A stretch of 64,000 nt of DNA, taken from positions 518,296 through 582,295 of the forward strand of contig CAVURN010000005.1 in NCBI GenBank assembly GCA_963743915.1, in the 5' to 3' direction. Every line of letters starts with the position of its first letter. The first letter of the stretch is position 1. The position numbers were made by a program, and so were the translations under genes. The notes beneath the pieces were generated by a model. The model saw nothing but the letters and a program-made list of their open reading frames with translations, was not told the DNA's origin and made no database searches. Of this stretch, positions 1 through 64,000 are shown in pieces. This stretch comes from an uncultured Actinomycetota bacterium. Lineage in GTDB: Bacteria; Actinomycetota; Actinomycetes; JAHEKZ01.

Positions 1-447
1 CTGACCACCGGACATCTGGTGGGGCTTGCGGTCCGCCAGCGCAGAGAGCTGCACCAGGGCGAGCGCGTCCTTCACCAGACCGTCCCGGGCCGACTTGGGA
101 ACGTCCTTGCGCCAACGGAGCCCGTACTCGACGTTCTTCTCCACCGTGAGGTGGGGGAAGAGGGCATAGCTCTGGAACACCGTGTTGACCGGGCGCTTGT
201 GCGCGGGCGTCTGCGCCACGTCGACCCCGTCGATCAGGATCTGGCCGTCGGTCGGCTGCTCGAAGCCGGCCAGCATCCGCAGCGTCGTCGTCTTGCCGCA
301 GCCAGAAGGCCCCAGCAGCGAGAAGAACTCTCCGGGCTGGATCTCGACGTCGATGCCGTCGACCGCCGTGACCTGGTCGAACTCCTTCCGGAGCCCGATG
401 ATGGAGATCGATCCGCCGCCGCTGATGCCTGTCCCTGGTCAGTCATG
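1..447 (-). CDS. ABC transporter ATP-binding subunit, PotA/spermidine-putrescine-like (runs off window; frameshift just after ATG)
   Basis: Minus-strand frame reads [45 protein letters not shown] (Walker A). The ATG at 447 is out of frame with it. Confidence 0.85.
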
Positions 448-490
448 CGCGAGAGTCTAGAACGCCCGGAATGCCCGCGGGGCGCGACTG

Positions 491-504
491 ACTGAATATT
501 CAGT
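491..504. promoter_or_regulatory. Perfect 14-bp palindrome ACTGAATATTCAGT, probable TetR operator
   Basis: AT-rich perfect palindrome between the divergent ABC and TetR genes. Confidence 0.65.
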
Positions 505-547
505 AAGAATCCCCCGACGGCACTCTGCGACCGGTAGGTTACGGACC

Positions 548-1192
548 GTGGCACGAGCAGGCGCGGCACGGACCAGCCGCCAGGAGCAGGTCGAGCAGCG
601 ACGCGCCGAGCTGCTGGAGGCGGCCCGGCAGGTCGTCCTCGAGCGGGGTCTGTCGCACACCAGGGTCGCGGACGTCGCGGCCGCGACCAAGGTCAGTGGC
701 GGGCTCATCCACTACCACTTCGCCACCAAGGACGTCCTGCTCACCGAGATGCTCCGCCACGAGGCCGAGCGCGACATCGCCAAGGCCCGCCGCCTGGCCA
801 CCGGTGGGGGTGACCCCCTGCAGCGGCTCGACCGGGTGATGCGCGAGTTCATCCCCAGCTCCCGCAACGACCAGACCTGGGTGCTCTGGATCGATGCCTG
901 GGGGGCGGGCCTGCGCGACGAGACGCTGCGCTCGATCTCCGAGGAGCTCGACGCCGCCTGGAACGAGATGCTCTTCATCGTCATCAGCGACGGTGTCGAC
1001 TCCGGCGCCTTCACCACCGACGACCCGCGAGGCGTCGCCGACCGGCTCGCTGCACTGCTCGACGGCCTCGGGCTGCGGGTCACCCTGCAGCGCCCGGGGA
1101 TCACCCGCAAGCAGATGCACGAGCATGCTCGCGTCGTGGCCGAGCTCGAGCTGGGCCTCGACCCCGGCTCCCTCGCCGCAGCCGCCGGCTGA
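548..1192 (+). CDS. TetR/BetI-type transcriptional regulator
   Basis: N-terminal HTH GLSHTRVADVAAATKVSGGLIHYHFATKD; BetI-like C-terminus. Confidence 0.92.
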   Translation: MARAGAARTSRQEQVEQRRAELLEAARQVVLERGLSHTRVADVAAATKVSGGLIHYHFATKDVLLTEMLRHEAERDIAKARRLATGGGDPLQRLDRVMREFIPSSRNDQTWVLWIDAWGAGLRDETLRSISEELDAAWNEMLFIVISDGVDSGAFTTDDPRGVADRLAALLDGLGLRVTLQRPGITRKQMHEHARVVAELELGLDPGSLAAAAG

Positions 1193-1207
1193 CGTCAGGC
1201 GCCTGCT

Positions 1208-2179
1208 GTGTTCGCCGCTTTCGCCACCTCCTTCGACGAGGCGGATCCCCTCGAGGGCCTCACGCTCGGCGAGCGGCCCGAGCCGACACCCCCTGATGAC
1301 ACGTGGACCACCGTCAGCGTCCGCGCCACGGCACTCAACCACCACGACCTCTGGTCGCTGAAGGGCGTCGGCCTGCGAGCCGAGCAGCTGCCGATGATCC
1401 TCGGGACGGACGCCGCGGGCGTCGACGAGGACGGCAACGACGTCGTCGTGCACGCGGTGATCGGCGACCCTGCCAGAGGCGGTGGCGACGAGACGTTCGA
1501 CCCCAAGCGGTCCCTGCTGTCCGAGGTGCACGACGGCACGCTCGCCGAGCGGGTCTGCGTGCCTCGCCGGAACCTCGTCCCGAAGCCGGCAGGTCTCTCG
1601 TTCGAGCAGGCGTCCTGCCTTCCGACTGCCTGGCTCACCGCCTACCGGATGCTCACCACCCGCGGACAGCTGCGCTCCGGCGAGACGGTGCTGGTCCAGG
1701 GTGCCGGTGGCGGGGTCTCCACCGCCCTCGTGCCGCTCGCCAAGGCGATGGGGCTGCGGGTGTGGGTCTCCGGCAGGGACGCCGCCAAGCGCGATCAGGC
1801 GCTGGCCCTGGGCGCCGATGACGCGTTCGAGTCCGGCGCCCGGCTGCCCGAGCGGGTCGATGCCGTCATGGAGTCGGTGGGCGCCGCAACCTGGAGCCAC
1901 TCGTTGAAGTCCCTGCGTCCTGGCGGTCGGGTCGTGGTGTGTGGCGCGACGTCCGGCCCGAATCCGCCGGCGGATCTGGCCCGGGTGTTCTTCCTGCAGC
2001 TGTCGGTCATCGGCTCGACCATGGGCACGCGGGACGAGCTCGAGCAGCTGCTCACCTTCTGCGCCGACCACTCGCTCGCTCCGCTGGTCGACCACATCTA
2101 CCCGCTTGCAGAGGCGGACGCCGCGCTGGCACGCCTGGCGTCCGGAGAGACCTTCGGCAAGATCGTCGTCACCGTCTGA
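1208..2179 (+). CDS. Zinc-binding/NADPH quinone oxidoreductase (MDR family)
   Basis: ALNHHDLW, ILGTDAAG, VLVQGAGGGVS, IGSTMG motifs. Confidence 0.9.
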   Translation: MFAAFATSFDEADPLEGLTLGERPEPTPPDDTWTTVSVRATALNHHDLWSLKGVGLRAEQLPMILGTDAAGVDEDGNDVVVHAVIGDPARGGGDETFDPKRSLLSEVHDGTLAERVCVPRRNLVPKPAGLSFEQASCLPTAWLTAYRMLTTRGQLRSGETVLVQGAGGGVSTALVPLAKAMGLRVWVSGRDAAKRDQALALGADDAFESGARLPERVDAVMESVGAATWSHSLKSLRPGGRVVVCGATSGPNPPADLARVFFLQLSVIGSTMGTRDELEQLLTFCADHSLAPLVDHIYPLAEADAALARLASGETFGKIVVTV

Positions 2180-2190
2180 CGCGGTGGCGG

Positions 2191-3366
2191 TCAGTTCAGG
2201 TGGTGGCGGATGTGGTGCCGCGCCTGGCGGTAGGTGATCGTCTCGTAGGCGATCAGCGCGACCAGCAGGGTCACCAGCATCGTCAGTGACACGTAGGCGG
2301 GTACGGCGACACCGATCGGGATCGCCACCACCAGCAGCACCGCGACCACCGTGCGCTGGACGTTCAGTGTCCGCATGTTTCGCAACCGGAAGAGAACATG
2401 GCCGACGAGGTACAGGGCGACCCCGCCGAACAACGCGAAGGAGGGGATCAAGGAGAGCGGGTCGGAGACATCGAGGAGCGCCTTCTTGAGCCCGAGGGCC
2501 AGGAACACGATCCCGAGGATCATCAGTGCGTGCACGTAGCTGTAGGAGTCACGTGCCAGCGCGTTGCGCGCAGCTCCCGTCACGCTCCGGAGCCGATGCT
2601 CGGCGGCCGGGGCCGCGACGTCGAAGTACAGCCACCACAGCGCCGCGACGACCACGATGCCGATGATGGCTGCGGTGACCACAGGAGCGGTCAGCGGCTC
2701 CTCCGCGGCGGACAGACCCAGCGCGACCACGGACTCCCCCAGCGCGATGATGATGATCAGTCCGTGTCGCTCGGCGAAGTGCGCCGGTCTCACCTCCCAC
2801 CCCTCGGTGCCTGACACGAGGGGTGCTCCCAGAGTCACGACGAGCGCGACGCCCCACAGCACGGCCCGCGCAGGGCCCTCGTCGAGGAATCCTGCGACGG
2901 CGACGAGCACCGGAGCCGCGAGCACCCCCGGTGCCAGAAGCAGGACGGCCCGGTTCATCTCAGGTCGGTCCCGAGTGGCGACGGCGTACAGCAGGATGAA
3001 CAGGCCCGTGACGGCCAGGTACGAGAACCCGAACAGCACGCCGTCGTTGTCGAACGCGTGCGGGATGGCCAGACCCATCACCAGGCCGGCTGCCATGGCA
3101 GCGAACACCACGATCCGCGCGCGCACATCCTCGTCCACGGGCACCGAGTTGGTCAGCCAGGAGTAGCCGACCCAGGCCCACCAGACGACCAGCAGCAGCG
3201 TGGTTCCTCGAAGCATGCCGGTCCACGTCAGGTCGTACGCGAGCAGTGCGGTGACCTGGGTGAAGGCGAACACGAAGACCAAGTCGAAGAAGAGCTCCAG
3301 CGGGGTGACGCTGTACTCCTCGTCGGACGGCGGCTCGTGGGTGTGGTCGTCGGACACAGCGGACAT
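2191..3366 (-). CDS. Low temperature requirement protein A (LtrA) family membrane protein
   Basis: VTPLELFFDLVFVFA and HFAERHGLIIIIALGESV signatures; multiple TM helices. Confidence 0.9.
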   Translation of the reverse strand: MSAVSDDHTHEPPSDEEYSVTPLELFFDLVFVFAFTQVTALLAYDLTWTGMLRGTTLLLVVWWAWVGYSWLTNSVPVDEDVRARIVVFAAMAAGLVMGLAIPHAFDNDGVLFGFSYLAVTGLFILLYAVATRDRPEMNRAVLLLAPGVLAAPVLVAVAGFLDEGPARAVLWGVALVVTLGAPLVSGTEGWEVRPAHFAERHGLIIIIALGESVVALGLSAAEEPLTAPVVTAAIIGIVVVAALWWLYFDVAAPAAEHRLRSVTGAARNALARDSYSYVHALMILGIVFLALGLKKALLDVSDPLSLIPSFALFGGVALYLVGHVLFRLRNMRTLNVQRTVVAVLLVVAIPIGVAVPAYVSLTMLVTLLVALIAYETITYRQARHHIRHHLN

Positions 3367-3398
3367 TGTGCTGCACCACCGCTCGCTACGCTTCCGCG

Positions 3399-3806
3399 AT
3401 GAGCAACCAACGCACCCCGGACGGCGAGAGCGCCGCCCCACTGGACGCCGCACTGGGCCTCACGCGAGCTGCCGACGATGGGGACGCCGCCGTGCTTCGC
3501 CTCGACCCCGCCCCGGTGGCAGTGGGTGCCACCGACCCGGTCACCTACCTGCACGGAGGCGCGCTCGCCACCTGCATCGACACGGCAGCCTGGGAGGCGG
3601 TCGTCCGCGTGAGCGACGACGCATGGGTGGTCGCCGACATGCGGATCGACTTCGTTCGGCTGGCGCGCCACGAGGTCCACCGCGTCCGGGCGACGGCCCG
3701 CAAGATCGGGCGCGCACAGGCGGTGGCTGACGTCGAGATCAGCGCCTGGGACGACCCGACGCGCCTCGTGGCTCTGGGCCGCGTCCTGCTGGCCAAGGTG
3801 GGCTAG
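3399..3806 (+). CDS. PaaI family thioesterase (hotdog fold)
   Basis: YLHGGALATCIDTA motif. Confidence 0.85.
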   Translation: MSNQRTPDGESAAPLDAALGLTRAADDGDAAVLRLDPAPVAVGATDPVTYLHGGALATCIDTAAWEAVVRVSDDAWVVADMRIDFVRLARHEVHRVRATARKIGRAQAVADVEISAWDDPTRLVALGRVLLAKVG

Positions 3807-4604
3807 ATGACCCAAGAGCGCTACACCCATGGACACCACGAGAGCGTGCTGCGGTCACACTCCTGGCGCACGATCGCCAACTCCGCCGCCTACCTCGAGC
3901 CCTGGCTGCGTCCTGGGCTGCGCATCCTCGATGTCGGCTGCGGCCCCGGCACCATCACTGCAGAGCTCGCCGATCGGGTCGGCCAGGACGGCAACGTGGT
4001 GGGCATCGACGCCTCGCCAGGAGTGATCGCCCGAGCGTCCGCGACGATGTCACGTGACAATGTCACTTACACCGTGGGCGACGTCTACGCGCTGGACGCT
4101 GACGACGACAGCTTCGACGTGGTGCACGCCCATCAAGTGCTGCAGCACCTGGCTGATCCGGTCTCGGCCCTCGTCGAGATGCGACGCGTGTGCCGCCCAG
4201 GTGGAGTGGTTGCCGCCCGGGACAGCGACTACCCGACGATGGCCTGGCACCCGTATCCCCCTGAGCTCTCAGAGTGGCTCGCCCTCTACACGTCGATCAC
4301 GCGCGTGAACGGTGGCAACCCCGATGCCGGGCGTCTGCTGCTGTCGTGGGCTCAACAGGCCGGCTTCACCGACATCACCCCATCCGCAAGCGCGTGGTGC
4401 TTCGCGACGCCGGGTGAGCGCGAGTGGTGGGCAGGGCTGTGGGCCGATCGCGTCGTCCAGTCTTCGCTTGCCGATCAGGCGGTGAGTGGAGGGTTTGCCA
4501 CGCGTGCCGACCTCGATCGGATCGCGGGCGCGTGGCGGCAATGGGCGGCTCACGAGGACGCTTGGTTCGCGATGCTCCACGGAGAGATCCTGGCTGTGGC
4601 ATGA
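3807..4604 (+). CDS. SAM-dependent methyltransferase (UbiE-like)
   Basis: ILDVGCGPGTIT motif I; FDVVHAHQVLQH. Confidence 0.9.
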   Translation: MTQERYTHGHHESVLRSHSWRTIANSAAYLEPWLRPGLRILDVGCGPGTITAELADRVGQDGNVVGIDASPGVIARASATMSRDNVTYTVGDVYALDADDDSFDVVHAHQVLQHLADPVSALVEMRRVCRPGGVVAARDSDYPTMAWHPYPPELSEWLALYTSITRVNGGNPDAGRLLLSWAQQAGFTDITPSASAWCFATPGEREWWAGLWADRVVQSSLADQAVSGGFATRADLDRIAGAWRQWAAHEDAWFAMLHGEILAVA

Positions 4605-5698
4605 GTACCACCGGCGGGTCGGCGCCAGACGCTGTCACCGTGACGCCGGAGTGGGTGCTGCACGTCGACCTCGACCAGTTCATCGCGGCGGTGGAGATCC
4701 GCCGGGACCCGTCGCTGCGCGGCCGACCGGTGGTCGTCGGGGGCGACGGGGACCCGACCCGCCGTCGACAGGTGGTGGCGACCGCGTCGTACGAGGCTCG
4801 CGCCTTCGGCGTCCGCTCGGGCATGCCGCTGTCGACCGCCGCCCGCCGTTGCCCGGACGCCGTGTTCCTGCCCAGCGACCACGAGGCCTACGACGCGGCG
4901 TCGGAGGAGGTGTGGACGGTCGTCCGCGAGCTCCCCGTGGTCACCGAGGTGTGGGGCTGGGACGAGGGCTTCGTCGGCGCCGACGTCGACAACCCAGAGG
5001 AACTGGCCCACCGGATCCGTCGCACGGTCGCCGAGCGGACGGGGCTCACGTGCTGCGTCGGGATCGGCGACAACAAGCTCCGCGCGAAGATCGCCACCGG
5101 GTTCGCCAAGGCTCCGAAGGGTGCGTTGCCAGCGGATGCACCAGGCGTCTTCCGGCTGACCAAGGAGAACTGGCTCGAGATCATGGGCGACCGTCCCACC
5201 GACGCGCTGTGGGGGATCGGCGCCAGGACCAGCGAGAAGCTCGCAGACCTGGGGATCTCGACCGTCCGTGAGCTCGGGGCGGCCGACCTGGACGCGATGC
5301 GGGCTCGTTTCGGGCCGAAGACCGGCCCGTGGCTGGTCTCGCTGGGGCGCGGCCTCGGCGACCGCACGGTGACGAACGCCCCGTGGGTGCCCCGTGGCCG
5401 CAGCCGCGAAACCACCTACGAGCACGACGTTGTCGAGCGCACGGACCTCGAGGACAAGCTGCGGCAGCTCGCGGCCGGCGTCGTAGCCGACGTCTCACCG
5501 ACCGGACGCGCCATCACCCACGTCGGCATCAAGGTGCGGTTCGTGCCGTTCTTCACCACGACGCGCGTGCACAAGCTGCCTTCCCCGACGCTGGATGCTG
5601 CCGTCGTGGCCGACAATGCGGTCGCGCTGCTCGATCGGCTGGAGCTCGGGCGTCCGATCCGGCTCCTCGGCGTCCGCGTCGAGCTGACTGACCCTTGA
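4601..5698 (+). CDS. dinB: Y-family DNA polymerase IV (DinB2-like)
   Basis: LHVDLDQFIAAVE, ATASYEARAFGVRSGMP, WDEGF, LWGIG, RLLGV motifs. Confidence 0.93.
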   Translation: MSTTGGSAPDAVTVTPEWVLHVDLDQFIAAVEIRRDPSLRGRPVVVGGDGDPTRRRQVVATASYEARAFGVRSGMPLSTAARRCPDAVFLPSDHEAYDAASEEVWTVVRELPVVTEVWGWDEGFVGADVDNPEELAHRIRRTVAERTGLTCCVGIGDNKLRAKIATGFAKAPKGALPADAPGVFRLTKENWLEIMGDRPTDALWGIGARTSEKLADLGISTVRELGAADLDAMRARFGPKTGPWLVSLGRGLGDRTVTNAPWVPRGRSRETTYEHDVVERTDLEDKLRQLAAGVVADVSPTGRAITHVGIKVRFVPFFTTTRVHKLPSPTLDAAVVADNAVALLDRLELGRPIRLLGVRVELTDP

Positions 5699-5750
5699 GG
5701 GGCTCCGTGGTCCGGCGTGGCACGGGCGGTTGGCTGCGTGCGGCTGGGTT

Positions 5751-5795
5751 TGGGTGCAGGAAGTGCTGCCATGGCGACACTTTCTGCTCCCAGTT
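5751..5795. repeat. Hairpin family A, copy 1 (downstream of DUF559-type gene)
   Basis: TGGGTGCAGGAAGTG...CACTTTCTGCTCCCA imperfect inverted repeat; near copy of 6796-6841. Confidence 0.85.
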
Positions 5796-5804
5796 CGCGA
5801 GGGA

Positions 5805-6695
5805 TCAGGCTGCCCGGGGCGTCCTGGTCGCGAAGAAGCGCGCAAGGACTTCCGCCACCCGCTCCCGCTGGTGGCGGAGTGCGAAGCCGGCGAACCGTAG
5901 CAACGCCTTCCGCTCGTGCACGACGAGTTCGTTGTTGCGCATCATGTCCTCCCACCACGCCAGTGCCTCCATGTGCTGCATGCCATCGATCTCGACGACG
6001 AGCCCGAACTCCTCGAACTCGATGTCGAGATAGCGCCAGCGGCCGGCGGCGTCTCGACGCCGCTGCTGCCTCGTGGGAGTTGGGAACCCGTAGTCGCGAC
6101 ATAGCCTCAGGAAGAGGACCTCATACTCGCTCAGTGACCCGCCGCTGACGTCCTCGATGGTTTCCACAATCAGCGCACGACGTCGGAGCGAAGGCATCCG
6201 CGCTACCACCTCGCCCAGCGAATGCCCCGTCACCAGGCCTTGCTGGACGCCACAGGCCAGGATCGCCTGACAGCGCAGGCTGGTGGTCGCCAACGACGCA
6301 GCGTCGACCAAGGATCTCGGCAGTCGCGTCCGCCGGGGCCGGCGCACCGGGTGAATGTCAATGTCCGTCAGAGTCCGACTTCGCGTCACTGAGACATCGA
6401 TGCGCGGGCGAATGCGGACGTCGTGCGGTACGCAGATGAAGACGGTAGTCGTGGCGAAACCCTGAAGGCCGTCGAGCGATGCCGCCGTGAGACCGGCGAG
6501 CACAGCGGACCGGTGCTGGATCAGCAGCTCGCTGGTCAGTCGCTCGTCGCGCGTCAGCGACCCGGAGTGGAGCACCACGACACCCTTGGCCGGCCGCTGC
6601 CAACGCCCCGACTGCACCATCCACCGCACATGGTGACGCCCGTAGCGGGCAAAGGCTTCGTGCGACCGGAGAACTGTTGCGTGCTGTTGAGCCAT
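5805..6695 (-). CDS. AbiEi-like / DUF559 (Vsr-like PD-(D/E)xK) endonuclease-domain protein
   Basis: SGRWQRPAKGVV, AVLAGLTAA, TRLPRSLVDAA, SLSEYE, YLDIEF...VVEIDGMQH...EDMMRNN; no adjacent AbiEii toxin. Confidence 0.8.
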   Translation of the reverse strand: MAQQHATVLRSHEAFARYGRHHVRWMVQSGRWQRPAKGVVVLHSGSLTRDERLTSELLIQHRSAVLAGLTAASLDGLQGFATTTVFICVPHDVRIRPRIDVSVTRSRTLTDIDIHPVRRPRRTRLPRSLVDAASLATTSLRCQAILACGVQQGLVTGHSLGEVVARMPSLRRRALIVETIEDVSGGSLSEYEVLFLRLCRDYGFPTPTRQQRRRDAAGRWRYLDIEFEEFGLVVEIDGMQHMEALAWWEDMMRNNELVVHERKALLRFAGFALRHQRERVAEVLARFFATRTPRAA

Positions 6696-6795
6696 CGGAC
6701 GACCATGACCAGTTCGAGCGGTCTGCGGGTGTGGGATCGCCTCCCTGTGGATGCACCGACCTCGACCTCGATGTGAATGGAGGGCATCCGAGGTG

Positions 6796-6841
6796 CTGGG
6801 TGCACGAAGTGCTGCTCTGGCAGCACTTCGTGCACCCAGTT
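6796..6841. repeat. Hairpin family A, copy 2 (upstream of DUF559-type gene)
   Basis: Perfect 20-bp arms CTGGGTGCACGAAGTGCTGC-tctg-GCAGCACTTCGTGCACCCAG. Confidence 0.9.
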
Positions 6842-6856
6842 GCGGTCGCTGCACGT

Positions 6857-6890
6857 CGAAGGCCCGCATCCCTGGGGATGCGGGCCTTCG
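6857..6890 (-). terminator. Stem-loop downstream of groEL
   Basis: CGAAGGCCCGCATCCC-tg-GGGATGCGGGCCTTCG, 25 bp after the groEL stop. Confidence 0.75.
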
Positions 6891-6914
6891 TGCCGTGCTG
6901 TGGTGAAGCGTGGA

Positions 6915-8645
<1,731 letters not shown>

Positions 8646-8664
8646 TCACCCAGTGCCTGTGGTC

Positions 8665-8691
8665 TTGTCACTCCCCGAGGGAGAGTGCTAA
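8665..8691. promoter_or_regulatory. CIRCE element 1 (HrcA operator)
   Basis: TTGTCACTC-N9-GAGTGCTAA. Confidence 0.9.
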
Positions 8692-8699
8692 CCCATTTC

Positions 8700-8726
8700 T
8701 TAGCACTCTCGGGGGGAGAGTGCAAA
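8700..8726. promoter_or_regulatory. CIRCE element 2 (HrcA operator)
   Basis: TTAGCACTC-N9-GAGTGCAAA. Confidence 0.92.
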
Positions 8727-8770
8727 CGGTTGTCCGGTTTCGCCGGCGGCCACGGGGGTAGCCGAGTTCC

Positions 8771-9175
8771 ATGACCACGACCACCGAGATCATCCGTAGC
8801 CACCCGTCCGAGCCGCGTGCCGACCAAGGAGCGCTGACCGCGGCGGTCAATGCCCTGATGGAGTGCGCCCAGGCGTGCGCGTCGTGCGCCGACGCCTGCC
8901 TGGCCGAGCCCGGGGTCGAGTCGCTGCGCTCCTGCATCCGCGCGAACCTGGATTGCGCGGACATCTGCCAGGCAGCTGTCGGCGTCCTGTCCCGGCAGAT
9001 GGAGATCGGGGTGGCCGCCGAGCTGCTGCTGGCCTGCCGCACCGCTTGCCGGGTGTGCGCCGACGAGTGCGACCTGCACGGCCAGATGCACGAGCACTGC
9101 CGCATCTGTGCCGAGGCGTGCCGACGCTGCGAGGACGCCTGCGAGACCCTGCTGTCGTCCCTGCAGGTTCCCTGA
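8771..9175 (+). CDS. Four-helix-bundle copper storage protein (Csp3/DUF326-like)
   Basis: 16 Cys in CxxxCxxCxxxC arrays; HEHCRICAEACRRC. Confidence 0.88.
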   Translation: MTTTTEIIRSHPSEPRADQGALTAAVNALMECAQACASCADACLAEPGVESLRSCIRANLDCADICQAAVGVLSRQMEIGVAAELLLACRTACRVCADECDLHGQMHEHCRICAEACRRCEDACETLLSSLQVP

Positions 9176-9192
9176 CCGTCCGGCTGGACCCA

Positions 9193-9260
9193 GTTTTCTA
9201 CGTCAGGGCGCCACGATTACCCGTCCCGTGGCGTGACCATGGCGCTCTGGCGTAGAAAAC
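9193..9260. repeat. Hairpin family D, copy 1
   Basis: GTTTTCTACGTCAGGGCGCCA...TGGCGCTCTGGCGTAGAAAAC; direct copy at ~10696-10758. Confidence 0.85.
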
Positions 9261-9267
9261 GAGTGGC

Positions 9268-10683
9268 TCAGGGAGTCGGCGCCACCAGCGGCCAGGGGCG
9301 GGCCTGCTCGAGGGCCAGACCCACCGCGAACGCCGTCGCGTCGTCGTAGCCAGCCGCCACGACCTGCACGCCGATCGGCACCCCGGACGCCGCCCGCCCG
9401 GCCGGGAGGGCGAGCACCGGGCAGCGGTTGGCGATGTTGAACGCCTCCGACAGGTGGATGTCGTGGAAGGAGTCCCGCTCGATCCCGTCGACCACCAGCG
9501 GCTGCTCGCTGTGGTCGACGCCGGCGGCCAGCGCCGGGACCGCCATGACGGGGCAGAGCAGCGCGTCGTGCTCGGCGAGCACCCGGTCGACCCGCTCGGA
9601 CACGACCGCCTCCGCCTCGCGGGCAGCGAAGAACGAGGTGTCGGTCCGGTCCGCGGCGAGCTCGGCCAGCCAGTTCCTCGTGTAGGCGTTGAGCTCGTCC
9701 TCGCGGCCGGCGACGAGCACCTCGCAGCTGGCGGCGAACAGGTTCCCGTTGTGACCGTTGGACGCCTGACGCACCAGCTCGCGCTCGATCGTCAGGTCGA
9801 CGGGCGTGACGATCGCGCCCTGCTCCTCCAGGGCGCGGGCGGCGTCCGAGACCGCGGCCCGCACCTCGTCGGTCACCGGCCAGTCCCCGAGGTCGAGCGA
9901 GAGCGCGATGCGCGTCCCGCGGACGTCCGGCGTCACCTCGACCAACCGTGTCTGCTCGCGCAGCGAGAAGTGGTCGCGGACGTGGCGGCCGCTCGCGACG
10001 TCGACCATCAGGGCCGCGTCCGCCACGGTGCGCGTCAGCGGCCCCACCCCTGACCAGTCGTCCCGCCCCCATGCGCCGGCCACGGGGATGCGACCGGACG
10101 GAGGCAGGTAGCCCACGACGCCGCAGCAGGACGCCGGCACCCGGATCGAGCCGCCGATGTCCGAGCCGGTGGCCCACGGCGTCATGCCGGACGCCACCGC
10201 GGCCGCCGAGCCGCCACTCGAGCCGCCGACGTCGAAGGCGGGGTTCCACGGGTTTCGCGTGACGCCCCACATGCGGCTGTGCGTCCAGAACGGGATGGAG
10301 AACTCGGGGGTGAGCCCACGGCCGTGGATGACCGACCCGGCCTCGACGAGTCGCTCGACGATGGGGTCGGACTCCTCCGACACGTAGTCGGCCCACAGCA
10401 GCGAGCCGTTGGTGGTGCGGCGTCCGGCGATCTCGGTCTCGTCCTTGACGACGACCGGCAGGCCGTCGAGCCGACCGGAGGGCTCACCCCGGGCGTAGCG
10501 GTCGGCAGCTGTCCTGGCCTGCGCCAGCGCGTCCTCACGGTACTGGTCGCCGAGCGCGTTGATCTCAGGCTGGACGCTGTCGATGCGCGCGCACAGCGCT
10601 TGGAGGTACTCGACCGGGGACAGTCGCCGCTCACGGAACTCGCGCAGCACGTCGCGCACCGACCAGTCGACCAGCTCGACCAC
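9268..10683 (-). CDS. Amidase signature family protein (start uncertain, 10683 or 10701)
   Basis: GLPVVVKD, GGSSGGSAAAVA, GSDIGGSIRVPAS (Lys-Ser-Ser triad). Confidence 0.93.
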   Translation of the reverse strand: MVELVDWSVRDVLREFRERRLSPVEYLQALCARIDSVQPEINALGDQYREDALAQARTAADRYARGEPSGRLDGLPVVVKDETEIAGRRTTNGSLLWADYVSEESDPIVERLVEAGSVIHGRGLTPEFSIPFWTHSRMWGVTRNPWNPAFDVGGSSGGSAAAVASGMTPWATGSDIGGSIRVPASCCGVVGYLPPSGRIPVAGAWGRDDWSGVGPLTRTVADAALMVDVASGRHVRDHFSLREQTRLVEVTPDVRGTRIALSLDLGDWPVTDEVRAAVSDAARALEEQGAIVTPVDLTIERELVRQASNGHNGNLFAASCEVLVAGREDELNAYTRNWLAELAADRTDTSFFAAREAEAVVSERVDRVLAEHDALLCPVMAVPALAAGVDHSEQPLVVDGIERDSFHDIHLSEAFNIANRCPVLALPAGRAASGVPIGVQVVAAGYDDATAFAVGLALEQARPWPLVAPTP

Positions 10684-10695
10684 CGCGACCTCCGA

Positions 10696-10758
10696 TTCCA
10701 ACGCCAGGGCGCCATGATGCCCCGTCCTGCGGCGTGACCATGGCGGTCTGGCGTAGAA
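10696..10758. repeat. Hairpin family D, copy 2
   Basis: ACGCCAGGGCGCCATG...GGCGTGACCATGGCGGTCTGGCGTAGAA, same orientation as copy 1. Confidence 0.8.
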
Positions 10759-10771
10759 GAGTGGGTCGGGA

Positions 10772-12417
10772 TCAGCCGACCAGGTCGCCGGCGAAGGACG
10801 CCGCTGCCGTGCCCGGAGGCAGGACGCTCACCGGCTCGGCGGCTCCGTCGGTGTCGACGACCACGACGTCGAGCGCCGACGGCTGAGGACGCGGAAGGCT
10901 CGAGCGGATGGCGATCACGAATGCCGACCGCCCCGGCTGGATCAGGACCGGAGTGCACAGGACGCCGTCGCGGTCCGGCACCGGCGTGACCGGCACCGGA
11001 TCGGCGACGTCCTCGTTCCACAGCACACAACGCGCGCCGTCCGGCTTGGCGTCACCCGCCAGCGAGTAGATGGTCCCGGTGGTGGCTGTCAGGTACTGCG
11101 GTGGACGCGTCGCGGACATCCCGAGCACGTCGCTGAACGAGATGGTGTCCAGCCGCAGCTCACCTCCGGAGTCGATCAGCGCCCATTCCCCGTTGGCGGC
11201 CTGTGCTGCGACGCCGACGCCTCCCCAGGCGACGTCCGTGGCCGGCCAGCTGGTGGGGATGACATCGACCGTGCCGTCCTCGGCCAGCGTCACCAGCGTC
11301 AGAGATCCGTCGCAGGCACACGCGAAGGCTCCGGAGTCCGGTGCCCATGCCAGTGCTGCGCCCTTCACCCGCGAGAACCGCGGCTCGCGGTTGGTCGGCG
11401 AGAGGTCGCGCAGCGCGTCCAACGACTCGTCACGGAGGTCGAGGAGGTAGACCCGCGGGACCGCTCGCCGTCGAAGTAGGGGCGTGGCGCCTGCACGAGC
11501 AGCAGACGGGTGCCGTCGGGGGAGAGCGAGAGGTCGGTCCATCGCCCGGCTCGCCCCAGCAGAGGGGAGTCTCGCTGATCGGCATCGCCGTCGAACCACT
11601 CGGGCGAAGGCGCGTCGCGAAACACCGTGCTCGCCAGCCCGCTGCTGCTGTCGACCACGACCGGCACGCCCTGGACCAGGTAGGCGGCGGACGCCACGTC
11701 CACCGGCTGCTCGCCGAGGTCGGGCAGGTCGGCCGGAAGCGGCAGCGCCGAGGGCAGGCCCCAGCGAGCGATCGCCGGGTCGGGTGCGGACGCCTCGGGT
11801 GCCGGATCCGGACGGAGCAGCAGCGCTGCGGTGATGCCCAGCGCGACGACGACGGCGGCACCGATCCAGGCAGCGCGCCGGCCGCTGCTCCTGGACACGG
11901 CGAGCGCCCGAGGGGCGAGGTCGCGGGGCGCGTCGGTGCGGGCCGCGTCCCGCAGCAGCTCGCCGACCGAGCTCACCGCTGCCGCATCGGTGACGCGTCG
12001 CGTGGTCCGGTCCCGCAGCTGGTCGACCTCGCCCGGCTTCATCCGGAGCAGCGCAGCGACCTCGTCGGCGTCCAGCCCCTCGAAGCTGCGCAGCACCAGG
12101 ACGGCGCGCTCGCGGCGGGTCAGCGCCCGCAGGTGGCGTCGGGCCGCAGGTTCCGCGTCATCCGCACCGTCGACGTCGTCGACGTCGAGCCCGCCGTCCT
12201 TGCGCCAGCGCGAGACGACTGCCGTGTAGAGCTCGTGACGTGCATAGCGCTCGACGTCGTCGTCTGCGGTGGCCTCGCGCCAGCGCCGCGCGGTTCGGGC
12301 GAGCGCCTCGGCCAGGACGTCCTCAGCGTCGTCGAGCGCCAGCAGCGATGCAGTCCGCATGAGGGCGGGTCCACGCGCGTCGACGAACGCCTGCAGCTCG
12401 GTGTCACGACTGGCCAT
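10772..12417 (-). CDS. ECF-sigma-like domain fused to TM helix and extracytoplasmic beta-rich domain (one frameshift near 11460)
   Basis: N-terminus AFVDARGPALMRTASLL...LTRRERAVLVLRSFEGL, then TM AWIGAAVVVALGITAALLL, then LSPDG and AWAPDS motifs. Confidence 0.7.
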
Positions 12418-12472
12418 CGGAGTGAGTACACCACGCGCTCATCTCGGGCGCTCCCCCGCGGCGCCCGAGCGG

Positions 12473-13661
12473 TTACGGGGCCGTGTCGACGTCCGCGGCG
12501 AACGACGTGGACGTGGTGCCCGCGGGGAAGGTGGTGAGCAGCTGCGGGTCGCGGCCCTTGACCAGCAGGTGGGCGTAGAGCTGGGTGGGGGGAGCCGGCT
12601 CCCCTGCTGGAGCGTCGTGCGGCCGGCTGACGAGAACGAAGTCGTTGCCGAGCGCCTGGAGGGACGAGACGGGGCCGGCCGGGAGTGGGCCCCACATCAT
12701 GCCCTTCTCCATCGGCCTTTCGAAGCCCAGGCCATAGCGTCCATCACGGGTCAGGGCGAATGCGGAGGGGTCATCCGGCGACGCCGCCAGCGTGTCAGCG
12801 TGAGCACGCGTCTGCGTCAGGTCATCCGAACCGGTCAGCAACGACCAGGGCCCACCTATCGGCTGGAGCATCGGTTCGAGCTGGACCATGACACCTGCAG
12901 CCCCCGCGCTGATCTGGGACGGGACGAGGTCAGAGATCCTGGGAGTAGAACGTGTCGAGGGGAGCGTCGCCCATGGTCAGGCTCCAGACACCCGGTTCTG
13001 CAGCGCCGCTGTCACCGTCAACACAGACGCAGTACGCCGTCTTCGAGTCCGGGGCCCAGGCCATCAGGTTGTACTCGAGCCAGGCGGACTCCGCGTAGGC
13101 GTCCGTCAGCTGGAGGTCCTCGACGCTCACCTCGGCCGTGGCGACGTCCAGCACAGCCAACCGGATACCCAGCAGTCGCTGGGACGAGTCGAAGCGCATG
13201 GCGACGAGCGCCGTCGTGCCGTCCGGCGACAGCCGCACCTCGTACGGGCGCAGCGGCATCGCGGACATGCCGCTGGCAGCGACCTCGCTCAGCTCGGAGA
13301 TGCCGTTGTAGACCGAGCCGCTCCCGTCGCTTGCGTCGACGAGCACCAGCCGGTCGTCGATCACGTACGCGACGGAGGCGGCGTCCATCGCGCCGGCCGT
13401 CAGCTCGGGCAGCCCGTCCACACCGGGCAGCTGGCTCGGAAGCGACGCCACGTCCTGCGGGCGCGGCTCGTCGCTGGTGCGCTGCATCGGTCCGAGCGCG
13501 ACTGCTCCGGCGACCAGCACCGTCACGGCTGCGATCGACCCGGCCACGGCGAGGCGTCCCTGGCGGCGTCGACGGGCGCCGGCCACGGCGCGTCCGGCCA
13601 GGTCGTGGGGCGGCTGGTCGTCGGCCGCGGACGTCATCAGCTCGCGCAGCTCGGTGGTCAT
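12473..13661 (-). CDS. Membrane-anchored ECF partner / putative anti-sigma with beta-propeller-like domain (frameshift near 12940)
   Basis: MTTELRELMTSAADDQPPHDLAGRAV-RRRR-TM; LSPDG and AWAPDSK motifs; overlaps the sigma stop. Confidence 0.7.
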
Positions 13662-14206
13662 GCGCGCACCTCCTCGGTGGTGTCGGCCGCGGGCATCGCG
13701 CGGTCGAAGGTCTCGGCGAGCTCGGGGGCCAGCTCCCGCAGTCGCGCGAGCGCGTGGCGGGTCTGGCTCTTGACGGTGCTGGTGGAGCACCGCATGGCGT
13801 GAGCGGTCTGCGTCTCGGTGAGGTCCTCGTAGAACCGCAGCACGAGCACCTGCCGCTGGCGTGGAGTCAGGCGCGACTAGTGCCTCGCGAAGCACCAGGC
13901 GCCGGTCGGCGTCCGCCCGATGTCGACGTGGCTCGCGCGGTCGGGCGTCTCGCCGAGCGACTCCTGGGCTCGACGACTGCGCCAGCGCCAGCGGTCGATG
14001 ACGACGGTGTAGAGCGCCTGGCGGACGTACGGCTCGGGGTTGCCGTCGCGCGAGATCGACGGCCACTTCAGGGCCGCCTTCGTCAGCGCCTCCTGCAGGG
14101 CGTCCTCGGCGTGGCCGCGGTCACCGGTCAGCAGCGACGCCGTGCGCATCAGCGCCGGACCTCGCGCTGCGACGAAGTCGGCGAAACCCGCGTACCGGTC
14201 GGCCAT
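13658..14206 (-). CDS. SigE-family ECF RNA polymerase sigma factor (two frameshifts near 13880-13915)
   Basis: FADFVAARGPALMRTASLLTGD..AEDALQEAL; VLVLRFYEDLTETQTAHAMRCSTSTVKSQT. Confidence 0.85.
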
Positions 14207-14263
14207 GGACGTTCCTCCCTCTCACCCCTGTATACGTCGGTGAGGGGTCGGACGGGTGGAACT

Positions 14264-14507
14264 TCAGCTGTGAGCCGTGAGGTACGTGATCAGGCCGGCG
14301 AGGCTGCGCACCTGGGGGTAGTCCTCCTCCGGCACGTCGACGCCGGTGCGCTCCTTGAGCCCCTCGATCAGGGAGAGGAAGTCGAGCGAGTCGAGGTCGA
14401 GGCCGCGTGCGCAGGTCCTCGTCCGGCTCGACGTCGTCGAGGTCGGCCTCGGGGGCGATCTGTCCGAGGATCGCGGCGACGGTGTCGCGCGCCTGGTCTG
14501 TGTTCAC
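14264..14507 (-). CDS. Acyl carrier protein (frameshift near 14405)
   Basis: [22 protein letters not shown]...LDLDSLDFLSLIEGLKERTGVDVPEEDY; DSL phosphopantetheine motif; overlaps the E2 stop. Confidence 0.82.
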
Positions 14508-15847
14508 AGCTCCTCCGGTCGTTGCAGCAGGTCGTCGACGGCCGCCAGGAAGAGGCCGCCGCGGTGGCCGTCGGTGACGCGGTGGTCGGCAGCGAGGGAC
14601 GCGGTGACGACCGGGTGCACGGCGAGCATGCCGTCCACCGCCCACGGGCGCTCGACGATCCGGCCGAAGCCCACCAGTGCCACCTGCGGCGGGTAGATGA
14701 CGCCGACCACGGACTCGACGCCCTGGTCGCCGAGGTTGGTCACGGTGATCGTCGGGTCGGACATCTCCGAGCCCTTGAGGCGTCCGGCGCGCGCGCGGGA
14801 GACCACGTCCTTCAGCGATGCCATGAGGTCGTCGAGACTGCGCTGATCGGCGTCGTGGATGGCAGGGGCGACGAGTCCGCCGCCGCGCAACGAGACGGCA
14901 ACCCCGAGGTGGACGGGCTCGCTCGGGTGGAACGCGCCGTCGGTGTAGAAGCCGTTGACCTCGGGCACCTTGCGAGCGGCGAGTGCCGTCGCCTTGAGCA
15001 GCAGCACCGCCGGCACCAGGCGCTGCTCGACACCGCGTCCGGCGTTGGTCTCGCGCATCCACTCCGTGGCGGCGCGAAGATCGATGCTCTGGGTGAGGTA
15101 GTAGTGCGGGATCTCACGCTTGCTGCGCGCCATCAGCTCACCGATGGCCGCGCGCATCGCTGCCTGCTTCGCCTTGGCCGCCGCCTTGGTGTCCGGCTTG
15201 GCGGTCGGCTTCTGCTCCGGCTTGTGCTCCGTTCGGGCAGGGGCGATGTCCGGTGCCACACGTTCGACGTCCGCGACGGTAACCGCACCCTCGCGGACCG
15301 GTGCCCGGCACCGTGGTGACGTCGACGCCCAGCTCGGACGCCCGCCTCCGCGCGAACGGTGACGCCTTCACCCGCCCCTCCCCGTCGGTACGTGCAGGCG
15401 TGGCACGAGCGGAGGTAACCGCGCCGGCCGCCTCGACGTCGGCGCGCGTCACGGTGCCGTCGGCACCGGTGCCCGTCACCGACGCCAGGTCGACGCCTCG
15501 CTCGTGCGCCAGGTGACGCACGATCGGGGACGCCACGTGCGGCTGGGCCGATGCCGGTTCCGCCGGTGCGGTCTGACCTGCGGGCGCTGCGGGCGAGCGT
15601 CTGTCGTCCCGCCGTCGCCGCTCAGCAGCGCGAGCGGCTCGCCCACGGGAACCGTCGTCCCGGGCTCGACGAGCAGCTGCTCGATGACGCCGTCCTCGAA
15701 GACCTCGATCTCGATCGCCGACTTCGCGGTGTCCACCACCGCGACGATGTCGCCGCGGTGCACCGCGTCCCCGGGCGCCACCAGCCACTCGACGAGCGTC
15801 CCCTCGTCCATGTCGGCGCCCAGTGAGGGCATCCGGAACTCACCCAC
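14504..15847 (-). CDS. pdhC: 2-oxoacid dehydrogenase E2, dihydrolipoamide acyltransferase (two frameshifts)
   Basis: Lipoyl domain [17 protein letters not shown]; two E3-binding repeats; catalytic ADHRVTDG. Confidence 0.88.
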
Positions 15848-16823
15848 CGCCCACCACCTCCTCGGCAGCGGCCACGATGCGCTCGACGCTCGGCAGCGCC
15901 GCGAGCTCGAGGTGACGCGCGTACGGGATGGGGACCTCCACCGAGCAGACCCGCCGCACGGGGGCGTCCAGGTCGTAGAAGGCGTCCTCGGCGATGCGGG
16001 CGCTGACCTCGCTGGCGAGCGACAGCGTGTGCCAGCCCTCGTCGACGACCACCGCGCGGTGCGTGCGACGCACAGAGGCCAGCACGGTGCCGATGTCGAG
16101 CGGGCGCAGCACCCGCAGGTCGATGACCTCGGCGCTGACGCCGTCCGCCGCCAGCTGGTCCGCGGCGTCCAGCGCCTTCGGCAGCGAGCCGCCGTACGTG
16201 ATCACCGAGACGTCGCTGCCCGGACGCCGCACGGCCGCCTTGGTGATGTCGTCGGGCGCGGGATCGAGCCCGTCGGCGTCCGCCTCGCCGGTGAGGTTGT
16301 AGAGCGAGCCGTGCTCGAACACCACGACCGGGTCAGGGTGCTCGAGAGCGGGCCACAGCATGCCGCGGGCGTCCGCGACAGTCGCAGGGGCGAGGACGAC
16401 CAGACCCGGGACGTGCGCGTACCAGTTCTCGAGCGAGTGCGAGTGCTGCGCCGCCAGCTGGCGTCCGGCGCCGGTCGTCATGCGGATGACCAGCGGGACG
16501 CTGAGCTGCCCGCCGCTCATGTGGTGCAGGGACGCGGCGCTGTTGACGATCTGGTCGAGCGCCAGCAGCGAGAAGTTGACCGTCATGATCTCGACGATCG
16601 GTCGCATGCCGCCGAGCGCGGCTCCGATGCCGGCACCGACGAAGCCCGACTCCGACAGCGGGGTGTCCCGGACGCGCTCGGGCCCGAACTCGTCGAGCAT
16701 GCCGAGCGAGACACCGAAGCCGCCTCCGTAGGCGCCGACGTCCTCACCCATCAGGAAGACGCGGTCGTCGCGCTTCATGGCCTCGCGCATCGCCTCACGG
16801 ATCGCCTCGCGGTAGGTGGTCAC
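15840..16823 (-). CDS. pdhB: Pyruvate dehydrogenase E1 beta subunit
   Basis: [27 protein letters not shown]. Confidence 0.93.
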
Positions 16824-17811
16824 GGGGCACCCCCAGCAGAGACCTCGGAGTGCACGAACCGGGTGAGGTCGTCGACCGGCTCGTCGGTCCCTGCATCGGC
16901 AAATGCGACGGCGTCGTCGATCTCTTCCGTGATCCCCTGCTCGAGCTCCTGCTCCTGCTCGTCGGTGAGCGATCCTTCGTCACGCAGCCGGTCGCCGAGC
17001 AGCGCCAGCGGGTCGCGGTGCCGCCACGTCTCGATCTCGGCCTTGTCGCGGTAGAGGTCGGGGTCGTACATCGAGTGGGCCCGGAAGCGGAAGGTGCGCG
17101 CCTCGAGGAAGACCGGTCCCCCGCTGTCGCGCACGAGGGCGACGGCGCGCGCCGCGGCGTCGTGGACCGCGAGGACGTCCATGCCGTCGACGCTCCACGC
17201 AGGCACCTCGTACGCCGCTGCCTTCAGCGCCAGGTTGGTCTCGGACTCCGAGCGCGCCAGCGCCGTGCCCATCGCGTACAGGTTGTTCTCGCAGACGAAC
17301 AGCACCGGCAGCTTCCACAGAGCGGCCAGGTTCATCGACTCGTGGAACTCGCCCTCGGCCATCGCGCCCTCGCCGAAGAAGCAGGCGGTCACCGTGTCGC
17401 GTCCGAGCATGTGGTCCGCCAGCGCCATGCCGACCGCCTGTGGCAGCCCGGCGGCGACGATCGCGTTGCCGCCGAAGAGCCGGTGCTCCAGGTCGAACAG
17501 GTGCATCGACCCGCCGCGGCCGCGGGAACACCCTTCGACCTTCCCGAACATCTCCGCCATCACGCTGCGCATCGGGACGCCCCGCACCAGCGCATGAGCG
17601 TGCTCGCGGTACGTGGCGAAGAGCGCGTCGTCCGGACGCAGGTGCGGCAGCGCGCCGACGGCGACGGCCTCCTCGCCGATGTACAGGTGCAGGAACCCGC
17701 GGATCTTGGTGGCGCTGTAGAGCTCGGCGCAGCGCTCCTCGAAGCGGCGGACCCGCAGCATCTGCCGGTAGAGGTCGAGCCCGAGCGCCGGGTCGACCGG
17801 TTCGGCGCGTG

Positions 17812-17815
<4 letters not shown>
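16820..17815 (-). CDS. pdhA: Pyruvate dehydrogenase E1 alpha subunit
   Basis: [21 protein letters not shown] motif FFGEGA...ENN, RFRAHS. Confidence 0.93.
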
Positions 17816-19612
<1,797 letters not shown>

Positions 19613-19824
19613 GACCCACCTCTCGACAGGACGCCTCGTCCCTCCATGGTGTCCCGCACGTGGGCCGGTGGGGGCAGGGCCGGAGGTCCCGCGTGCACCC
19701 GGACGGTTCGACGCGCGACGACGAATGTCAAGTGCCCTGGGTCGGGTGCATCAGCTGCCCGGCAGGAGCACTATGGGGTCAGGCGCCCGTGTGGCGGTGG
19801 CCCGTTGCGACTCAGGAGGTAGCC

Positions 19825-20124
19825 ATGAGCGAGAGCACCTGGTTCATCGACCCTGAGGCCGGGCCTGTCTCGGCAGAGGACGACGACAACTACGACGAGG
19901 CTTTCGGGCCGGGCGACCCGCACCCCCAGGAGGGGCGGTTGGTCGAGGACGACGAAGGCGTCCGGAGCGACACCACGTCCGAGGCCGTGGCGCACGTCGC
20001 TGTCGGTGACACGGCGTGGAAGTCGGCGGAGGAGTCGGCGGTGCACGTGGTGGACGAGATGGCGCAGAGCGCCGAGGACCTGGTCGACCTGGACGCGCTG
20101 CCGGAAGACCCCGACGAGCGCTGA
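19825..20124 (+). CDS. Small acidic protein, DUF5709-like
   Basis: GRLVEDDEG and SAEESAVHVV motifs; AGGAGG RBS. Confidence 0.7.
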   Translation: MSESTWFIDPEAGPVSAEDDDNYDEAFGPGDPHPQEGRLVEDDEGVRSDTTSEAVAHVAVGDTAWKSAEESAVHVVDEMAQSAEDLVDLDALPEDPDER

Positions 20125-20135
20125 GCCTCCCGGCA

Positions 20136-20184
20136 ACAACGTGTAGGACTCGTGGGGTCATAGGCCCACAGTTCCTACACGATG
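20136..20184. repeat. Hairpin family B, solo copy
   Basis: ACAACGTGTAGGACTCGTGGGGTCATAGGCCCACAGTTCCTACACGATGT between convergent genes. Confidence 0.9.
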
Positions 20185-20187
20185 TCG

Positions 20188-20388
20188 TCAGAGGGGGCGG
20201 ACGGAGTCGGCCTGCGGGCCCTTCTGGCCCTGGGAGATCTCGAACTCGACCCGCTGGCCGTCCTCGAGGGCGCGGAAGCCCTCCATCTGGATCTGGCTGT
20301 AGTGGACGTAGACGTCAGGACCCTCGTCGACCGCGATGAAGCCGTAGCCCTTCTCGGCGTTGAACCACTTGACCGTGCCCTGAGCCAT
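20188..20388 (-). CDS. cspA: Cold-shock protein
   Basis: [25 protein letters not shown] (RNP1/RNP2). Confidence 0.96.
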
Positions 20389-20586
20389 GCGTCACTCCCC
20401 AGTCGTTTCGTCGACGATCTCGCCGACCGGCACACCGTAGTCCGATGTCCGCAGCGCAGCCTACGCCCCCCTTCGACCGTTTTGAGCGGAGGCTTGACCC
20501 CCGAGGGCCGTGTCGGCCCCGGATTCACGCCATTGGGGTAAGGAGTCCGGCCCATGGCCCGGAAGAGATTCCCCAAAGGCGTGCCG

Positions 20587-20862
20587 TCAGCCGCCGGCGA
20601 CCGCGGGGATGATCGAGATCGAGGTGCCCTCGGGGGTGGCGGTGGCCAGCCCCTCGGCGAAGCGGACGTCGTCGTCGTTCACGTAGACGTTGACGAAGCG
20701 TCGGATCGCCCCGTCGTCGTCCAGCACCCGGGCCCGGATGCCCGGGTGGGCCGCCTCGAGGGCGTCCAGCACCTCGGCGAGGCTACCGCCGTCGGCGGTC
20801 ACCTGGGCGGCGCCGCCGGTGTAGGGGCGCAGGATGGTCGGGATCCGGACGGAGACGCTCAT
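20587..20862 (-). CDS. MoaD/ThiS-family sulfur carrier protein
   Basis: MSVSVRIPTILR...FVNVYVNDDDVRF...IIPAVAGG (C-terminal di-Gly). Confidence 0.92.
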   Translation of the reverse strand: MSVSVRIPTILRPYTGGAAQVTADGGSLAEVLDALEAAHPGIRARVLDDDGAIRRFVNVYVNDDDVRFAEGLATATPEGTSISIIPAVAGG

Positions 20863-22142
20863 GCGAGGCCTTCCTGCTCGGCGAAGGCACGGAACTCTCC
20901 GTACCGGGGGCTGATGGTGACGGTGGGGGACGCCACGGGGACGACGGCGTCGAGGGTCTTGAGCCCGTCGCCGGTGTTGAGGATGACCGTCTCGGCCTCG
21001 GGGTCGAGCTCTCCGGCGCGCAGCAGCTTCTGGAGCGTTGCCACCGTGACGCCGCCGGCGGTCTCCGCGAAGATGCCCTCGGTCTCGGCGAGGAGCTGGA
21101 TGCCGGCGACGATCTCCGCGTCGGACACGTCGGCGATGGCACCGCCCGTGCGACGCGCGACGTCGATGGCGTACGGGCCGTCGGCCGGGTTGCCGATCGC
21201 CAGCGACTTGGCGATGGTGTCGGGCCGCACTGGCTGGACGACGTCGTGGCCGGCCGCCCACGCGGCGCTGACGGGCGAGCAGCCGGTGGCCTGCGCGCCG
21301 AAGACCGCGGTCGGCGCGTCCTCGACGAGCCCCAGCGCGACCAGCTCGCGGAATGCCTTGTCGACCTTGGTCATCAGCGACCCGGACGCCACCGGCGACA
21401 CCAGCTGGCGCGGCAGGCGCCAGCCGAGCTGCTCGGCCACCTCGTAGCCGACCGACTTCGAGCCCTCGGCGTAGTAGGGACGGAGGTTGACGTTGACGAA
21501 CCCCCACCCCAGGTCGCCGTAGACCTCCGAGCAGAGCCGGTTGACGTCGTCGTAGGTGCCGTCGACCGCGACGAGGGTGCCGCCGTACACCGCGGTGGTG
21601 ACGAGCTTGCCCGCCTCGAGGTCGCTCGGCGCGAAGACGCACGACTTCAGACCGGCGCGCGCGGCGGCTGCCGCAACCGCACCGGCGAGGTTGCCGGTCG
21701 AGGCGCAGCCGACCGTGGTGAACCCCAGCTGCTGAGCGGCGGTGAGGGCGACGGCGACGACCCGGTCCTTGAACGAGTGCGTGGGGTTGCCGCTGTCGTC
21801 CTTGACCCACAGCGCCTTCATCCCGAGGGCGCGCGCGAGGTTGTCGGCCTTGACCAGCTTCGTCATGCCGGGGGCGAGGTTCTTGCGGGACGCGACGTCA
21901 GCCGGGACGGGCAGCAGCGGGGCGTAGCGCCACATCGACAGCGGGCCGGTCTCGATGTCTGCGTGCGTGACGGTGCCGAAGTCGTAGCCGATCTCGAGCG
22001 GGCCGAAGCATTCCAGGCACGCGTACGAGTCGCCGAGCGGGGCGGTGGCCCCGCACTCGCGGCACACGAGCTCGCGAGCGGGGCCGAACGGGCGGTCCTG
22101 CGCGCCCACGGCGGAAGCCGGGGCATCCAGTGATGCGGTCAT
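20859..22142 (-). CDS. thrC: Threonine synthase-like PLP enzyme with N-terminal Zn ribbon
   Basis: CRECG..CLECFG; NPTHSFKDR (PLP Lys); ASTGNLA; TGDGLK. Confidence 0.9.
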   Translation of the reverse strand: MTASLDAPASAVGAQDRPFGPARELVCRECGATAPLGDSYACLECFGPLEIGYDFGTVTHADIETGPLSMWRYAPLLPVPADVASRKNLAPGMTKLVKADNLARALGMKALWVKDDSGNPTHSFKDRVVAVALTAAQQLGFTTVGCASTGNLAGAVAAAAARAGLKSCVFAPSDLEAGKLVTTAVYGGTLVAVDGTYDDVNRLCSEVYGDLGWGFVNVNLRPYYAEGSKSVGYEVAEQLGWRLPRQLVSPVASGSLMTKVDKAFRELVALGLVEDAPTAVFGAQATGCSPVSAAWAAGHDVVQPVRPDTIAKSLAIGNPADGPYAIDVARRTGGAIADVSDAEIVAGIQLLAETEGIFAETAGGVTVATLQKLLRAGELDPEAETVILNTGDGLKTLDAVVPVASPTVTISPRYGEFRAFAEQEGLA

Positions 22143-22154
22143 GCGGAGACACTC

Positions 22155-22282
22155 CTCATCTCTCCCGCACCGGGCGGTGCGGGCCGGATTTGGCACCTGC
22201 CCGCGTCCGAAGAGTTCGTCTCCGCGTGACCGGGGGGTTGCCGGGGCTTCATCGGGCCGATCCCTCTGCCCCTCGTGATGAG
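22155..22282 (-). ncRNA. SAM-I (S-box) riboswitch
   Basis: Minus strand CTCATCACGAGGGGCAGAGGGATCGGCCCGATGAAGCCCCGGCAACC...GGTGCCAAATCC...GATGAG; the P1 3' strand overlaps the GAGGAG RBS. Confidence 0.93.
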
Positions 22283-22456
22283 CGGTATGAAGTTGTCCTG
22301 CGAGTTGTTGAGCGTTGTGCCGTGCGATTTGCCGGGGGCCACGCGATCGGCGAGGCTCGACAGGGGTACGAGGGTAACGGACGCCGTGCTCGGCCGGGAA
22401 ACACAGTCCACCGGGCGAGACGGTCGTGCGGTACGCAGACCAGCTGAGGAGGCTTG

Positions 22457-23418
22457 ATGGACGCCGATGTCGCGCAGTGGTTCGCGCGTCGCTCCTCGCG
22501 CGCCCGCGACTGGCCGCTCGACCTGCTCGCCGCCGCCAAGGCGACACGACGGTCAGCGTCGTGCTGCCGGCGCTCGACGAGGAGTCCACCGTCGGGGCCA
22601 TCGTCGAGACCGTCCGGCGGCAGCTGATGACGGGCCCGCACCCCCTGGTCGACGAGCTCGTCGTCCTCGACTCGGGATCGACCGACGACACCGCAGCCGT
22701 CGCCCGCGCGGCCGGCGCACGCGTCGTCCACCGCGACGCGGTGCTGCCCGAGGTGCCCTCCGTGACGGGAAAGGGCGAGGCGCTGTGGCGGTCACTGGCG
22801 GCCACCTCCGGAGACGTCGTGGTGTTCGTCGACGCCGACCTGACGGCGTTCCACGCCTGCTTCGTCACCGGCCTGCTCGGACCGCTGCTGACCGACCCAT
22901 CGGTCGCCTTCGTCAAGGCGATGTACGACCGACCGCTCGCCAGTGGCGAGGTCGTGCACCCAGCGGGGGGTGGACGCGTCACCGAGCTGGTCGCACGTCC
23001 GCTGCTCAACCTGCACTGGCCCCGACTGGCGGGTTTCGTCCAGCCGCTCGCCGGCGAGTACGCAGCCCGACGCTCGCTGCTGGAGCGCCTCCCGTTCGCG
23101 ACCGGGTACGGCGTCGAGCTGGCCCTGCTGATCGACACCCTGCACACCGTCGGCCTCGACGCCATGGCCCAGGTGGATCTCGGCGAACGCCGCCACCGCC
23201 ACCACGACGACCTGCGTCTCGGCCGGATGGCCGCTGAGATCTGGCAGACCGCGCTGTCGAGGCTGCACCGCGACGGCGAGCCACAGATCGTGCAGTCGAC
23301 GATGACCCAGTTCGTGCGCGACGCGTCCGACTACCTCCCGGTCACCCGAGAGGTCGCCGCCCTCGAGCGGCCACCGCTGCTCAGCGTGGTCGGCGACGAC
23401 CGGAGGAGCAGCCGATGA
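22457..23418 (+). CDS. gpgS: Glucosyl-3-phosphoglycerate synthase (frameshift near 22540)
   Basis: VSVVLPALDEE, GKGEALWRSL, FVDADL, GGRVTELVARP, QPLAGEYA, GYGVE. Confidence 0.9.
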
Positions 23419-24230
23419 CGGCGCGCATCTTGTACAGCGACCTCGACGGCACGATGGTCGGCCCCGGGGGCTGCTTCGTGCGGGACGCGGACCGCGCCAC
23501 CACCCTCGAGCCGGCCCAGGCACTCATCGGTCTGCACGACGCAGGCGTCGTGCTGTCCCTGGTCTCCGGCCGCACGCGTGCGCAGCTGCAGGAGGCCGCA
23601 CGGATCTTCGGCGCCGACGGGTTCGTCGCGGAGATGGGCGCGATCATCGGCTGGGACCACGGCCGCCGGTCGAGCACGCTGACGGGCGACGCGCCCCCGG
23701 AGTTCGCCGGCCCGCTCGTGGCGCAGCTGGAGTCGATCGGCCTCGTCGACGAGCTGCTCGGCGAGCACGAGGGACGCCTCGAGCACCACGCCCCGTGGCA
23801 CCTCGGGCATGAGACCGACGTGATGCTGCACGGCAACGTCGATGTGGAGGTCGTGGACAAGTGGCTCGCCGGTCGCGGCTTCGGCTGGCTCACGCTCGCC
23901 GACAACGGACGCCTGATCTCCACGCACATGGAGGGGCTGGACGCGCCGACGCACGTCTACCACCTCATGGCCCGGGGCATCTCCAAGGGACGTGGGGTCG
24001 CGGCCGACCTCGAGCGGCGCGGCCTCTCGGCGTCCGACGCCGTGGCGGTGGGCGACTCGCTCTCCGACCTCGACATGGCTCCGCACGTGGGCCGGTTCTT
24101 CCTGGTGCGCAACGGCGTCGACGTGCCCGAGATCCGCGCGGCCGCCGAGGAGCTGCCGAACGTGACACTGTGCGACGGGACGCTCGGCGCCGGGTGGGCC
24201 GAGGCCGCCCGCTGGTGCGCGTCCGCCTGA
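23415..24230 (+). CDS. HAD-family phosphatase (MPGP/Cof-like)
   Basis: YSDLDGT, VSGRT, SKG, AVGDSLSD motifs; coupled to gpgS. Confidence 0.85.
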   Translation: MTARILYSDLDGTMVGPGGCFVRDADRATTLEPAQALIGLHDAGVVLSLVSGRTRAQLQEAARIFGADGFVAEMGAIIGWDHGRRSSTLTGDAPPEFAGPLVAQLESIGLVDELLGEHEGRLEHHAPWHLGHETDVMLHGNVDVEVVDKWLAGRGFGWLTLADNGRLISTHMEGLDAPTHVYHLMARGISKGRGVAADLERRGLSASDAVAVGDSLSDLDMAPHVGRFFLVRNGVDVPEIRAAAEELPNVTLCDGTLGAGWAEAARWCASA

Positions 24231-24313
24231 ACCCGAGAACCACGCATCCACGCACTGCTGCGCACCAGACTCCGGGGGCATCCTGTGAAGAACCCCGACG
24301 GGTCCGCTAGACT

Positions 24314-24329
24314 AGTTGAATCCTCAACT
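24314..24329. promoter_or_regulatory. Palindrome AGTTGA-atcc-TCAACT, possible operator
   Basis: AT-rich inverted repeat 20 bp upstream of the VOC gene start. Confidence 0.4.
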
Positions 24330-24348
24330 TTCTAAGGCGGCCGTCCGA

Positions 24349-24813
24349 ATGATCCACCACCTTTCGATCCCCGCCCGCGACCCGCACCACACCGTCGAGG
24401 TGTTCTGCGAGCTGTTCGGCGGCGGCGTCGTCACCCCGTTCGGCCCCTACCCCGGCTCGTGGATCGCCTGGTCCGGCGACGAGCACGGCACCGCCGTCGA
24501 GTGCTACCCGGTCGGCACCGAGATGTACCCGCCCGACGGCCCCGAGCAGGCGCAGTTCCGGCACGATCCCCGCGCCACCGGACACACCGCGACGCACGCC
24601 GCCATCTCGGTCGACCTCGAGGTGGACGAGGTGCTGGCGATCGCCGCCCGCGAAGGCTGGCGGGCGCTCGTGCTGCCCCGGGGTGGCTTCGACGTGATCG
24701 AGTTCTGGATCGACAACACCGTGATGATCGAGCTGCTGACCCCTGCGATGGCATCCGACTACCTGTCCGTGGTGCCGCGCTCGGCAACCAGCACAGCTTC
24801 CAGCAACGTGTAG
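24349..24813 (+). CDS. VOC/glyoxalase-fold protein
   Basis: IHHLSIPARDP, THAAISV, FDVIEFWIDNTVMIELL; stop codon lies inside hairpin B. Confidence 0.7.
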   Translation: MIHHLSIPARDPHHTVEVFCELFGGGVVTPFGPYPGSWIAWSGDEHGTAVECYPVGTEMYPPDGPEQAQFRHDPRATGHTATHAAISVDLEVDEVLAIAAREGWRALVLPRGGFDVIEFWIDNTVMIELLTPAMASDYLSVVPRSATSTASSNV

Positions 24814-24850
24814 GGAGTGTGGGGTCATGGCCCCCAGAAGGCACACGTTG
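24804..24850. repeat. Hairpin family B, degenerate solo copy
   Basis: CAACGTGTAGGGAGTGTGGGGTCATGGCCCCCAGAAGGCACACGTTG. Confidence 0.82.
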
Positions 24851-24906
24851 TTCCAGGGAGACAGGTCCGAAGACAGGCTCGAATTCCTGTGGCAGGCTCC
24901 GGTGCC

Positions 24907-26187
24907 GTGACTCCTGGAGACTCCTTCACCGCTGTCCGCTGCGGCTGGTTCGCTGACGTCGTCACCGGCGAGGTCGCCCGCGACGTGACCCTCGTGCTCG
25001 ACGGCGACCGCGTCGCCGACATCGTTCGTAACGGCGGGACGCCGCAAGGTCGCGTTCTCGATCTGCCCGACCACGTGGTGACCCCGGGCCTGATCGACCT
25101 GCACACCCACCTGACCGGTGAGGAGGAGACCGGGTCGTACGGCGACATCCTGATGGAGAGCGAGGCGGATGCTGCGCTCATCGGCGTGCACAACGCACGC
25201 CGGACCATCGACGCCGGTTTCACGACCGTTCGGGACGTCGGCGCGTTCCGCGCGTTCACCGACGTGTCGCTGCGCAAGGCGATCGACAACGGCTGGGTCG
25301 TCGGTCCGCGCATGCACTGCGCCGGCGCGTACGTCACCACGACCGACGGCGGCGGCGAGGTCACCGGCTTCTCGGCGGACGTCTGCGTGCCCGATGCACT
25401 GCGGTTCGGTGTCGCCGACTCACCGCACGAGGTGCGTCGTGCCGTGCGTCGGATCATGGCTCACGGCGCCGATCTCATCAAGGTGATCGCCACCGGTGCA
25501 GTGCTCGCGCCGGGGACGAACCCCGGTGCCCCGGAGTACACCGAGGACGAGATCCGCGCGGCGGTCGAGGAGGCGTCCAACTACGGCGCCTTCGTGGCGG
25601 CACACGCCCACGGGGCTGAGGGGATCAAGCGCGCGACGCGCGCCGGCGTCCGGTCGATCGAGCACGGCTCGTTCGCCGACGACGAGTCGCTGGCGTTGAT
25701 GGCGGAGCGCGGGACCTACCTCGTGGCCGACGTGTGGGCCGGCGACTGGATGGAGGAGGAGGGCACCAAGCACGACTGGCCCGCCGCCACCATGAAGAAG
25801 ATCATCGACACCACCGAGACGCAGCGCGACGCCTTCCGGCGCGCGCTCGCGCACGGCGTCCGGATCGGGTTCGGAACCGACTCGGGCATCTACCCGCACG
25901 GCATGAACATCCACCAAGTGGCCAAGCACGTCGAGCTCGGCATGAGCCCGATGGCCGCCCTGCGGTCGGCGACCCTGTGGGCGTCGGAGTGCCTTGGCAA
26001 CGACGAGGTCGGCGCACTGATCCCGGGCCGCTACGCCGACCTGGTCGCGGTCGAGGTCGACCCCGAGGTGCGGGCCGCTGTGGGGGCAGGCAGCCTCCCC
26101 GGGAGCGCGTCGGAGGTGCTGGGCGACCTGTCCCGCTTCGCCACTCACATGAGCCACGTGGTGAAGGGCGGGACGCTCGTCCGCTGA
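24907..26187 (+). CDS. Metal-dependent amidohydrolase
   Basis: PGLIDLHTH, GFTTVRDVG, AAHAHG, SIEHG, FGTDSG. Confidence 0.9.
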   Translation: MTPGDSFTAVRCGWFADVVTGEVARDVTLVLDGDRVADIVRNGGTPQGRVLDLPDHVVTPGLIDLHTHLTGEEETGSYGDILMESEADAALIGVHNARRTIDAGFTTVRDVGAFRAFTDVSLRKAIDNGWVVGPRMHCAGAYVTTTDGGGEVTGFSADVCVPDALRFGVADSPHEVRRAVRRIMAHGADLIKVIATGAVLAPGTNPGAPEYTEDEIRAAVEEASNYGAFVAAHAHGAEGIKRATRAGVRSIEHGSFADDESLALMAERGTYLVADVWAGDWMEEEGTKHDWPAATMKKIIDTTETQRDAFRRALAHGVRIGFGTDSGIYPHGMNIHQVAKHVELGMSPMAALRSATLWASECLGNDEVGALIPGRYADLVAVEVDPEVRAAVGAGSLPGSASEVLGDLSRFATHMSHVVKGGTLVR

Positions 26188-26197
26188 CCACCCCAAC

Positions 26198-26248
26198 GGG
26201 TGCGGTGTGACACCGCATTCGTTGATTGAAGGCGGCGTCACACCCATG
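26198..26248 (+). repeat. Hairpin family C, copy 1
   Basis: GGGTGCGGTGTGACACCGCATTCGTTGATTGAAGGCGGCGTCACACCCATG. Confidence 0.82.
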
Positions 26249-26301
26249 CGGTGGGCGCGCAGACGGCCACACCCTGTCGATGATCGCTTCTGACGGTGCG
26301 G

Positions 26302-26931
26302 CTACTTGCGGTCGGCGTCCGCCAGGATGAGCGTCAGCGCGTTGGGAGGCATGGGCGCCGAGGCGGGCCAGACCCGGCTGATGCCGGCCGCCTTGGCGAG
26401 CCGGTCGGCCGCCGCGCGGTCGCCCGAGTAGAAGTACACGGTGTCGTCGGGGACGTTGCCGATCCAGTTGTCGACGCCGACCACATCCCATCCGAGCGAC
26501 TCCAGCTTGTCGCCGGTCTGCCCGGCCAGCCCACTGATCGGTGTCTGGTTGAAGACATAGACGGCGATCTTCGGCACCGGCTGCGCGGTCTCGTCGTTCT
26601 TGTCGCCGCCGTCCTCCTTGTCACCGTCCTTCTTGCCACCGTCCTTGGTCGGCTCGGTGGAGGGCTCGCTCGAAGGGTCATCGGAGGGTTCGTCCGTCGG
26701 CGGCGTCGTGGCCGGCTGCGTCGGCTGCGACGCTGCGCCAGTGGGCGACGAGGTGTCGGTCTCGTCGTTGCCGGCCGTCATCAGCATCCACGCCGCCAGA
26801 CCCATCGCCGCCAGCACGGCGACGACGCTCAGCAACGGCAGCAGCAGGGGCGTCGACGCCTCAGGCTCGGGCGCAGGCGCAGCGCGGTGGGCCCCACCGC
26901 TCCGCGGCTGTGGCGACTCGGGCGTCGACAT
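26302..26931 (-). CDS. LytR C-terminal domain membrane protein
   Basis: TM, P/T/S linker, VYVFNQTPISGLAG..LGWDVVGVDN..TVYF. Confidence 0.82.
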   Translation of the reverse strand: MSTPESPQPRSGGAHRAAPAPEPEASTPLLLPLLSVVAVLAAMGLAAWMLMTAGNDETDTSSPTGAASQPTQPATTPPTDEPSDDPSSEPSTEPTKDGGKKDGDKEDGGDKNDETAQPVPKIAVYVFNQTPISGLAGQTGDKLESLGWDVVGVDNWIGNVPDDTVYFYSGDRAAADRLAKAAGISRVWPASAPMPPNALTLILADADRK

Positions 26932-26940
26932 GCCCCTGGC

Positions 26941-27234
26941 TCAGACGGTGGCGCCGAGGCGTCGCGCCGAGCGAGCACGCTGACGGGCGGCGCGCAGCCG
27001 GCGGAGACGCTTGACCAGCATCGGGTCCGCCGCGAGGGCGTCCGGACGGTCGATGAGCGCGTTGAGGACCTGGTAGTAGCGGGTGGCCGACATGTCGAAG
27101 AGCTCGCGGATCGCCTGCTCCTTGGCGCCGGCGTACTTCCACCACTGCCGCTCGAACGCCAGGATCTCCTGCTCCCGCTCGGTGAGACCCGAGCCGTTCT
27201 CCGGGCTGGCGGTGGTGTCGGCAGCGGCATCCAT
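26941..27234 (-). CDS. DUF3263 domain protein
   Basis: ILAFERQWWKYAGAKEQAIRELFDMSATRYYQVLNALID. Confidence 0.9.
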   Translation of the reverse strand: MDAAADTTASPENGSGLTEREQEILAFERQWWKYAGAKEQAIRELFDMSATRYYQVLNALIDRPDALAADPMLVKRLRRLRAARQRARSARRLGATV

Positions 27235-27410
27235 GTCGCAGGCTCTCCTTGCGTCGACGCAGTCTCTCCGTGGCCCTCCGCTCGCGGGAGGGGGTGCTGA
27301 GGCGGCCCAGGCTTCCCCTCCCGGGCCGCAGCGCCATCGTAGGCCCCAAATCCCAACGATGTCATTCACCCCGCAACATCCGGCGTCGGCAGCCGCACTA
27401 GGGTCGGCGC

Positions 27411-27746
27411 ATGCCCTGCTACGTGGTCCACGCCTCCACCCAGGAGCTGACCCCCGACCCCCTCGACGCTGACCAGGTCGTGAGCGGAAACCCGCAGGTC
27501 AGCGCCTACGAGCTGCTCGACACCGAAGCCCTGGCGGTGGGCATCTGGCAGCACACGGCGGGGGTGTCCACCGACGTCGAGGTGGACGAGATCTTCGTCG
27601 TCCTGACCGGACGCGCCACGATCGAGGTCGCCGGTGGGCCGACCCTCGAGGTCGGTCCCGGCGACGTCGGCGTCCTCGAGGCGGGGGCCCAGACCACGTG
27701 GACGGTCCACGAGGACCTTCGCAAGATCTACATCATCCGCGGCTGA
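27411..27746 (+). CDS. Cupin (DUF861-like) protein
   Basis: VSGNPQ, GIWQHTAG, DEIFVVLTG, WTVHEDLRKIY. Confidence 0.85.
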   Translation: MPCYVVHASTQELTPDPLDADQVVSGNPQVSAYELLDTEALAVGIWQHTAGVSTDVEVDEIFVVLTGRATIEVAGGPTLEVGPGDVGVLEAGAQTTWTVHEDLRKIYIIRG

Positions 27747-27784
27747 GCCTGCCGAGGGACGCGACGCACCGCGTCCCGACCGCG

Positions 27785-27834
27785 ATGGGTGCGGCGAAAC
27801 CTTCGATCAATGAAGGCGGTGTCACAGGGCACCC
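27785..27834 (-). repeat. Hairpin family C, copy 2 (inverted relative to copy 1)
   Basis: Reverse complement GGGTGCCCTGTGACACCGCCTTCATTGATCGAAGGTTTCGCCGCACCCAT. Confidence 0.78.
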
Positions 27835-27850
27835 ACAAAGGGGGTGCGGG

Positions 27851-29206
27851 TCAGCCCGCCATCGTGTCGAGGATCAAGCTCACGTCCGCCTCGGTGGTGC
27901 GAGGGTTCACGACCGCGAAGCGGGTGACCGTCTCGCCCTCATGGGTCGTGGGCAGCACGAAGGCGAAGTTCGCGGCCAGCAACCGGTCCGACCAGGCGTA
28001 GTACTGCTCGCGCTCCCACCCGATCCGCCGGAACACCACCACGGACAGGTTGGGCTCGCGCACCAGCTCCAGGTACGACCGCTGCCGGACGCCGTCCGCC
28101 GCCGCCCGGGCGACCGCGAGCGTCCGCTCGACCGCGTCCGAGTACGCCTGGGTGCCGTGCGTGGCGAGGCTGAACCAGAGCGGCAGGCCACGGGCGCGCC
28201 GTGAGAGGTGCACCGCGTAGTCGCTGGGGTTCCACTCGGTGTCCTCGTTGATCGCCTCGAGGTAGCCGGCGGTCTGCGTGTGGGCAGCCTTGCCGAGCGC
28301 CGGCTCGCGGTAGATGAGCGCGCACGCGTCGAAGGGGGCGAACAGCCACTTGTGCGGGTCGACGATGAACGAGTCGACACCCTCGATGCCGTCGAAGATG
28401 GCGCGCGCGCTCGGCGCGCACAGCGCAGCCAGCCCGTATGCACCGTCGACGTGCACCCACAGGTCGTGCTCGCGTGCCACCCGGACGGCGCCTGCAATGT
28501 CGTCCACCACGCCGTAGTTCGTGGTCCCGCCGGTGGCGACGATCGCGAAGACGTCGTCCACGCCGTGCTCGTCCAGCGTGGCCCGCAGCGCGTCCTCCGT
28601 CATGCGTCCGTGCTCGTCGACAGGGACGAGGACGATGTCGACGTCCATCACGCGAGCCGCGTGCTGCATCGACGAGTGCGCCTCCGCGCTGCAGACGAAC
28701 ACCCACCGGTCGGGGCGTCCGCCACCCCGCTTGGCGGTCGCGGTGTGCCGCGCCGCCACGAGCGCCGAGAGGTTGCCGTTCGTCCCGCCCTGCACGAAGC
28801 ACCCACCGGCGGTCTCCGGCATGCCCGCCAGGTCGGCGATCCAGCGCAGCGCCTGGTTCTCGGCGTACACGGCGCCTGCGCCCTCGAGCCACGAGCCGCC
28901 GTAGATCGACGACGCGCCCACGACCACGTCGAAGAGCGTGGCCGCCTCGGTCGGCGCGGCCGGGATGAAGGACAGGTAGCGCGGGTTGTCGACCGAGACG
29001 GTGGCCGGCGCCAGCACCTCGGTGAAGACCCGCAGCGCCTCGTCCCCGCCGAGACCGTCGGCGGTGATCGTCTGCCCTGCCCGCTCGCGCAGCACCGCGG
29101 GGGGCTGCGGGCCGTCCAGCGGCACCGGGTCCATGCGGAGCCGGGTGCGGGCGTAGTCGATGACCTGCTGCAGGAGCCGCTCGGTGTCGGCGTCGAACGT
29201 GTGCAC
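27851..29206 (-). CDS. Group II PLP-dependent amino acid decarboxylase
   Basis: GGTNGNLSAL, AHSS, WVHVDGAYG, DPHKWL. Confidence 0.9.
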   Translation of the reverse strand: MHTFDADTERLLQQVIDYARTRLRMDPVPLDGPQPPAVLRERAGQTITADGLGGDEALRVFTEVLAPATVSVDNPRYLSFIPAAPTEAATLFDVVVGASSIYGGSWLEGAGAVYAENQALRWIADLAGMPETAGGCFVQGGTNGNLSALVAARHTATAKRGGGRPDRWVFVCSAEAHSSMQHAARVMDVDIVLVPVDEHGRMTEDALRATLDEHGVDDVFAIVATGGTTNYGVVDDIAGAVRVAREHDLWVHVDGAYGLAALCAPSARAIFDGIEGVDSFIVDPHKWLFAPFDACALIYREPALGKAAHTQTAGYLEAINEDTEWNPSDYAVHLSRRARGLPLWFSLATHGTQAYSDAVERTLAVARAAADGVRQRSYLELVREPNLSVVVFRRIGWEREQYYAWSDRLLAANFAFVLPTTHEGETVTRFAVVNPRTTEADVSLILDTMAG

Positions 29207-29297
29207 GCCTGAACTGTAGGGCCGTAGCGGCGTCCGCGACCCTGCGGAGCAGTCGGGCGTGGGGGCGACATCTGACGCCGGGTGGGCTACCGTGGCC

Positions 29298-29319
29298 TAA
29301 CCTACGGAACCGTAAGTTA
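29298..29319. promoter_or_regulatory. Palindrome TAACCTACGG-AA-CCGTAAGTTA upstream of desaturase
   Basis: 10-bp arms with 1 mismatch, 22 bp before the GTG start. Confidence 0.55.
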
Positions 29320-29341
29320 CGCCGTCACCCGAGGAGCCGCT

Positions 29342-30283
29342 GTGCCCGCTTCTGTCGACGACCCCCAAGCCGTCCGGCTGCTGACCGAGCTCGAGCCGGT
29401 GGTGAGCCAGGAGATCGAGCGACACCTGACGATGGCGCGCGACTGGTACCCGCACGAGTACGTGCCGTGGAGCGACGGCGTGACGTTCGCCGGCGTCCTG
29501 GACGGTGAGCCGTGGGAGCCGACGCAGCAGAAGTTCTCCGAGGCGGCTCGCGCGGCGCTGATCGTCAACCTGCTGACCGAGGACAACCTGCCGAGCTACC
29601 ACTTCGAGATCGCCAGCCAGTTCGGACGCGAGGGTGCGTGGGGCGAGTGGGTGCACCGGTGGACGGCGGAGGAGGACCGGCACGCGCAGGTGATTCGCGA
29701 CTACCTCACGGTGACGCGCGCCGTCGACCCGCAGGAGCTCGAGGATCTGCGTATGAAGCACATGCAGACCGGCTTCACGGCGCTGCACCCCGGCATGCTC
29801 GGCGGGCTGGCGTACGTGTCGTTCCAGGAGCTCGCCACGCGCGTGTCGCACCGCAACACCGGCAAGTCCACCGGCGACCCGGTGGCGGAGCAGATGTTCC
29901 AGCGCATCGCGCTCGACGAGAACCTGCACATGGTGTTCTACCGCAACATGCTGGGGGCAGCGTTCGAGCTCGCACCCGATGACGTCATGGGCGCCGTGCG
30001 CGACGTCGTGCTCGACTTCAAGATGCCGGGGCACGACATCCCCGGCTTCCAGCGCAAGGCCGTGCAGATCGCCGTCGAGGGCATCTACGACCTGCGGCAG
30101 CACAAGGACGAGGTGCTGATGCCGGTGCTGCGCCACTGGAAGGTCTTCGAGCGCACCGACCTCGGACCCGAGGGCGAGAAGGCGCGCGACCAGGTCGCCG
30201 AGTTCCTCGAGGAGCTCGAGACCACGGCGTCCCGCTTCGAGCAGAAGCGTGACGCCCTCAAGGCGCGCCTCGCCTCCCGCTGA
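29342..30283 (+). CDS. desA: Acyl-ACP desaturase (DesA-like)
   Basis: WYPHEYVPW, LLTEDNLPSY, WTAEEDRH, SFQELAT, DENLH di-iron motifs. Confidence 0.92.
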   Translation: MPASVDDPQAVRLLTELEPVVSQEIERHLTMARDWYPHEYVPWSDGVTFAGVLDGEPWEPTQQKFSEAARAALIVNLLTEDNLPSYHFEIASQFGREGAWGEWVHRWTAEEDRHAQVIRDYLTVTRAVDPQELEDLRMKHMQTGFTALHPGMLGGLAYVSFQELATRVSHRNTGKSTGDPVAEQMFQRIALDENLHMVFYRNMLGAAFELAPDDVMGAVRDVVLDFKMPGHDIPGFQRKAVQIAVEGIYDLRQHKDEVLMPVLRHWKVFERTDLGPEGEKARDQVAEFLEELETTASRFEQKRDALKARLASR

Positions 30284-30296
30284 CCTGCCCCTCGCC

Positions 30297-30346
30297 ACAA
30301 CGTGTAGGAATCGTGGGCCCATGACCCCACGGTCCCTACACGTTGT
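30297..30346 (-). repeat. Hairpin family B, left flank of AbiEi/DUF559 gene
   Basis: ACAACGTGTAGG...CCTACACGTTGT; inverted relative to the 31376 copy; contains the gene's TAG stop. Confidence 0.92.
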
Positions 30347-31316
30347 TGAGCTGGACGGCGAGGCAGCCGGGGCTGCACGCCTTGAGCGGACCTGGCCACC
30401 CGTGGTGGGACAGGACTGTGCCCACCTCCAGTGCGGCTCGACAAGGTTCTTCCATGTCGGCATGGCCGTACCGGAGAGTTGACTTCCTGCTCACCGTGCT
30501 CGCGTTGTCGCGGCGCATGTCGCGGTGGCGCCCTGAGCCCTCGTGGCCGGCGCGTCCGTCGAGCTCGACGACCGTCTCGTACTCGTCATAGTGGACGTCC
30601 TTGCGGGTCGTCACGCCGTTCAGCCGTGACAGCACCTGACGGCGCCCAGTGGGCAAGCCGTGCGATCGCTCCACTCGGATGAGGTACTTGTGCTCGAGGG
30701 GGCTCTCGATGCCGCCGACCACGTCGCACAGCACATCCTTGACCAGCTGACGGTGCCGTTGGCGGCGACGGTGTCCCATCGCCTCCAGGATGGCTACTGG
30801 GGCCACGGCGTCCGTGCGACAAGCGTCGGTGATCAGGCCGACAACGGCGTCCGGCGCCCGCAGCTGGCCCACGAGATCGAGCACCGTGTCGGCGGGCGTG
30901 GTGATCGGCCAGCCCTGATATGTGGTGTCCTTGCCCGGGAGAAGGCGTGAGCGGTGCAGACGCACCCCCGGGGGAGGGACGACGACGCGGTCGGCGGGTA
31001 CACAGACATGCACCCACCGACTGCGCGGGAATGGGACGGTGAAGACCTCAGCGGCAGTCTCATGGCTGAGGACCGCACCCTCACCGCACGCGAGGAGCGC
31101 CGCCCACCGCACGCTCACGAAGGCCGGGGCCATGTTGCCGAGCAGGAAGATGCCCTCATGCAGCCGGCGGCACCGCCCCGCGGCGATCTGACTTCGCACC
31201 ACCTCATAGCCGAATCCGAGCTGATCGATCTGGCTGCGCGAGAAGACGCCCCCTTGCGTCCGGGCAAGCGTGCGGAGGGCGTCCAGCATCTGTGCACCAC
31301 GAGTCACCGAAGACAT
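30336..31316 (-). CDS. AbiEi-antitoxin-like wHTH + DUF559-like nuclease-domain protein
   Basis: LARTQGGVFSRSQ..GRCRRLHEGIF, AVLSHETAA, PITTPADTVLDL, GIESPLE, DVHY..VVELDGRAGH..DMRRDN; no toxin partner. Confidence 0.82.
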   Translation of the reverse strand: MSSVTRGAQMLDALRTLARTQGGVFSRSQIDQLGFGYEVVRSQIAAGRCRRLHEGIFLLGNMAPAFVSVRWAALLACGEGAVLSHETAAEVFTVPFPRSRWVHVCVPADRVVVPPPGVRLHRSRLLPGKDTTYQGWPITTPADTVLDLVGQLRAPDAVVGLITDACRTDAVAPVAILEAMGHRRRQRHRQLVKDVLCDVVGGIESPLEHKYLIRVERSHGLPTGRRQVLSRLNGVTTRKDVHYDEYETVVELDGRAGHEGSGRHRDMRRDNASTVSRKSTLRYGHADMEEPCRAALEVGTVLSHHGWPGPLKACSPGCLAVQLNNV

Positions 31317-31375
31317 GGACGCACCTTGGTGCGTCCTCCCGACGCGGCGCAGGCGTTCGCTCCCCCTGTGCACAA

Positions 31376-31423
31376 CAACGTGTAGGAACTGTGGGGTCAT
31401 AGGCCCACGATTGCTACACGTTG
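31376..31423 (+). repeat. Hairpin family B, right flank of AbiEi/DUF559 gene
   Basis: CAACGTGTAGGAACTGTGGGGTCATAGGCCCACGATTGCTACACGTTG. Confidence 0.92.
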
Positions 31424-31427
31424 CGGG

Positions 31428-32729
31428 TCAGGACGAGGCGGCAGCGCGCAGCGCGGTCACCACCAGCGTGCGCGCCACGGCGCCCACCTCCGAGACGCGG
31501 ACCTGCTCGATCGCCGCGTGCGCATGGCGGACGTCGCCGGGACCGTAGTGCAGGCTCGGGATGCCACCGCCGTTGTAGAGCCGAAGGTCGCTGCCGTAGG
31601 GCGCACCGCGCGGACGCGGACGTTCACCGCTCACATCCGACGCCGCGTCCTGCAGCGTCGGCAGCAGCCAGTGGTCGTCAGGTGCCGCAACACCCGGGTA
31701 CTGCCCGCTGGCGAACTGGCCGCCGCTCCACTCCACGCGCACCGGGTGGTCACGCAACCACGGGTCGGCGGCGGACGCCTCGGCGACGCGTTCCTCCAGC
31801 GATGCGCGCGCCACCGCGACGTCCTCGCCGAGCTGCACGCCGTAGCGCCCCTCTGCGGTGAGCCGGTCCGGGACGGTGCTCGACCAGTCACCGGCGTCCA
31901 CCCGGCCCACCAGCAGCGGGTACGCGATCGGGTACTCGGCCATCAACGGCGAGACCTCCTCGTTGCGCTCGCGCTCGAGGTCCTGCAACGCCTGGTACAC
32001 GGGGAGGAACACGTCGAACGCCGAGACACCGGCGTAGCGCGTGCTGCCGTGCGTCGCAGCACCTTCGACATGCAGCGTGAAGGTCAGAGCGCCACCAGTG
32101 GCGGTGATGACGGTGCCGCTGGTGGGCTCGGTGATGACGCACGCGTCTGCGGTGTGCCCGCGGCGCAGGGTCGCGAACGCGCCCAGCCCGCCGTCCTCCT
32201 CGCCGCCGACCGAGTGCACCGCGACCCGCCCCGGCAGCTGGACGCCGGACCGCACGAGCGCCTCCACGGCGACCAGGTTCGCCACGACCCCGGCCTTCAT
32301 GTCGCACGCGCCTCTGCCGAAGAGCACGTCCCCCTCGCGGCGTGGCACGAAGGGGTCCCCTTGCCACTGGCGAAGGTCACCCGGAGGGACGACGTCGACG
32401 TGACCCTGCAATGCGAGCACGGGAGTCGCGTCACCCTCGCCGAGCACGCCGACCGTGCCCCACGCCTCGTCGCGCGGGGCCTCCATCCCGGGGAACTCCG
32501 GGTCGGACGTGACGTCGGCAAGGTCGATCTGCCAGTGGTCGACCGCGCAGCCGAGCTGCTCGAGCCGGTCGGCCACCCACCGCTGCGCGTCCGCCTCCGC
32601 CGCCGTGCCCGTCACGCTGGGGATCGCGATGAGCTCACCCAGCAGGGACGCCCAGTGCTGCTCTCCGAGGTCGTCGACGGCGTCGAGCGCGGCGCGCTCG
32701 GACCGCGACAGGTCGCCCGTCGGGCTCAT
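31428..32729 (-). CDS. ArgE/DapE-family M20 deacylase
   Basis: LQGHVDVVP, FGRGACDMKAG, GEEDGG, TEPT, AHAAIE. Confidence 0.9.
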   Translation of the reverse strand: MSPTGDLSRSERAALDAVDDLGEQHWASLLGELIAIPSVTGTAAEADAQRWVADRLEQLGCAVDHWQIDLADVTSDPEFPGMEAPRDEAWGTVGVLGEGDATPVLALQGHVDVVPPGDLRQWQGDPFVPRREGDVLFGRGACDMKAGVVANLVAVEALVRSGVQLPGRVAVHSVGGEEDGGLGAFATLRRGHTADACVITEPTSGTVITATGGALTFTLHVEGAATHGSTRYAGVSAFDVFLPVYQALQDLERERNEEVSPLMAEYPIAYPLLVGRVDAGDWSSTVPDRLTAEGRYGVQLGEDVAVARASLEERVAEASAADPWLRDHPVRVEWSGGQFASGQYPGVAAPDDHWLLPTLQDAASDVSGERPRPRGAPYGSDLRLYNGGGIPSLHYGPGDVRHAHAAIEQVRVSEVGAVARTLVVTALRAAASS

Positions 32730-33586
32730 GCGCGCCAGAGCGGCTGCGTCAGGCAGGTGGGCCCACCGTCACCCTTCACGGCGACCTCGGTGCCGGCGAA
32801 CTCGTGCACCTTGACGCCTGCAGCGAGGAGCTTGGCCAGCACCTTGGGGTTGTCAGCGGCCAGCACGACCTCGCCCGGCGCGACGGCCAGGATGTTGGCT
32901 CCCTGCGTGAGCATCTCGTCCTCATCGACGGTGATCCGCGAGATGCCACGCTCCTCCAGCAGCTCGAGCAGCGCGACCGGTGCCAACGGTTCGAAGACGA
33001 CGGCGAGGTCAGGCGCGATGGGGGAGATCACGCTCATGAGGTGCAGCACGGCATCGGGGCCGAGGTAGTGCGGCAGGTCGACGTCGATCACGGTGACGCC
33101 GTGCGGCTCGAGCAGAGCCTGGAACTGTTCGACGGCGGAGGCGTTCGTCCGGTAGCCGCGTCCCACGACGAGCGTCTGCGCATCGAGCCAGACCTTGTCC
33201 CCTCCGTCACTGACCGCGTCACCGGTGAGCGCACCCAGCACCGGGACTCCCAACCGCTCGAAGTCGGCACGCATCGCAGCTGGCTCCGGCGAACGCACCG
33301 GCTTGCGCATCTGCAGCAGGATCGACCCGAACGGCGTCATCACGGCGGGATCGTGGGTGTAGACGGCGTCGACGAGACCCTCGACCGGGTCAGCGACGAG
33401 GACCTCGGCACCGGTGCTGCGCAGCAGCTCCACGAACTCGGCGTGCTGCGTCAGCAGCAGCTCGCGGTCCGGCTCGCGCCAGTGCCCGTCTGCGACGAAC
33501 TCCCCCACCGTGGTGGGCGTCCGCACGAACACCTTCTTCAGCGGCGAGACCATGTCGGGCGTACCCCAGCCCTGCAGTTCACTCAT
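32726..33586 (-). CDS. Amidinotransferase / dimethylargininase (pentein) family protein
   Basis: DAVYTHD, DGGD, GYRTN, VLHL, GGPTCLT (Cys-His-Asp triad). Confidence 0.85.
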   Translation of the reverse strand: MSELQGWGTPDMVSPLKKVFVRTPTTVGEFVADGHWREPDRELLLTQHAEFVELLRSTGAEVLVADPVEGLVDAVYTHDPAVMTPFGSILLQMRKPVRSPEPAAMRADFERLGVPVLGALTGDAVSDGGDKVWLDAQTLVVGRGYRTNASAVEQFQALLEPHGVTVIDVDLPHYLGPDAVLHLMSVISPIAPDLAVVFEPLAPVALLELLEERGISRITVDEDEMLTQGANILAVAPGEVVLAADNPKVLAKLLAAGVKVHEFAGTEVAVKGDGGPTCLTQPLWRA

Positions 33587-33689
33587 GGCCGCGACGCTAT
33601 AGGCCGCCGGTCGGGCCGTCGAGGGGTGCCCTTGCTGGCCGGTCGGTCAGCCAATAGCGTCGGCACTCCGAACACGAGAGGGGAACTAC

Positions 33690-34772
33690 GTGCACGAGGT
33701 ACGCGGAGTGGTGGCAGCCGGCAAGGGGGCACCCGTCACGGTCGAGACGGTGCTCGTCCCTGACCCGGGTCCCGGCGAGGCGCTGGTCACGATCCAGGCG
33801 TGCGGCGTCTGCCACACCGACCTGCACTACCGCGAGGGTGGCATCAACGACGACTTCCCGTTCCTGCTCGGTCACGAGGCCGCCGGTGTGGTCGAGGCGG
33901 TCGGCGACGGAGTCACCGACGTGGCCCCGGGGGACTACGTGATCCTCAACTGGCGCGCCGTCTGCGGCGAGTGCCGCGCCTGCCGTCGCGGACGCCCCTG
34001 GTACTGCTTCGCCACGCACAACGCCACGCAGAAGATGACGCTCGCCGACGGCACCGTCCTGTCGCCCGCGCTCGGCATCGGCGCGTTCGTCGAGAAGACG
34101 CTCGTCGCCGCTGGCCAGTGCACCAAGGTCGACGCGAAGGCCGCACCCGACGTCGCTGGTCTGCTCGGCTGCGGAGTCATGGCGGGCATCGGCGCGGCGA
34201 TCAACACCGGAGGAGTCACCCGGGGCGACTCGGTTGCCGTCTTCGGATGTGGCGGCGTCGGGGACGCCGCCATCGCCGGCGCACGTCTTGCCGGCGCACA
34301 CACGGTCATCGCCGTGGACGTCGACGACCGCAAGCTCGGGTGGGCCAGCGAGTTCGGCGCGACGCACACGGTGAACGCCAAGGACCGGGATCCGGTCGAA
34401 GCCATCAAGGCGATCACCGAGCACGGGGCCGACGTGTGCATCGAGGCGGTCGGGAACCCTGCCGTGTTCCAGCAGGCGTACGACGCCCGCGACCTGGCGG
34501 GCACCCTGGTGCTGGTCGGCGTTCCCACCCCGGAGATGCAGTGGACGACGCCGCTCCTCGACATCTTCGGACGCGGTGGTTCGATCAAGTCGTCCTGGTA
34601 CGGCGACTGTCTGCCCAGCCGTGACTTCCCGATGCTGATCGACCTGTACCTGCAGGGCAGACTTCCCCTGGAGAAGTTCGTCTCCGAGAAGATCGGGATC
34701 GACGACGTCGAGGCGGCGTTCGAGAAGATGCACCACGGCGACGTGCTCCGCTCGGTGGTCATGTTCTCGTGA
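33690..34772 (+). CDS. S-(hydroxymethyl)mycothiol dehydrogenase (MscR/AdhE2-like)
   Basis: [49 protein letters not shown]. Confidence 0.92.
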
Positions 34773-35398
34773 CGGCACGTATCGACCACCTCGTCACCAG
34801 CGGGACCTTCTCACTCGACGGCGAGACGTTCGACGTTGACAACAACGTCTGGATCGTCGGTGACGACGACGAGTGCGTGGTCATCGACGCCCCCCACGAC
34901 GTCAAGGCGATCCTGGATGCCGTGGCCGGGCGACGGGTCACCGCGATCATCTGCACACACGCGCACGACGACCACGTTCGTTACGCGCCAGAGCTCGCCG
35001 ACCGCACGGGAGCGCCGGTGCTGCTGCACCCCGACGACACACCCGTGTGGCAGCTGACCCACCCGGACCGGCAGCCGGACGGCGAGCTCGCCGACGGTCA
35101 GGCCGTCTCCGTCGCGGGCGTCCAGCTGCACGTGCGGCACACCCCGGGGCACGCCCCGGGAGCGGTGTGCCTCTACTGCCCCGAACTGGGTGTCTTGTTC
35201 AGCGGTGACACGCTCTTCTCGGGCGGACCCGGTGCCACGGGCAGGTCGTTCTCCGACTTCCCGACGATCGTGGCGTCGATCGACCGGCTGGTCGCCGAGC
35301 TGCCACCCGAGACGGTGGTGCACACCGGCCACGGCGACTCCACCACGCTCGCGGCTGAGGCACCGCACCGTCAGGAGTGGCTCGACCGGGGCCACTGA
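34769..35398 (+). CDS. MBL-fold metallo-hydrolase (glyoxalase II-like)
   Basis: THAHDDH, HTPGH, FSGD, HTGHG; usual partner of MscR. Confidence 0.9.
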
Positions 35399-35587
35399 GG
35401 ACCGGTGACGCAAGCCGTCGCCTTCGGGTCGGGTCGTGACCTCTCCGTGACCTCCGCGCGGCGTTTGCGTGCGCACGGCCTGGGTACTCACCGACTTCCG
35501 GTGAGTCCGGAGTCACCCGATCGTCGGGTACGGCGTTCACGCGCCGTGGGATAACGTGGCGAGACCGCTGCGGGGGTCGGAGGAGTC

Positions 35588-35752
35588 ATGGACGAGAACA
35601 GCAAACCGGTGGATCCCGAGATCGTCGACCTGGTGGACCACATCCGCAACCGTCACGGGGCGTACGGCCTGCGTCAGCTGATCGACCTCGCCGAACGCGA
35701 GATGCGGGAGACCGAGTCCGCCCTGTCCGAGCTGGCCGACGCCAACACCTGA
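35588..35752 (+). CDS. Small hypothetical protein (54 aa)
   Basis: GGAGGAG RBS; MDENSKPVDPEIVDLVDHIRNRHGAYGLRQLIDLAEREMRETESALSELADANT; below the ORF track cutoff. Confidence 0.65.
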   Translation: MDENSKPVDPEIVDLVDHIRNRHGAYGLRQLIDLAEREMRETESALSELADANT

Positions 35753-35997
35753 CGGCTGACACGGGCGATCTCCGCCCGATGTGCGAGTAGTGGATCCGTC
35801 GGGCGCGTCCCCCCCGATCGGCAACGCCCGACGGACCCACTCCCCCGAGCAGCCCCCGCGTCGCACATGCTGGCACCGCATCTGCTGCAGGAGCATCGGC
35901 TGATCGCGCTCGCCGACGTCGTCCGATCGACGGACGCCAATCACTCACGTCTCAGTCGCACCACTGGGCACGCTCGTCCCACGAGCGGCGACCTGAG

Positions 35998-36069
35998 AGC
36001 CGGCGATCGGATTCGAACCGATGACCTACCGCTTACAAGGCGGTTGCGCTACCGCTGCGCCACGCCGGC
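35998..36069 (-). tRNA. tRNA-Thr (TGT)
   Basis: GCCGGCG acceptor stem, anticodon arm CCGC-CTTGTAA-GCGG, T-loop GGTTCGAATCC. Confidence 0.95.
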
Positions 36070-36076
36070 GAGACGT

Positions 36077-36679
36077 TCAGCCTAGCGACGACGACGGTCG
36101 CGTCAGGCACCAGATGTGCGTGCCGTCCTCGAGCTCCACCTCGTCGGTGACCGCGAAGCCGTACCTGGCGTAGAAGCCGAGGTTGCCCTCCGTCCCTGTC
36201 TCCAGGAACACCGGCAGACCCTCACCGTCCGCTGCCTCCAGGCCGGGACGCAGCACCGCTGCCCCGTGCCCGTTCCCGCGCGCCTCCGGGTGGGACGCGA
36301 TGACTCCGAGGTAGTAGTGGGGAGTGGTCGGCTCGTGCTGGTGGACGCGGGCGTCGTAGCTCTCCAGCCGCGCCACCGCGTCCGGCGGGAACTGGGCAGC
36401 GGTGGACCTCCACCGCGCGTCCTGGTCCGCCTCCTGCTCCTGGACGCCGCCCGGCGGGTTCCACAACGAGGCGGCCACGACGCGTCCGCCGATCTCCTCG
36501 ACCCACACCAGCCCGCTGTCCATCCGCAGGTCGAGCAGGTAGGCGAGGAAGGTGCGTGCGTACCGCGGGTAGTCGTCACCGAAGAAGTGGTGGAACGCCG
36601 GTTCGGTGACGAACGCCGCCTCCGCGACGTCCAGGATCGCCTCTCGATCTGCGGTGGTGGCGGGGCGGACGGCTCGCAT
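36077..36679 (-). CDS. GNAT acetyltransferase (puromycin-acetyltransferase-like)
   Basis: YYLGVIASHPEARGNGHG, VFLET, NLGFYARYGF. Confidence 0.88.
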   Translation of the reverse strand: MRAVRPATTADREAILDVAEAAFVTEPAFHHFFGDDYPRYARTFLAYLLDLRMDSGLVWVEEIGGRVVAASLWNPPGGVQEQEADQDARWRSTAAQFPPDAVARLESYDARVHQHEPTTPHYYLGVIASHPEARGNGHGAAVLRPGLEAADGEGLPVFLETGTEGNLGFYARYGFAVTDEVELEDGTHIWCLTRPSSSLG

Positions 36680-36696
36680 CCGGACAGTGTGACGGG

Positions 36697-37395
36697 TCAG
36701 CCGAGCAGCAGCCACAGCCCCTGGACCGTGGCGGGCATCGCGGCTGCCACTGCCGGTGACGGCCGCAGCCAGCCTGTGGCTGCAACAGCGATCGCCCAGG
36801 GCACGCTCACCGCCACTGACGTCACGGCGACGGGCGTATCACCCGCGTCGTACATGAGCGCTGCGAAGCCGACACCGCAGACCAGCACGATCGCGGACAC
36901 CGCGGCCGCCAGCACCACCCCGCGCGTCGCGTACCACGGCTCGAGCTCGTCGCGTGAGTACAGCAGCCACAGCGAGGTCCCGAGTGCGGCGGCCGCGCCG
37001 GCCGTCACGAGCAGCAGGGTCACCACCTCACGGTCGAGGGCGTTGCCCAGACACGGCTGCGACGCGAGCCAGATCCACCCCGCCCCGGCACCGCCGAGCA
37101 GCGACAGGGACGCACCGGCCGAGGCGGCGGGCGCGACGGCGGACGCGCGCGGCGTCCGCATCACCATGACCACGCCGGCGAGGCCGACGATGAGGGCGAG
37201 GACGAGCCCGGCCGGGATGCTGACGACGTCGTTGCCGACGCAGCCGCGCAGCTCCCCCCTCAGGAGCAGCGGAGCCATGATCAGCGCCGCCACCACATGC
37301 ACGACACCCACGCTGCGCATGCGTGGGCGCAGGCGGTTCACACCCCGCGTACGGGTGTCGAGCAGCTCCACCGGCGATTCCTCCTCGGCGCCCAT
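36697..37395 (-). CDS. Hypothetical multi-pass membrane protein
   Basis: About 6-7 hydrophobic segments. Confidence 0.6.
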   Translation of the reverse strand: MGAEEESPVELLDTRTRGVNRLRPRMRSVGVVHVVAALIMAPLLLRGELRGCVGNDVVSIPAGLVLALIVGLAGVVMVMRTPRASAVAPAASAGASLSLLGGAGAGWIWLASQPCLGNALDREVVTLLLVTAGAAAALGTSLWLLYSRDELEPWYATRGVVLAAAVSAIVLVCGVGFAALMYDAGDTPVAVTSVAVSVPWAIAVAATGWLRPSPAVAAAMPATVQGLWLLLG

Positions 37396-37556
37396 CCTGA
37401 ACGCCGGCTCAGGCCCGCCGGGCGGGGTTTCCCTTCAAGTCGCCCGTCCGGCGCAGCACCCGTCACGCACCGTGGGGGGACCGACTGTGCGACACCACCG
37501 CAAAGCGGACGCATCTGCGTCCTCGGGCGGCCGTCAGGGCGCGCTTGGCCGAGGGG

Positions 37557-38516
37557 TCAGCGGCGCTGAGTCAGGGAGTACAGCGCGATGCCGGCCGCCA
37601 CGCTCGCGTTGAGCGACTCGGTGTCGGCCCTCATCGGGATGCCGGCGATGACGTCGCAGCCCTCACGCACCAGGCGCGACAGCCCCGCACCCTCGGCTCC
37701 GACGACCAGCACCAGGGGCAGGTCCGCGTCGACCTCGTCGATCGTGGTGTCCCCGTCCGCGCCGAGACCGACCACGAAGAGCCCAGCCTTGCGGTAGGCG
37801 GCCAGTGCCCGCGCGAGGTTGGTGCACTGCGCCACCGGCACCCGAGCGGCCGCACCCGACGCGGTCTTCCAGGCGGACGCCGTCATGCCGGCGGCCCGCC
37901 GCTCCGGCACCAGGACTCCGTGCGCACCGAACGCGGCCGCCGACCGGACGACGGCGCCGAGGTTGCGCGGGTCGGTGACGTGGTCGAGCGCGACCACGAG
38001 CGGTGTCTCGCCAGCATCGTGCGCCCGCGCGACGAGGTCATCGGGATGTGCGTACTCGTACGGCGGGACCTGCAGCACCAGCCCCTGGTGGGGTGGTCCG
38101 TCGGCGAGGCGGTCGAGCTCGATGCGGGGGGCCTCGAGCACCGGCAACGCCATCTCGTTCGCCAGGTCGACGGCCTGACGGACCCGCTCGTCGTTGTCGA
38201 TCCGCTCGGCGACGTACAGGGCAGTCGCGGGGATCTGGGCGGTCAACGACTCGACGACGGCATTCCGTCCGACGACGTACTCCGGACCGCCCTTGGGACG
38301 CGGCTTGCTGCGTCCGGACGCCTTGACGGGCGCCTTGCCGTCCGAGCGCTTGGCGGCCGCTCGCGCCCGTCGCGCTGCCACGTGCTTGTCGCGCTCGCTC
38401 GCCTTGGGGGTCGGCCCTCGGCCCTTCAGCTGCTTGCGCCGCTGCCCGCCGCTGCCCACCGTCGGGCCCTTCTTGCCCTTGCGGATCGCACCCTTGCGTT
38501 GGGAGTTGCCGGCCAT
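37557..38516 (-). CDS. rlmB: 23S rRNA (Gm2251) methyltransferase
   Basis: [33 protein letters not shown]. Confidence 0.95.
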   Translation of the reverse strand: MAGNSQRKGAIRKGKKGPTVGSGGQRRKQLKGRGPTPKASERDKHVAARRARAAAKRSDGKAPVKASGRSKPRPKGGPEYVVGRNAVVESLTAQIPATALYVAERIDNDERVRQAVDLANEMALPVLEAPRIELDRLADGPPHQGLVLQVPPYEYAHPDDLVARAHDAGETPLVVALDHVTDPRNLGAVVRSAAAFGAHGVLVPERRAAGMTASAWKTASGAAARVPVAQCTNLARALAAYRKAGLFVVGLGADGDTTIDEVDADLPLVLVVGAEGAGLSRLVREGCDVIAGIPMRADTESLNASVAAGIALYSLTQRR

Positions 38517-39913
38517 CAGTGCTCCTCTGCGAGCGACCAGCGCGCGCCGTCGGCGGTGTCCTCGATGACGATGCCTGCCGCTGTCAGCGAGTCGCGGATC
38601 GCGTCCGCAGCGGCGTAGTCCTTGTCGGCACGCGCCTGCTGCCGCGCCGCGAGCTGCGCCTTGACCAAGGCGTCCACGACGTCGTGCAGGTCGCCGCCGG
38701 TCGACTCGCGCTCGGCCCACGGCGAACCGAGCGGGTCCAGGCCGAGCACCCCCAGCATCGCGCGCACCGACGCCAAGGCACCGCGCACGGCAACCTCGTC
38801 GCCGTCGGCCAACCCCTTGTTGCCTTCACGCACGATGTCGTGCACGGACGCCAGCGCGGCCGGTACGCCGAAGTCGTTGTCCATGGCCTGCTCGAACTCG
38901 GCGCACACGATGCCGGGCTCGGTGGCGCCCACGCGCTCGGTGGCGTGCCGGACGAACGACTCCAGCCGCCGGAAGCCGGCGGCCGCCTCGTGCATCGCCG
39001 CCTCGCTGAACTCGATGTGCGAGCGGTAGTGCGCGGCCACGAGGTAGTAGCGCAGCTCGATCGGTCGCACCCGGTGCACGACCTCGGTGACCAGCAGCGA
39101 GTTGCCGAGCGACTTGCTCATCTTCTCGCCGGACGTGGTCACCCAGTAGTTGTGCAGCCAGTAGGACGCGAACGGGTCGCCGACCGCCTTGCTCTGCGCG
39201 ATCTCGTTCTCGTGGTGCGGGAACACCAGGTCGAGCCCGCCGCCGTGGATGTCGAACGCCGCACCGAGGTACTTGTGCGCCATGGCCGAGCACTCCAGGT
39301 GCCAGCCGGGACGCCCCTCGCCCCACGGCGTGGGCCAGGACGGCTCTCCGGGCTTGGCCGCCTTCCACAGCGCGAAGTCACGCGGGTCGCGCTTGGCGTC
39401 CGACGTCGAGTCGGGCGCCGCCTGCATCTCATCGACCCGCTGCCCTGACAGCTCGCCGTACTGCGGCCACGACCCGACGTCGAAGTAGACGTCTCCGTCG
39501 GCGGCGTAGGCATGCCCGGCGTCGATCAGCTTCTGCATCAGCACGATCATCTCGGGCACGTGACCCGTGGCGCGCGGTTCGGCGTCCGGCGGCAGGCAGC
39601 CGAGCACGTCGTAGGCCCAGGCGAAGGCGCGCTCGTTGCGCATCGCGAGCTGCCAGAACGGGATGCCCTCGTCGGCGGCGCCGGCGATGATCTTGTCGTC
39701 GATGTCGGTGACGTTGCGGACGAAGGTCACCCGGTAGCCGCGGTAGGCGAACCAGCGGCTCATGACGTCGAAGACGACCCCACTGCGGATGTGCCCGATG
39801 TGCGGCGGAGCCTGCACCGTCGCTCCGCAGAGGTAGACGGAGACCTCACCCGTACGCAGCGGCTCGAACGGTCGCACCTTGCGGGCCGCGGTGTCGTAGA
39901 GGGAGATCGTCAC
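38516..39913 (-). CDS. cysS: Cysteine--tRNA ligase
   Basis: [19 protein letters not shown]. Confidence 0.98.
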
Positions 39914-39993
39914 CGGGCAAGGCTAGCGAGTTGTCCCCGGCATGAATGCAGCGCTTGTTGCGTGCGAGCAGAGTGAATGCGTCGTTCTTGGCA

Positions 39994-40473
39994 TCAGCGG
40001 GGAAGGACGAGGGCGGTGGCGATGGCGGCCAGGCCCTCACCGCGCCCGGTCAGCCCGAGGCCGTCGGTCGTCGTGGCGCTCACCGTGACGGGTGCACCGA
40101 CAGCGGCGCCGAGCGCCGCCTCGGCCTCGGCGCGACGCCCACCCACCTTGGGGCGCTCCCCCACGACCTGCACGGCGAGGTTGCCGATGGTGAAACCGGC
40201 CTCGCGGACCAGCCGGGCGGTCTCGGCCAGCAGCGCCGCTCCGGACGCCCCGGCCCACTCCGGCCGGTCGGTGCCGAAAACCGCCCCGAGGTCGCCCAGC
40301 CCGGACGCCGACAGCAGCGCGTCGCAGCAGGCGTGCGCCACCACGTCGCCGTCGGAGTGGCCGACGCAGCCGGCTGGCTCGTCGGGCCAGGTGAGCCCGG
40401 CCAGCGCCATCGGTCGCCCCGCCTCGAGCGGATGCACGTCGACGCCGACGCCGACGCGGGGCGGGCCTGCCAC
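39994..40473 (-). CDS. ispF: 2-C-methyl-D-erythritol 2,4-cyclodiphosphate synthase
   Basis: [23 protein letters not shown]. Confidence 0.96.
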
Positions 40474-40474
40474 G

Positions 40475-41182
40475 TCAGTGGACCCCGGCCGAACGGCGTC
40501 GGGCGAGGACTGCCTCGGCGAGCACCAGGTCGAGCGGGCGGGTCACCTTGAAGCCGTCCTCGGATCCAGGGATCGCCATCACCGGGCGGCCGAAGTGCTC
40601 GACCAGTCCGGCGTCGTCGGACGCGTCCTCGAGTCCGTGCTCGAAGGCGTCCCGGTGCGCCGACTCGAGCACGATGCGGGCAAACCCCTGCGGGGTCTGG
40701 GCGGCGCGCAGCTGGGAGCGGTCGACCGTCGCCTCGACGCGCCCCGCGGCGTCCACCTGCTTGACGGTGTCCGTCACCGGGACCGCGGGCACCACGGCGT
40801 CCGCTCCCGCGCGCACCGCGGCGGTGACGGCGTCGATGACGTCCTCGGGCTGCAGGGGGCGGGCGGCGTCGTGCACGAGCACCACGTCGATGTCGTCGGG
40901 CAGCGCCTCCAGCGCCAGCCGCACCGACTGCTGTCGGGTCTCCCCACCGGCCACGACGTGCAGCTCGGTGTCGCCGACGACCGGCTGCAGGATGCGGGAG
41001 ACCACCGACTCCTCCTCGACCGGTGCCGCCACGACGATCACGTCGACGCTGCGCGCCTCCGCCAGGGCGCGGACGGCATGGACGAGCAACGGCTGACCGG
41101 CCAGCTCACGGAGCGCCTTCGGGGCACCGGGACCGAGCCGCTCGCCGCGGCCCGCTGCGGGGACGACGGCGGCCGTCCTCAC
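40475..41182 (-). CDS. ispD: MEP cytidylyltransferase
   Basis: [29 protein letters not shown]. Confidence 0.96.
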
Positions 41183-42306
41183 CGGGAAGTCTCCACCTCG
41201 TGCTTGCTCATGGGGACAGCCTCCCCGACCGGGCGGGAGAACACCAAACGGCCATTGGCCGTGGTGAGCACGCTGGTCACCTGGACCACGACCTCGTGCC
41301 CGACGAACTCGCGTCCCCGCTCGACCACGACCATCGTGCCGTCGTCGAGGTAGCCGATGCCCTGGCCGGGCTCCTTGCCGGTCTTGGTCACCAGCACGGC
41401 GACCTCGTCCCCGGCGGTGACCGGGGGCCGGAGGGCCAGAGCCAAGGCGTGCAGGTTCAGCACCCGGACGCCGGCGATGCCCGCCGCCTTGGCGAGGTTG
41501 GTGTCGAGGGTCAGCAGTGCCGCGTCGCGGTCGATGGCCAGCCGGACCAGCTTGGCGTCCACCTCGGGGACACCGGGGACGGTGTCGTCGAGCACGACGA
41601 CCTCGACGCCGGGCTCGCGCTTGAGCACCTCGAGCACCTCGAGGCCCCGACGTCCTTTGGCCCGCCGGGTCTCGTCACCGGCGTCGGCGAAGCCCTGCAG
41701 CTCGGCGATCACCGGAGCCGTCAGCACGAGCTCGCCGTGCAGGAAGCCGGCGCGGATGACGTCCACGATGCGGCCGTCGATGGCGACGGAGGTGTCGACG
41801 ATCTTCGGGTAGGAGGAGGCTGACCGGGAGGGCGGGGCCATCCCCGCACGTGCCCCGAAGATGCCGATCATCGACTCACGCTTGGCCGCTCCGACCTTGA
41901 AGCCGAGCAGGCCGAGCACCACCACGACGAAGCCGAAGATCGGGATCGCGAGGGCGGGAGAGCCGACGAAGAAGATCGGCCACGCCACGGCGGCGGCGAG
42001 GAAGACGCCGACGAGGCCACCGAACACTCCCCCGACGATGGTCTCGGCCGAGACCGAGCGCAGCCGCTCCTCGGTGCGGTCGACGGCGGCGACCGTGCTG
42101 CGCCCGAGGACGCCGCCGATCGAGTAGCCGACGAACGAGCCGAGGACGACGCCGAGGAAGGCGCCGTTGAGGGCGGCGAAGGGGGTGTCGGCCAGGTCCC
42201 ACTGGGCACCCGCGAGCGAGCCGATCCCGGCGAAGAAGACGACCACGAAGAGCCGCAGCAGCTCGACCACTCCGCTGGGGACGCGCTTCAGCCGGGGGCG
42301 GTGCAT
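41179..42306 (-). CDS. Membrane PIN/TRAM-domain protein (YacL-like)
   Basis: 4 TMs; KIVDTSVAIDGRI, GKEPGQGIGYLDDGTMVVVE, VTSVL. Confidence 0.9.
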   Translation of the reverse strand: MHRPRLKRVPSGVVELLRLFVVVFFAGIGSLAGAQWDLADTPFAALNGAFLGVVLGSFVGYSIGGVLGRSTVAAVDRTEERLRSVSAETIVGGVFGGLVGVFLAAAVAWPIFFVGSPALAIPIFGFVVVVLGLLGFKVGAAKRESMIGIFGARAGMAPPSRSASSYPKIVDTSVAIDGRIVDVIRAGFLHGELVLTAPVIAELQGFADAGDETRRAKGRRGLEVLEVLKREPGVEVVVLDDTVPGVPEVDAKLVRLAIDRDAALLTLDTNLAKAAGIAGVRVLNLHALALALRPPVTAGDEVAVLVTKTGKEPGQGIGYLDDGTMVVVERGREFVGHEVVVQVTSVLTTANGRLVFSRPVGEAVPMSKHEVETSR

Positions 42307-42454
42307 CGGTCGGCTCCTTGGGGACGTGGGGCGGGTACAGGTGATCTCGGCAGAAATCAGCCCGAACCGAAGGCCCAGCCACCTCAAGGATGGAGGCGAA
42401 GGTTGGTGCGCCAGAGCGGGTGAAAGCGTCGTTCTGGGGGTGTGGCGCGCGGGA

Positions 42455-42937
42455 CTAGCTGGCGAGCACCTCGTCGAGGATGGCCTCGGCCTTGTCCTCG
42501 TTGGTGTGCTCGGCGAGGGCGAGCTCGGAGACCAGGATCTGCCGGGCCTTGGCCAGCATCCGCTTCTCACCGGCGGAGAGCCCGCGGTCCTGCTCACGGC
42601 GGAAGAGGTCGCGGACCACCTCGGCGACCTTGATCACGTCACCGGAGGCCAGCTTCTCCAGGTTCGCCTTGTAGCGGCGGGACCAGTTGGTGGGCTCCTC
42701 GGTGTACGGCATGCGCAGGACGTCGAAGACCCGCTCCAGGCCGGCGGCGTTCACCACGTCGCGGACGCCGACGTACTCGGCGTTGTCCGCCGGGACCCGG
42801 ACGGTGAGGTCGCCCTGGGCCACCTTCAGCACCAGGTAGAGCCGCTCCTCGCCCTTGACGACGCGCGTCTCGACGGCCTCGATCTTGGCTGCTCCGTGGT
42901 GGGGGTAGACGACCGTCTCGCCGACCTCGAACGTCAT
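42455..42937 (-). CDS. carD: CarD transcriptional regulator
   Basis: [32 protein letters not shown]. Confidence 0.97.
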
Positions 42938-43205
42938 ATGGTGATGTCCCCTCGCGTAGCCAGGCCGGTGGGTGAGCGGCGTCTGGAGTTGTTCGTCGAG
43001 GACCTAGTCTAACACGCCCCGCGGACCCCCCCGACGGCGTTTCCGCAGGTCAGGCCCCTGTTCACGACCCGAGGAACCTCGAGCGGGGGGTTGACAGAAC
43101 CGGGTGGGCCGTGGCACGCGCGCGCCCGTCGGCCACCGGCCCGCCGCGCCCCACCGCCGTCCACCGCGCGTTGGCGGCGTCCGCGATCGGGGGGATACTC
43201 GGCCC

Positions 43206-43970
43206 ATGAGCGGTGCGCGCGGAGCCGGACCTGGTCCCGACGGCCACCACGACGACCTCCTGCCGGAGGACCTCGAGGGGCTGACCCTCCAGGCCCCCGA
43301 CGACGCCAGCGAGCTCGACGCCGACCGGGACCGCTGGCTCCAGGACGCCCGGGCGCTGCCCCCGGCGTCCCCCCTGAGGCCGCTCTCCGACCGCAGGACC
43401 GCCCGACGCCGACGCCTCACGATCACCGCCTCGGTGGTGCTGATCTCGATGGCGGGGGTGGCGGTGTCCGGCGCCGTCGGTGCCTGGATCGTCGGCCCGC
43501 ACGCCGCACAGCCCCCCGCTGCGCCTCTGGCCAGCGTCGCGCCGGCCCCCGGTCAGATCGGCGGCCTGCTGCCGGAGGCCACCCTGGAGAAGGCCGGCGC
43601 CCCCGTCTCCTCCCGCAGCCTGCGCCCGGCCGTCCTGGCTCTGGTGCCCCCCGACTGCCCGGAGTGCGCGGCACTGCTCTCCTCCATCGCCCCGTCCGTC
43701 GGGTCGTTCGGCGTCTCGCTGGTGGCGGTCGGCGGCCCCGACCAGTCCGCCCAGCTGGCCGACCTGCGCGAGGGGGTGGGCACGGCCCGGCTGTCCGCCG
43801 TCAGCGACCCCGGTGAGGTCCTGCGGGGCGCCTACGGGCTGACCGGGGTGACCCTGCTGCTGGTGCGTGACGACGGAGTGGTGGTGGACGTCGTCCGCCA
43901 CCCGACGACGGACGTCCACCTGGAGTCCGCCCTCGTCGAGCTGGTGCCGGCGATCGGCCTGGACACCTGA
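43206..43970 (+). CDS. Membrane-anchored thioredoxin-like hypothetical protein
   Basis: PDDASELDAD, TM, CPEC motif, LLLVRDDG. Confidence 0.65.
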   Translation: MSGARGAGPGPDGHHDDLLPEDLEGLTLQAPDDASELDADRDRWLQDARALPPASPLRPLSDRRTARRRRLTITASVVLISMAGVAVSGAVGAWIVGPHAAQPPAAPLASVAPAPGQIGGLLPEATLEKAGAPVSSRSLRPAVLALVPPDCPECAALLSSIAPSVGSFGVSLVAVGGPDQSAQLADLREGVGTARLSAVSDPGEVLRGAYGLTGVTLLLVRDDGVVVDVVRHPTTDVHLESALVELVPAIGLDT

Positions 43971-44043
43971 CCGGTCGGCTGACCAGGGTCGACACCGCTG
44001 ACCTGCCGCCCTGGCGCGGCCCGCACCCTCTACGCTGTCGGCC

Positions 44044-44537
44044 ATGACGCGCCAGCTCCGACGCCCCCTCGCGGCCGCCTTCGTCGGCCTCCTGCTCCTC
44101 ACCGGCTGTCAGGCCGGCCAGACCGCCCAGACCAGCCAGGACTACGACGGGGCCGACGGACGCAACGTCAACGTCCCCGAGGACGCCGCCTTCGACGACG
44201 ACTACATGGCGGTCCGCAACGCGCTCGTGGTCAGCTTCGGCGAGGACGCCTCACTGACACTGACGCTCGTCAACAACGCGGCCGAGGGCGACGTGCTGCA
44301 GCAGGCCGTCGTCGGCGAGACGCCCGTCGAGATCGACGGAGGGCCGATCGAGGTCGCCCCCAACCAGCGGGTGCGGATGGGGATCGGCTCAGAGATCGCG
44401 ACGTCCGTCCCGGGGCGAACCTCGCCCCCGGCGACTGGACGACCCTGACGCTCTCCTTCGCCAGCGCGGGCAGCACGACGTTGGACGTGCTCGTGGTGCC
44501 GCCGGGCGACGAGTACGTCATCGCTCCCGGCGCCTGA
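44044..44537 (+). CDS. Lipoprotein, LpqE/PCu(A)C-like (frameshift near 44410)
   Basis: Lipobox LLTGC; GQTAQT; C-terminus LAPGDWTTLTLSFASAG in the shifted frame. Confidence 0.7.
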
Positions 44538-44552
44538 GGGGCTCGGCAGTCG

Positions 44553-45233
44553 TCAGGCCTCGAACTTGTAGCCCAGGCCGCGCAGCGTGATGATGTGCCG
44601 CGGGTTGGCGGGGTCAGGCTCGATCTTCGCCCGCAGCCGCTTGATGTGGACGTCGAGCGTCTTGGTGTCTCCGACGTAGTCCGAGCCCCACACCCGATCG
44701 ATGAGCTGCATCCGGGTCAGGACGCGTCCGGCGTTGCGGAGCAGCATCTCGAGCAGCTCGAACTCCTTCAGCGGAAGCTTCAGCGTCTCGCCGCGCACCG
44801 TCACCACGTGCCGCTCGATGTCCATGCGGACCGGCCCGCCCTCGAGCACCGGTGGCAGCAGGTCCTCCGCCTCACCGCCTCGCCGAAGCACCGCACGGAT
44901 CCGCGCGACGAGCTCGCGCGAGGAGAACGGCTTGGTCACGTAGTCGTCGGCACCGAGCTCGAGACCGACCACCTTGTCGATCTCGCTGTCCTTGGCGGTG
45001 AGCATGATCACCGGGACGTTGGAGCGCTGACGGATCGAGCGGCACACCTCGGTGCCGGGCACGCCGGGCAGCATCAGGTCGAGCAGCACCAGGTCGGCAC
45101 CGTTGCGGTCGAAGTCGTCGATCGCGTCGTGACCGTTGCTGGCCACGGCCACCTCGTACCCCTCCTTGCGGAGCATGTACGAGAGCGCGTCGCTGAACGA
45201 CTCCTCGTCCTCGACGACCAGCACTCGGGTCAC
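44553..45233 (-). CDS. regX3: OmpR-family response regulator RegX3/PhoP
   Basis: MTRVLVVEDEES, ELGADDYVTKPFS, DYVGDTKTLDVHIKRLR. Confidence 0.95.
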   Translation of the reverse strand: MTRVLVVEDEESFSDALSYMLRKEGYEVAVASNGHDAIDDFDRNGADLVLLDLMLPGVPGTEVCRSIRQRSNVPVIMLTAKDSEIDKVVGLELGADDYVTKPFSSRELVARIRAVLRRGGEAEDLLPPVLEGGPVRMDIERHVVTVRGETLKLPLKEFELLEMLLRNAGRVLTRMQLIDRVWGSDYVGDTKTLDVHIKRLRAKIEPDPANPRHIITLRGLGYKFEA

Positions 45234-46324
45234 GGTTGGTCCTCCGGGCTAGGGATGTCGGCGATGTCTGACACCGGGTGCCAGTCGTCGCGGTGCGCCG
45301 GCAGGCGCAGGGTGAACGTCGAGCCGGCACCCTCCGAGCTCCACACGCGCACCTCGCCGCCGTGGTTGGCGGCGACGTGCTTGACGATGGACAGCCCGAG
45401 GCCCGTCCCACCAGTGGCGCGGGAACGCGCAGGGTCGACGCGGTAGAAGCGCTCGAAGATGCGCTCGAGGTCGCGTTCGGGGATGCCGATGCCCTGGTCG
45501 GCCACGCTGATCTCGACGGTGGTGCCGACCAGGTTGACGCCGATGGTGATCCGCGTGTGGTCGGGGCTGTAGTTGATCGCGTTGGCGATCAGGTTGCGCA
45601 GTGCGGTGAAGAGCTGTTCCTCGTCACCGAGCGTCGCGAGCCCGTGCTGGCCGCGTACCTCGAGGCGGATCTCGCGGGCCTCGGCCTCCAGGTGCGTGGC
45701 GTCGACCGCCTCGGCGACCACGTCGTCGACGTTGACGACCTTCGCTCCGCGCAGCGGGTCGTGACTCTGCAGGCGGGACAGCGCGATGAGGTCCTGCACC
45801 ATCATCGTGAGCCGGTGCGACTCGTGCTGCATGCGCGCCGCGAAGCGACGGACGGCCTGCGGGTCGTCGGCCGAGCCGGCCACCGCCTCCGACAGCAGGG
45901 CGAGCGCGCCGACGGGCGTCTTGAGCTCGTGACTGACGTTGGCGACGAAGTCGCGACGGACGGCGTCCAGTCTGCGCAGTGCCGTCTGGTCCTCGGCGAG
46001 CAGCAGCACGAGGTCGCCGAGAGGGGCGAGCCGGACGTCGAGCACGAGCAGCTCGGTGCCGCGGTGTCCTCGGGGCACCTCCACCTCGAGCTCGCGCACC
46101 TGTCCGTCCCGTCGCACCTGGCGCGCCATGAGCGCGAGCGTCTCGACGCGCAACCGGTTGCCGCGGACGAGGCCGTAGGGCAGGGCCGAGGGACTGGAGC
46201 GGACGACGCGGTCGCGCCCGTCGAGCACGACCCAGGCCGACGTGAGAGCCGACAGCACAGCCTCTGCCCCGGGGGGCAGCGCCGGCGAACCGGCTTCGAC
46301 CGGTGTGGGTGATGCTTCTGACAC
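45230..46324 (-). CDS. senX3: Sensor histidine kinase SenX3/PhoR
   Basis: FVANVSHELKTP, NAINYS, IFERFYRVD, GTGLGL; probable leaderless GTG after a TACTGT -10. Confidence 0.92.
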   Translation of the reverse strand: MSEASPTPVEAGSPALPPGAEAVLSALTSAWVVLDGRDRVVRSSPSALPYGLVRGNRLRVETLALMARQVRRDGQVRELEVEVPRGHRGTELLVLDVRLAPLGDLVLLLAEDQTALRRLDAVRRDFVANVSHELKTPVGALALLSEAVAGSADDPQAVRRFAARMQHESHRLTMMVQDLIALSRLQSHDPLRGAKVVNVDDVVAEAVDATHLEAEAREIRLEVRGQHGLATLGDEEQLFTALRNLIANAINYSPDHTRITIGVNLVGTTVEISVADQGIGIPERDLERIFERFYRVDPARSRATGGTGLGLSIVKHVAANHGGEVRVWSSEGAGSTFTLRLPAHRDDWHPVSDIADIPSPEDQP

Positions 46325-46396
46325 GACACCACAGTAGGCGTCCGGGCGGCGTCTGTTCGCTTTCGGGGACCCGGATCCACCGACCGTTGGGCAGAA

Positions 46397-46446
46397 GTTC
46401 ACCGTGGCGTGGTGGATGGTTCACCGTCTCGCCCCTGGCGTTCACG
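46397..46446 (+). promoter_or_regulatory. PHO-box-like GTTCAC direct repeats
   Basis: GTTCACC at 46397 and 46419, GTTCACG at 46440, between the phoR-like gene and phoU. Confidence 0.75.
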
Positions 46447-46468
46447 GACGTGCCTCTAGGCTGTGCGC

Positions 46469-47128
46469 ATGCGCCAGCAGTACCACGAGCAGCTGAACGA
46501 GATCAGCGAGCGACTTGTCGAGATGACCCAGCTGGTCGGCGACGCGATGGGCCGAGCCACCCGTGCCCTCCTCAACGCCGACCTGCAGGCGGCGGAGTCG
46601 GTGATCGCCAGCGACGTCGACATCGACGAGCGAGCCGACAGCCTCGAGGAGCTGACCCTCGACGTCATCGCACTGCAGGCTCCCGTGGCCGGTGAGCTCC
46701 GGTCACTGGTCGGTGCACTGCGCATCAGCACGACCCTCGAGCGGATGGGCGACCTCGCCGAGCACATCGCCCGCAGCGCACGTCGTCGCTACCCCGACCT
46801 GGCGGTGCCCGAGGAGCTGCACGAGACCATCCGCGAGATGGGCGACCTCGCCGTCCGGCTCGTCTACGAGACCGGCGAGATCATCACGTCCGTCGACGTC
46901 GCCCACGCGCTGCGTCTGGAGGTCGAGGACGACCGGATGGACGAGCTGCACCGGCAGATGTTCATGAAGATCCTCTCCCCGGACTGGTCGCACGGCGTCG
47001 AGACCGCCATCGACGTGACCCTGATCAGCCGCTTCTACGAGCGATTCGCCGACCACGCCGTGTCAGTCGCGCGGCGCGTCGTGCACCAGGCCACCGGCCA
47101 GCGTCCGCAGACCCTCGAGCACGACTAG
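46469..47128 (+). CDS. phoU: Phosphate signalling protein PhoU
   Basis: LQAPVAGELR, LERMGDLAEHIA, FYERFADHAVS. Confidence 0.95.
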   Translation: MRQQYHEQLNEISERLVEMTQLVGDAMGRATRALLNADLQAAESVIASDVDIDERADSLEELTLDVIALQAPVAGELRSLVGALRISTTLERMGDLAEHIARSARRRYPDLAVPEELHETIREMGDLAVRLVYETGEIITSVDVAHALRLEVEDDRMDELHRQMFMKILSPDWSHGVETAIDVTLISRFYERFADHAVSVARRVVHQATGQRPQTLEHD

Positions 47129-47161
47129 CCCACAGGGGCCGAGCGTCCCCCCACCGTCGAG

Positions 47162-47220
47162 TGAAGCGATACTCACGCTTTTCGACGGTCAGAGCCCGCG
47201 GAATCGTGAGTATCGCTTCA
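47162..47220. repeat. Intergenic hairpin (family F, single copy in window)
   Basis: TGAAGCGATACTCACG...CGTGAGTATCGCTTCA, perfect 16-bp arms with a 27-nt loop. Confidence 0.75.
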
Positions 47221-47346
47221 ATGGACGCATCCGACGCGCTGTCACGTCCACCGACGACACACTCGGCCTCCAGAAACATCCCCCAGGCACGCAGTCGGCG
47301 GGCTGTGGCGAACGTCAGCCAGGGGGAACTGGGTTGGCTGTGGCGC

Positions 47347-48093
47347 TCACCGGCCCTGGGAGGCCACCGCCTTGATGGCGTCCGCCGCCGCATCGGGGTC
47401 GAGGTAGCGACCGCCAGGGGTGGTCGGACGGAGGTCGGCGTCCAGCTCGTAGAGCAGCGGGATGCCGGTGGGGATGTTCAGCCCGGCGATCTCCCCGTCA
47501 CTGATGCCGTCGAGGTGCTTGACCAGGGCACGCAGCGAGTTGCCGTGGGCCGTCACGAGCACGACCCGTCCGGTCCGCAGATCCGGGACGATCGCGTCGT
47601 ACCAGTACGGCAGCATCCGCTCGAGCACGTCCTTGAGGCACTCGCTGCGCGGCATCAGCTCCGACGGCAGTGACGCGTAGCGCGGGTCACCCACCTGCGA
47701 GTACTCGTCGTCGTCGGGCAACGGCGGGGGCGGGGTGTCGTACGAACGACGCCAGAGCATGAACTGCTCCTCGCCGAACTCGTCCAGCGTCTGCTTCTTG
47801 TCCTTGCCCTGCAGCGCGCCGTAGTGCCGTTCGTTCAGACGCCACGACCGCCGCACCGGGATCCACTGACGGTCGCAGGCCTCGAGGGCCAGCTCCGCCG
47901 TGCGGATGGCGCGCCGCTGCACCGACGTGTGCACGACGTCCGGCAAGAAGCCGGCGGACGCCATCAGCTCGCCTCCGCGGACGGCCTCGGCGCGTCCGAC
48001 CTCGGTGAGACCGACGTCGACCCAGCCGGTGAACAGGTTCTTCGCGTTCCACTCGCTCTGCCCGTGACGGAGCAGCACCAACGTCGCAGCCAT
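47347..48093 (-). CDS. gpmA: 2,3-BPG-dependent phosphoglycerate mutase
   Basis: [30 protein letters not shown]. Confidence 0.97.
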
Positions 48094-48161
48094 GCAGCGA
48101 GCGTATCGCCGCGGGACGTTGGTCCATGGGGCGGCTCTGACCCGAGGGTTAGCGTGGACCC

Positions 48162-48548
48162 ATGACTGAGACTGAGACCCACGTGCACTCCCGTTCCTAC
48201 GGCAAGGGAGTCCAGGAGGAGCTTCGCGACCCGGCGCTGGCGCTGCGCAAGATGATCCCCGACGTCTACGACGGCTTCACCGCGCTGAAGAAGGCCTCCA
48301 GCAGCGCCGGTGCGCTCGACGCCAAGACCAAGGAGCTCATCGCCCTGGCGATCGCCGTCGCCGACCAGTGCGACGGGTGCATCGCGTCACACGCGCGCGG
48401 CGCCGCCCGGGCGCACGCCACCGAGCAGGAGGTCGCCGAGACCCTCGGCGTCTGCATCCAGATGATGGGCGGCCCCGGCACCGTGTACGGCCCCCGCGCC
48501 TTCGCCGCCTTCCGCGAGTTCGCCGAGCACTACGCGTCGCGCGGCTGA
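48162..48548 (+). CDS. Carboxymuconolactone decarboxylase / AhpD-like protein
   Basis: [21 protein letters not shown]. Confidence 0.88.
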
Positions 48549-49046
48549 CCTGGGTCTGCGTCGTCGACCAGGTGCGTGAACGCCTGCAGGTTGGCGAGCG
48601 ACTCACCGCGTGAGACGCGCCACGCCCACTCGCGGCGGATGCTCGTGGCGAAGCCGAGCTCGAGCAGGGTGTTGAACGACGAGTCGGCGACGTCGAGCAC
48701 GCGACCGAGCAGCTGGTCCACCTCGGCCGACGGTGATCCCGGTCAGCGGCAGCTGCCCGACCAGGTAGACGTCACCGAGCGGGTCGACCCCGAACGCCAG
48801 CCCCGGGTGCCGCGCGTTGTGCTGCAGCAACCAGCGGTGCACGGCATCGGTGTTCTCGTCGGGGTGCCTGATGACGAAGGCGTTGACGGTCAGGCTGTGC
48901 GGTCCCACGACGATCGACACCGTCGTCCGAAGCTTGCGCTCACCCGGCAGCACGGCGACGAAAGTCCCCGGCGCCGAGACCTCGTAGGGCACGGCCAGCT
49001 CGTCAAGGGCTGATCGGACCGTGTCGACGGCGTCACCAGTGGTCAC
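48530..49046 (-). CDS. YbjN-domain protein (frameshift near 48725)
   Basis: LPGERKL, FVIRHPDEN, SFNTLLELGF..EWAWRVSRGES; usual neighbour of mshA. Confidence 0.82.
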
Positions 49047-49064
49047 GCGGGCATTCTGCCCCGG

Positions 49065-50329
49065 TCAGGACGCCACGCGCTGCAGACGACGAGCAGCGAT
49101 GGCCTGCTCGTAGACGGCGAGCGTGCCGCGCGCGGTGGCGTCCCAGCCGAACTCGCGGGCGTGCTGCACGGCTCCGGCCGACAGCGCCGCACGACGCCGC
49201 GGCTCACGGATCAGCCGCGCCAGCGCATCGGCGTAGTGCTGCGGGTCGTGCCCCTCGATCAGGACGCCGGACACGCCGTCGGCGACAGCCGTCCGAAGGC
49301 CACCGACCGACGACGCGACGACCGGCGTCCCACAGGCCTGCGACTCGATGGCGACGAGGCCGAACGACTCGTTGTACGACGGAACGACGGTGACGTCCGC
49401 CGCGCGGTACCAGTCGACCAGCGCTGCCTGTCCGACCGGCGGCGCGAACCGCACGACGTCGGAGATGCCGAGCTGGTCGGCAAGTCCCTGCAGGTGGTCG
49501 GGGTGCGCGAGACCGCTGCCGCTCGGACCGCCCACGACCGCGACGACGAGCTCGTCGCGCAGGGACGGGTCATCCTCGAGCAGCCGAGCAGCTGCGTGGA
49601 GCAGCACGTCCGGCGCCTTGAGCGGCTGGATGCGTCCGACGAACAGCAGCACGTGGGCCGACGCCGGCAGCCCGAGCCTGCTGCGCGCGTCGGCGGCGTC
49701 GCCGGGAGTGAATCGGGAGAGGTCGACACCCGGCGGGACGGTCGCCACCTGCGCCGGATGCGCGTCGTAGAGGTCGATGAGCTGTTCGGCCTCGGCCGGT
49801 GTGTTGGCGAGCAGCCGGTCGGCCGAGGCCACGAGCGCATGCTCGCCGAGCACGCGTGCCTGAGGGCTCGGGGATGTCGCCGTCGGCCAGCAACGAGTTC
49901 TTGACCTTGGCCATGGTGTGCATCGAGTGCACGAGCGGCACCTGCCAGCGGTCCTGCGCGAGCGTCCCGACCTGGCCGGACAGCCAGTAGTGGGAGTGCA
50001 CGAGGTCGAAGTGACCGGGGTCGTGCTGCGCCTCGACCCGCAGGACGCCGGACGCGAACGGGCACAGCAGCGCCGGCAGGTCCTCCTTGGCGAGCGGCTC
50101 GAACGGGCCGGCGGCGATGTGGCGCACCAGCACACCCGGCGCGAGCGTCGACGACGGCGGGCAGTGCACCGGAGGTGGCGCGGGTGAAGATCTCGACCTC
50201 GACGCCGAGCTCGGCGAGGCGTCGGGCGGTCTCGACGATGTAGACGTTCATGCCGCCGGCGTCACCTGTGCCCGGCTGGTCGAGGGGGGAGGTGTGAACG
50301 GTGAGCATGGCGACCCGGGACGGGGTCAT
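49065..50329 (-). CDS. mshA: D-inositol-3-phosphate glycosyltransferase (two frameshifts)
   Basis: [54 protein letters not shown]. Confidence 0.93.
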
Positions 50330-50500
50330 CCGGTGGAGCGAGCTCACCCGAGTCATCCCTTCGTCACCGGAGCGTGGGGCGTCCTTCAGACGCCTCTTGG
50401 TCGAACCGCCGTTGATCCTGCCGCATTCCCTCAGGGCGGGCCACTGCAGGTGGGTTACCCGCCGGTTCAGGTCCTCAACCGCGTGAGGCACAGTGGACGG

Positions 50501-51040
50501 GTGTCTCCGACGACCTTTCGCACCGAACGCCTGACCTTGCGCCCGTGGGACCCCGACGACGCGGCGGACGTCGCCACGGCCTTCGACATCTACCGACGCG
50601 ACGAGGTCGCGCGCTGGCTCGGCGCCAACCCCGCACCGTGGACCGACGAGCAGATGGCCCACGAGAAGCTGCTGCGCTGGCAGTCGTGGATGACCGACGA
50701 ACCCGGCTACGGCCTGTGGGCGATCGTCCCGGACGGCCTCGCGTCGCCCGTGGGCACGGCGCTGCTGGCCCATCTGCCCGACGCTGAGGGTGAGGACACC
50801 GAGGACGTCGAGGTCGGCTGGCACCTGCACCCCGACCACTGGGGTCACGGGTACGCCACCGAGGCGGCGCAGCGACTGATGGAGCACGCGCGCGACGACC
50901 TGGGGCTGTCCGCGATCAACGCCCTGGCCTATCCCGGGAACGACCGATCACTGGCCGTGATGCGCCGTCTGGGCATGGTCCCTCGGGGCGAGACGGACCG
51001 CTGGTACGGCGTCCAGCTGCTGTGGTGGTCCACCCCCTGA
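50501..51040 (+). CDS. GNAT acetyltransferase (RimJ/RimL-like)
   Basis: [42 protein letters not shown]. Confidence 0.88.
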
Positions 51041-51042
51041 AC

Positions 51043-51094
51043 GGGTGCGGTGTGACACCGTTCCCGTTGATTGCAGGAATCACCGCACCCATGG
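51043..51094 (+). repeat. Hairpin family C, copy 3
   Basis: GGGTGCGGTGTGACACCGTTCCCGTTGATTGCAGGAATCACCGCACCCATGG. Confidence 0.88.
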
Positions 51095-51148
51095 GCGGCG
51101 CACGGCGTCGTGTCGGTGCCATACTCACGGGGACGGACGGAGGACCGC

Positions 51149-51292
51149 GTGAGGACCTGGCAGCTGCTGCTCATTCTGTTCGTGCTGGCGGTGATCGCGC
51201 TCTGGCTCATGAGCCGCAGGATAACCGTGGCGACCGCGGCGACCCAGAGCCGTCCGCCGAAGACCCCCAAGACTCCGGACGACCGGCTCTAG
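51149..51292 (+). CDS. Small single-TM protein (47 aa)
   Basis: GGAGG RBS; VRTWQLLLILFVLAVIALWLMSRR. Confidence 0.5.
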   Translation: MRTWQLLLILFVLAVIALWLMSRRITVATAATQSRPPKTPKTPDDRL

Positions 51293-51309
51293 CTGCTGGG
51301 AGTCAGTCC

Positions 51310-51486
51310 GTGGAGATGCTGATCGGCCTGGTAGTCGTGGCTGTCCTGATCGCGCTCCTCATGTGGCTGCAGGTCCGGCGCGACAACCCAAGACATCGAG
51401 GCAGCGACCGGCCACGGGAGGTCTCCGACGGGGCGCCGCGGACACCACCACCCGGCATCGACGGCTTCTTCCGCGGCTCAGGCTGA
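51310..51486 (+). CDS. Small single-TM protein (58 aa)
   Basis: GGGAG RBS; MLIGLVVVAVLIALLMWLQVRR. Confidence 0.5.
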   Translation: MEMLIGLVVVAVLIALLMWLQVRRDNPRHRGSDRPREVSDGAPRTPPPGIDGFFRGSG

Positions 51487-52222
51487 GGCGCTGTCGGTCA
51501 GGCGGATGCGGAGGCGGCGGAACCCCTTGCCCTTGTTCTCCACCTTGACGACCTCGATGCCCGCCGATCTGACGCGTCGACGCCACGTGCGTCCCGCCGT
51601 CCGCCTGGGTGTCGAGCCCGACGATGTCGACGATGCGCACGACCTCGAGCTCGGGTGGCAGCAGGTTCGTCGCGGTGCGGATGATGTCGGGGATCTGGAA
51701 CGCCTCGTCGCGCGGCAGGGTCTTCACCTCGATCGCCCGGTCGGCGGCGATCTCCTCGGCACACCCCTGGGCAACGCGCTCCTTGAACCCTTCCGGCACC
51801 TCCGGGAGGTTGAAGTCCATCCGCGCCTCGAGCGGTTCCATGTTCCCGCCGGTCACGAGGCACCCGTACTCGCGGAACACGACGCCTGACAGCAGGTGCA
51901 GCCCCGAGTGCGTCCGCATCAGCGCAGTGCGGCGGTCGTCCTCGATCGCGCCACGCACCGAGGTGCCGGCCGGTGGCACCGGGTCACCTTCGGCGGGGAC
52001 GAGCCGGATGTCGTCACCCCGTCGGGCTCCGACGATCCGCGTCTGCACACCACCCCACAGCAGGACGCCGTGGTCCGGCGGCTGTCCCCCGCCGCCGGGA
52101 TAGAAGGCGGAGCGGTCGAGCACGATCCCGTCCTCGTCGACGTCGAGGACGGTGGCGTCCCACTCACGCAGCGTGGCGTCCGTGAGGTCGAGGCGTTCGG
52201 TGCGTCCGTGGTCGTGTCCCAT
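51478..52222 (-). CDS. Alanyl-tRNA editing protein AlaX (frameshift near 51560)
   Basis: LDRSAFYPGGGGQP, MRTHSGLHLLS, QADGGTHV. Confidence 0.88.
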
Positions 52223-52261
52223 GGGGAGAGCCAACCACGTGCCGGACGTGCCGCGCGGCGT

Positions 52262-52313
52262 CCATGGGTGCCGCCATACCTGCAATCAACGGGAACGGTG
52301 TCACACCGCACCC
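52262..52313 (-). repeat. Hairpin family C, copy 4 (inverted relative to copy 3)
   Basis: First 35 nt of its reverse complement are identical to copy 3. Confidence 0.88.
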
Positions 52314-53090
52314 CTACAGGAAGGCCGACACCGTCTCGCGGAGCTTGGCCCGTGCACCCCACACCCAGGGGGTGTCGCTGACGACGAGGTCGGCGCGCGG
52401 CAGCGCCTCGGCGAGCGCCTCCGCGGAGTTGAGCGGGTGGATCGGGTCGTCTCGCTGGGCCAGCACGAGCACCTGAGCGGTGACGTCCGCGAGCGCGTCC
52501 AGCGAGTCCACCACGCGCTGCCGGGGAAGGTGGCGCAGCGCCCCGGCCACCGCTGTCCCGCCGATCTCGGCGGCGTGCCGCCGCGCCCACACCGATGCGT
52601 CCATCCGGCTCCGCGCCGCCGGCGGCTGCAGGGACAGCAGCTCCCTTCCGAGGGCGATCGGGTCGTTGGCGTCGACGGCGTCGGCCAGGGCGTCGGTGAC
52701 GGCCAGCAGTTCTGCGTCCCGCGGCTCCGTCAGCGGTCCCGGCAGCGCCAGCACCACCCGCTCGAACCGGTCCGGAGTCTGCGCCAGCAGTCGCACCAGG
52801 GCACCCGCACCGAGCGAGACACCCAGCGCGCGCGTCGCGCCCACCTCGTCGGCGACCCATCGCACGTCATCGGCCAACCCCTCGTGGCTCCACCCGTCGT
52901 CGGACGCGGGCGGAGTCGAGCCCCCATGGCCCCGCAGGTCGACGAAGACGCGCGATCCCGTCACCGCACTGCCGAACGGACGCGTGTCGGCGATGCTCTG
53001 CGCCAGACCCGGGACGAAGACGGTCACGGGGTCACCCGCGCCAGTGACGACGTAGTGCAGGCGGCGTTCGGCGTCGACGAGCTCAGGCAC
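52314..53090 (-). CDS. Alpha/beta hydrolase
   Basis: DLRGHG, GVSLG nucleophile elbow, DDPIHP. Confidence 0.85.
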   Translation of the reverse strand: MPELVDAERRLHYVVTGAGDPVTVFVPGLAQSIADTRPFGSAVTGSRVFVDLRGHGGSTPPASDDGWSHEGLADDVRWVADEVGATRALGVSLGAGALVRLLAQTPDRFERVVLALPGPLTEPRDAELLAVTDALADAVDANDPIALGRELLSLQPPAARSRMDASVWARRHAAEIGGTAVAGALRHLPRQRVVDSLDALADVTAQVLVLAQRDDPIHPLNSAEALAEALPRADLVVSDTPWVWGARAKLRETVSAFL

Positions 53091-53096
53091 GGACTC

Positions 53097-53396
53097 TCAC
53101 CAGGAGGAGGACGGCGGACGCCCGCCGGAAATGCCGCGCACCGCGGGTCGGACGTCGACCAGGTACACCAACGCGGCGACGATCGCCGGGATGCTCCAGA
53201 ACGAACGGATGCCGAACAGGAACAACGCGAGTGCAGCGACGCCGGTGATCGCCGCCCAGGCGGGCTTCGTCAGCTTGCCGGCAGCGACGAAGGCCGTCGG
53301 TTTCCGAATCAGGGCGTCGACGAACGCGAAGAGCGCCACCAGGAAAAGGGCGAGCCAGATCAGTCCGAAGACGGTGAGCAAGCCGGACAGATCCAC
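53097..53396 (-). CDS. DUF2516 membrane protein
   Basis: AFVAAGKLTKPAW, VYLVDVRPAV. Confidence 0.85.
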   Translation of the reverse strand: MDLSGLLTVFGLIWLALFLVALFAFVDALIRKPTAFVAAGKLTKPAWAAITGVAALALFLFGIRSFWSIPAIVAALVYLVDVRPAVRGISGGRPPSSSW

Positions 53397-53540
53397 GCAG
53401 AGCAGCGTACGGCGTCGCGCCGAGGGTCGCGCGAGGCGGTCACGACAGAGCGAAGGGGGCTCGCCGCGCGTGGAGGGGAATGAGCGCGGCGAACCCCCTC
53501 AACGCTCGAGCCGGACGCCGGCTGAGCGCTGGTCTCGAGC

Positions 53541-54008
53541 TCAGGCAGTCGGCTCGGTCGAGTCGTCCGCCTTCGGCGCCGCGGGCTTGCGGGCGCGAGT
53601 GGTCTTGGGCGCCTCAGCCTTGGCGGCCGGCGGCTGGGCGACGGGAGCCTCGGTCTCGGCCTCGGCTTCTGCCTCGGCTGCGCGCATCTTGGCGACGACA
53701 CCCTCGCCGCGGGTCACCAGCGCGGTGTACTGGTCGGTGGCCTTGGCGGCCCAGAGCAGCGTGGTCGCGGTGACGGCGGCCGGGTCGATGCGCCGCGGGT
53801 CGAGCTGGCTGAGGTCGTGCTTGCGGGGGTCAAGGGTGGTCAGGTCGATCTCGCGCACGTCGAGCGCGCTCTTGTCGACCGACGCGATCTTGGCCGGCAG
53901 CTCGCGCGCGAGCTCGACAGCGGCGTCACCAGCCCCGACGAGGGCGAGCACCGGCGCGGGGACGTCGGAAAGCTCAGGCAGCGGGGGAAGGGTGGGACGG
54001 GTGGGCAT
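53541..54008 (-). CDS. HBHA-like protein
   Basis: [13 protein letters not shown] and [12 protein letters not shown] resemble HbhA; located between the XRE gene and DUF2516. Confidence 0.65.
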
Positions 54009-54020
54009 GGGATCTCCTGT

Positions 54021-54635
54021 TCAGCCGGCCGACGGCTTGTCGGTCGAGGTCTTCTTGGTGGCGGACTTCTTGGTGGTCGTCTTCTTGGCGGTCGTCTTCT
54101 TGGCCGTGGTCTTCTTCGTCGCGCGCTTCTTGGCCGGTGGCTTGGTGGCCGCCGTCCGCTTCGCCGCCTTCTTGGCCGACGTGCGCGTCGCGGACTTCTT
54201 GACGCTCTTCGCGGCGTCCGCCGGGGCGGCGCCGTCGGTGACGCCGTTCTCGGAGAGGAACGAGGCGTAGACATCGAGCAGGACGCGCTTCTGTCGCTCG
54301 TTGATGGACGGGTCGGACAGCACCGCCGCCTCGACGGCGAGCGAGGAGCCGCGGTCCTCGAGCAGCCCGGCCTGCACGTACAGCTGCTCGGCGGAGATGC
54401 GCAGCGCCTTGGCCAGCTGCTGCAGGATCTCCGCACTGGGCCTGCGGAGTCCGCGCTCGATCTGACTCAGGTACGGGTTGGAGACGCCGGCCTCCTCAGC
54501 CAGACGCCGGAGCGACAGCTTCGCGCTCTCGCGCTGCTCCCTGATGAAGTCGCCGATCGCCTCACCGCTGGGCAGCGTGCTGGTGACCGAGGACGCCGCT
54601 GACGAGAGCGGTCCGGGCAGGGAGGGGGTGGCCAT
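54021..54635 (-). CDS. XRE-family HTH regulator (Rv0474-like) with Lys/Ala/Thr-rich tail
   Basis: [35 protein letters not shown]; repeated KKTTA tail. Confidence 0.9.
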
Positions 54636-54654
54636 GTCTCCACCCTAGACCGAA

Positions 54655-54674
54655 GTGCTAGCAAGAGCAAGCAC
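54655..54674. promoter_or_regulatory. Palindrome GTGCTAGC-aaga-GCAAGCAC, possible XRE operator
   Basis: 8-bp arms with 1 mismatch, 20 bp upstream of the XRE start. Confidence 0.5.
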
Positions 54675-54687
54675 CCGGCTAGCGCCT

Positions 54688-55089
54688 CTAGGTGGTCACC
54701 TCGAGATCGACCAGCAGCCCTCGCACCCGTGCGTCGATGTCGTCGACGATCTCCCGCACCCGCTCGACGGGCTGGCCGTGCGGGTCCTCGACCTCCCAGT
54801 CGAGGTAGGTCCGCCCGGGGTAGTACGGGCACTCCTCCCCGCAGCCCATGGTCACGACCACGTCCGCCGCCTGCACCATCGCCGCGTCGAAGCGCTTCGG
54901 CCGCTGCTCCGGCTCGAGTCCGCGTTCGGCCAGCACGGCGCGCACCTCCGGGTGCACCTCGTCGGCCGGCTCCGACCCGCCGGACAGCACCTCGACGCGG
55001 TCGCCGGCGTAATGACGCAGCAGCGCAGCGGCCGCCTGCGAGCGTCCGGCGTTCTTGCGGCACGCGACGAGCACGGTGGGACGCGTCAT
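54688..55089 (-). CDS. arsC: Arsenate reductase, LMW-PTP fold
   Basis: ACRKNAGRSQ, TMGCGEECP, DWEVEDP. Confidence 0.9.
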   Translation of the reverse strand: MTRPTVLVACRKNAGRSQAAAALLRHYAGDRVEVLSGGSEPADEVHPEVRAVLAERGLEPEQRPKRFDAAMVQAADVVVTMGCGEECPYYPGRTYLDWEVEDPHGQPVERVREIVDDIDARVRGLLVDLEVTT

Positions 55090-56160
55090 GCGAAGAACCT
55101 CCTGCGGGCCCAGAGGGAGACATAGACGAGCGCGATCAGCGCCGGCACCTCGATCAGCGGCCCGACCGTCCCGGCCAGTGCCTCACCGGACGCCACACCG
55201 AACGTCGCGATCGACACCGCGATGGCCAGCTCGAAGTTGTTGCCGGCAGCGGTGAAGGCGAGCGTGGTGGTGCGCGGGTACGGCAGCCGCAGCCGCCAGC
55301 CGAGCGCGAACGAGCCCGTCCACATCACGGCGAAGTACACGAGCAGCGGCAGCGCGATCCGGACGACGTCCGCCGGCTCGGCCAGGATCGTCTCGCCCTG
55401 GAAGGCGAAGAGCACCACGATCGTGAACAGCAGGCCGTACAGAGCGAACGGACCGATCCGTGGCAGGAACGACGCCTCGTACCACTCGCGGCCACGCCGT
55501 GCTTCACCCACGCGTCGGGTGAGGTAGCCGAGCACCAGCGGCACGCCGAGGAAGACGAGCACCGACACCGCGATGTCGGCAGCCGACACGTCCAGCTGCT
55601 CACCCTCGCCGAGACCGAGCCACTGCGGCAGCAGCTCGAGGTAGAACCAGGCGAGCCCGGAGAACGCCACGATCTGGAAGAGCGAGTTGATCGCCACCAG
55701 CACCGCCGCTGCCTCGCGGTCGCCGCACGCGAGGTCGTTCCAGATCAGCACCATCGCGATGCACCGGGCGAGCCCCACGATGATCAAGCCCGGTGCGGTA
55801 CTCGGGCAGGTCGGCCAGGAAGATCCACGCCAGCGTGAACATCAGGGCGGGGCCGATGACCCAGTTCAACACCAGGGACGCCGTCAGCATCCGTCGGTCG
55901 CCGGTCACGCGGTCGATCTCGCCGTAGCGCACCTTGGCGAGCACCGGGTACATCATCAGCAGCAGACCCAGGGCGATCGGCAGCGAGACGCCACCGACCG
56001 ACACCGCCTGCAGCGCGTCGTTGACTCCGGGCGCGAGGCGTCCGAGCACCAGGCCCCCGGCCATGGCCAGGCCGATCCACAGCGGCAGGAAGCGGTCGAG
56101 CGTGGAGAGCCGCTCGACGACGTGGGTGTCGACGTCCGGCGTCCGGGTCGCGTCGGTCAC
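55086..56160 (-). CDS. acr3: ACR3-family arsenite efflux permease (frameshift near 55790)
   Basis: LSTLDRFLPLWI, MMYPVLAKV, GLARCIAMVLIWN, AAGNNFELAIAV, VGPLIEVP. Confidence 0.92.
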
Positions 56161-56527
56161 GGCGTCGGCGCCACCCGCGGTCGTGAGGACGCCCCGCAGC
56201 GCGTCGAGCTGTTCCGGCACCGCGCGGTAGTGCACCCAGGTGCCGTGCTTGCGGCTGGTGACCAGACCCGCCTCGCGCAGCACCTTGAGGTGGTGGCTCA
56301 CGGTGGGCTGGCTCTTGCCGACCGGCGCCGCGAGGTCACAGGCGCACGCCTCACCCGTGGGCGCGGCGGCGATGATGCTGAGCAGGCGCAGGCGCACGGG
56401 GTCGGCCAGTGCCTTGAAGGCCTGGGCCAGGCGTTCGGCGGACGCGTCGTCCAGGGCGTCGGAGCCGAGCGGCGCGCAGCACGCGGCGTCGAGCTGCAGG
56501 ACGGGGAGGGTGGGCGGGGTGCGTCAT
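56157..56527 (-). CDS. arsR: ArsR/SmtB regulator (as sequenced, reads in-frame into acr3; 5' frameshift)
   Basis: CCAPL, FKALADPVRLRLLS, ACACDL, SQPTVSHHLKVL. Confidence 0.85.
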
Positions 56528-56538
56528 GAGGCCAGTCT

Positions 56539-56612
56539 ATCGATGAATGTCGATGTATGTATTGACAGATGTCGAACTCCTGGTGAACGATGATATCGAC
56601 ATCCATCGATAT
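56539..56612. promoter_or_regulatory. Three ATCGA-N6-TCGAT boxes, probable ArsR operators
   Basis: 56539-56554, 56561-56576 (degenerate) and 56595-56610, between divergent arsR and arsI/cadI. Confidence 0.75.
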
Positions 56613-56623
56613 AGGAGATCCCG

Positions 56624-57060
56624 ATGACCGCCCTGCCCCGCGTCCAGCTCGCCCTCAACGTCAGCGACGTCGACGCCGCCGTCGACGTTCTACACCAAGC
56701 TCTTCGGCGCCGAGCCGCACAAGCAGCGTCCCGGCTACGCCAACTTCGCGCTCGAGAGCCCCCCGCTCAAGCTCGTCCTCATCGAGAACGCCTCCGCCGC
56801 GGGCAGCCTCAACCACCTCGGCGTCGAGGTCGACGGCGTGCGAGCGGGTCGTCGAGGCGCGCGCGCAGATCGACCAGGTGGGCCTGTCCTCGCGCGACGA
56901 GGACGACGTCGTCTGCTGCCACGCACGCCAGGACAAGGTGTGGGTCGACGACCCCGACGGCCGCTCCTGGGAGTACTACACGATCACCGACGACAACCCC
57001 GTCGAGCTGCCGATGGCCGGGGCGTCGGCAGGCTCGGCGGACGCCGTCTGCTGCACCTGA
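56624..57060 (+). CDS. ArsI/CadI-family VOC metalloenzyme (two frameshifts)
   Basis: RVQLALNVSD, PGYANF..PPLKLVLIE, LNHLGVEV, CCHARQDKVWVDDPDG..WEYY, C-terminal CC. Confidence 0.85.
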
Positions 57061-57084
57061 CCGCCCCGCTCCAGCCCGGGCCGT

Positions 57085-57156
57085 GGTGATCGGAGCATTT
57101 CAGTCGTCTGGACGCGTCCGAGCGACCGTCTAAGTGACTGGAATGCTCCGATCACC
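57085..57156. repeat. Intergenic hairpin (family E, single copy in window)
   Basis: GGTGATCGGAGCATTTCAGTC...GACTGGAATGCTCCGATCACC, 21-bp arms with 1 mismatch. Confidence 0.8.
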
Positions 57157-60100
57157 GGAAGGCGTGGAGGCGCGGACGCCGGCTCACGAGTGCCAGCCCC
57201 AGCAGCAGCAGGGTCATCCCCCACAGCGCCAGGCGACCCACGTCGCCACCGGTGTGCGGCAGCAGACCCGGGTCGGGCTCGGGGGTGTCCGGCCGCTCCT
57301 CGACTGCCGGCGGCGCGGTGCTTCCGCTGACCTCGATGGTCACGGTGGCCTGGTCACAGTCACCGTCCGGGTCACAGATCCGGTAGGTGAAGGCGTCCTG
57401 GCCGTCGTAGCCGTCGTCCGGCGTGTAGACCACGTCGCCCTGGTCGTCGACGCTGAGTGAGCCGTGGCCGGCCCCGTCGACGACGGAGACCACGACCGGC
57501 TCGCCGTCGACCTCGTCGTCGTTGTCGACCACGGGAATCACCGCGGGACGCCCACCACGGGTGCTGACCGCGTCGTCGTTGGCGTTGGGTGCGTCGTCGA
57601 CGGGTGTGACGGTCACCGTCACCTCTGCCTCGTCGCAGCGGCCATCGGGGTCGCAGACGACATAGGTGAAGCGGGCGGTGCCGGACCAGTCGCCGTCCGG
57701 CGCGAAGACCAGCTGCCCACCGGAGCGTGTCACCGTGCCGTGCCGGGGCTGGCTGAAGCTGCTGATGCTCAGCGCGTCACCATCGGGGTCGGAGTCGTTG
57801 GCCCGGACGGCGATCGTCACCGGGGTGTCCTCTGCCGTGGTGCTCACGTCGTCCACCGCGACCGGACGCCGGTTGGCGGCGGTGATCGTCAGGGAGACGG
57901 TGGCGGTGTCGCACTCCACCGGTGAGCCGTCGTCGCAGACCTCGTAGGTGAACGAGTCGTTCCCCGCGTAGGCGGCGTCGGCCGTGAAGTCGATCGTGCC
58001 GTCGGCGTTGACGAGCACGGTTCCGTGGCTCGGTCCGCCGAGCACCGCGACCGTCGCCGGGTCGAGCATGCCATCGGCATCGGTGTCGTTCCCCATCACC
58101 GCGAGCGTGAGGGTGCGCCCCTGCCGCACGGTGCCCGCGTCGTTGCCTGCGGTGGGTCCGTCGTTGACCGCGTTCACGGTGACCGTGACCGTCGCGGTCG
58201 AGCAGTTGCCCGCCACGTCGCACACGGTGTACGTGAAGGAGTCCGTGCCGTTCCAGTCGGCGTCAGGGGTGTAGTCGATGCTGCCGTCCGGGTTGACGAC
58301 CACGGTGCCGTGCCCGGCGGGACCGGCACCGGTCACGGTCAGTGCCCCACCCTCGGGGTCGGAGTCGTTGCCCAGCACGTCGATCGTCACCGGCCCGGCG
58401 TCCTCGTCGAGCGTGGCCGAGTCGTCGACCGCGTCCGGGCCCTGGTTGGCCGACACGGTGATCGTCACCGTCGCCGTGTCGCACTCGGTCGGCGTCCCGT
58501 CGTCGCAGACGCGGTAGTCGAAGCTGTCAGTGCCCACGAACCCGTCGTCGGCCACGTAGGTGATCGACCCGTCAGCGTTCACCGTCGCGGCGCCGTTGCC
58601 CGGACCACTCACGACCGTGACCGAGGTGTCGTCCACCGTGCCGTCGGGGTCGGAGTCGTTGGCCAGGACGTCGACGTCGATGTCCACGCCCCAGACACCG
58701 GCACCGGAGTCGTCCTGCGCGTCCGGCGGGTCGTTCACCGCGTTGACCGTGATGTCGACGGTCGCCGAGTCGCACAGACCGGTGAAGTCGCAGACCTCGT
58801 ACGTGAAGCTGTCGCTGCCGCTCCAGTCGGCGTCTGGCGTGTAGTCGATGCTGCCGTCCGGGTTCACGCTGGTGCTCCCGTTGCCGGCGGCGCCGGTGAT
58901 CGTCACGGACGCCGGGTCGAGCCCGTCGTCGACGTCGGTGTCGTTGCCGAGCACATCAACGGTGACGGCGGTGTCCTCGTCGGTCGTGTCCGAGTCGTCG
59001 ACGGCATCCGGCCCGTCGTTGACGGCGCTGACCGTCACCGTGACGGTGGCCGTCGTGCAGGCGCCGTCGACGTCGCAGACCTCATACGTGAACGTGTCGA
59101 TGCCGGAGAAGTCCACGTCCGGCGTGTAGTCGATCGACCCGTCCGGGTTGACGCTCGTACTGCCGTTGCTGGGACCGCTGGTCACTGTGACCGACGCCGG
59201 GTCCAGTGCACCCTCGACGTCGCTGTCGTTGCCGAGCACGTCGATGGTGACCGGTCCGGCGTCCTCGTTCACCGTCGCGGTGTCGTCCAGTGCGCTCGGG
59301 GGATCGTTGATGGTGGCCACCGTGATGTCGACCGTGGCGGTGTCGCAGGCACCCGCAAAGTCGCACACCTCGTAGGTGAACGAGTCGGCGCCGCTCCAGT
59401 CCGGGTCGGGGGTGTAGTCGATGCTGCCGTCCGGGTTGACGCTGGTGCTGCCGTTGGCGGGGGCGCCGGTCACGATGACGGACGCGGGGTCGAGACCGTC
59501 GTCGGGATCGGTGTCGTTGCCGAGCACGTCGACGGTGACGGTGGTGTCCTCATCGGTGGTGTCGGAGTCGTCAGCCTGCGGTCGGGCCGTCGTTGACCTC
59601 GTTGACCGTGACGTCGACCGTGGCGGTGTCACACAGGCCGGCCAGGTCGCAGACCCGGTAGGTGAAGCTGTCGGTACCGGAGAAGTCGGGGTCCGGCGTG
59701 TAGTCGATCGACCCGTCCGGGTTCACACTGGTCGACCCGTTGCTGGGGCCGCTGGTCACCGTGACCGACGCGGGGTCCAGGCCGTCGTCGACGTCGGTGT
59801 CGTTGCCGAGCACGTCCACGGTCACGCTCGAGTCCTCGTCGACCGTGTCGCCGTCGTCCACCGCGTCCGGACCGTCGTTGACGGAGTTGACCGTGACGTC
59901 GACCGTGGCGGTGCTGCAGAGCGGACCCAGCGGAATGGGGGTCGTGTCGCACACCTGGTAGGTGAAGCTGTCGGTGCCGAAGAAGTCGGCGTCCGGCGTG
60001 TAGTCGATCGACCCGTCCGGGTTCACGCTGGTGGACCCGTTGCTCGGGCCGCCGGTCACCGTCACGGACGTGTCGTCAAGGTCGCCCTCGGGGTCGGAGT

Positions 60101-63100
60101 CGTTGTCGAGCACGTCGATGGTGACGGTCGTGTCCTCGTCGGTGGTGTCGGAGTCGTCGACCGCGTCGGGTGGCTCGGGCAGGTCGCTCACGGTGATGAA
60201 CACGGTGGCGCTCGCACAGGCCAGGCTCGGGTCGCAGACCTCGTAGGTGAACGAGTCACCCCCGAGGTACCCGGCGTCCGGGGTGTACTCGACCGTGCCA
60301 TCGGGATTGACCACGACGGTGCCGTGCGTGGGCAGACCGGTCAGGTTGCGTGGTCAGCGAGTCACCGTCGATGTCACCGTCGTTCGCCTGGACATCGATG
60401 ATGGTGGCGCTGTCCTGGTCCACGCTGACGATGTCGTCATCGGCGGTCGGAGGGTCGTTCATCGGGTTCACCGTGATGTCGACGGTCGCGGTGTCACACT
60501 CACCCGCGAGGTCGCACACCTGGTAGGTGAACGAGTCGGTGCCCGAGAAGTTCGGGTCCGGCGTGTAGTCGATCGACCCGTCCGGGTTCACACTCGTCGT
60601 ACCGTTGCTCGGACCACTGGTGACCGTCACGGACGCGGCATCGAGCCCGTCGTCGACGTCGGTGTCGTTGCCCAGGACGTCGACGGTGACGCTGGCGTCC
60701 TCGTCGACCGTGTCGACGTCGTCCACCGCCGTCGGGGCGTCGTTCACCGCGTTCACCGTGATGTCGACCGTGGCGGTGTCGCAGGCGCCGGCGAAGTCGC
60801 ACACCTCGTAGGTGAAGCTGTCGGTGCCGAAGAAGTCCGGCGTCCGGCGTGTAGTCGATCGACCCGTCCGGGTTCACGCTCGTCGACCCGTTGCTCGGGC
60901 CACCGGTGACCGTCACGGACGCGGGGTCGAGCCCGTCGTCGACGTCGGTGTCGTTGCCCAGGACGTCCACCGTCACCGACGAGTCCTCGTCGACCGAGTC
61001 GCTGTCGTCGTTCGCGGTCGGAGGCTCGTTGACGTCGTTGACCGTGATGTCGACGGTCGCCGTGTCGCAGTCGCCGGCGAAGTCGCAGACCAGGTAGGTG
61101 AAGGAGTCGGTGCCGAAGAAGTCCGGGTCCGGCGTGTAGTCGATCGACCCGTCCGGATTCACGCTCGTCGACCCGTTGCTCGGGCCGGACGTGACGAAGA
61201 CCGATGCGGGGTCGAGCCCGTCGTCGGGGTCGGAGTCGTTGCCTAGCACGTTGACCGTGACCGACAAGTCCTCGTCCACCGAGTCGGAGTCGTCCACCGC
61301 GGTCGGCCCGTCGTTGACCGAGTTCACCGTGATGTCGACCTGCGCCGCGTCACACGCCCCGAAGAGGTCGCACACCTCGTAGGTGAAGCTGTCGGTGCCG
61401 AAGAAGTCCGGGTCCGGCGTGTAGTCGATCGAGCCGTCCGGGTTGACGCTGGTCGACCCGTTGCTCGGGCCGGACATCACGGCCACCGACGCCGGGTCGA
61501 GGCCGTCGTCCGGGTCGGAGTCGTTGCCGAGCACGTCGACGGTGACGGTGGTGTCCTCGTCGGTGGAGTCGCTGTCGTCAGCTGCGGTGGGGCCGTCGTT
61601 GACCTCGTTGACGGTGATGTCGACCGTGGCGGTGTCGCAGGCGCCGGCGACGTCGCACACCTGGTAGCTGAAGCTGTCGGTGCCGGAGAAGTCCGGGTCG
61701 GGCGTGTAGTCGATCGCTGCCGTCCGGGTTCACCGTCGTCGACCCGTTGCTCGGTCCGCTGGTCACCGTGACCGACGCCGGGTCGAGCCCGTCGTCGGGA
61801 TCGCTGTCGTTGCCGAGCACGTCCACTGTCACCGACGAGTCCTCGTCCACCGAGTCGGAGTCGTCCACCGCGGTCGGGCCGTCGTTGACCTCGTTGACCG
61901 TGACGGTGACGGTGCGCCGTCGAGCACAGGGCGTCGGAGCGGTGGAGTCGCAGATCTCGTACGTGAAGCTGTCGACACCGGAGAAGTCGGGGTCGGGGGT
62001 GTAGCGGATCTCGCCACCGACCACTGCCGCGGTGCCGTTGGCGGGCTGGGTGTCGACCGACAACGACGACGCATCCATGTTGGCGTTGAGGTCCGAGTCG
62101 TTGGCCAGGACGTCGATGTCGACGAAGGTGTCCTCATCGGTCGTCGCGCTGTCGTCGACGGCGTCCGGCGCAGTCGGCTCGTATTCGGCCGTGAGCGACA
62201 GCACGTTGTCCGGCGGCACTCCGGCATCGCTGTTGTAGTGGAACGAGGACCCGGAGAAGTCGTAGATGATCCCCGTCAGGTCCTGCGTGCCTGTCCCGAT
62301 GATCGTGAAGCTGATGACAGTCGTAATGGGGTCACCACCGACCTTGCCTCCGCTGATCGGGTCGGTGTCGAGGCACTCAAGGTACGTGCCGCTCGTCGGG
62401 TTGTTATCCCAGCCGCAACCGTCCGCGTACATCTGGTCGTTGGTCTGGCCGGTCGGCTTGTCGTACGCCGTGGCGATGGACTCGATTCGGAAGATCGAGT
62501 TGTCGAAGTAGTAGGCGTTGACGAGCTGCTCGTATCCCTGGGTCGCAGTCTCGGAGACGATGGTCGCGGTACAGGTCGCGCCGACGTACACGGTGCCGGT
62601 TGCGGGATCGCAGCCCACGCTGTTGGCGAGCGTCCAGTTGGTCACCGAGTTGCGGGCCTGAGACACGAGGTGCTCGACGTAGATCTCACGAGGAGTCGGC
62701 GTCGACACTGTCGCCACGGAGTCTCCGGCCGCCGTGATGTGGAAGCGGCGTGCCGTGTCGAACGCGGAGGTGTTGCGCGTCACCTGGACGTTGAAGTAGA
62801 AGTCCTGGCAGTCGCCGGCGGCAAGGCTGGCCTCGACGAACGAACTGCCGCCCACGAGGGTCAGGTACGTGTTGGTGCTGTCCCACGTCCAGTCCACGTC
62901 GAGGTTGGCGACCGGGTCACTGCCGGTGTTGCAGACGCGTGCACCGACGGGGAACCTGTTGGGTCCCACGTTGACGTTGTTGCTGTCGAGGCCGATGACG
63001 TTCCAACCCAGCGGGGTGATCGTCAGAGGGCCGGGAGCCGCGTTCGCGATCAGCGGCTGCCCCAGCAGGACGGCGGCCGCTGCGGCCAGCGCCACCACCG

Positions 63101-63140
63101 CCTTGCCGACGATCCCGTTGCCCCACGACCTCATCGACAT
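57152..63140 (-). CDS. Giant sortase-anchored surface protein with ~17 tandem ~95-aa Ig/cadherin-like repeats (at least 4 frameshifts)
   Basis: Signal peptide; repeats NDxPxAxDD..DED..VDVLGND..YTPD..G.DSFTYxVCD..C..ATV; LPHTG + TM + basic tail. Confidence 0.85.
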
Positions 63141-63243
63141 GCCCCATCGCCAAGGAGCGGGCCACCCCGCTCTCGTGGTCCCTTCGGGTGACGGGCGGTA
63201 ACGCTTGACGGTTGTGTGACGGCTAATGCCCGAAATGTTCCGT

Positions 63244-63819
63244 TTATGGCATGAAATAGGTGAAAGGAACTACGCCGAAGCGGTCGAGTCCTGGACGCAG
63301 GCGACCGACGTAGGGGGATCCGTCGAACGCGGGCACCGCCCGCTCCTGAGCCTCCTGAGCGGTCGTCGCCACGCCGTTCTCCTTGATGTCATCGACCAGC
63401 CACGACATTTCGTCGATCTCCCGGCGCTGTGTCGCGGCGATCTCGGCAGCCAGCTCGCGCACCCGGAGGTCGCGGATCTGGGCCCGCTCGCTGGTGAGGA
63501 TGGCGATGGAATGGTGGGGGATCATGGCGTCCATGTAGTTGGTGTCGTCAACCAGCGCCTGGGTACGGGACAGCCGCAGGGCGACCCCACCCACCACGAC
63601 CGCAGCGGCCACGATCCCGAGGTTCCATGCCGTGCGCGTGTACATCATTCCCCACATGAAGCCGAGCATGACGATCGCCATGGCACTGCCCATCAGGACG
63701 GCCATGTACAGACGTTCCTCACTCCAGCGGACGTGGTCGAATACGAACACGTTGGTATACGTCAAAAGGAACATGACGATGGTCGAGGTGCCGATCATGG
63801 CGGCGAAGCGCAGGTACAT
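63244..63819 (-). CDS. DUF305-family membrane protein
   Basis: YLRFAAMIGTST, AMIPHHSIAILTS, IAATQRREI. Confidence 0.8.
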   Translation of the reverse strand: MYLRFAAMIGTSTIVMFLLTYTNVFVFDHVRWSEERLYMAVLMGSAMAIVMLGFMWGMMYTRTAWNLGIVAAAVVVGGVALRLSRTQALVDDTNYMDAMIPHHSIAILTSERAQIRDLRVRELAAEIAATQRREIDEMSWLVDDIKENGVATTAQEAQERAVPAFDGSPYVGRLRPGLDRFGVVPFTYFMP

Positions 63820-64000
63820 GCGGCGTTCGTGATGGTTCGCCGCCTCGTCCCTGACCTTCGATCTTGACCGTGGTGTGACTCATGGTGTTCATCTCCTGGC
63901 ACGACATGGGTGGCGAAGTCATCCGTTCCACAGCAGTCACACACCTTCCGGTCCTCACCCGCCTGAGACGTCCACCAGGCACGCACTCGATGGGCACTGG

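Follow-up and report, generated by a model that had tools for sequence, protein, structure and literature searches.

Palindromic repeats bracketing an AbiEi-DUF559 gene in an uncultured Actinomycetes lineage point to a partnership of a nuclease family with short repeated DNA

Results and discussion

The dinB-groEL interval and a second unit in the same window

The window analyzed here (64,000 nt, G000:C5:518296-582295) comes from an uncultured Actinomycetes lineage, whose genome (G000) measures 2.9 Mb, has 70% G+C and is 90% complete. Between dinB and groEL it carries a nuclease-like gene encoding a protein of 296 aa, whose start position matches the starts of its homologs, and this is the one single ORF between two copies of a palindrome, referred to below as family A (Table 1). 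The preliminary description of this DNA had placed a paralogous gene of that length between dinB and groEL and had it bracketed by a hairpin pair, one with perfect 20-bp arms and the other degenerate; both statements are confirmed. Taken as 45-nt direct copies (5751-5795 and 6797-6841), the two repeats are 82% alike, and the 19-mer of the family A arm, with at most 1 mismatch, occurs 3 times in the window vs 0.02 times expected from 100 shuffles. As single-stranded DNA the perfect copy has a folding energy of -28.7 kcal/mol (z -10.3), equalled by 0 of 200 shuffles, and the degenerate copy one of -10.3 kcal/mol (z -1.8), equalled by 10 of 200.

Table 1. Features of the two gene-palindrome units and their neighbors (positions in the window)
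Feature	Position	Strand	Remarks
dinB	ends 5698	+	one flank of the 296-aa gene
Family A palindrome, downstream (3') copy	5751-5795		degenerate, 15/19 arm positions pair; begins 9 nt past the stop codon
Nuclease-like gene	5805-6695	-	ORF end 5805, ATG at 6695; 296 aa; starts MAQQHATVLRS, contains ...YLDIEF...VVEIDGMQH
Spacer, upstream palindrome to start codon	6696-6795	-	presumed promoter or leader; moderately conserved block ~6724-6763
Family A palindrome, upstream (5') copy	6796-6839		44 nt, 20-nt arms 100% complementary, 4-nt loop; 100 nt before the start codon
Separate hairpin	6857-6890		16-bp arms, directly behind groEL; sequence unrelated to family A
groEL	6915-8546	-	other flank of the 296-aa gene
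Paralogous gene of the other unit	30336-31427	-	ORF; whole unit 30295-31426
Family B palindrome copies	30295-30351 and 31370-31426		57-nt inverted copies around the paralogous ORF; flank score 42

In the spacer upstream of the gene, the conserved block shows a mean pairwise identity of 0.46-0.47 vs 0-0.26 around it, with indels, in an alignment of six cassettes (see below), and a promoter consensus scan found no sigma-70-like consensus between the palindrome and the start codon. Neither family A hairpin was returned by the terminator consensus scan and neither is followed by a T-run, a test that covers terminators of the T-run type. The Rfam search of positions 5000-7500 revealed no known RNA family and only sub-threshold microRNA look-alikes on the perfect hairpin. 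Contigs from four DNA runs over positions 4800-7800 are short and break around both hairpins, with few joints, whose sides measure only 20-30 letters, and none spanning the unit; they gave no usable sign of variants with the unit deleted or inverted.

The second unit of the window is built around a protein that aligns with the 296-aa protein at 27% identity (E 3e-13), and its family B palindromes are unrelated in sequence to family A, in agreement with the preliminary description, which had reported two units with unrelated hairpin families.

Domain composition and predicted active site

The combination of profile searches and comparison of a structural model identified two domains in the 296-aa protein: an AbiEi-like winged-helix module (residues 3-184) and a DUF559/Vsr-like PD-(D/E)XK nuclease domain (residues 187-293). 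The Pfam matches are weak, both below the cut-off (AbiEi_4: 15.3 bits, cut-off 25; DUF559/PF04480: 14.6 bits, cut-off 20.6). The PADLOC AbiEi profile covers residues 16-169 with an E-value of 1.6e-10, PF04480 is present in the precomputed annotation of many homologs with 40-50% identity, and a profile built from 39 homologs reaches the DUF559 structure 3hrl (E 5e-4). In the AlphaFold2 model (mean pLDDT 86.9), residues 3-184 correspond to the AbiEi antitoxin 6y8q over its full length (Z 12.1, rmsd 4.1, 175 residues aligned) and to 1zel (Rv2827c; Z 8.9), and the 107 residues 187-293 match 3hrl (Z 7.7), 3r3p (Z 7.1) and the Vsr nuclease 1cw0 (Z 5.8). The last three values fall in the range that the tool calls common, hence the assignment of the nuclease fold rests on sequence and structure together. 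PMC3424549 places DUF559, Vsr and the homing endonuclease I-Bth0305I in one group. A homodimer prediction scored 0.30 against a mark of 0.42, a result on which the tool gave no verdict.

Seven residues are invariant in 39 sequences (E192, D224, E235, G238, H241, D250 and R274), and five of them (E192, D224, E235, H241 and D250) are probably catalytic-type positions, according to their placement in the PD-(D/E)XK pattern. Values of dN/dS between orthologs of the gene range from 0.12 to 0.25, and conservation within the cassette peaks in the stretch coding for ...EIDGMQHMEALAWWEDMMRNNE (pairwise identity 0.8-0.98). These patterns of substitution are those of a functional gene with selection acting on its nuclease core.

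In the AbiE type IV toxin-antitoxin and abortive-infection systems (PMC3985639 and PMC7319586), an AbiEi antitoxin is combined with the nucleotidyltransferase toxin AbiEii; AbiEi antitoxins bind inverted repeats and autoregulate through inverted repeats in their promoters (PMC7319586). The 296-aa protein resembles AbiE in that residues 3-184 match the whole antitoxin fold; it differs in that no AbiEii (DUF1814) gene accompanies it, a nuclease domain is fused instead, and the repeats flank the gene on either side and recur at other genomic sites. An AbiE toxin-antitoxin pair is ruled out by the lone ORF between the hairpins, by dinB and groEL as the neighbors and by the lack of any match to AbiEii (PF08843) in the 90%-complete G000 genome. 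With Vsr-fold endonucleases (Vsr, NGO0050/3hrl, I-Bth0305I/3r3p) the C-terminal 107 residues share the fold and the acidic and histidine residues that are invariant in the family; unlike Vsr and homing endonucleases, the gene is free-standing and intergenic, with no intron, intein or adjacent cytosine methyltransferase.

The unit in sister species

The comparison set comprised 13 other genomes of the genus, which are related to each other, so that counts of co-occurrence are not independent. The preliminary description had named the dinB-groEL junction as a place to look in related genomes; in these, the interval between a methyltransferase gene (MT) and groEL proved to be variable. The hairpin-gene-hairpin unit was found in G005, G006, G007, G008 and G012, always inside this interval, in two orientations and at differing positions. 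The order in G006 is MT, hairpin-gene-hairpin, dinB, a solo hairpin, a lipoprotein gene and groEL; in G005 and G008 the unit stands between MT and the lipoprotein gene(s) that precede groEL, in G007 directly between MT and groEL, and in G012 and G000 it adjoins groEL in the opposite orientation. The interval of G003 (MT, dinB, lipoprotein gene, groEL) has neither hairpin nor unit, and in G010, where groEL directly follows MT, the unit is absent as well. The empty interval of G010 contains no recognizable half-site, and the sequences are too diverged to define the exact junction; beyond the palindromes, no target-site duplication was seen.

In the alignment of the six cassettes, similarity amounts to 0.63-0.74 within the hairpins and to 0.27-0.37 beyond them; the values are 0-0.47 for the 5' spacer and 0.5-0.98 for the gene. 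The conserved unit is delimited by the hairpins. In G005, G007 and G008, the hairpins on the 5' side and those on the 3' side fall into separate orthologous lineages, so the two flanking copies have not been homogenized, which argues against frequent turnover at the gene. The copies in G000 retain the 5'-type and 3'-type features of those three genomes; a flip of the cassette by recombination between its two palindromes was therefore rejected, and the change of place or orientation must have involved the entire unit, not an exchange between palindromes.

Silent sites are saturated between G000 or G012 and the other genomes (dS 1.4-2.6; 1.4-1.6 for G000 vs others), and despite this the outer TGGGTGC/GCACCCA is invariant in 19 hairpin copies. 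In these copies pairing is retained in 85.5% of cells, and both partners have changed in 9 of the 20 pairs; the covariation score was reached by 0 of 500 shuffles, and slid controls pair at 36-48%. From the alignment, palindromic symmetry has evidently been maintained through change. The mismatches on the sense strand are biased, with 13 G-T vs 5 A-C, an excess that might rather indicate that the repeats work as RNA structures.

Repeat type and protein clade within the genus

The clade nearest to the 296-aa protein is accompanied by TGGGTGCA..AAGTG hairpins in 6 of 6 genomes. Other close relatives, encoded elsewhere, have variants of their own on both sides of the gene, of the ATGTTGTTGCACTAAC type in G005:C16 and G008:C244 (61-63% identity) and of the GATGATGCAGGGGTTTCCG type in G002:C4 and G010:C17 (58-59% identity), and G003:C2 (48% identity) has a weaker flanking pair of its own. 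No flanking repeats were detected at G005:C82 and G001:C234, the latter near a contig end. The family tree resolves some of the sub-clades and was used only for the pairs G002+G010 (support 100/100) and G001+G005_C82.

Family A hairpins, 3-6 in each, were found in all 6 genomes with a close gene and were not found in 6 of the 8 genomes without one (G001, G002, G004, G009, G010 and G011); in the remaining two, G003 (91% complete) has three A1-type solo copies without a close gene and G013 (73% complete) has two. These counts are descriptive, as the genomes of the genus are kin and several are incomplete. In G006, a solo family A copy stands behind dinB, at the place taken by the cassette in G000. 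The site of the solo copy G000:C1:524512 and its orthologs are occupied by the A1 type (G000, G006 and G007), the A2a type (G005 and G008) or the A2b type (G002); degenerate relics are left in G010 and G001, and the G004 site is an empty spacer of 34 bp. Behind the conserved gene at the G000:C3:271314 site, different genomes carry altogether different palindromes. Orthologous sites thus carry different hairpin types, and gene-end sites are re-used by whichever repeat family a genome maintains.

Paralogs in the G000 genome and their private repeats

A protein search combined with Pfam-family searches and an unbiased scan for ORFs with similar flanks identified 10 intact AbiEi_4/DUF559-like genes in G000, together with one frameshifted copy and one N-terminal fragment; the closest paralog of the 296-aa protein is 38% identical to it. 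The left and right flanks of each gene were compared by gapped local alignment in both orientations, and the scores were set against those of 498 control ORFs (median 12.5, 95th percentile 15.5, 99th percentile 29). Nine of the 10 intact paralogs exceed the control 95th percentile, with scores of 25 (the 296-aa gene), 42 (the family B unit), 29, 51, 25, 67.5, 33, 19 and 17.5; paralog 10 (14), the frameshifted copy (11.5) and the N-terminal fragment (13.5) fall below it. The repeat pair differs in sequence at each paralog and consists mostly of hairpins of 45-65 nt, one pair being made of inverted arrays of a 32-nt unit. The repeats are inverted in six of the nine pairs above the threshold, the other three being family A, paralog 11 and paralog 9. 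Family A and paralog 11 scored best as direct repeats; for family A the direct and inverted readings coincide, since it is a near-perfect palindrome. An ungapped scan of 1862 ORF proxies gave 23 with scores of at least 17, among them seven members of the family; the others include genes duplicated in tandem, two ordinary genes with a solo copy on each side and, as a positive control, the transposase gene of a known IS together with its inverted ends.

BLAST searches of the genome, again a step named in the preliminary description for family A, revealed 6 copies of that family, 4-6 of family B, 4-8 of E, 25 of F and 10 of G. Most copies are located 3-21 bp past stop codons, in tandem or convergent intergenic regions behind unrelated genes; a position between divergent genes is seen for only 3 of the 25 family F copies. 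The ratio of solo repeats to genes reaches 22 to 1, in family F, and family A has only 3-4 solo copies per genome, far below classical REPs. The Y1 transposase family (PF01797) has no match in the 90%-complete G000 genome.

A side observation concerns the hairpin centers: a YATR core occupies the center of 6 of 14 clear hairpins vs about 2% of random 8-mers, a suggestive excess, although nothing prevents loops from being AT-rich.

Homologs beyond the genus

Relatives with E <=1e-15 are present in 107 of 201 sampled Actinomycetes genomes, a tally that takes in two unpublished genomes (G025 and G050). The flank comparison was extended to the 24 best loci from other genera, with the G050 locus left out, and to 96 mismatched-locus controls. 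Eighteen of the 24 homologs score above the control 95th percentile, 16 of them above all 96 controls, and at the remaining 6 loci no flanking repeats were found above that percentile. The repeats are private to each locus and mostly palindromic. These results point to nearly every relative of the 296-aa gene having its own private palindrome pair, copies of which are also scattered behind other genes.

The preliminary description had argued from the two units of the window that such an arrangement is no coincidence and that there is one hairpin family per protein clade. Both claims stand, with 9 of 10 paralogs in the genome, sub-clades with variants of their own in the genus and 18 of 24 homologs in the class above the control percentile. 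The counter-hypothesis given there, namely that the hairpins are ordinary terminators present in relatives that lack the gene, agrees with the data in one respect, the solo copies without an adjacent gene in G006 and G003, but these copies behave as members of a dispersed repeat family rather than as terminators of the ordinary kind, and six genomes without the gene have none.

Relationship to known repeat systems

Bacterial genomes commonly have short palindromic repeats behind their genes. To our knowledge, a dedicated enzyme partner is known for one kind of repeat only, that is REP with RAYT, mainly from Proteobacteria; Nunvar (2010) is reportedly a name linked to these systems. In REP/RAYT systems (REPtrons), as described in PMC3337134, PMC3116915 and PMC5581495, genes of REP-associated tyrosine transposases are flanked by cognate repetitive extragenic palindromes, and further REP/REPIN copies are dispersed in the genome. 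The units described here resemble REP/RAYT in that a gene present once has a palindromic repeat on either side in inverted copies, in the one repeat family per protein clade, in the extragenic location of the extra copies, mostly at 3' gene ends, and in an inheritance that looks mostly vertical, with repeats persisting at orthologous sites. They are unlike REP/RAYT in the enzyme, which combines an AbiEi-like module with a PD-(D/E)XK (Vsr/DUF559) nuclease instead of an HUH/Y1 transposase, and in the repeats, since the palindromes are longer (42-61 nt), their copy numbers are low (6-25) and about ten pairs exist in one 2.9-Mb genome. Full-text searches, which covered few subscription journals and, for the RAYT/REPIN part, the matches listed, found no literature in which palindromic repeats are associated with proteins of the DUF559 or AbiEi-DUF559 type. 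The findings point to an undescribed partnership of a nuclease family with short repeated DNA in actinobacteria.

Proposed mechanism and alternative explanations

We propose, with a probability of roughly 0.55, that the locus is a nuclease-plus-own-palindrome unit, i.e. a REP/RAYT-like partnership that uses an unrelated enzyme. The AbiEi-like winged-helix module would read the arms of the cognate palindrome, which would explain a private repeat family for each protein clade; it is the natural candidate for this role because AbiEi antitoxins bind inverted repeats (PMC7319586). The DUF559/Vsr-type nuclease domain would nick or cut at or near the palindrome, and repair or strand exchange at the cuts would keep the copies alike, spread them to new sites just behind genes and occasionally move or flip the whole hairpin-gene-hairpin unit, while the gene itself would be held in single copy between two of its own sites and inherited mostly vertically. 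The observations from which we start are the architecture of the locus, its recurrence, the co-variation of repeat family and protein clade, the dispersal at 3' ends, the fold and the purifying selection; from this anatomy we infer that the protein binds the palindromes, cuts them and thereby causes their spread.

Or perhaps the cassette could be an autonomous mobile element, in which the palindromes are the ends of a transposon-like or homing element, the DUF559 nuclease is the mobility enzyme and the solo copies are footprints or targets? The conserved unit stops exactly at the hairpins, the interval between one pair of anchor genes has it at varying places and in either orientation, or not at all in G003 and G010, the solo hairpin behind dinB in G006 occupies the place of the G000 cassette, related cassettes with variant hairpins exist at other loci, and the nuclease domain shows structural similarity (Z 7.1) to the catalytic domain of the homing endonuclease I-Bth0305I. 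The likeness extends to insertion sequences and MITEs, with inverted repeats that bound one gene, shorter copies devoid of the gene, and position and orientation that vary between species. We nevertheless regard this explanation as unlikely: each repeat family has one cassette copy per genome, with no identical or near-identical copies, no known transposase family is involved, no target-site duplication was seen, and the orthologs are old and syntenic, their saturation at silent sites in the same neighborhood (dS 1.4-2.6) being in keeping with long vertical descent. Moreover, solo repeats that exceed genes by up to 22 to 1, as in family F, are beyond what footprints alone would leave.

The other explanation to be weighed assigns the AbiEi-like module a purely regulatory role: it would autoregulate its gene via the upstream palindrome, the solo copies would constitute a small regulon, the downstream copy and the solo copies would act as terminators or RNA stabilizers, and the nuclease domain would be otherwise employed or inactive. 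Autoregulation through promoter inverted repeats is described for AbiEi antitoxins (PMC7319586), the start codon follows the upstream palindrome at a distance of 100 nt, most copies stand just past stop codons, a position typical of terminators, and the G-T mismatches on the sense strand (13 vs 5 A-C) would agree with function in RNA. However, such a regulator would leave unexplained why almost all units have another copy past the stop codon, the copies are found at the 3' ends of unrelated genes and not at promoters (3 of 25 family F copies between divergent genes), no T-run follows the hairpins, and the nuclease residues are invariant in what is the most conserved part of the gene (0.8-0.98), which makes this explanation improbable too. 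The simplest idea, that ordinary gene-end hairpins are alike by chance, can appeal to the abundance of long gene-end hairpins in high-GC actinobacterial genomes (134 with arms of at least 15 in G000), but it would have to account for the arm motif occurring 3 times in the window vs 0.02 expected, for paired flanks in 9 of 10 paralogs vs a background of 5% and in 18 of 24 distant homologs, and for the different sequence of the neighboring groEL gene-end hairpin; we consider it very improbable.

Conclusions

Members of this large protein family are at present annotated just as 'DUF559', 'AbiEi antitoxin domain protein' or 'very-short-patch-repair endonuclease', and they share the architecture of a gene with a private repeat. 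If the proposed partnership of nuclease and palindrome is taken beyond the genus, the AbiEi-DUF559 proteins may tentatively be regarded as the enzymes of an unrecognized, widespread class of palindromic repeats in Actinomycetes, in which each clade would recognize, cut and propagate its own double-stranded palindrome, with PD-(D/E)XK chemistry and a form of DNA unlike the single-strand HUH reaction of REP/RAYT; about ten such systems in a small genome might then shape gene ends and local rearrangements. This generalization is a speculative one, on which we would place less than even odds. Should the proposed partnership itself hold, it would assign a function to the AbiEi-DUF559 family, explain the origin of many gene-end hairpins in high-GC genomes and correct the 'antitoxin' annotation where the toxin is absent, and it would provide natural pairs of proteins and DNA sites of differing specificity that are directly testable.

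Variation of the nuclease cassette and its hairpins

Within the genus, the region from the methyltransferase gene to groEL (window 3807-8546; loci L034-L045) is a rearrangement hot spot: any of dinB, the nuclease cassette and the lipoprotein-like genes (one or two) may be there or missing, and the combination differs from case to case. In G008, another genome of the genus, the nuclease gene is represented by two overlapping frames, and this split is probably due to a frameshift. In a further genome, G012, the two hairpins flanking the nuclease gene (L038 1675-1716 and 2711-2752) exhibit an altered inner arm, with TTTTGGGGCG replacing CGAAGTGCTGC, whereas the two solo copies of the same genome retain the usual AAGTG form.

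An AT-containing centre (e.g. CCATGG, CTATAG or CTATGA) is common to many otherwise unrelated unit palindromes from the genus and class loci; YATR was found in 6 of the 14 clear hairpins of other genera, compared to about 2% of random 8-mers. Such a centre may mark a shared cutting site, or may simply reflect a preference in the loop.

Repeat families in the window and elsewhere in the genome

Inverted arrays built from a 32-nt unit (CCCGCCGAGTGCTGGGTTGGTTGACGCCA...) surround one paralogue of the source genome. Tandemly placed related matches of 23-31 nt occur at C2:554887-555204, and related long palindromes are found at C3:168521, C3:173273 and C2:614976. A separate family of long palindromes (CTTGAGGTTGGGGGCAGACACG...), with arms of up to 27 bp, comprises about 7 copies, and no partner gene was found for this family. 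Two solo copies of family B and one of family E are intergenic in the window.

Family F, a 61-nt family with 25 copies across the genome, brackets a paralogue at C3:486512-487504, and two of its copies flank an amidase-like gene in the window. Family G brackets a paralogue at C1:646303-647403, and two of its copies in the window enclose a 309-aa ORF, which shows that presumed ordinary genes can likewise come to sit between two solo copies.

Repeat copies and associated genes in the source genome
Feature	Position	Arrangement
Family F copies	window 9204-9258, 10699-10758	direct; flank amidase-like gene
Amidase-like gene	window 9268-10701	between family F copies
Family B solo copy	window 20134-20181	intergenic
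Family E solo copy	window 20533-20584	intergenic
Family B solo copy	window 24804-24830	intergenic
Family G copies	window 51043-51068, 52288-52313	inverted; flank 309-aa ORF
309-aa ORF	window 51359-52285	minus strand; between family G copies
Region of 32-nt-unit arrays with enclosed paralogue	C5:20763-21980	inverted arrays; outside window
Paralogue in arrays	C5:20871-21878	outside window
CTTGAGGTTGGGGGCAGACACG... palindromes	C1:115001, C1:534527, C2:771374, C2:782507-782606, C3:231284, C3:549722

Follow-up and report, generated by a model that had tools for sequence, protein, structure and literature searches.

In an uncultured member of the Actinomycetota, the gene for a 326-aa protein and the two hairpins enclosing it probably constitute one unit of a partnership between a repeat and an enzyme, comparable to REP/RAYT systems but built on an unrelated nuclease. 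Because the gene is framed by a palindrome that is also scattered elsewhere, and its relatives are framed by palindrome families of their own, this looks like a repeat-enzyme partnership that has not been described. An earlier note on this DNA had proposed a REP/RAYT-analogous system based on a PD-(D/E)xK-type nuclease, a proposal supported by the hairpins found at homologues, the specificity of the palindrome families, and the variability of the locus. The features discussed lie as follows in the window, i.e., the whole 64,000-nt stretch of DNA analyzed (palindromes carry no strand):

30336-31316, minus strand: gene for the 326-aa protein, an ORF from ATG (MSSVTRG...)
30298-30345: left 48-nt palindrome of family A, directly past the desaturase stop codon
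31376-31423: right 48-nt palindrome of family A, 59 nt upstream of the nuclease-gene start
31366-31374, minus strand: TGTGCACAG, the form that the T(G/A)TCCACAG motif takes at the nuclease gene
20137-20184: solo family-A palindrome, flanked by a convergent gene pair
24804-24852 (contig C5:543099-543147): divergent solo copy of family A
20526-20586: solo palindrome of family B, whose copies bracket paralogue P2

The nuclease gene is free-standing between two convergent genes, encoding an acyl-ACP desaturase and an M20 peptidase, which agrees with the desA-argE placement given earlier. The description of two inverted hairpins of about 48 bp around the gene, with its stop codon inside the left one, is borne out by the coordinates and the pairing: the left hairpin has the TAG stop (30336-30338) in its right arm, the right palindrome and the stop codon of the peptidase gene are 4 nt apart, and the two hairpins pair in inverted orientation over 57 nt, with 89% complementarity and 1018 nt between them. 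The arm pattern has three matches in the window (≤3 mismatches) and none in 100 dinucleotide-preserving shuffles. Folding energies of the hairpins as single-stranded DNA are -13 to -21 kcal/mol (z -4.5 to -7.3), a stability that none of 200 shuffles reached. A search of window positions 19000-33000 placed no Rfam family at the hairpins; the matches in that interval were a SAM riboswitch, an ASdes sRNA, and a chance miRNA match only. No target-site duplication is visible at five family-A copies or in comparisons of occupied with empty sites, as the earlier reading of the junction also had it, and the same material revealed no defined insertion site, which counts against the partnership. The T(G/A)TCCACAG motif recurs in 47/70 homologous loci, each time after the upstream palindrome and ahead of the start codon; it probably serves the nuclease gene as a promoter or operator element and does not belong to the repeat.

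The two-domain architecture previously suggested for the protein, AbiEi-like at the N-terminus and DUF559/Vsr-like at the C-terminus, is recovered in its predicted structure. In Pfam, AbiEi_4 was the sole match to the 326-aa protein (E 9e-4; 19.7 bits, the cut-off being 25 bits), with neither a transposase domain nor PF04480 detected; PF04480 is above the cut-off in paralogue P5 and is present in 2/120 homologues among the matches listed. Sequence searches against solved structures gave AbiGI/AbiEi alone for the family profile (E ~0.25) and no match at E ≤ 10 for the C-terminal 127 aa. In the AlphaFold model (pLDDT 91), residues 5-197 align with AbiEi (6y8q; Z 13.5, 185 residues aligned), and the N-terminal ~200 residues also resemble Rv2827c (1zel; Z 9.2). 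Residues 203-307 align with the DUF559 protein 3hrl (Z 10.8, rmsd 2.6, 91 aligned), the homing endonuclease I-Bth0305I (3r3p; Z 10.4), and Vsr (1cw0; Z 8.9). As modeled, the protein is therefore an AbiEi-type winged helix plus a second domain, fused to a Vsr/DUF559-type PD-(D/E)xK nuclease domain. Across 46 homologues, E208, E216, D240, E251, D253, and H258 do not vary, and E208, D240, and E251 are likewise invariant in all nine paralogues of the genome; these acidic and histidine residues would correspond to the catalytic residues of Vsr. Cys292, Cys314, and Cys318 in the tail are also conserved. Substitution rates in the coding sequence point to purifying selection on the gene, with dN/dS of 0.08-0.28 (20/21 orthologue pairs with computable dS) and 0.11 in the least saturated pair (dS 0.93). 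A predicted homodimer of the protein (A1, two copies) scored 0.15 against a mark of 0.42, which weighs neither way.

The N-terminal module shares its fold with AbiEi of the type IV AbiE toxin-antitoxin system and with Rv2827c, but here it is fused to a C-terminal nuclease domain, occurs in nine copies per genome, and has no AbiEii partner, adjacent or elsewhere. The absence of an AbiEii toxin and a transposase from the neighborhood, noted from the sequence alone, extends to the genome (assembly 90% complete), where neither PF08843 (AbiEii) nor PF01797 (Y1/HUH transposase, RAYT) has a match; control genomes do match PF01797. AbiEi antitoxins act at their own promoters, where they bind inverted repeats. 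The AbiEi-like module could accordingly be an autorepressor or a wider regulator acting on palindromic operators, with the nuclease domain as a defense or toxin effector, the scattered palindromes as regulon sites or terminators, and the repeats spread by something else. We regard this as improbable. It is in keeping with the clear AbiEi fold, with the conserved motif standing between the start and a palindrome 59 nt upstream of it, and with the location of palindromes at gene ends, the usual position of terminators; however, the genome lacks the toxin, and the second palindrome sits at or over the stop codon, away from the promoter. The distribution and turnover of the palindromes, described below, also bear on it.

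The gene had been called an orphan, but it is one of nine paralogues in the genome, and therefore is not. Five of the nine are bracketed, each by a different dispersed palindrome family, as would be expected if hairpin families were specific to protein clades:

P1 (the 326-aa gene): family A, 6 copies
P2 (C5:90902-91906, outside the window): family B, 12 copies
P3: family C, 27 copies
P6: family H, 37 copies
P9: family I, 32 copies

A genome-wide count of the hairpin, one of the checks suggested at the outset, thus yields a dispersed family of six copies, including that at 20137-20184; this is few compared with classical REPs and counts against the partnership. Bracketing was counted on same-family repeat pairs, with a gene background of ~2300 crude calls. 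Ten adjacent same-family pairs lie 500-2500 nt apart, and five of them enclose P1, P2, P3, P6, and P9, in gaps of 987-1075 nt. The other five enclose unrelated genes or stretches, and no dispersed repeat was found on both sides of P4, P5, P7, or P8; both observations count against the partnership. Three of the unrelated genes inside such pairs were identified, encoding an amidase, a TANGO2-like protein, and an AlaX-like protein. That the same repeat families frame these genes as well is what could be expected if ordinary terminators or unrelated REP-like repeats had come to lie on both sides of the nuclease genes by chance. Such a coincidence, already disfavored by five of nine paralogues each being bracketed by its own family vs. 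five other same-family pairs genome-wide, is very improbable, and the distant homologues discussed below argue further against it.

The layout of the families themselves recalls REP elements. Six inverted doublets of family H, their halves 17-46 nt apart, are REPIN-like, and the P6 cassette has the layout of a family-H doublet with the gene as its spacer. Most palindrome copies lie outside crude ORFs (102/114), and 49/114 fall between convergent genes; divergent, and hence promoter-bearing, gaps are avoided (6/114), the background being 21% for each class, which is not what regulatory operators would lead one to expect. No gene remnants were found next to solo palindromes. The paralogues have a GC3 of 0.73-0.82, below the genome median of 0.88.

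Comparison of the desaturase/M20 junction in relatives, likewise suggested earlier, showed that it varies, with full, hairpin-only, and empty states after desA. The cassette is present at this junction in 9/16 desaturase-bearing genomes, from two genera. In one genome (G003) only a hairpin stands downstream of the desaturase, and in another (G006) the junction is empty and the nearest homologue (67% identity to P1, 74% to the orthologues in G005/G008) is hairpin-bracketed at another locus. Within a species, the left and right hairpins of the cassette resemble each other; between species they are unlike. Hairpins from the same species and different sites had an identity of 0.75 (25 pairs), vs. 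the background level of 0.53 for the same site in different species (88 pairs) and 0.50 where neither site nor species was in common (265 pairs); these values exclude site S3 of G009, where automatic extraction mis-registered the palindrome. The palindromes thus show concerted evolution within genomes. Repeated fresh insertion at favored sites could produce the same pattern, which counts against the partnership. Occupancy also differs by site, with palindromes at S3 in 8/10 genomes and at S4 in 5/14, and the position orthologous to the solo site at 20137-20184 is occupied in 8/10 genomes of the genus that have both anchors. From one species to the next, the sequence at an orthologous site is exchanged for another, and a site filled in one species may be empty in another; the palindromes thus behave as repeats rather than as a regulon, contrary to a purely regulatory role. 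Other observations among relatives count against the partnership: G018 has at least nine palindromes of the related ATTGCGGAAG type, its nearest homologue being a frameshifted pseudogene that no palindromes flank, and G003, G010, and G004, without a close P1 orthologue, keep 1-4 ATTGCGGAAG-type palindromes.

Replacement of the cassette can be seen at the level of strains. In two metagenome runs from two studies (X2 and X7), strains that are 99% identical have some other sequence where the whole cassette would stand: their contigs, which show 2-3 differences across the flanking genes, diverge from the window at 30289 and rejoin it at 31433, so that the breakpoints are 8-9 nt outside the hairpins. 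A 14-nt motif from the start of the replacing sequence had no similar match (≤1 mismatch) in the genome or the fetched loci. Inversion of the gene between its inverted hairpins was considered as the cause of these alleles and rejected, because the breakpoints lie outside the hairpins. Of the word "mobile" in the original description, then, a part stands: the junction states differ and strains replace the cassette, but it is constant at the same junction in nine genomes of two genera.

These data also invite a reading as a homing-type selfish cassette, in which the gene and both palindromes would be mobile, the nuclease cutting a solo palindrome and repair, templated by a gene-bearing copy, pasting the gene in. 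Solo palindromes would be targets, or footprints left after the two palindromes around the gene recombine and delete it, like solo LTRs. Such a cassette overlaps with the partnership and differs from it in what gets propagated. Vsr-fold nucleases are proven homing enzymes (PMC3239194), and homing would fit the bracketed homologue at a different locus in G006, where the desaturase junction is empty, the hairpin-only state in G003, the low GC3 of the paralogues, and the replacement of the whole cassette between near-identical strains with breakpoints just outside the hairpins. We nevertheless consider it unlikely. Each family in the source genome has one gene vs. 4 to ~35 gene-less copies, the solo copies have no adjoining gene remnants, and the cassette has kept to one junction in nine genomes of two genera; moreover, homing accounts for the spread of the gene and not for palindromes reaching new sites.

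The arrangement extends well beyond this genus. Among 70 distant homologues from across Actinomycetota, long palindromes occur upstream in 36/70 loci and downstream in 29/70, vs. 0-1 of 68-70 control windows, which answers positively the question raised earlier of whether homologues in general have flanking hairpins. Upstream and downstream palindromes formed a repeat pair within the same locus in 27/70 cases, vs. 41/4830 across loci. Bracketing in distant genera thus recurs with unrelated palindrome sequences, and with controls near zero, which is difficult to reconcile with chance placement of repeats. Only about half of the 70 homologues have long palindromes, and this counts against the partnership. 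At least 1930 database clusters match the protein family at E ≤ 1e-5, and homologues are labeled "AbiEi family antitoxin domain-containing."

The closest parallel is with the REP/REPIN elements and RAYT (REP-associated tyrosine transposase) genes that Nunvar in 2010 and Bertels and Rainey in 2011 reportedly described in Proteobacteria. In both cases a single-copy gene lies between inverted copies of the palindrome cognate to it, further copies of that palindrome are dispersed outside genes, singly or as inverted doublets, multiple gene/repeat pairs exist side by side in one genome, and the gene keeps a fixed locus over species while the repeats are uniform within a genome. Here, however, the host belongs to Actinomycetota, copies number in the tens rather than hundreds, the downstream repeat overlaps the stop codon, and the enzyme combines an AbiEi-type module with a Vsr/DUF559 PD-(D/E)xK nuclease. 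As it is not a HUH/Y1 transposase, the chemistry must differ. MITEs and insertion sequences are also distinct, the 326-aa gene having no transposase domain and the copies no visible target-site duplication.

On the nuclease side, Vsr-like nucleases form a clade listed as "VSR, DUF559, DUF2726" (PMC3424549). I-Bth0305I is described as a multidomain, homodimeric Vsr-fold nuclease with a pseudopalindromic target (PMC3239194). The 326-aa protein resembles it and the EDxHD Vsr-like homing endonucleases in its Vsr-fold catalytic domain (Z 10.4) and multidomain build, and also in a long (pseudo)palindromic target, here putative, and in selfish-element logic (PMC3239194). It differs in its AbiEi-like N-terminal module, in a putative target that is a multi-copy repeat instead of a single conserved gene site, and in being encoded by a gene that stands free between others and not within a self-splicing intron or intein. 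Short DUF559 proteins such as E. coli YcjD belong to the same nuclease fold family, but YcjD has ~117 aa and no AbiEi module, and in MG1655 it has unlike structures on its two sides, with no matched pair.

The anatomy, the fold, the pairing of one gene with one palindrome family, the conservation of the arrangement, the concerted evolution of the repeats, and the presence/absence polymorphism are shown by the data above; the enzymology is inferred. For the partnership we propose the following mechanism. The protein would recognize its own family of ~46-48-bp palindromes and then nick or cut them, with its winged helices on the outer arms and its nuclease domains near the palindrome center; it would probably act as a dimer, in the manner of I-Bth0305I on the pseudopalindromic site of that enzyme. 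Recombinational repair that draws on other copies, i.e., gene conversion, would keep a palindrome family uniform within a genome, and would occasionally add, replace, or remove copies, the gene-bearing copy included. With palindromes mostly at the 3′ ends of genes, little harm would result, and a double role resembling that of terminators may exist.

The literature search, with subscription journals and supplements outside its scope, returned no description of this gene-palindrome arrangement. In the literature covered, nothing relevant linked DUF559 to palindromes, repetitive extragenic elements, or AbiEi, and nothing concerned REPIN/RAYT, or REPs with a flanked nuclease, in Actinobacteria; on Vsr nucleases with hairpins and mobility, the one paper that matched was a superfamily survey; none of the ycjD papers among the matches listed dealt with repeats.

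It is conceivable, at slightly less than even chances, that Actinomycetota evolved a second, independent answer to REP/RAYT, in which thousands of proteins annotated as "AbiEi antitoxin domain" or "DUF559" are palindrome-specific nucleases, each maintaining a private palindrome family, and its uniformity, by cleavage-triggered gene conversion, with its gene riding in its own doublet and able to home into other copies. If true, this would give a function to a large group of proteins with several copies per actinobacterial genome (at least 1930 clusters), now labeled as antitoxins despite having no toxins. It would also supply the enzyme behind short palindromic repeats of high-GC Gram-positive bacteria, where RAYT is absent, and the REP-with-caretaker-gene arrangement would have had at least two origins, on enzyme folds unrelated to each other. 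Natural nucleases with long (~46 bp), family-specific recognition sites would be possible tools. The repeats break assemblies and mark changes in synteny, and are thus relevant to the reading of metagenome-assembled genomes.

The P1 gene, a nuclease-like gene, lies between an acyl-ACP desaturase gene and an M20 peptidase gene, and the locus is arranged as follows.

Layout of the P1 locus (window coordinates)
29282-30283, acyl-ACP desaturase gene (PF03405), neighbour of P1
30298-30345, left palindrome, 48 nt, with the P1 stop codon inside
30336-31316, minus strand, P1 open reading frame, 326 aa, ATG start, TAG stop
31376-31423, right palindrome, 48 nt, 59 nt before the P1 start and 4 nt from the peptidase stop
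31428-32729, M20 peptidase gene, convergent neighbour of P1

The earlier note had described a 326-aa frame between two inverted 48-nt palindromes with the stop codon inside the left one, and this description was borne out. The palindromes match each other in inverted orientation over 57 nt (89% complementary); their arm pattern occurs three times in the window and in none of 100 shuffles, and the single-stranded folds have energies of -13 to -21 kcal/mol (z-scores -4.5 to -7.3). Within the desaturase gene, an antisense match to the ASdes sRNA family (RF01781) was found at 29672-29739 (minus strand; 45.6 bits, gathering score 40), and the window also holds a SAM riboswitch (RF00162) at 22153-22284 (minus strand; 77.7 bits, E 3e-17).

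Pfam returned a single, sub-threshold match for the P1 protein, to AbiEi_4. An AlphaFold model built on 46 homologues was confident (pLDDT 91, pTM 0.86) and was compared by all-against-all structural search.

Structural matches of the P1 model
Residues 5-197, AbiEi antitoxin 6y8q, Z 13.5
Residues 203-307, DUF559 protein 3hrl, Z 10.8
Residues 205-307, I-Bth0305I homing endonuclease catalytic domain 3r3p, Z 10.4
Residues 203-306, Vsr 1cw0, Z 8.9

These matches agree with the AbiEi-like N-terminus and DUF559/Vsr-like C-terminus proposed from sequence, and Foldseek likewise pointed to AbiEi and Rv2827c. A published survey groups VSR, DUF559 and DUF2726 together with the structures 1cw0, 3hrl and 3r3p as a single clade (PMC3424549). 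All 46 aligned sequences share E208, E216, D240, E251, D253, H258 and three cysteines, and we infer that the invariant residues correspond to the catalytic residues of Vsr. The cysteines (residues 292, 314 and 318), confined to the clade of P1 and its paralogue P2, lie in a C-terminal tail encoded directly beside or inside the downstream palindrome (window about 30363-30443) and may form a metal site. Among seven P1 orthologues dN/dS was 0.08-0.28 (20 of 21 pairs with computable dS), which indicates purifying selection on the gene.

P1 had been called an orphan, which it is not: the source genome (G000; 2.92 Mb in five contigs, 90% complete) contains nine paralogues with its architecture. This whole assembly has no match to AbiEii (PF08843) or to Y1/HUH transposases (PF01797). 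Nor is P1 likely to be an antitoxin. Searches of paralogue flanks and a genome-wide profile census identified five dispersed palindrome families, each bracketing a different paralogue, as expected if hairpins are specific to protein clades; the genome-wide count of the P1 hairpin suggested by the earlier note gave the figure listed for family A.

Paralogues bracketed by palindrome families
P1, window 30336-31316, family A, 6 copies
P2, C5:90902-91906, 42% identical to P1, family B, 12 copies
P3, C3:486512-487504, family C, 27 copies
P6, C1:646303-647403, family H, 37 copies
P9, C5:20871-21893, family I, 32 copies

Among the 114 elements there are 10 adjacent same-family pairs 500-2500 nt apart, and five of them enclose exactly P1, P2, P3, P6 and P9, with gaps of 987-1075 nt. 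The other five enclose other genes or stretches, three of which were identified (an amidase, a TANGO2-like protein and an AlaX-like protein). Such unrelated contents lie between copies of families C and H at window 9199-9257 and 10701-10758, 26195-26247 and 27784-27837, and 51041-51092 and 52264-52315, the first and last pairs holding the amidase and the AlaX-like tRNA-editing protein; bracketing by these abundant repeats is therefore not exclusive to the nuclease genes. Flank searches found no dispersed repeat on both sides of P4, P5, P7 or P8. Both the unrelated genes framed by the same repeats and these four unbracketed paralogues speak against a strict dependence between gene and repeat. 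P4 lies inside the window (5805-6914, minus strand; 27-28% identical to P1, 28% by tblastn); upstream of it is a 44-nt perfect-stem palindrome (window 6796-6839, C5:525091-525134), and no dispersed family was found flanking it. Family H copies are also found as six inverted doublets, their spacers 17-46 nt long, and the P6 cassette (gene plus flanking palindromes) is such a doublet with the gene as spacer. At C2:554887-555172, family-I units are repeated in tandem in two blocks that face opposite ways and together make up a palindrome of about 290 nt. With ORFs called crudely, the 114 copies divide into 49 in convergent, 47 in tandem and 6 in divergent gaps and 12 inside ORFs; in the background, 21% of gene arrangements are convergent, 59% are tandem and 21% are divergent. 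GC3 of P1-P9 is 0.73-0.82, below the crude-gene median of 0.88.

The P1 protein family was matched in 35 of 41 related genomes, a tally that takes in the unpublished G025 and G033, and the desaturase in 16 genomes, G000 included. Comparison of the desaturase junction revealed full, hairpin-only and empty states.

State of the junction after the desaturase
Cassette present: G000, G002, G005, G008, G009, G007 (degraded), G011 (gene in two pieces), G012 (at contig end), G014 (another genus)
Solo palindrome only: G003, G018
Contig end inside palindrome: G001
No palindrome: G006
Distant desaturases (57-67% identity), no cassette within 1.5 kb: G013, G015, G017

In G006 the nearest homologue (67%) lies at another locus and is likewise bracketed. 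In G018, which has at least nine related palindromes, the nearest homologue is a pseudogene broken by a frameshift, and this also weighs against strict dependence; no palindromes were found flanking that pseudogene. Left and right palindromes are alike within species and unlike between species, the arms being, for example, of type CAACGTGT... in some and CATTGCGG... in others, with inner stems also different.

Solo copies turn over as well. The site orthologous to the copy at window 20137 is occupied in 8 of the 10 genomes that have both anchors (G012 and G006 being the empty ones), and that of C2:62137 in 5 of 14 (empty in nine). Across 28 elements at four orthologous sites (the mis-registered site S3 of G009 left out), palindrome identity was 0.75 within a genome at different sites (25 pairs), 0.53 at the same site in different genomes (88 pairs) and 0.50 where neither was common (265 pairs); same-site nearest neighbours occurred only inside the closely related trio G005, G007 and G008. 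Since comparisons between most species show saturation at synonymous sites of the P1 gene (dS above 1.3), the likeness of palindromes within a genome needs homogenisation or recent re-copying. Strains were compared by aligning contigs from four metagenome runs to window 29300-32400. Contigs in X2 and X7, runs from different studies, diverge from the window at 30289 and rejoin it at 31433, carry the same unlike sequence in place of the whole cassette, and show 2-3 differences over 350-450 nt of flanking genes (99% identical). Strains that are almost identical thus differ by the whole cassette, the breaks falling 8-9 nt beyond the palindromes. Depth was about 0-2 within the cassette versus 10-35 in the flanks, and an X3 contig spans the desaturase, left palindrome and P1 3′ end (30136-30554, 5 differences). 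The locus is thus not invariant, given the full, hairpin-only and empty states after the desaturase in relatives and the X2 and X7 strains without the cassette.

The association extends beyond close relatives. Among relatives' loci, 19 had flanks long enough for comparison (L010 left out), and in 10 of these the upstream and downstream flanks shared a repeat (E <= 0.004; one positive, L019, from the unpublished G025). A distant sample of 80 Actinomycetota loci, among them Jiangella, Planosporangium, Actinopolymorpha and Kribbella, had 70 with enough flank, and 29 of these had a paired flank repeat. Many homologues do have flanking hairpins: palindromes counted as long (15 or more of the 18 outer positions paired) lie upstream of the gene in 36/70 loci and at its stop codon in 29/70, versus 0-1 of 68-70 for four kinds of control window. 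Their absence from about half of the distant homologues again argues against strict dependence. Upstream and downstream matches were found in 27/70 same-locus versus 41/4830 cross-locus comparisons, the own-locus partner being the top match in 19 of the 27. The motif T(G/A)TCCACAG occurs on the sense strand in 47/70 loci versus 1/70 inside the gene, and may be a promoter or operator. It is placed between the start and the upstream palindrome, at a median distance of 31 nt from the one and usually 5-20 nt from the other. It accompanies P1, P2, P5, P6 and P8 in G000, and was not found beside the solo repeats of that genome. At P1 it lies at window 31366-31374 (minus strand); the homologous loci surveyed fall within L050-L129.

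P1-type genes are, then, associated with families of repeats. The most economical mechanism would have the protein recognise its own palindromes and cut them, after which recombinational repair would make the copies uniform and reshuffle them; the propagated unit could be the palindrome, the gene-bearing doublet, or both. The proposed logic is common to Vsr-fold homing endonucleases. REP/REPIN-RAYT systems consist of a repeat family with a flanked caretaker gene, and the mechanism proposed for P1 would match them in behaviour but with an enzyme of a different kind. I-Bth0305I is a multidomain homodimer whose footprint, about 60 bp long, surrounds a pseudopalindromic centre (PMC3239194). Three structures lie near the DUF559 gene ycjD of E. 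coli MG1655 (L166, 1351000-1352400): a perfect 17-bp-stem hairpin overlying its start, a GAGGGG/CCCCTC-rich inverted pair at and past its stop, and, 106 nt downstream, a 39-nt stretch that repeats, at 90%, a piece of its 3′-terminal coding sequence. These structures differ between the two sides and form no matched pair. No published description of the gene-plus-palindrome arrangement was found in literature outside subscription journals. The P1 system resembles REP-like repeats in that its putative caretaker gene is flanked by them, but this caretaker comes from an unrelated protein family.
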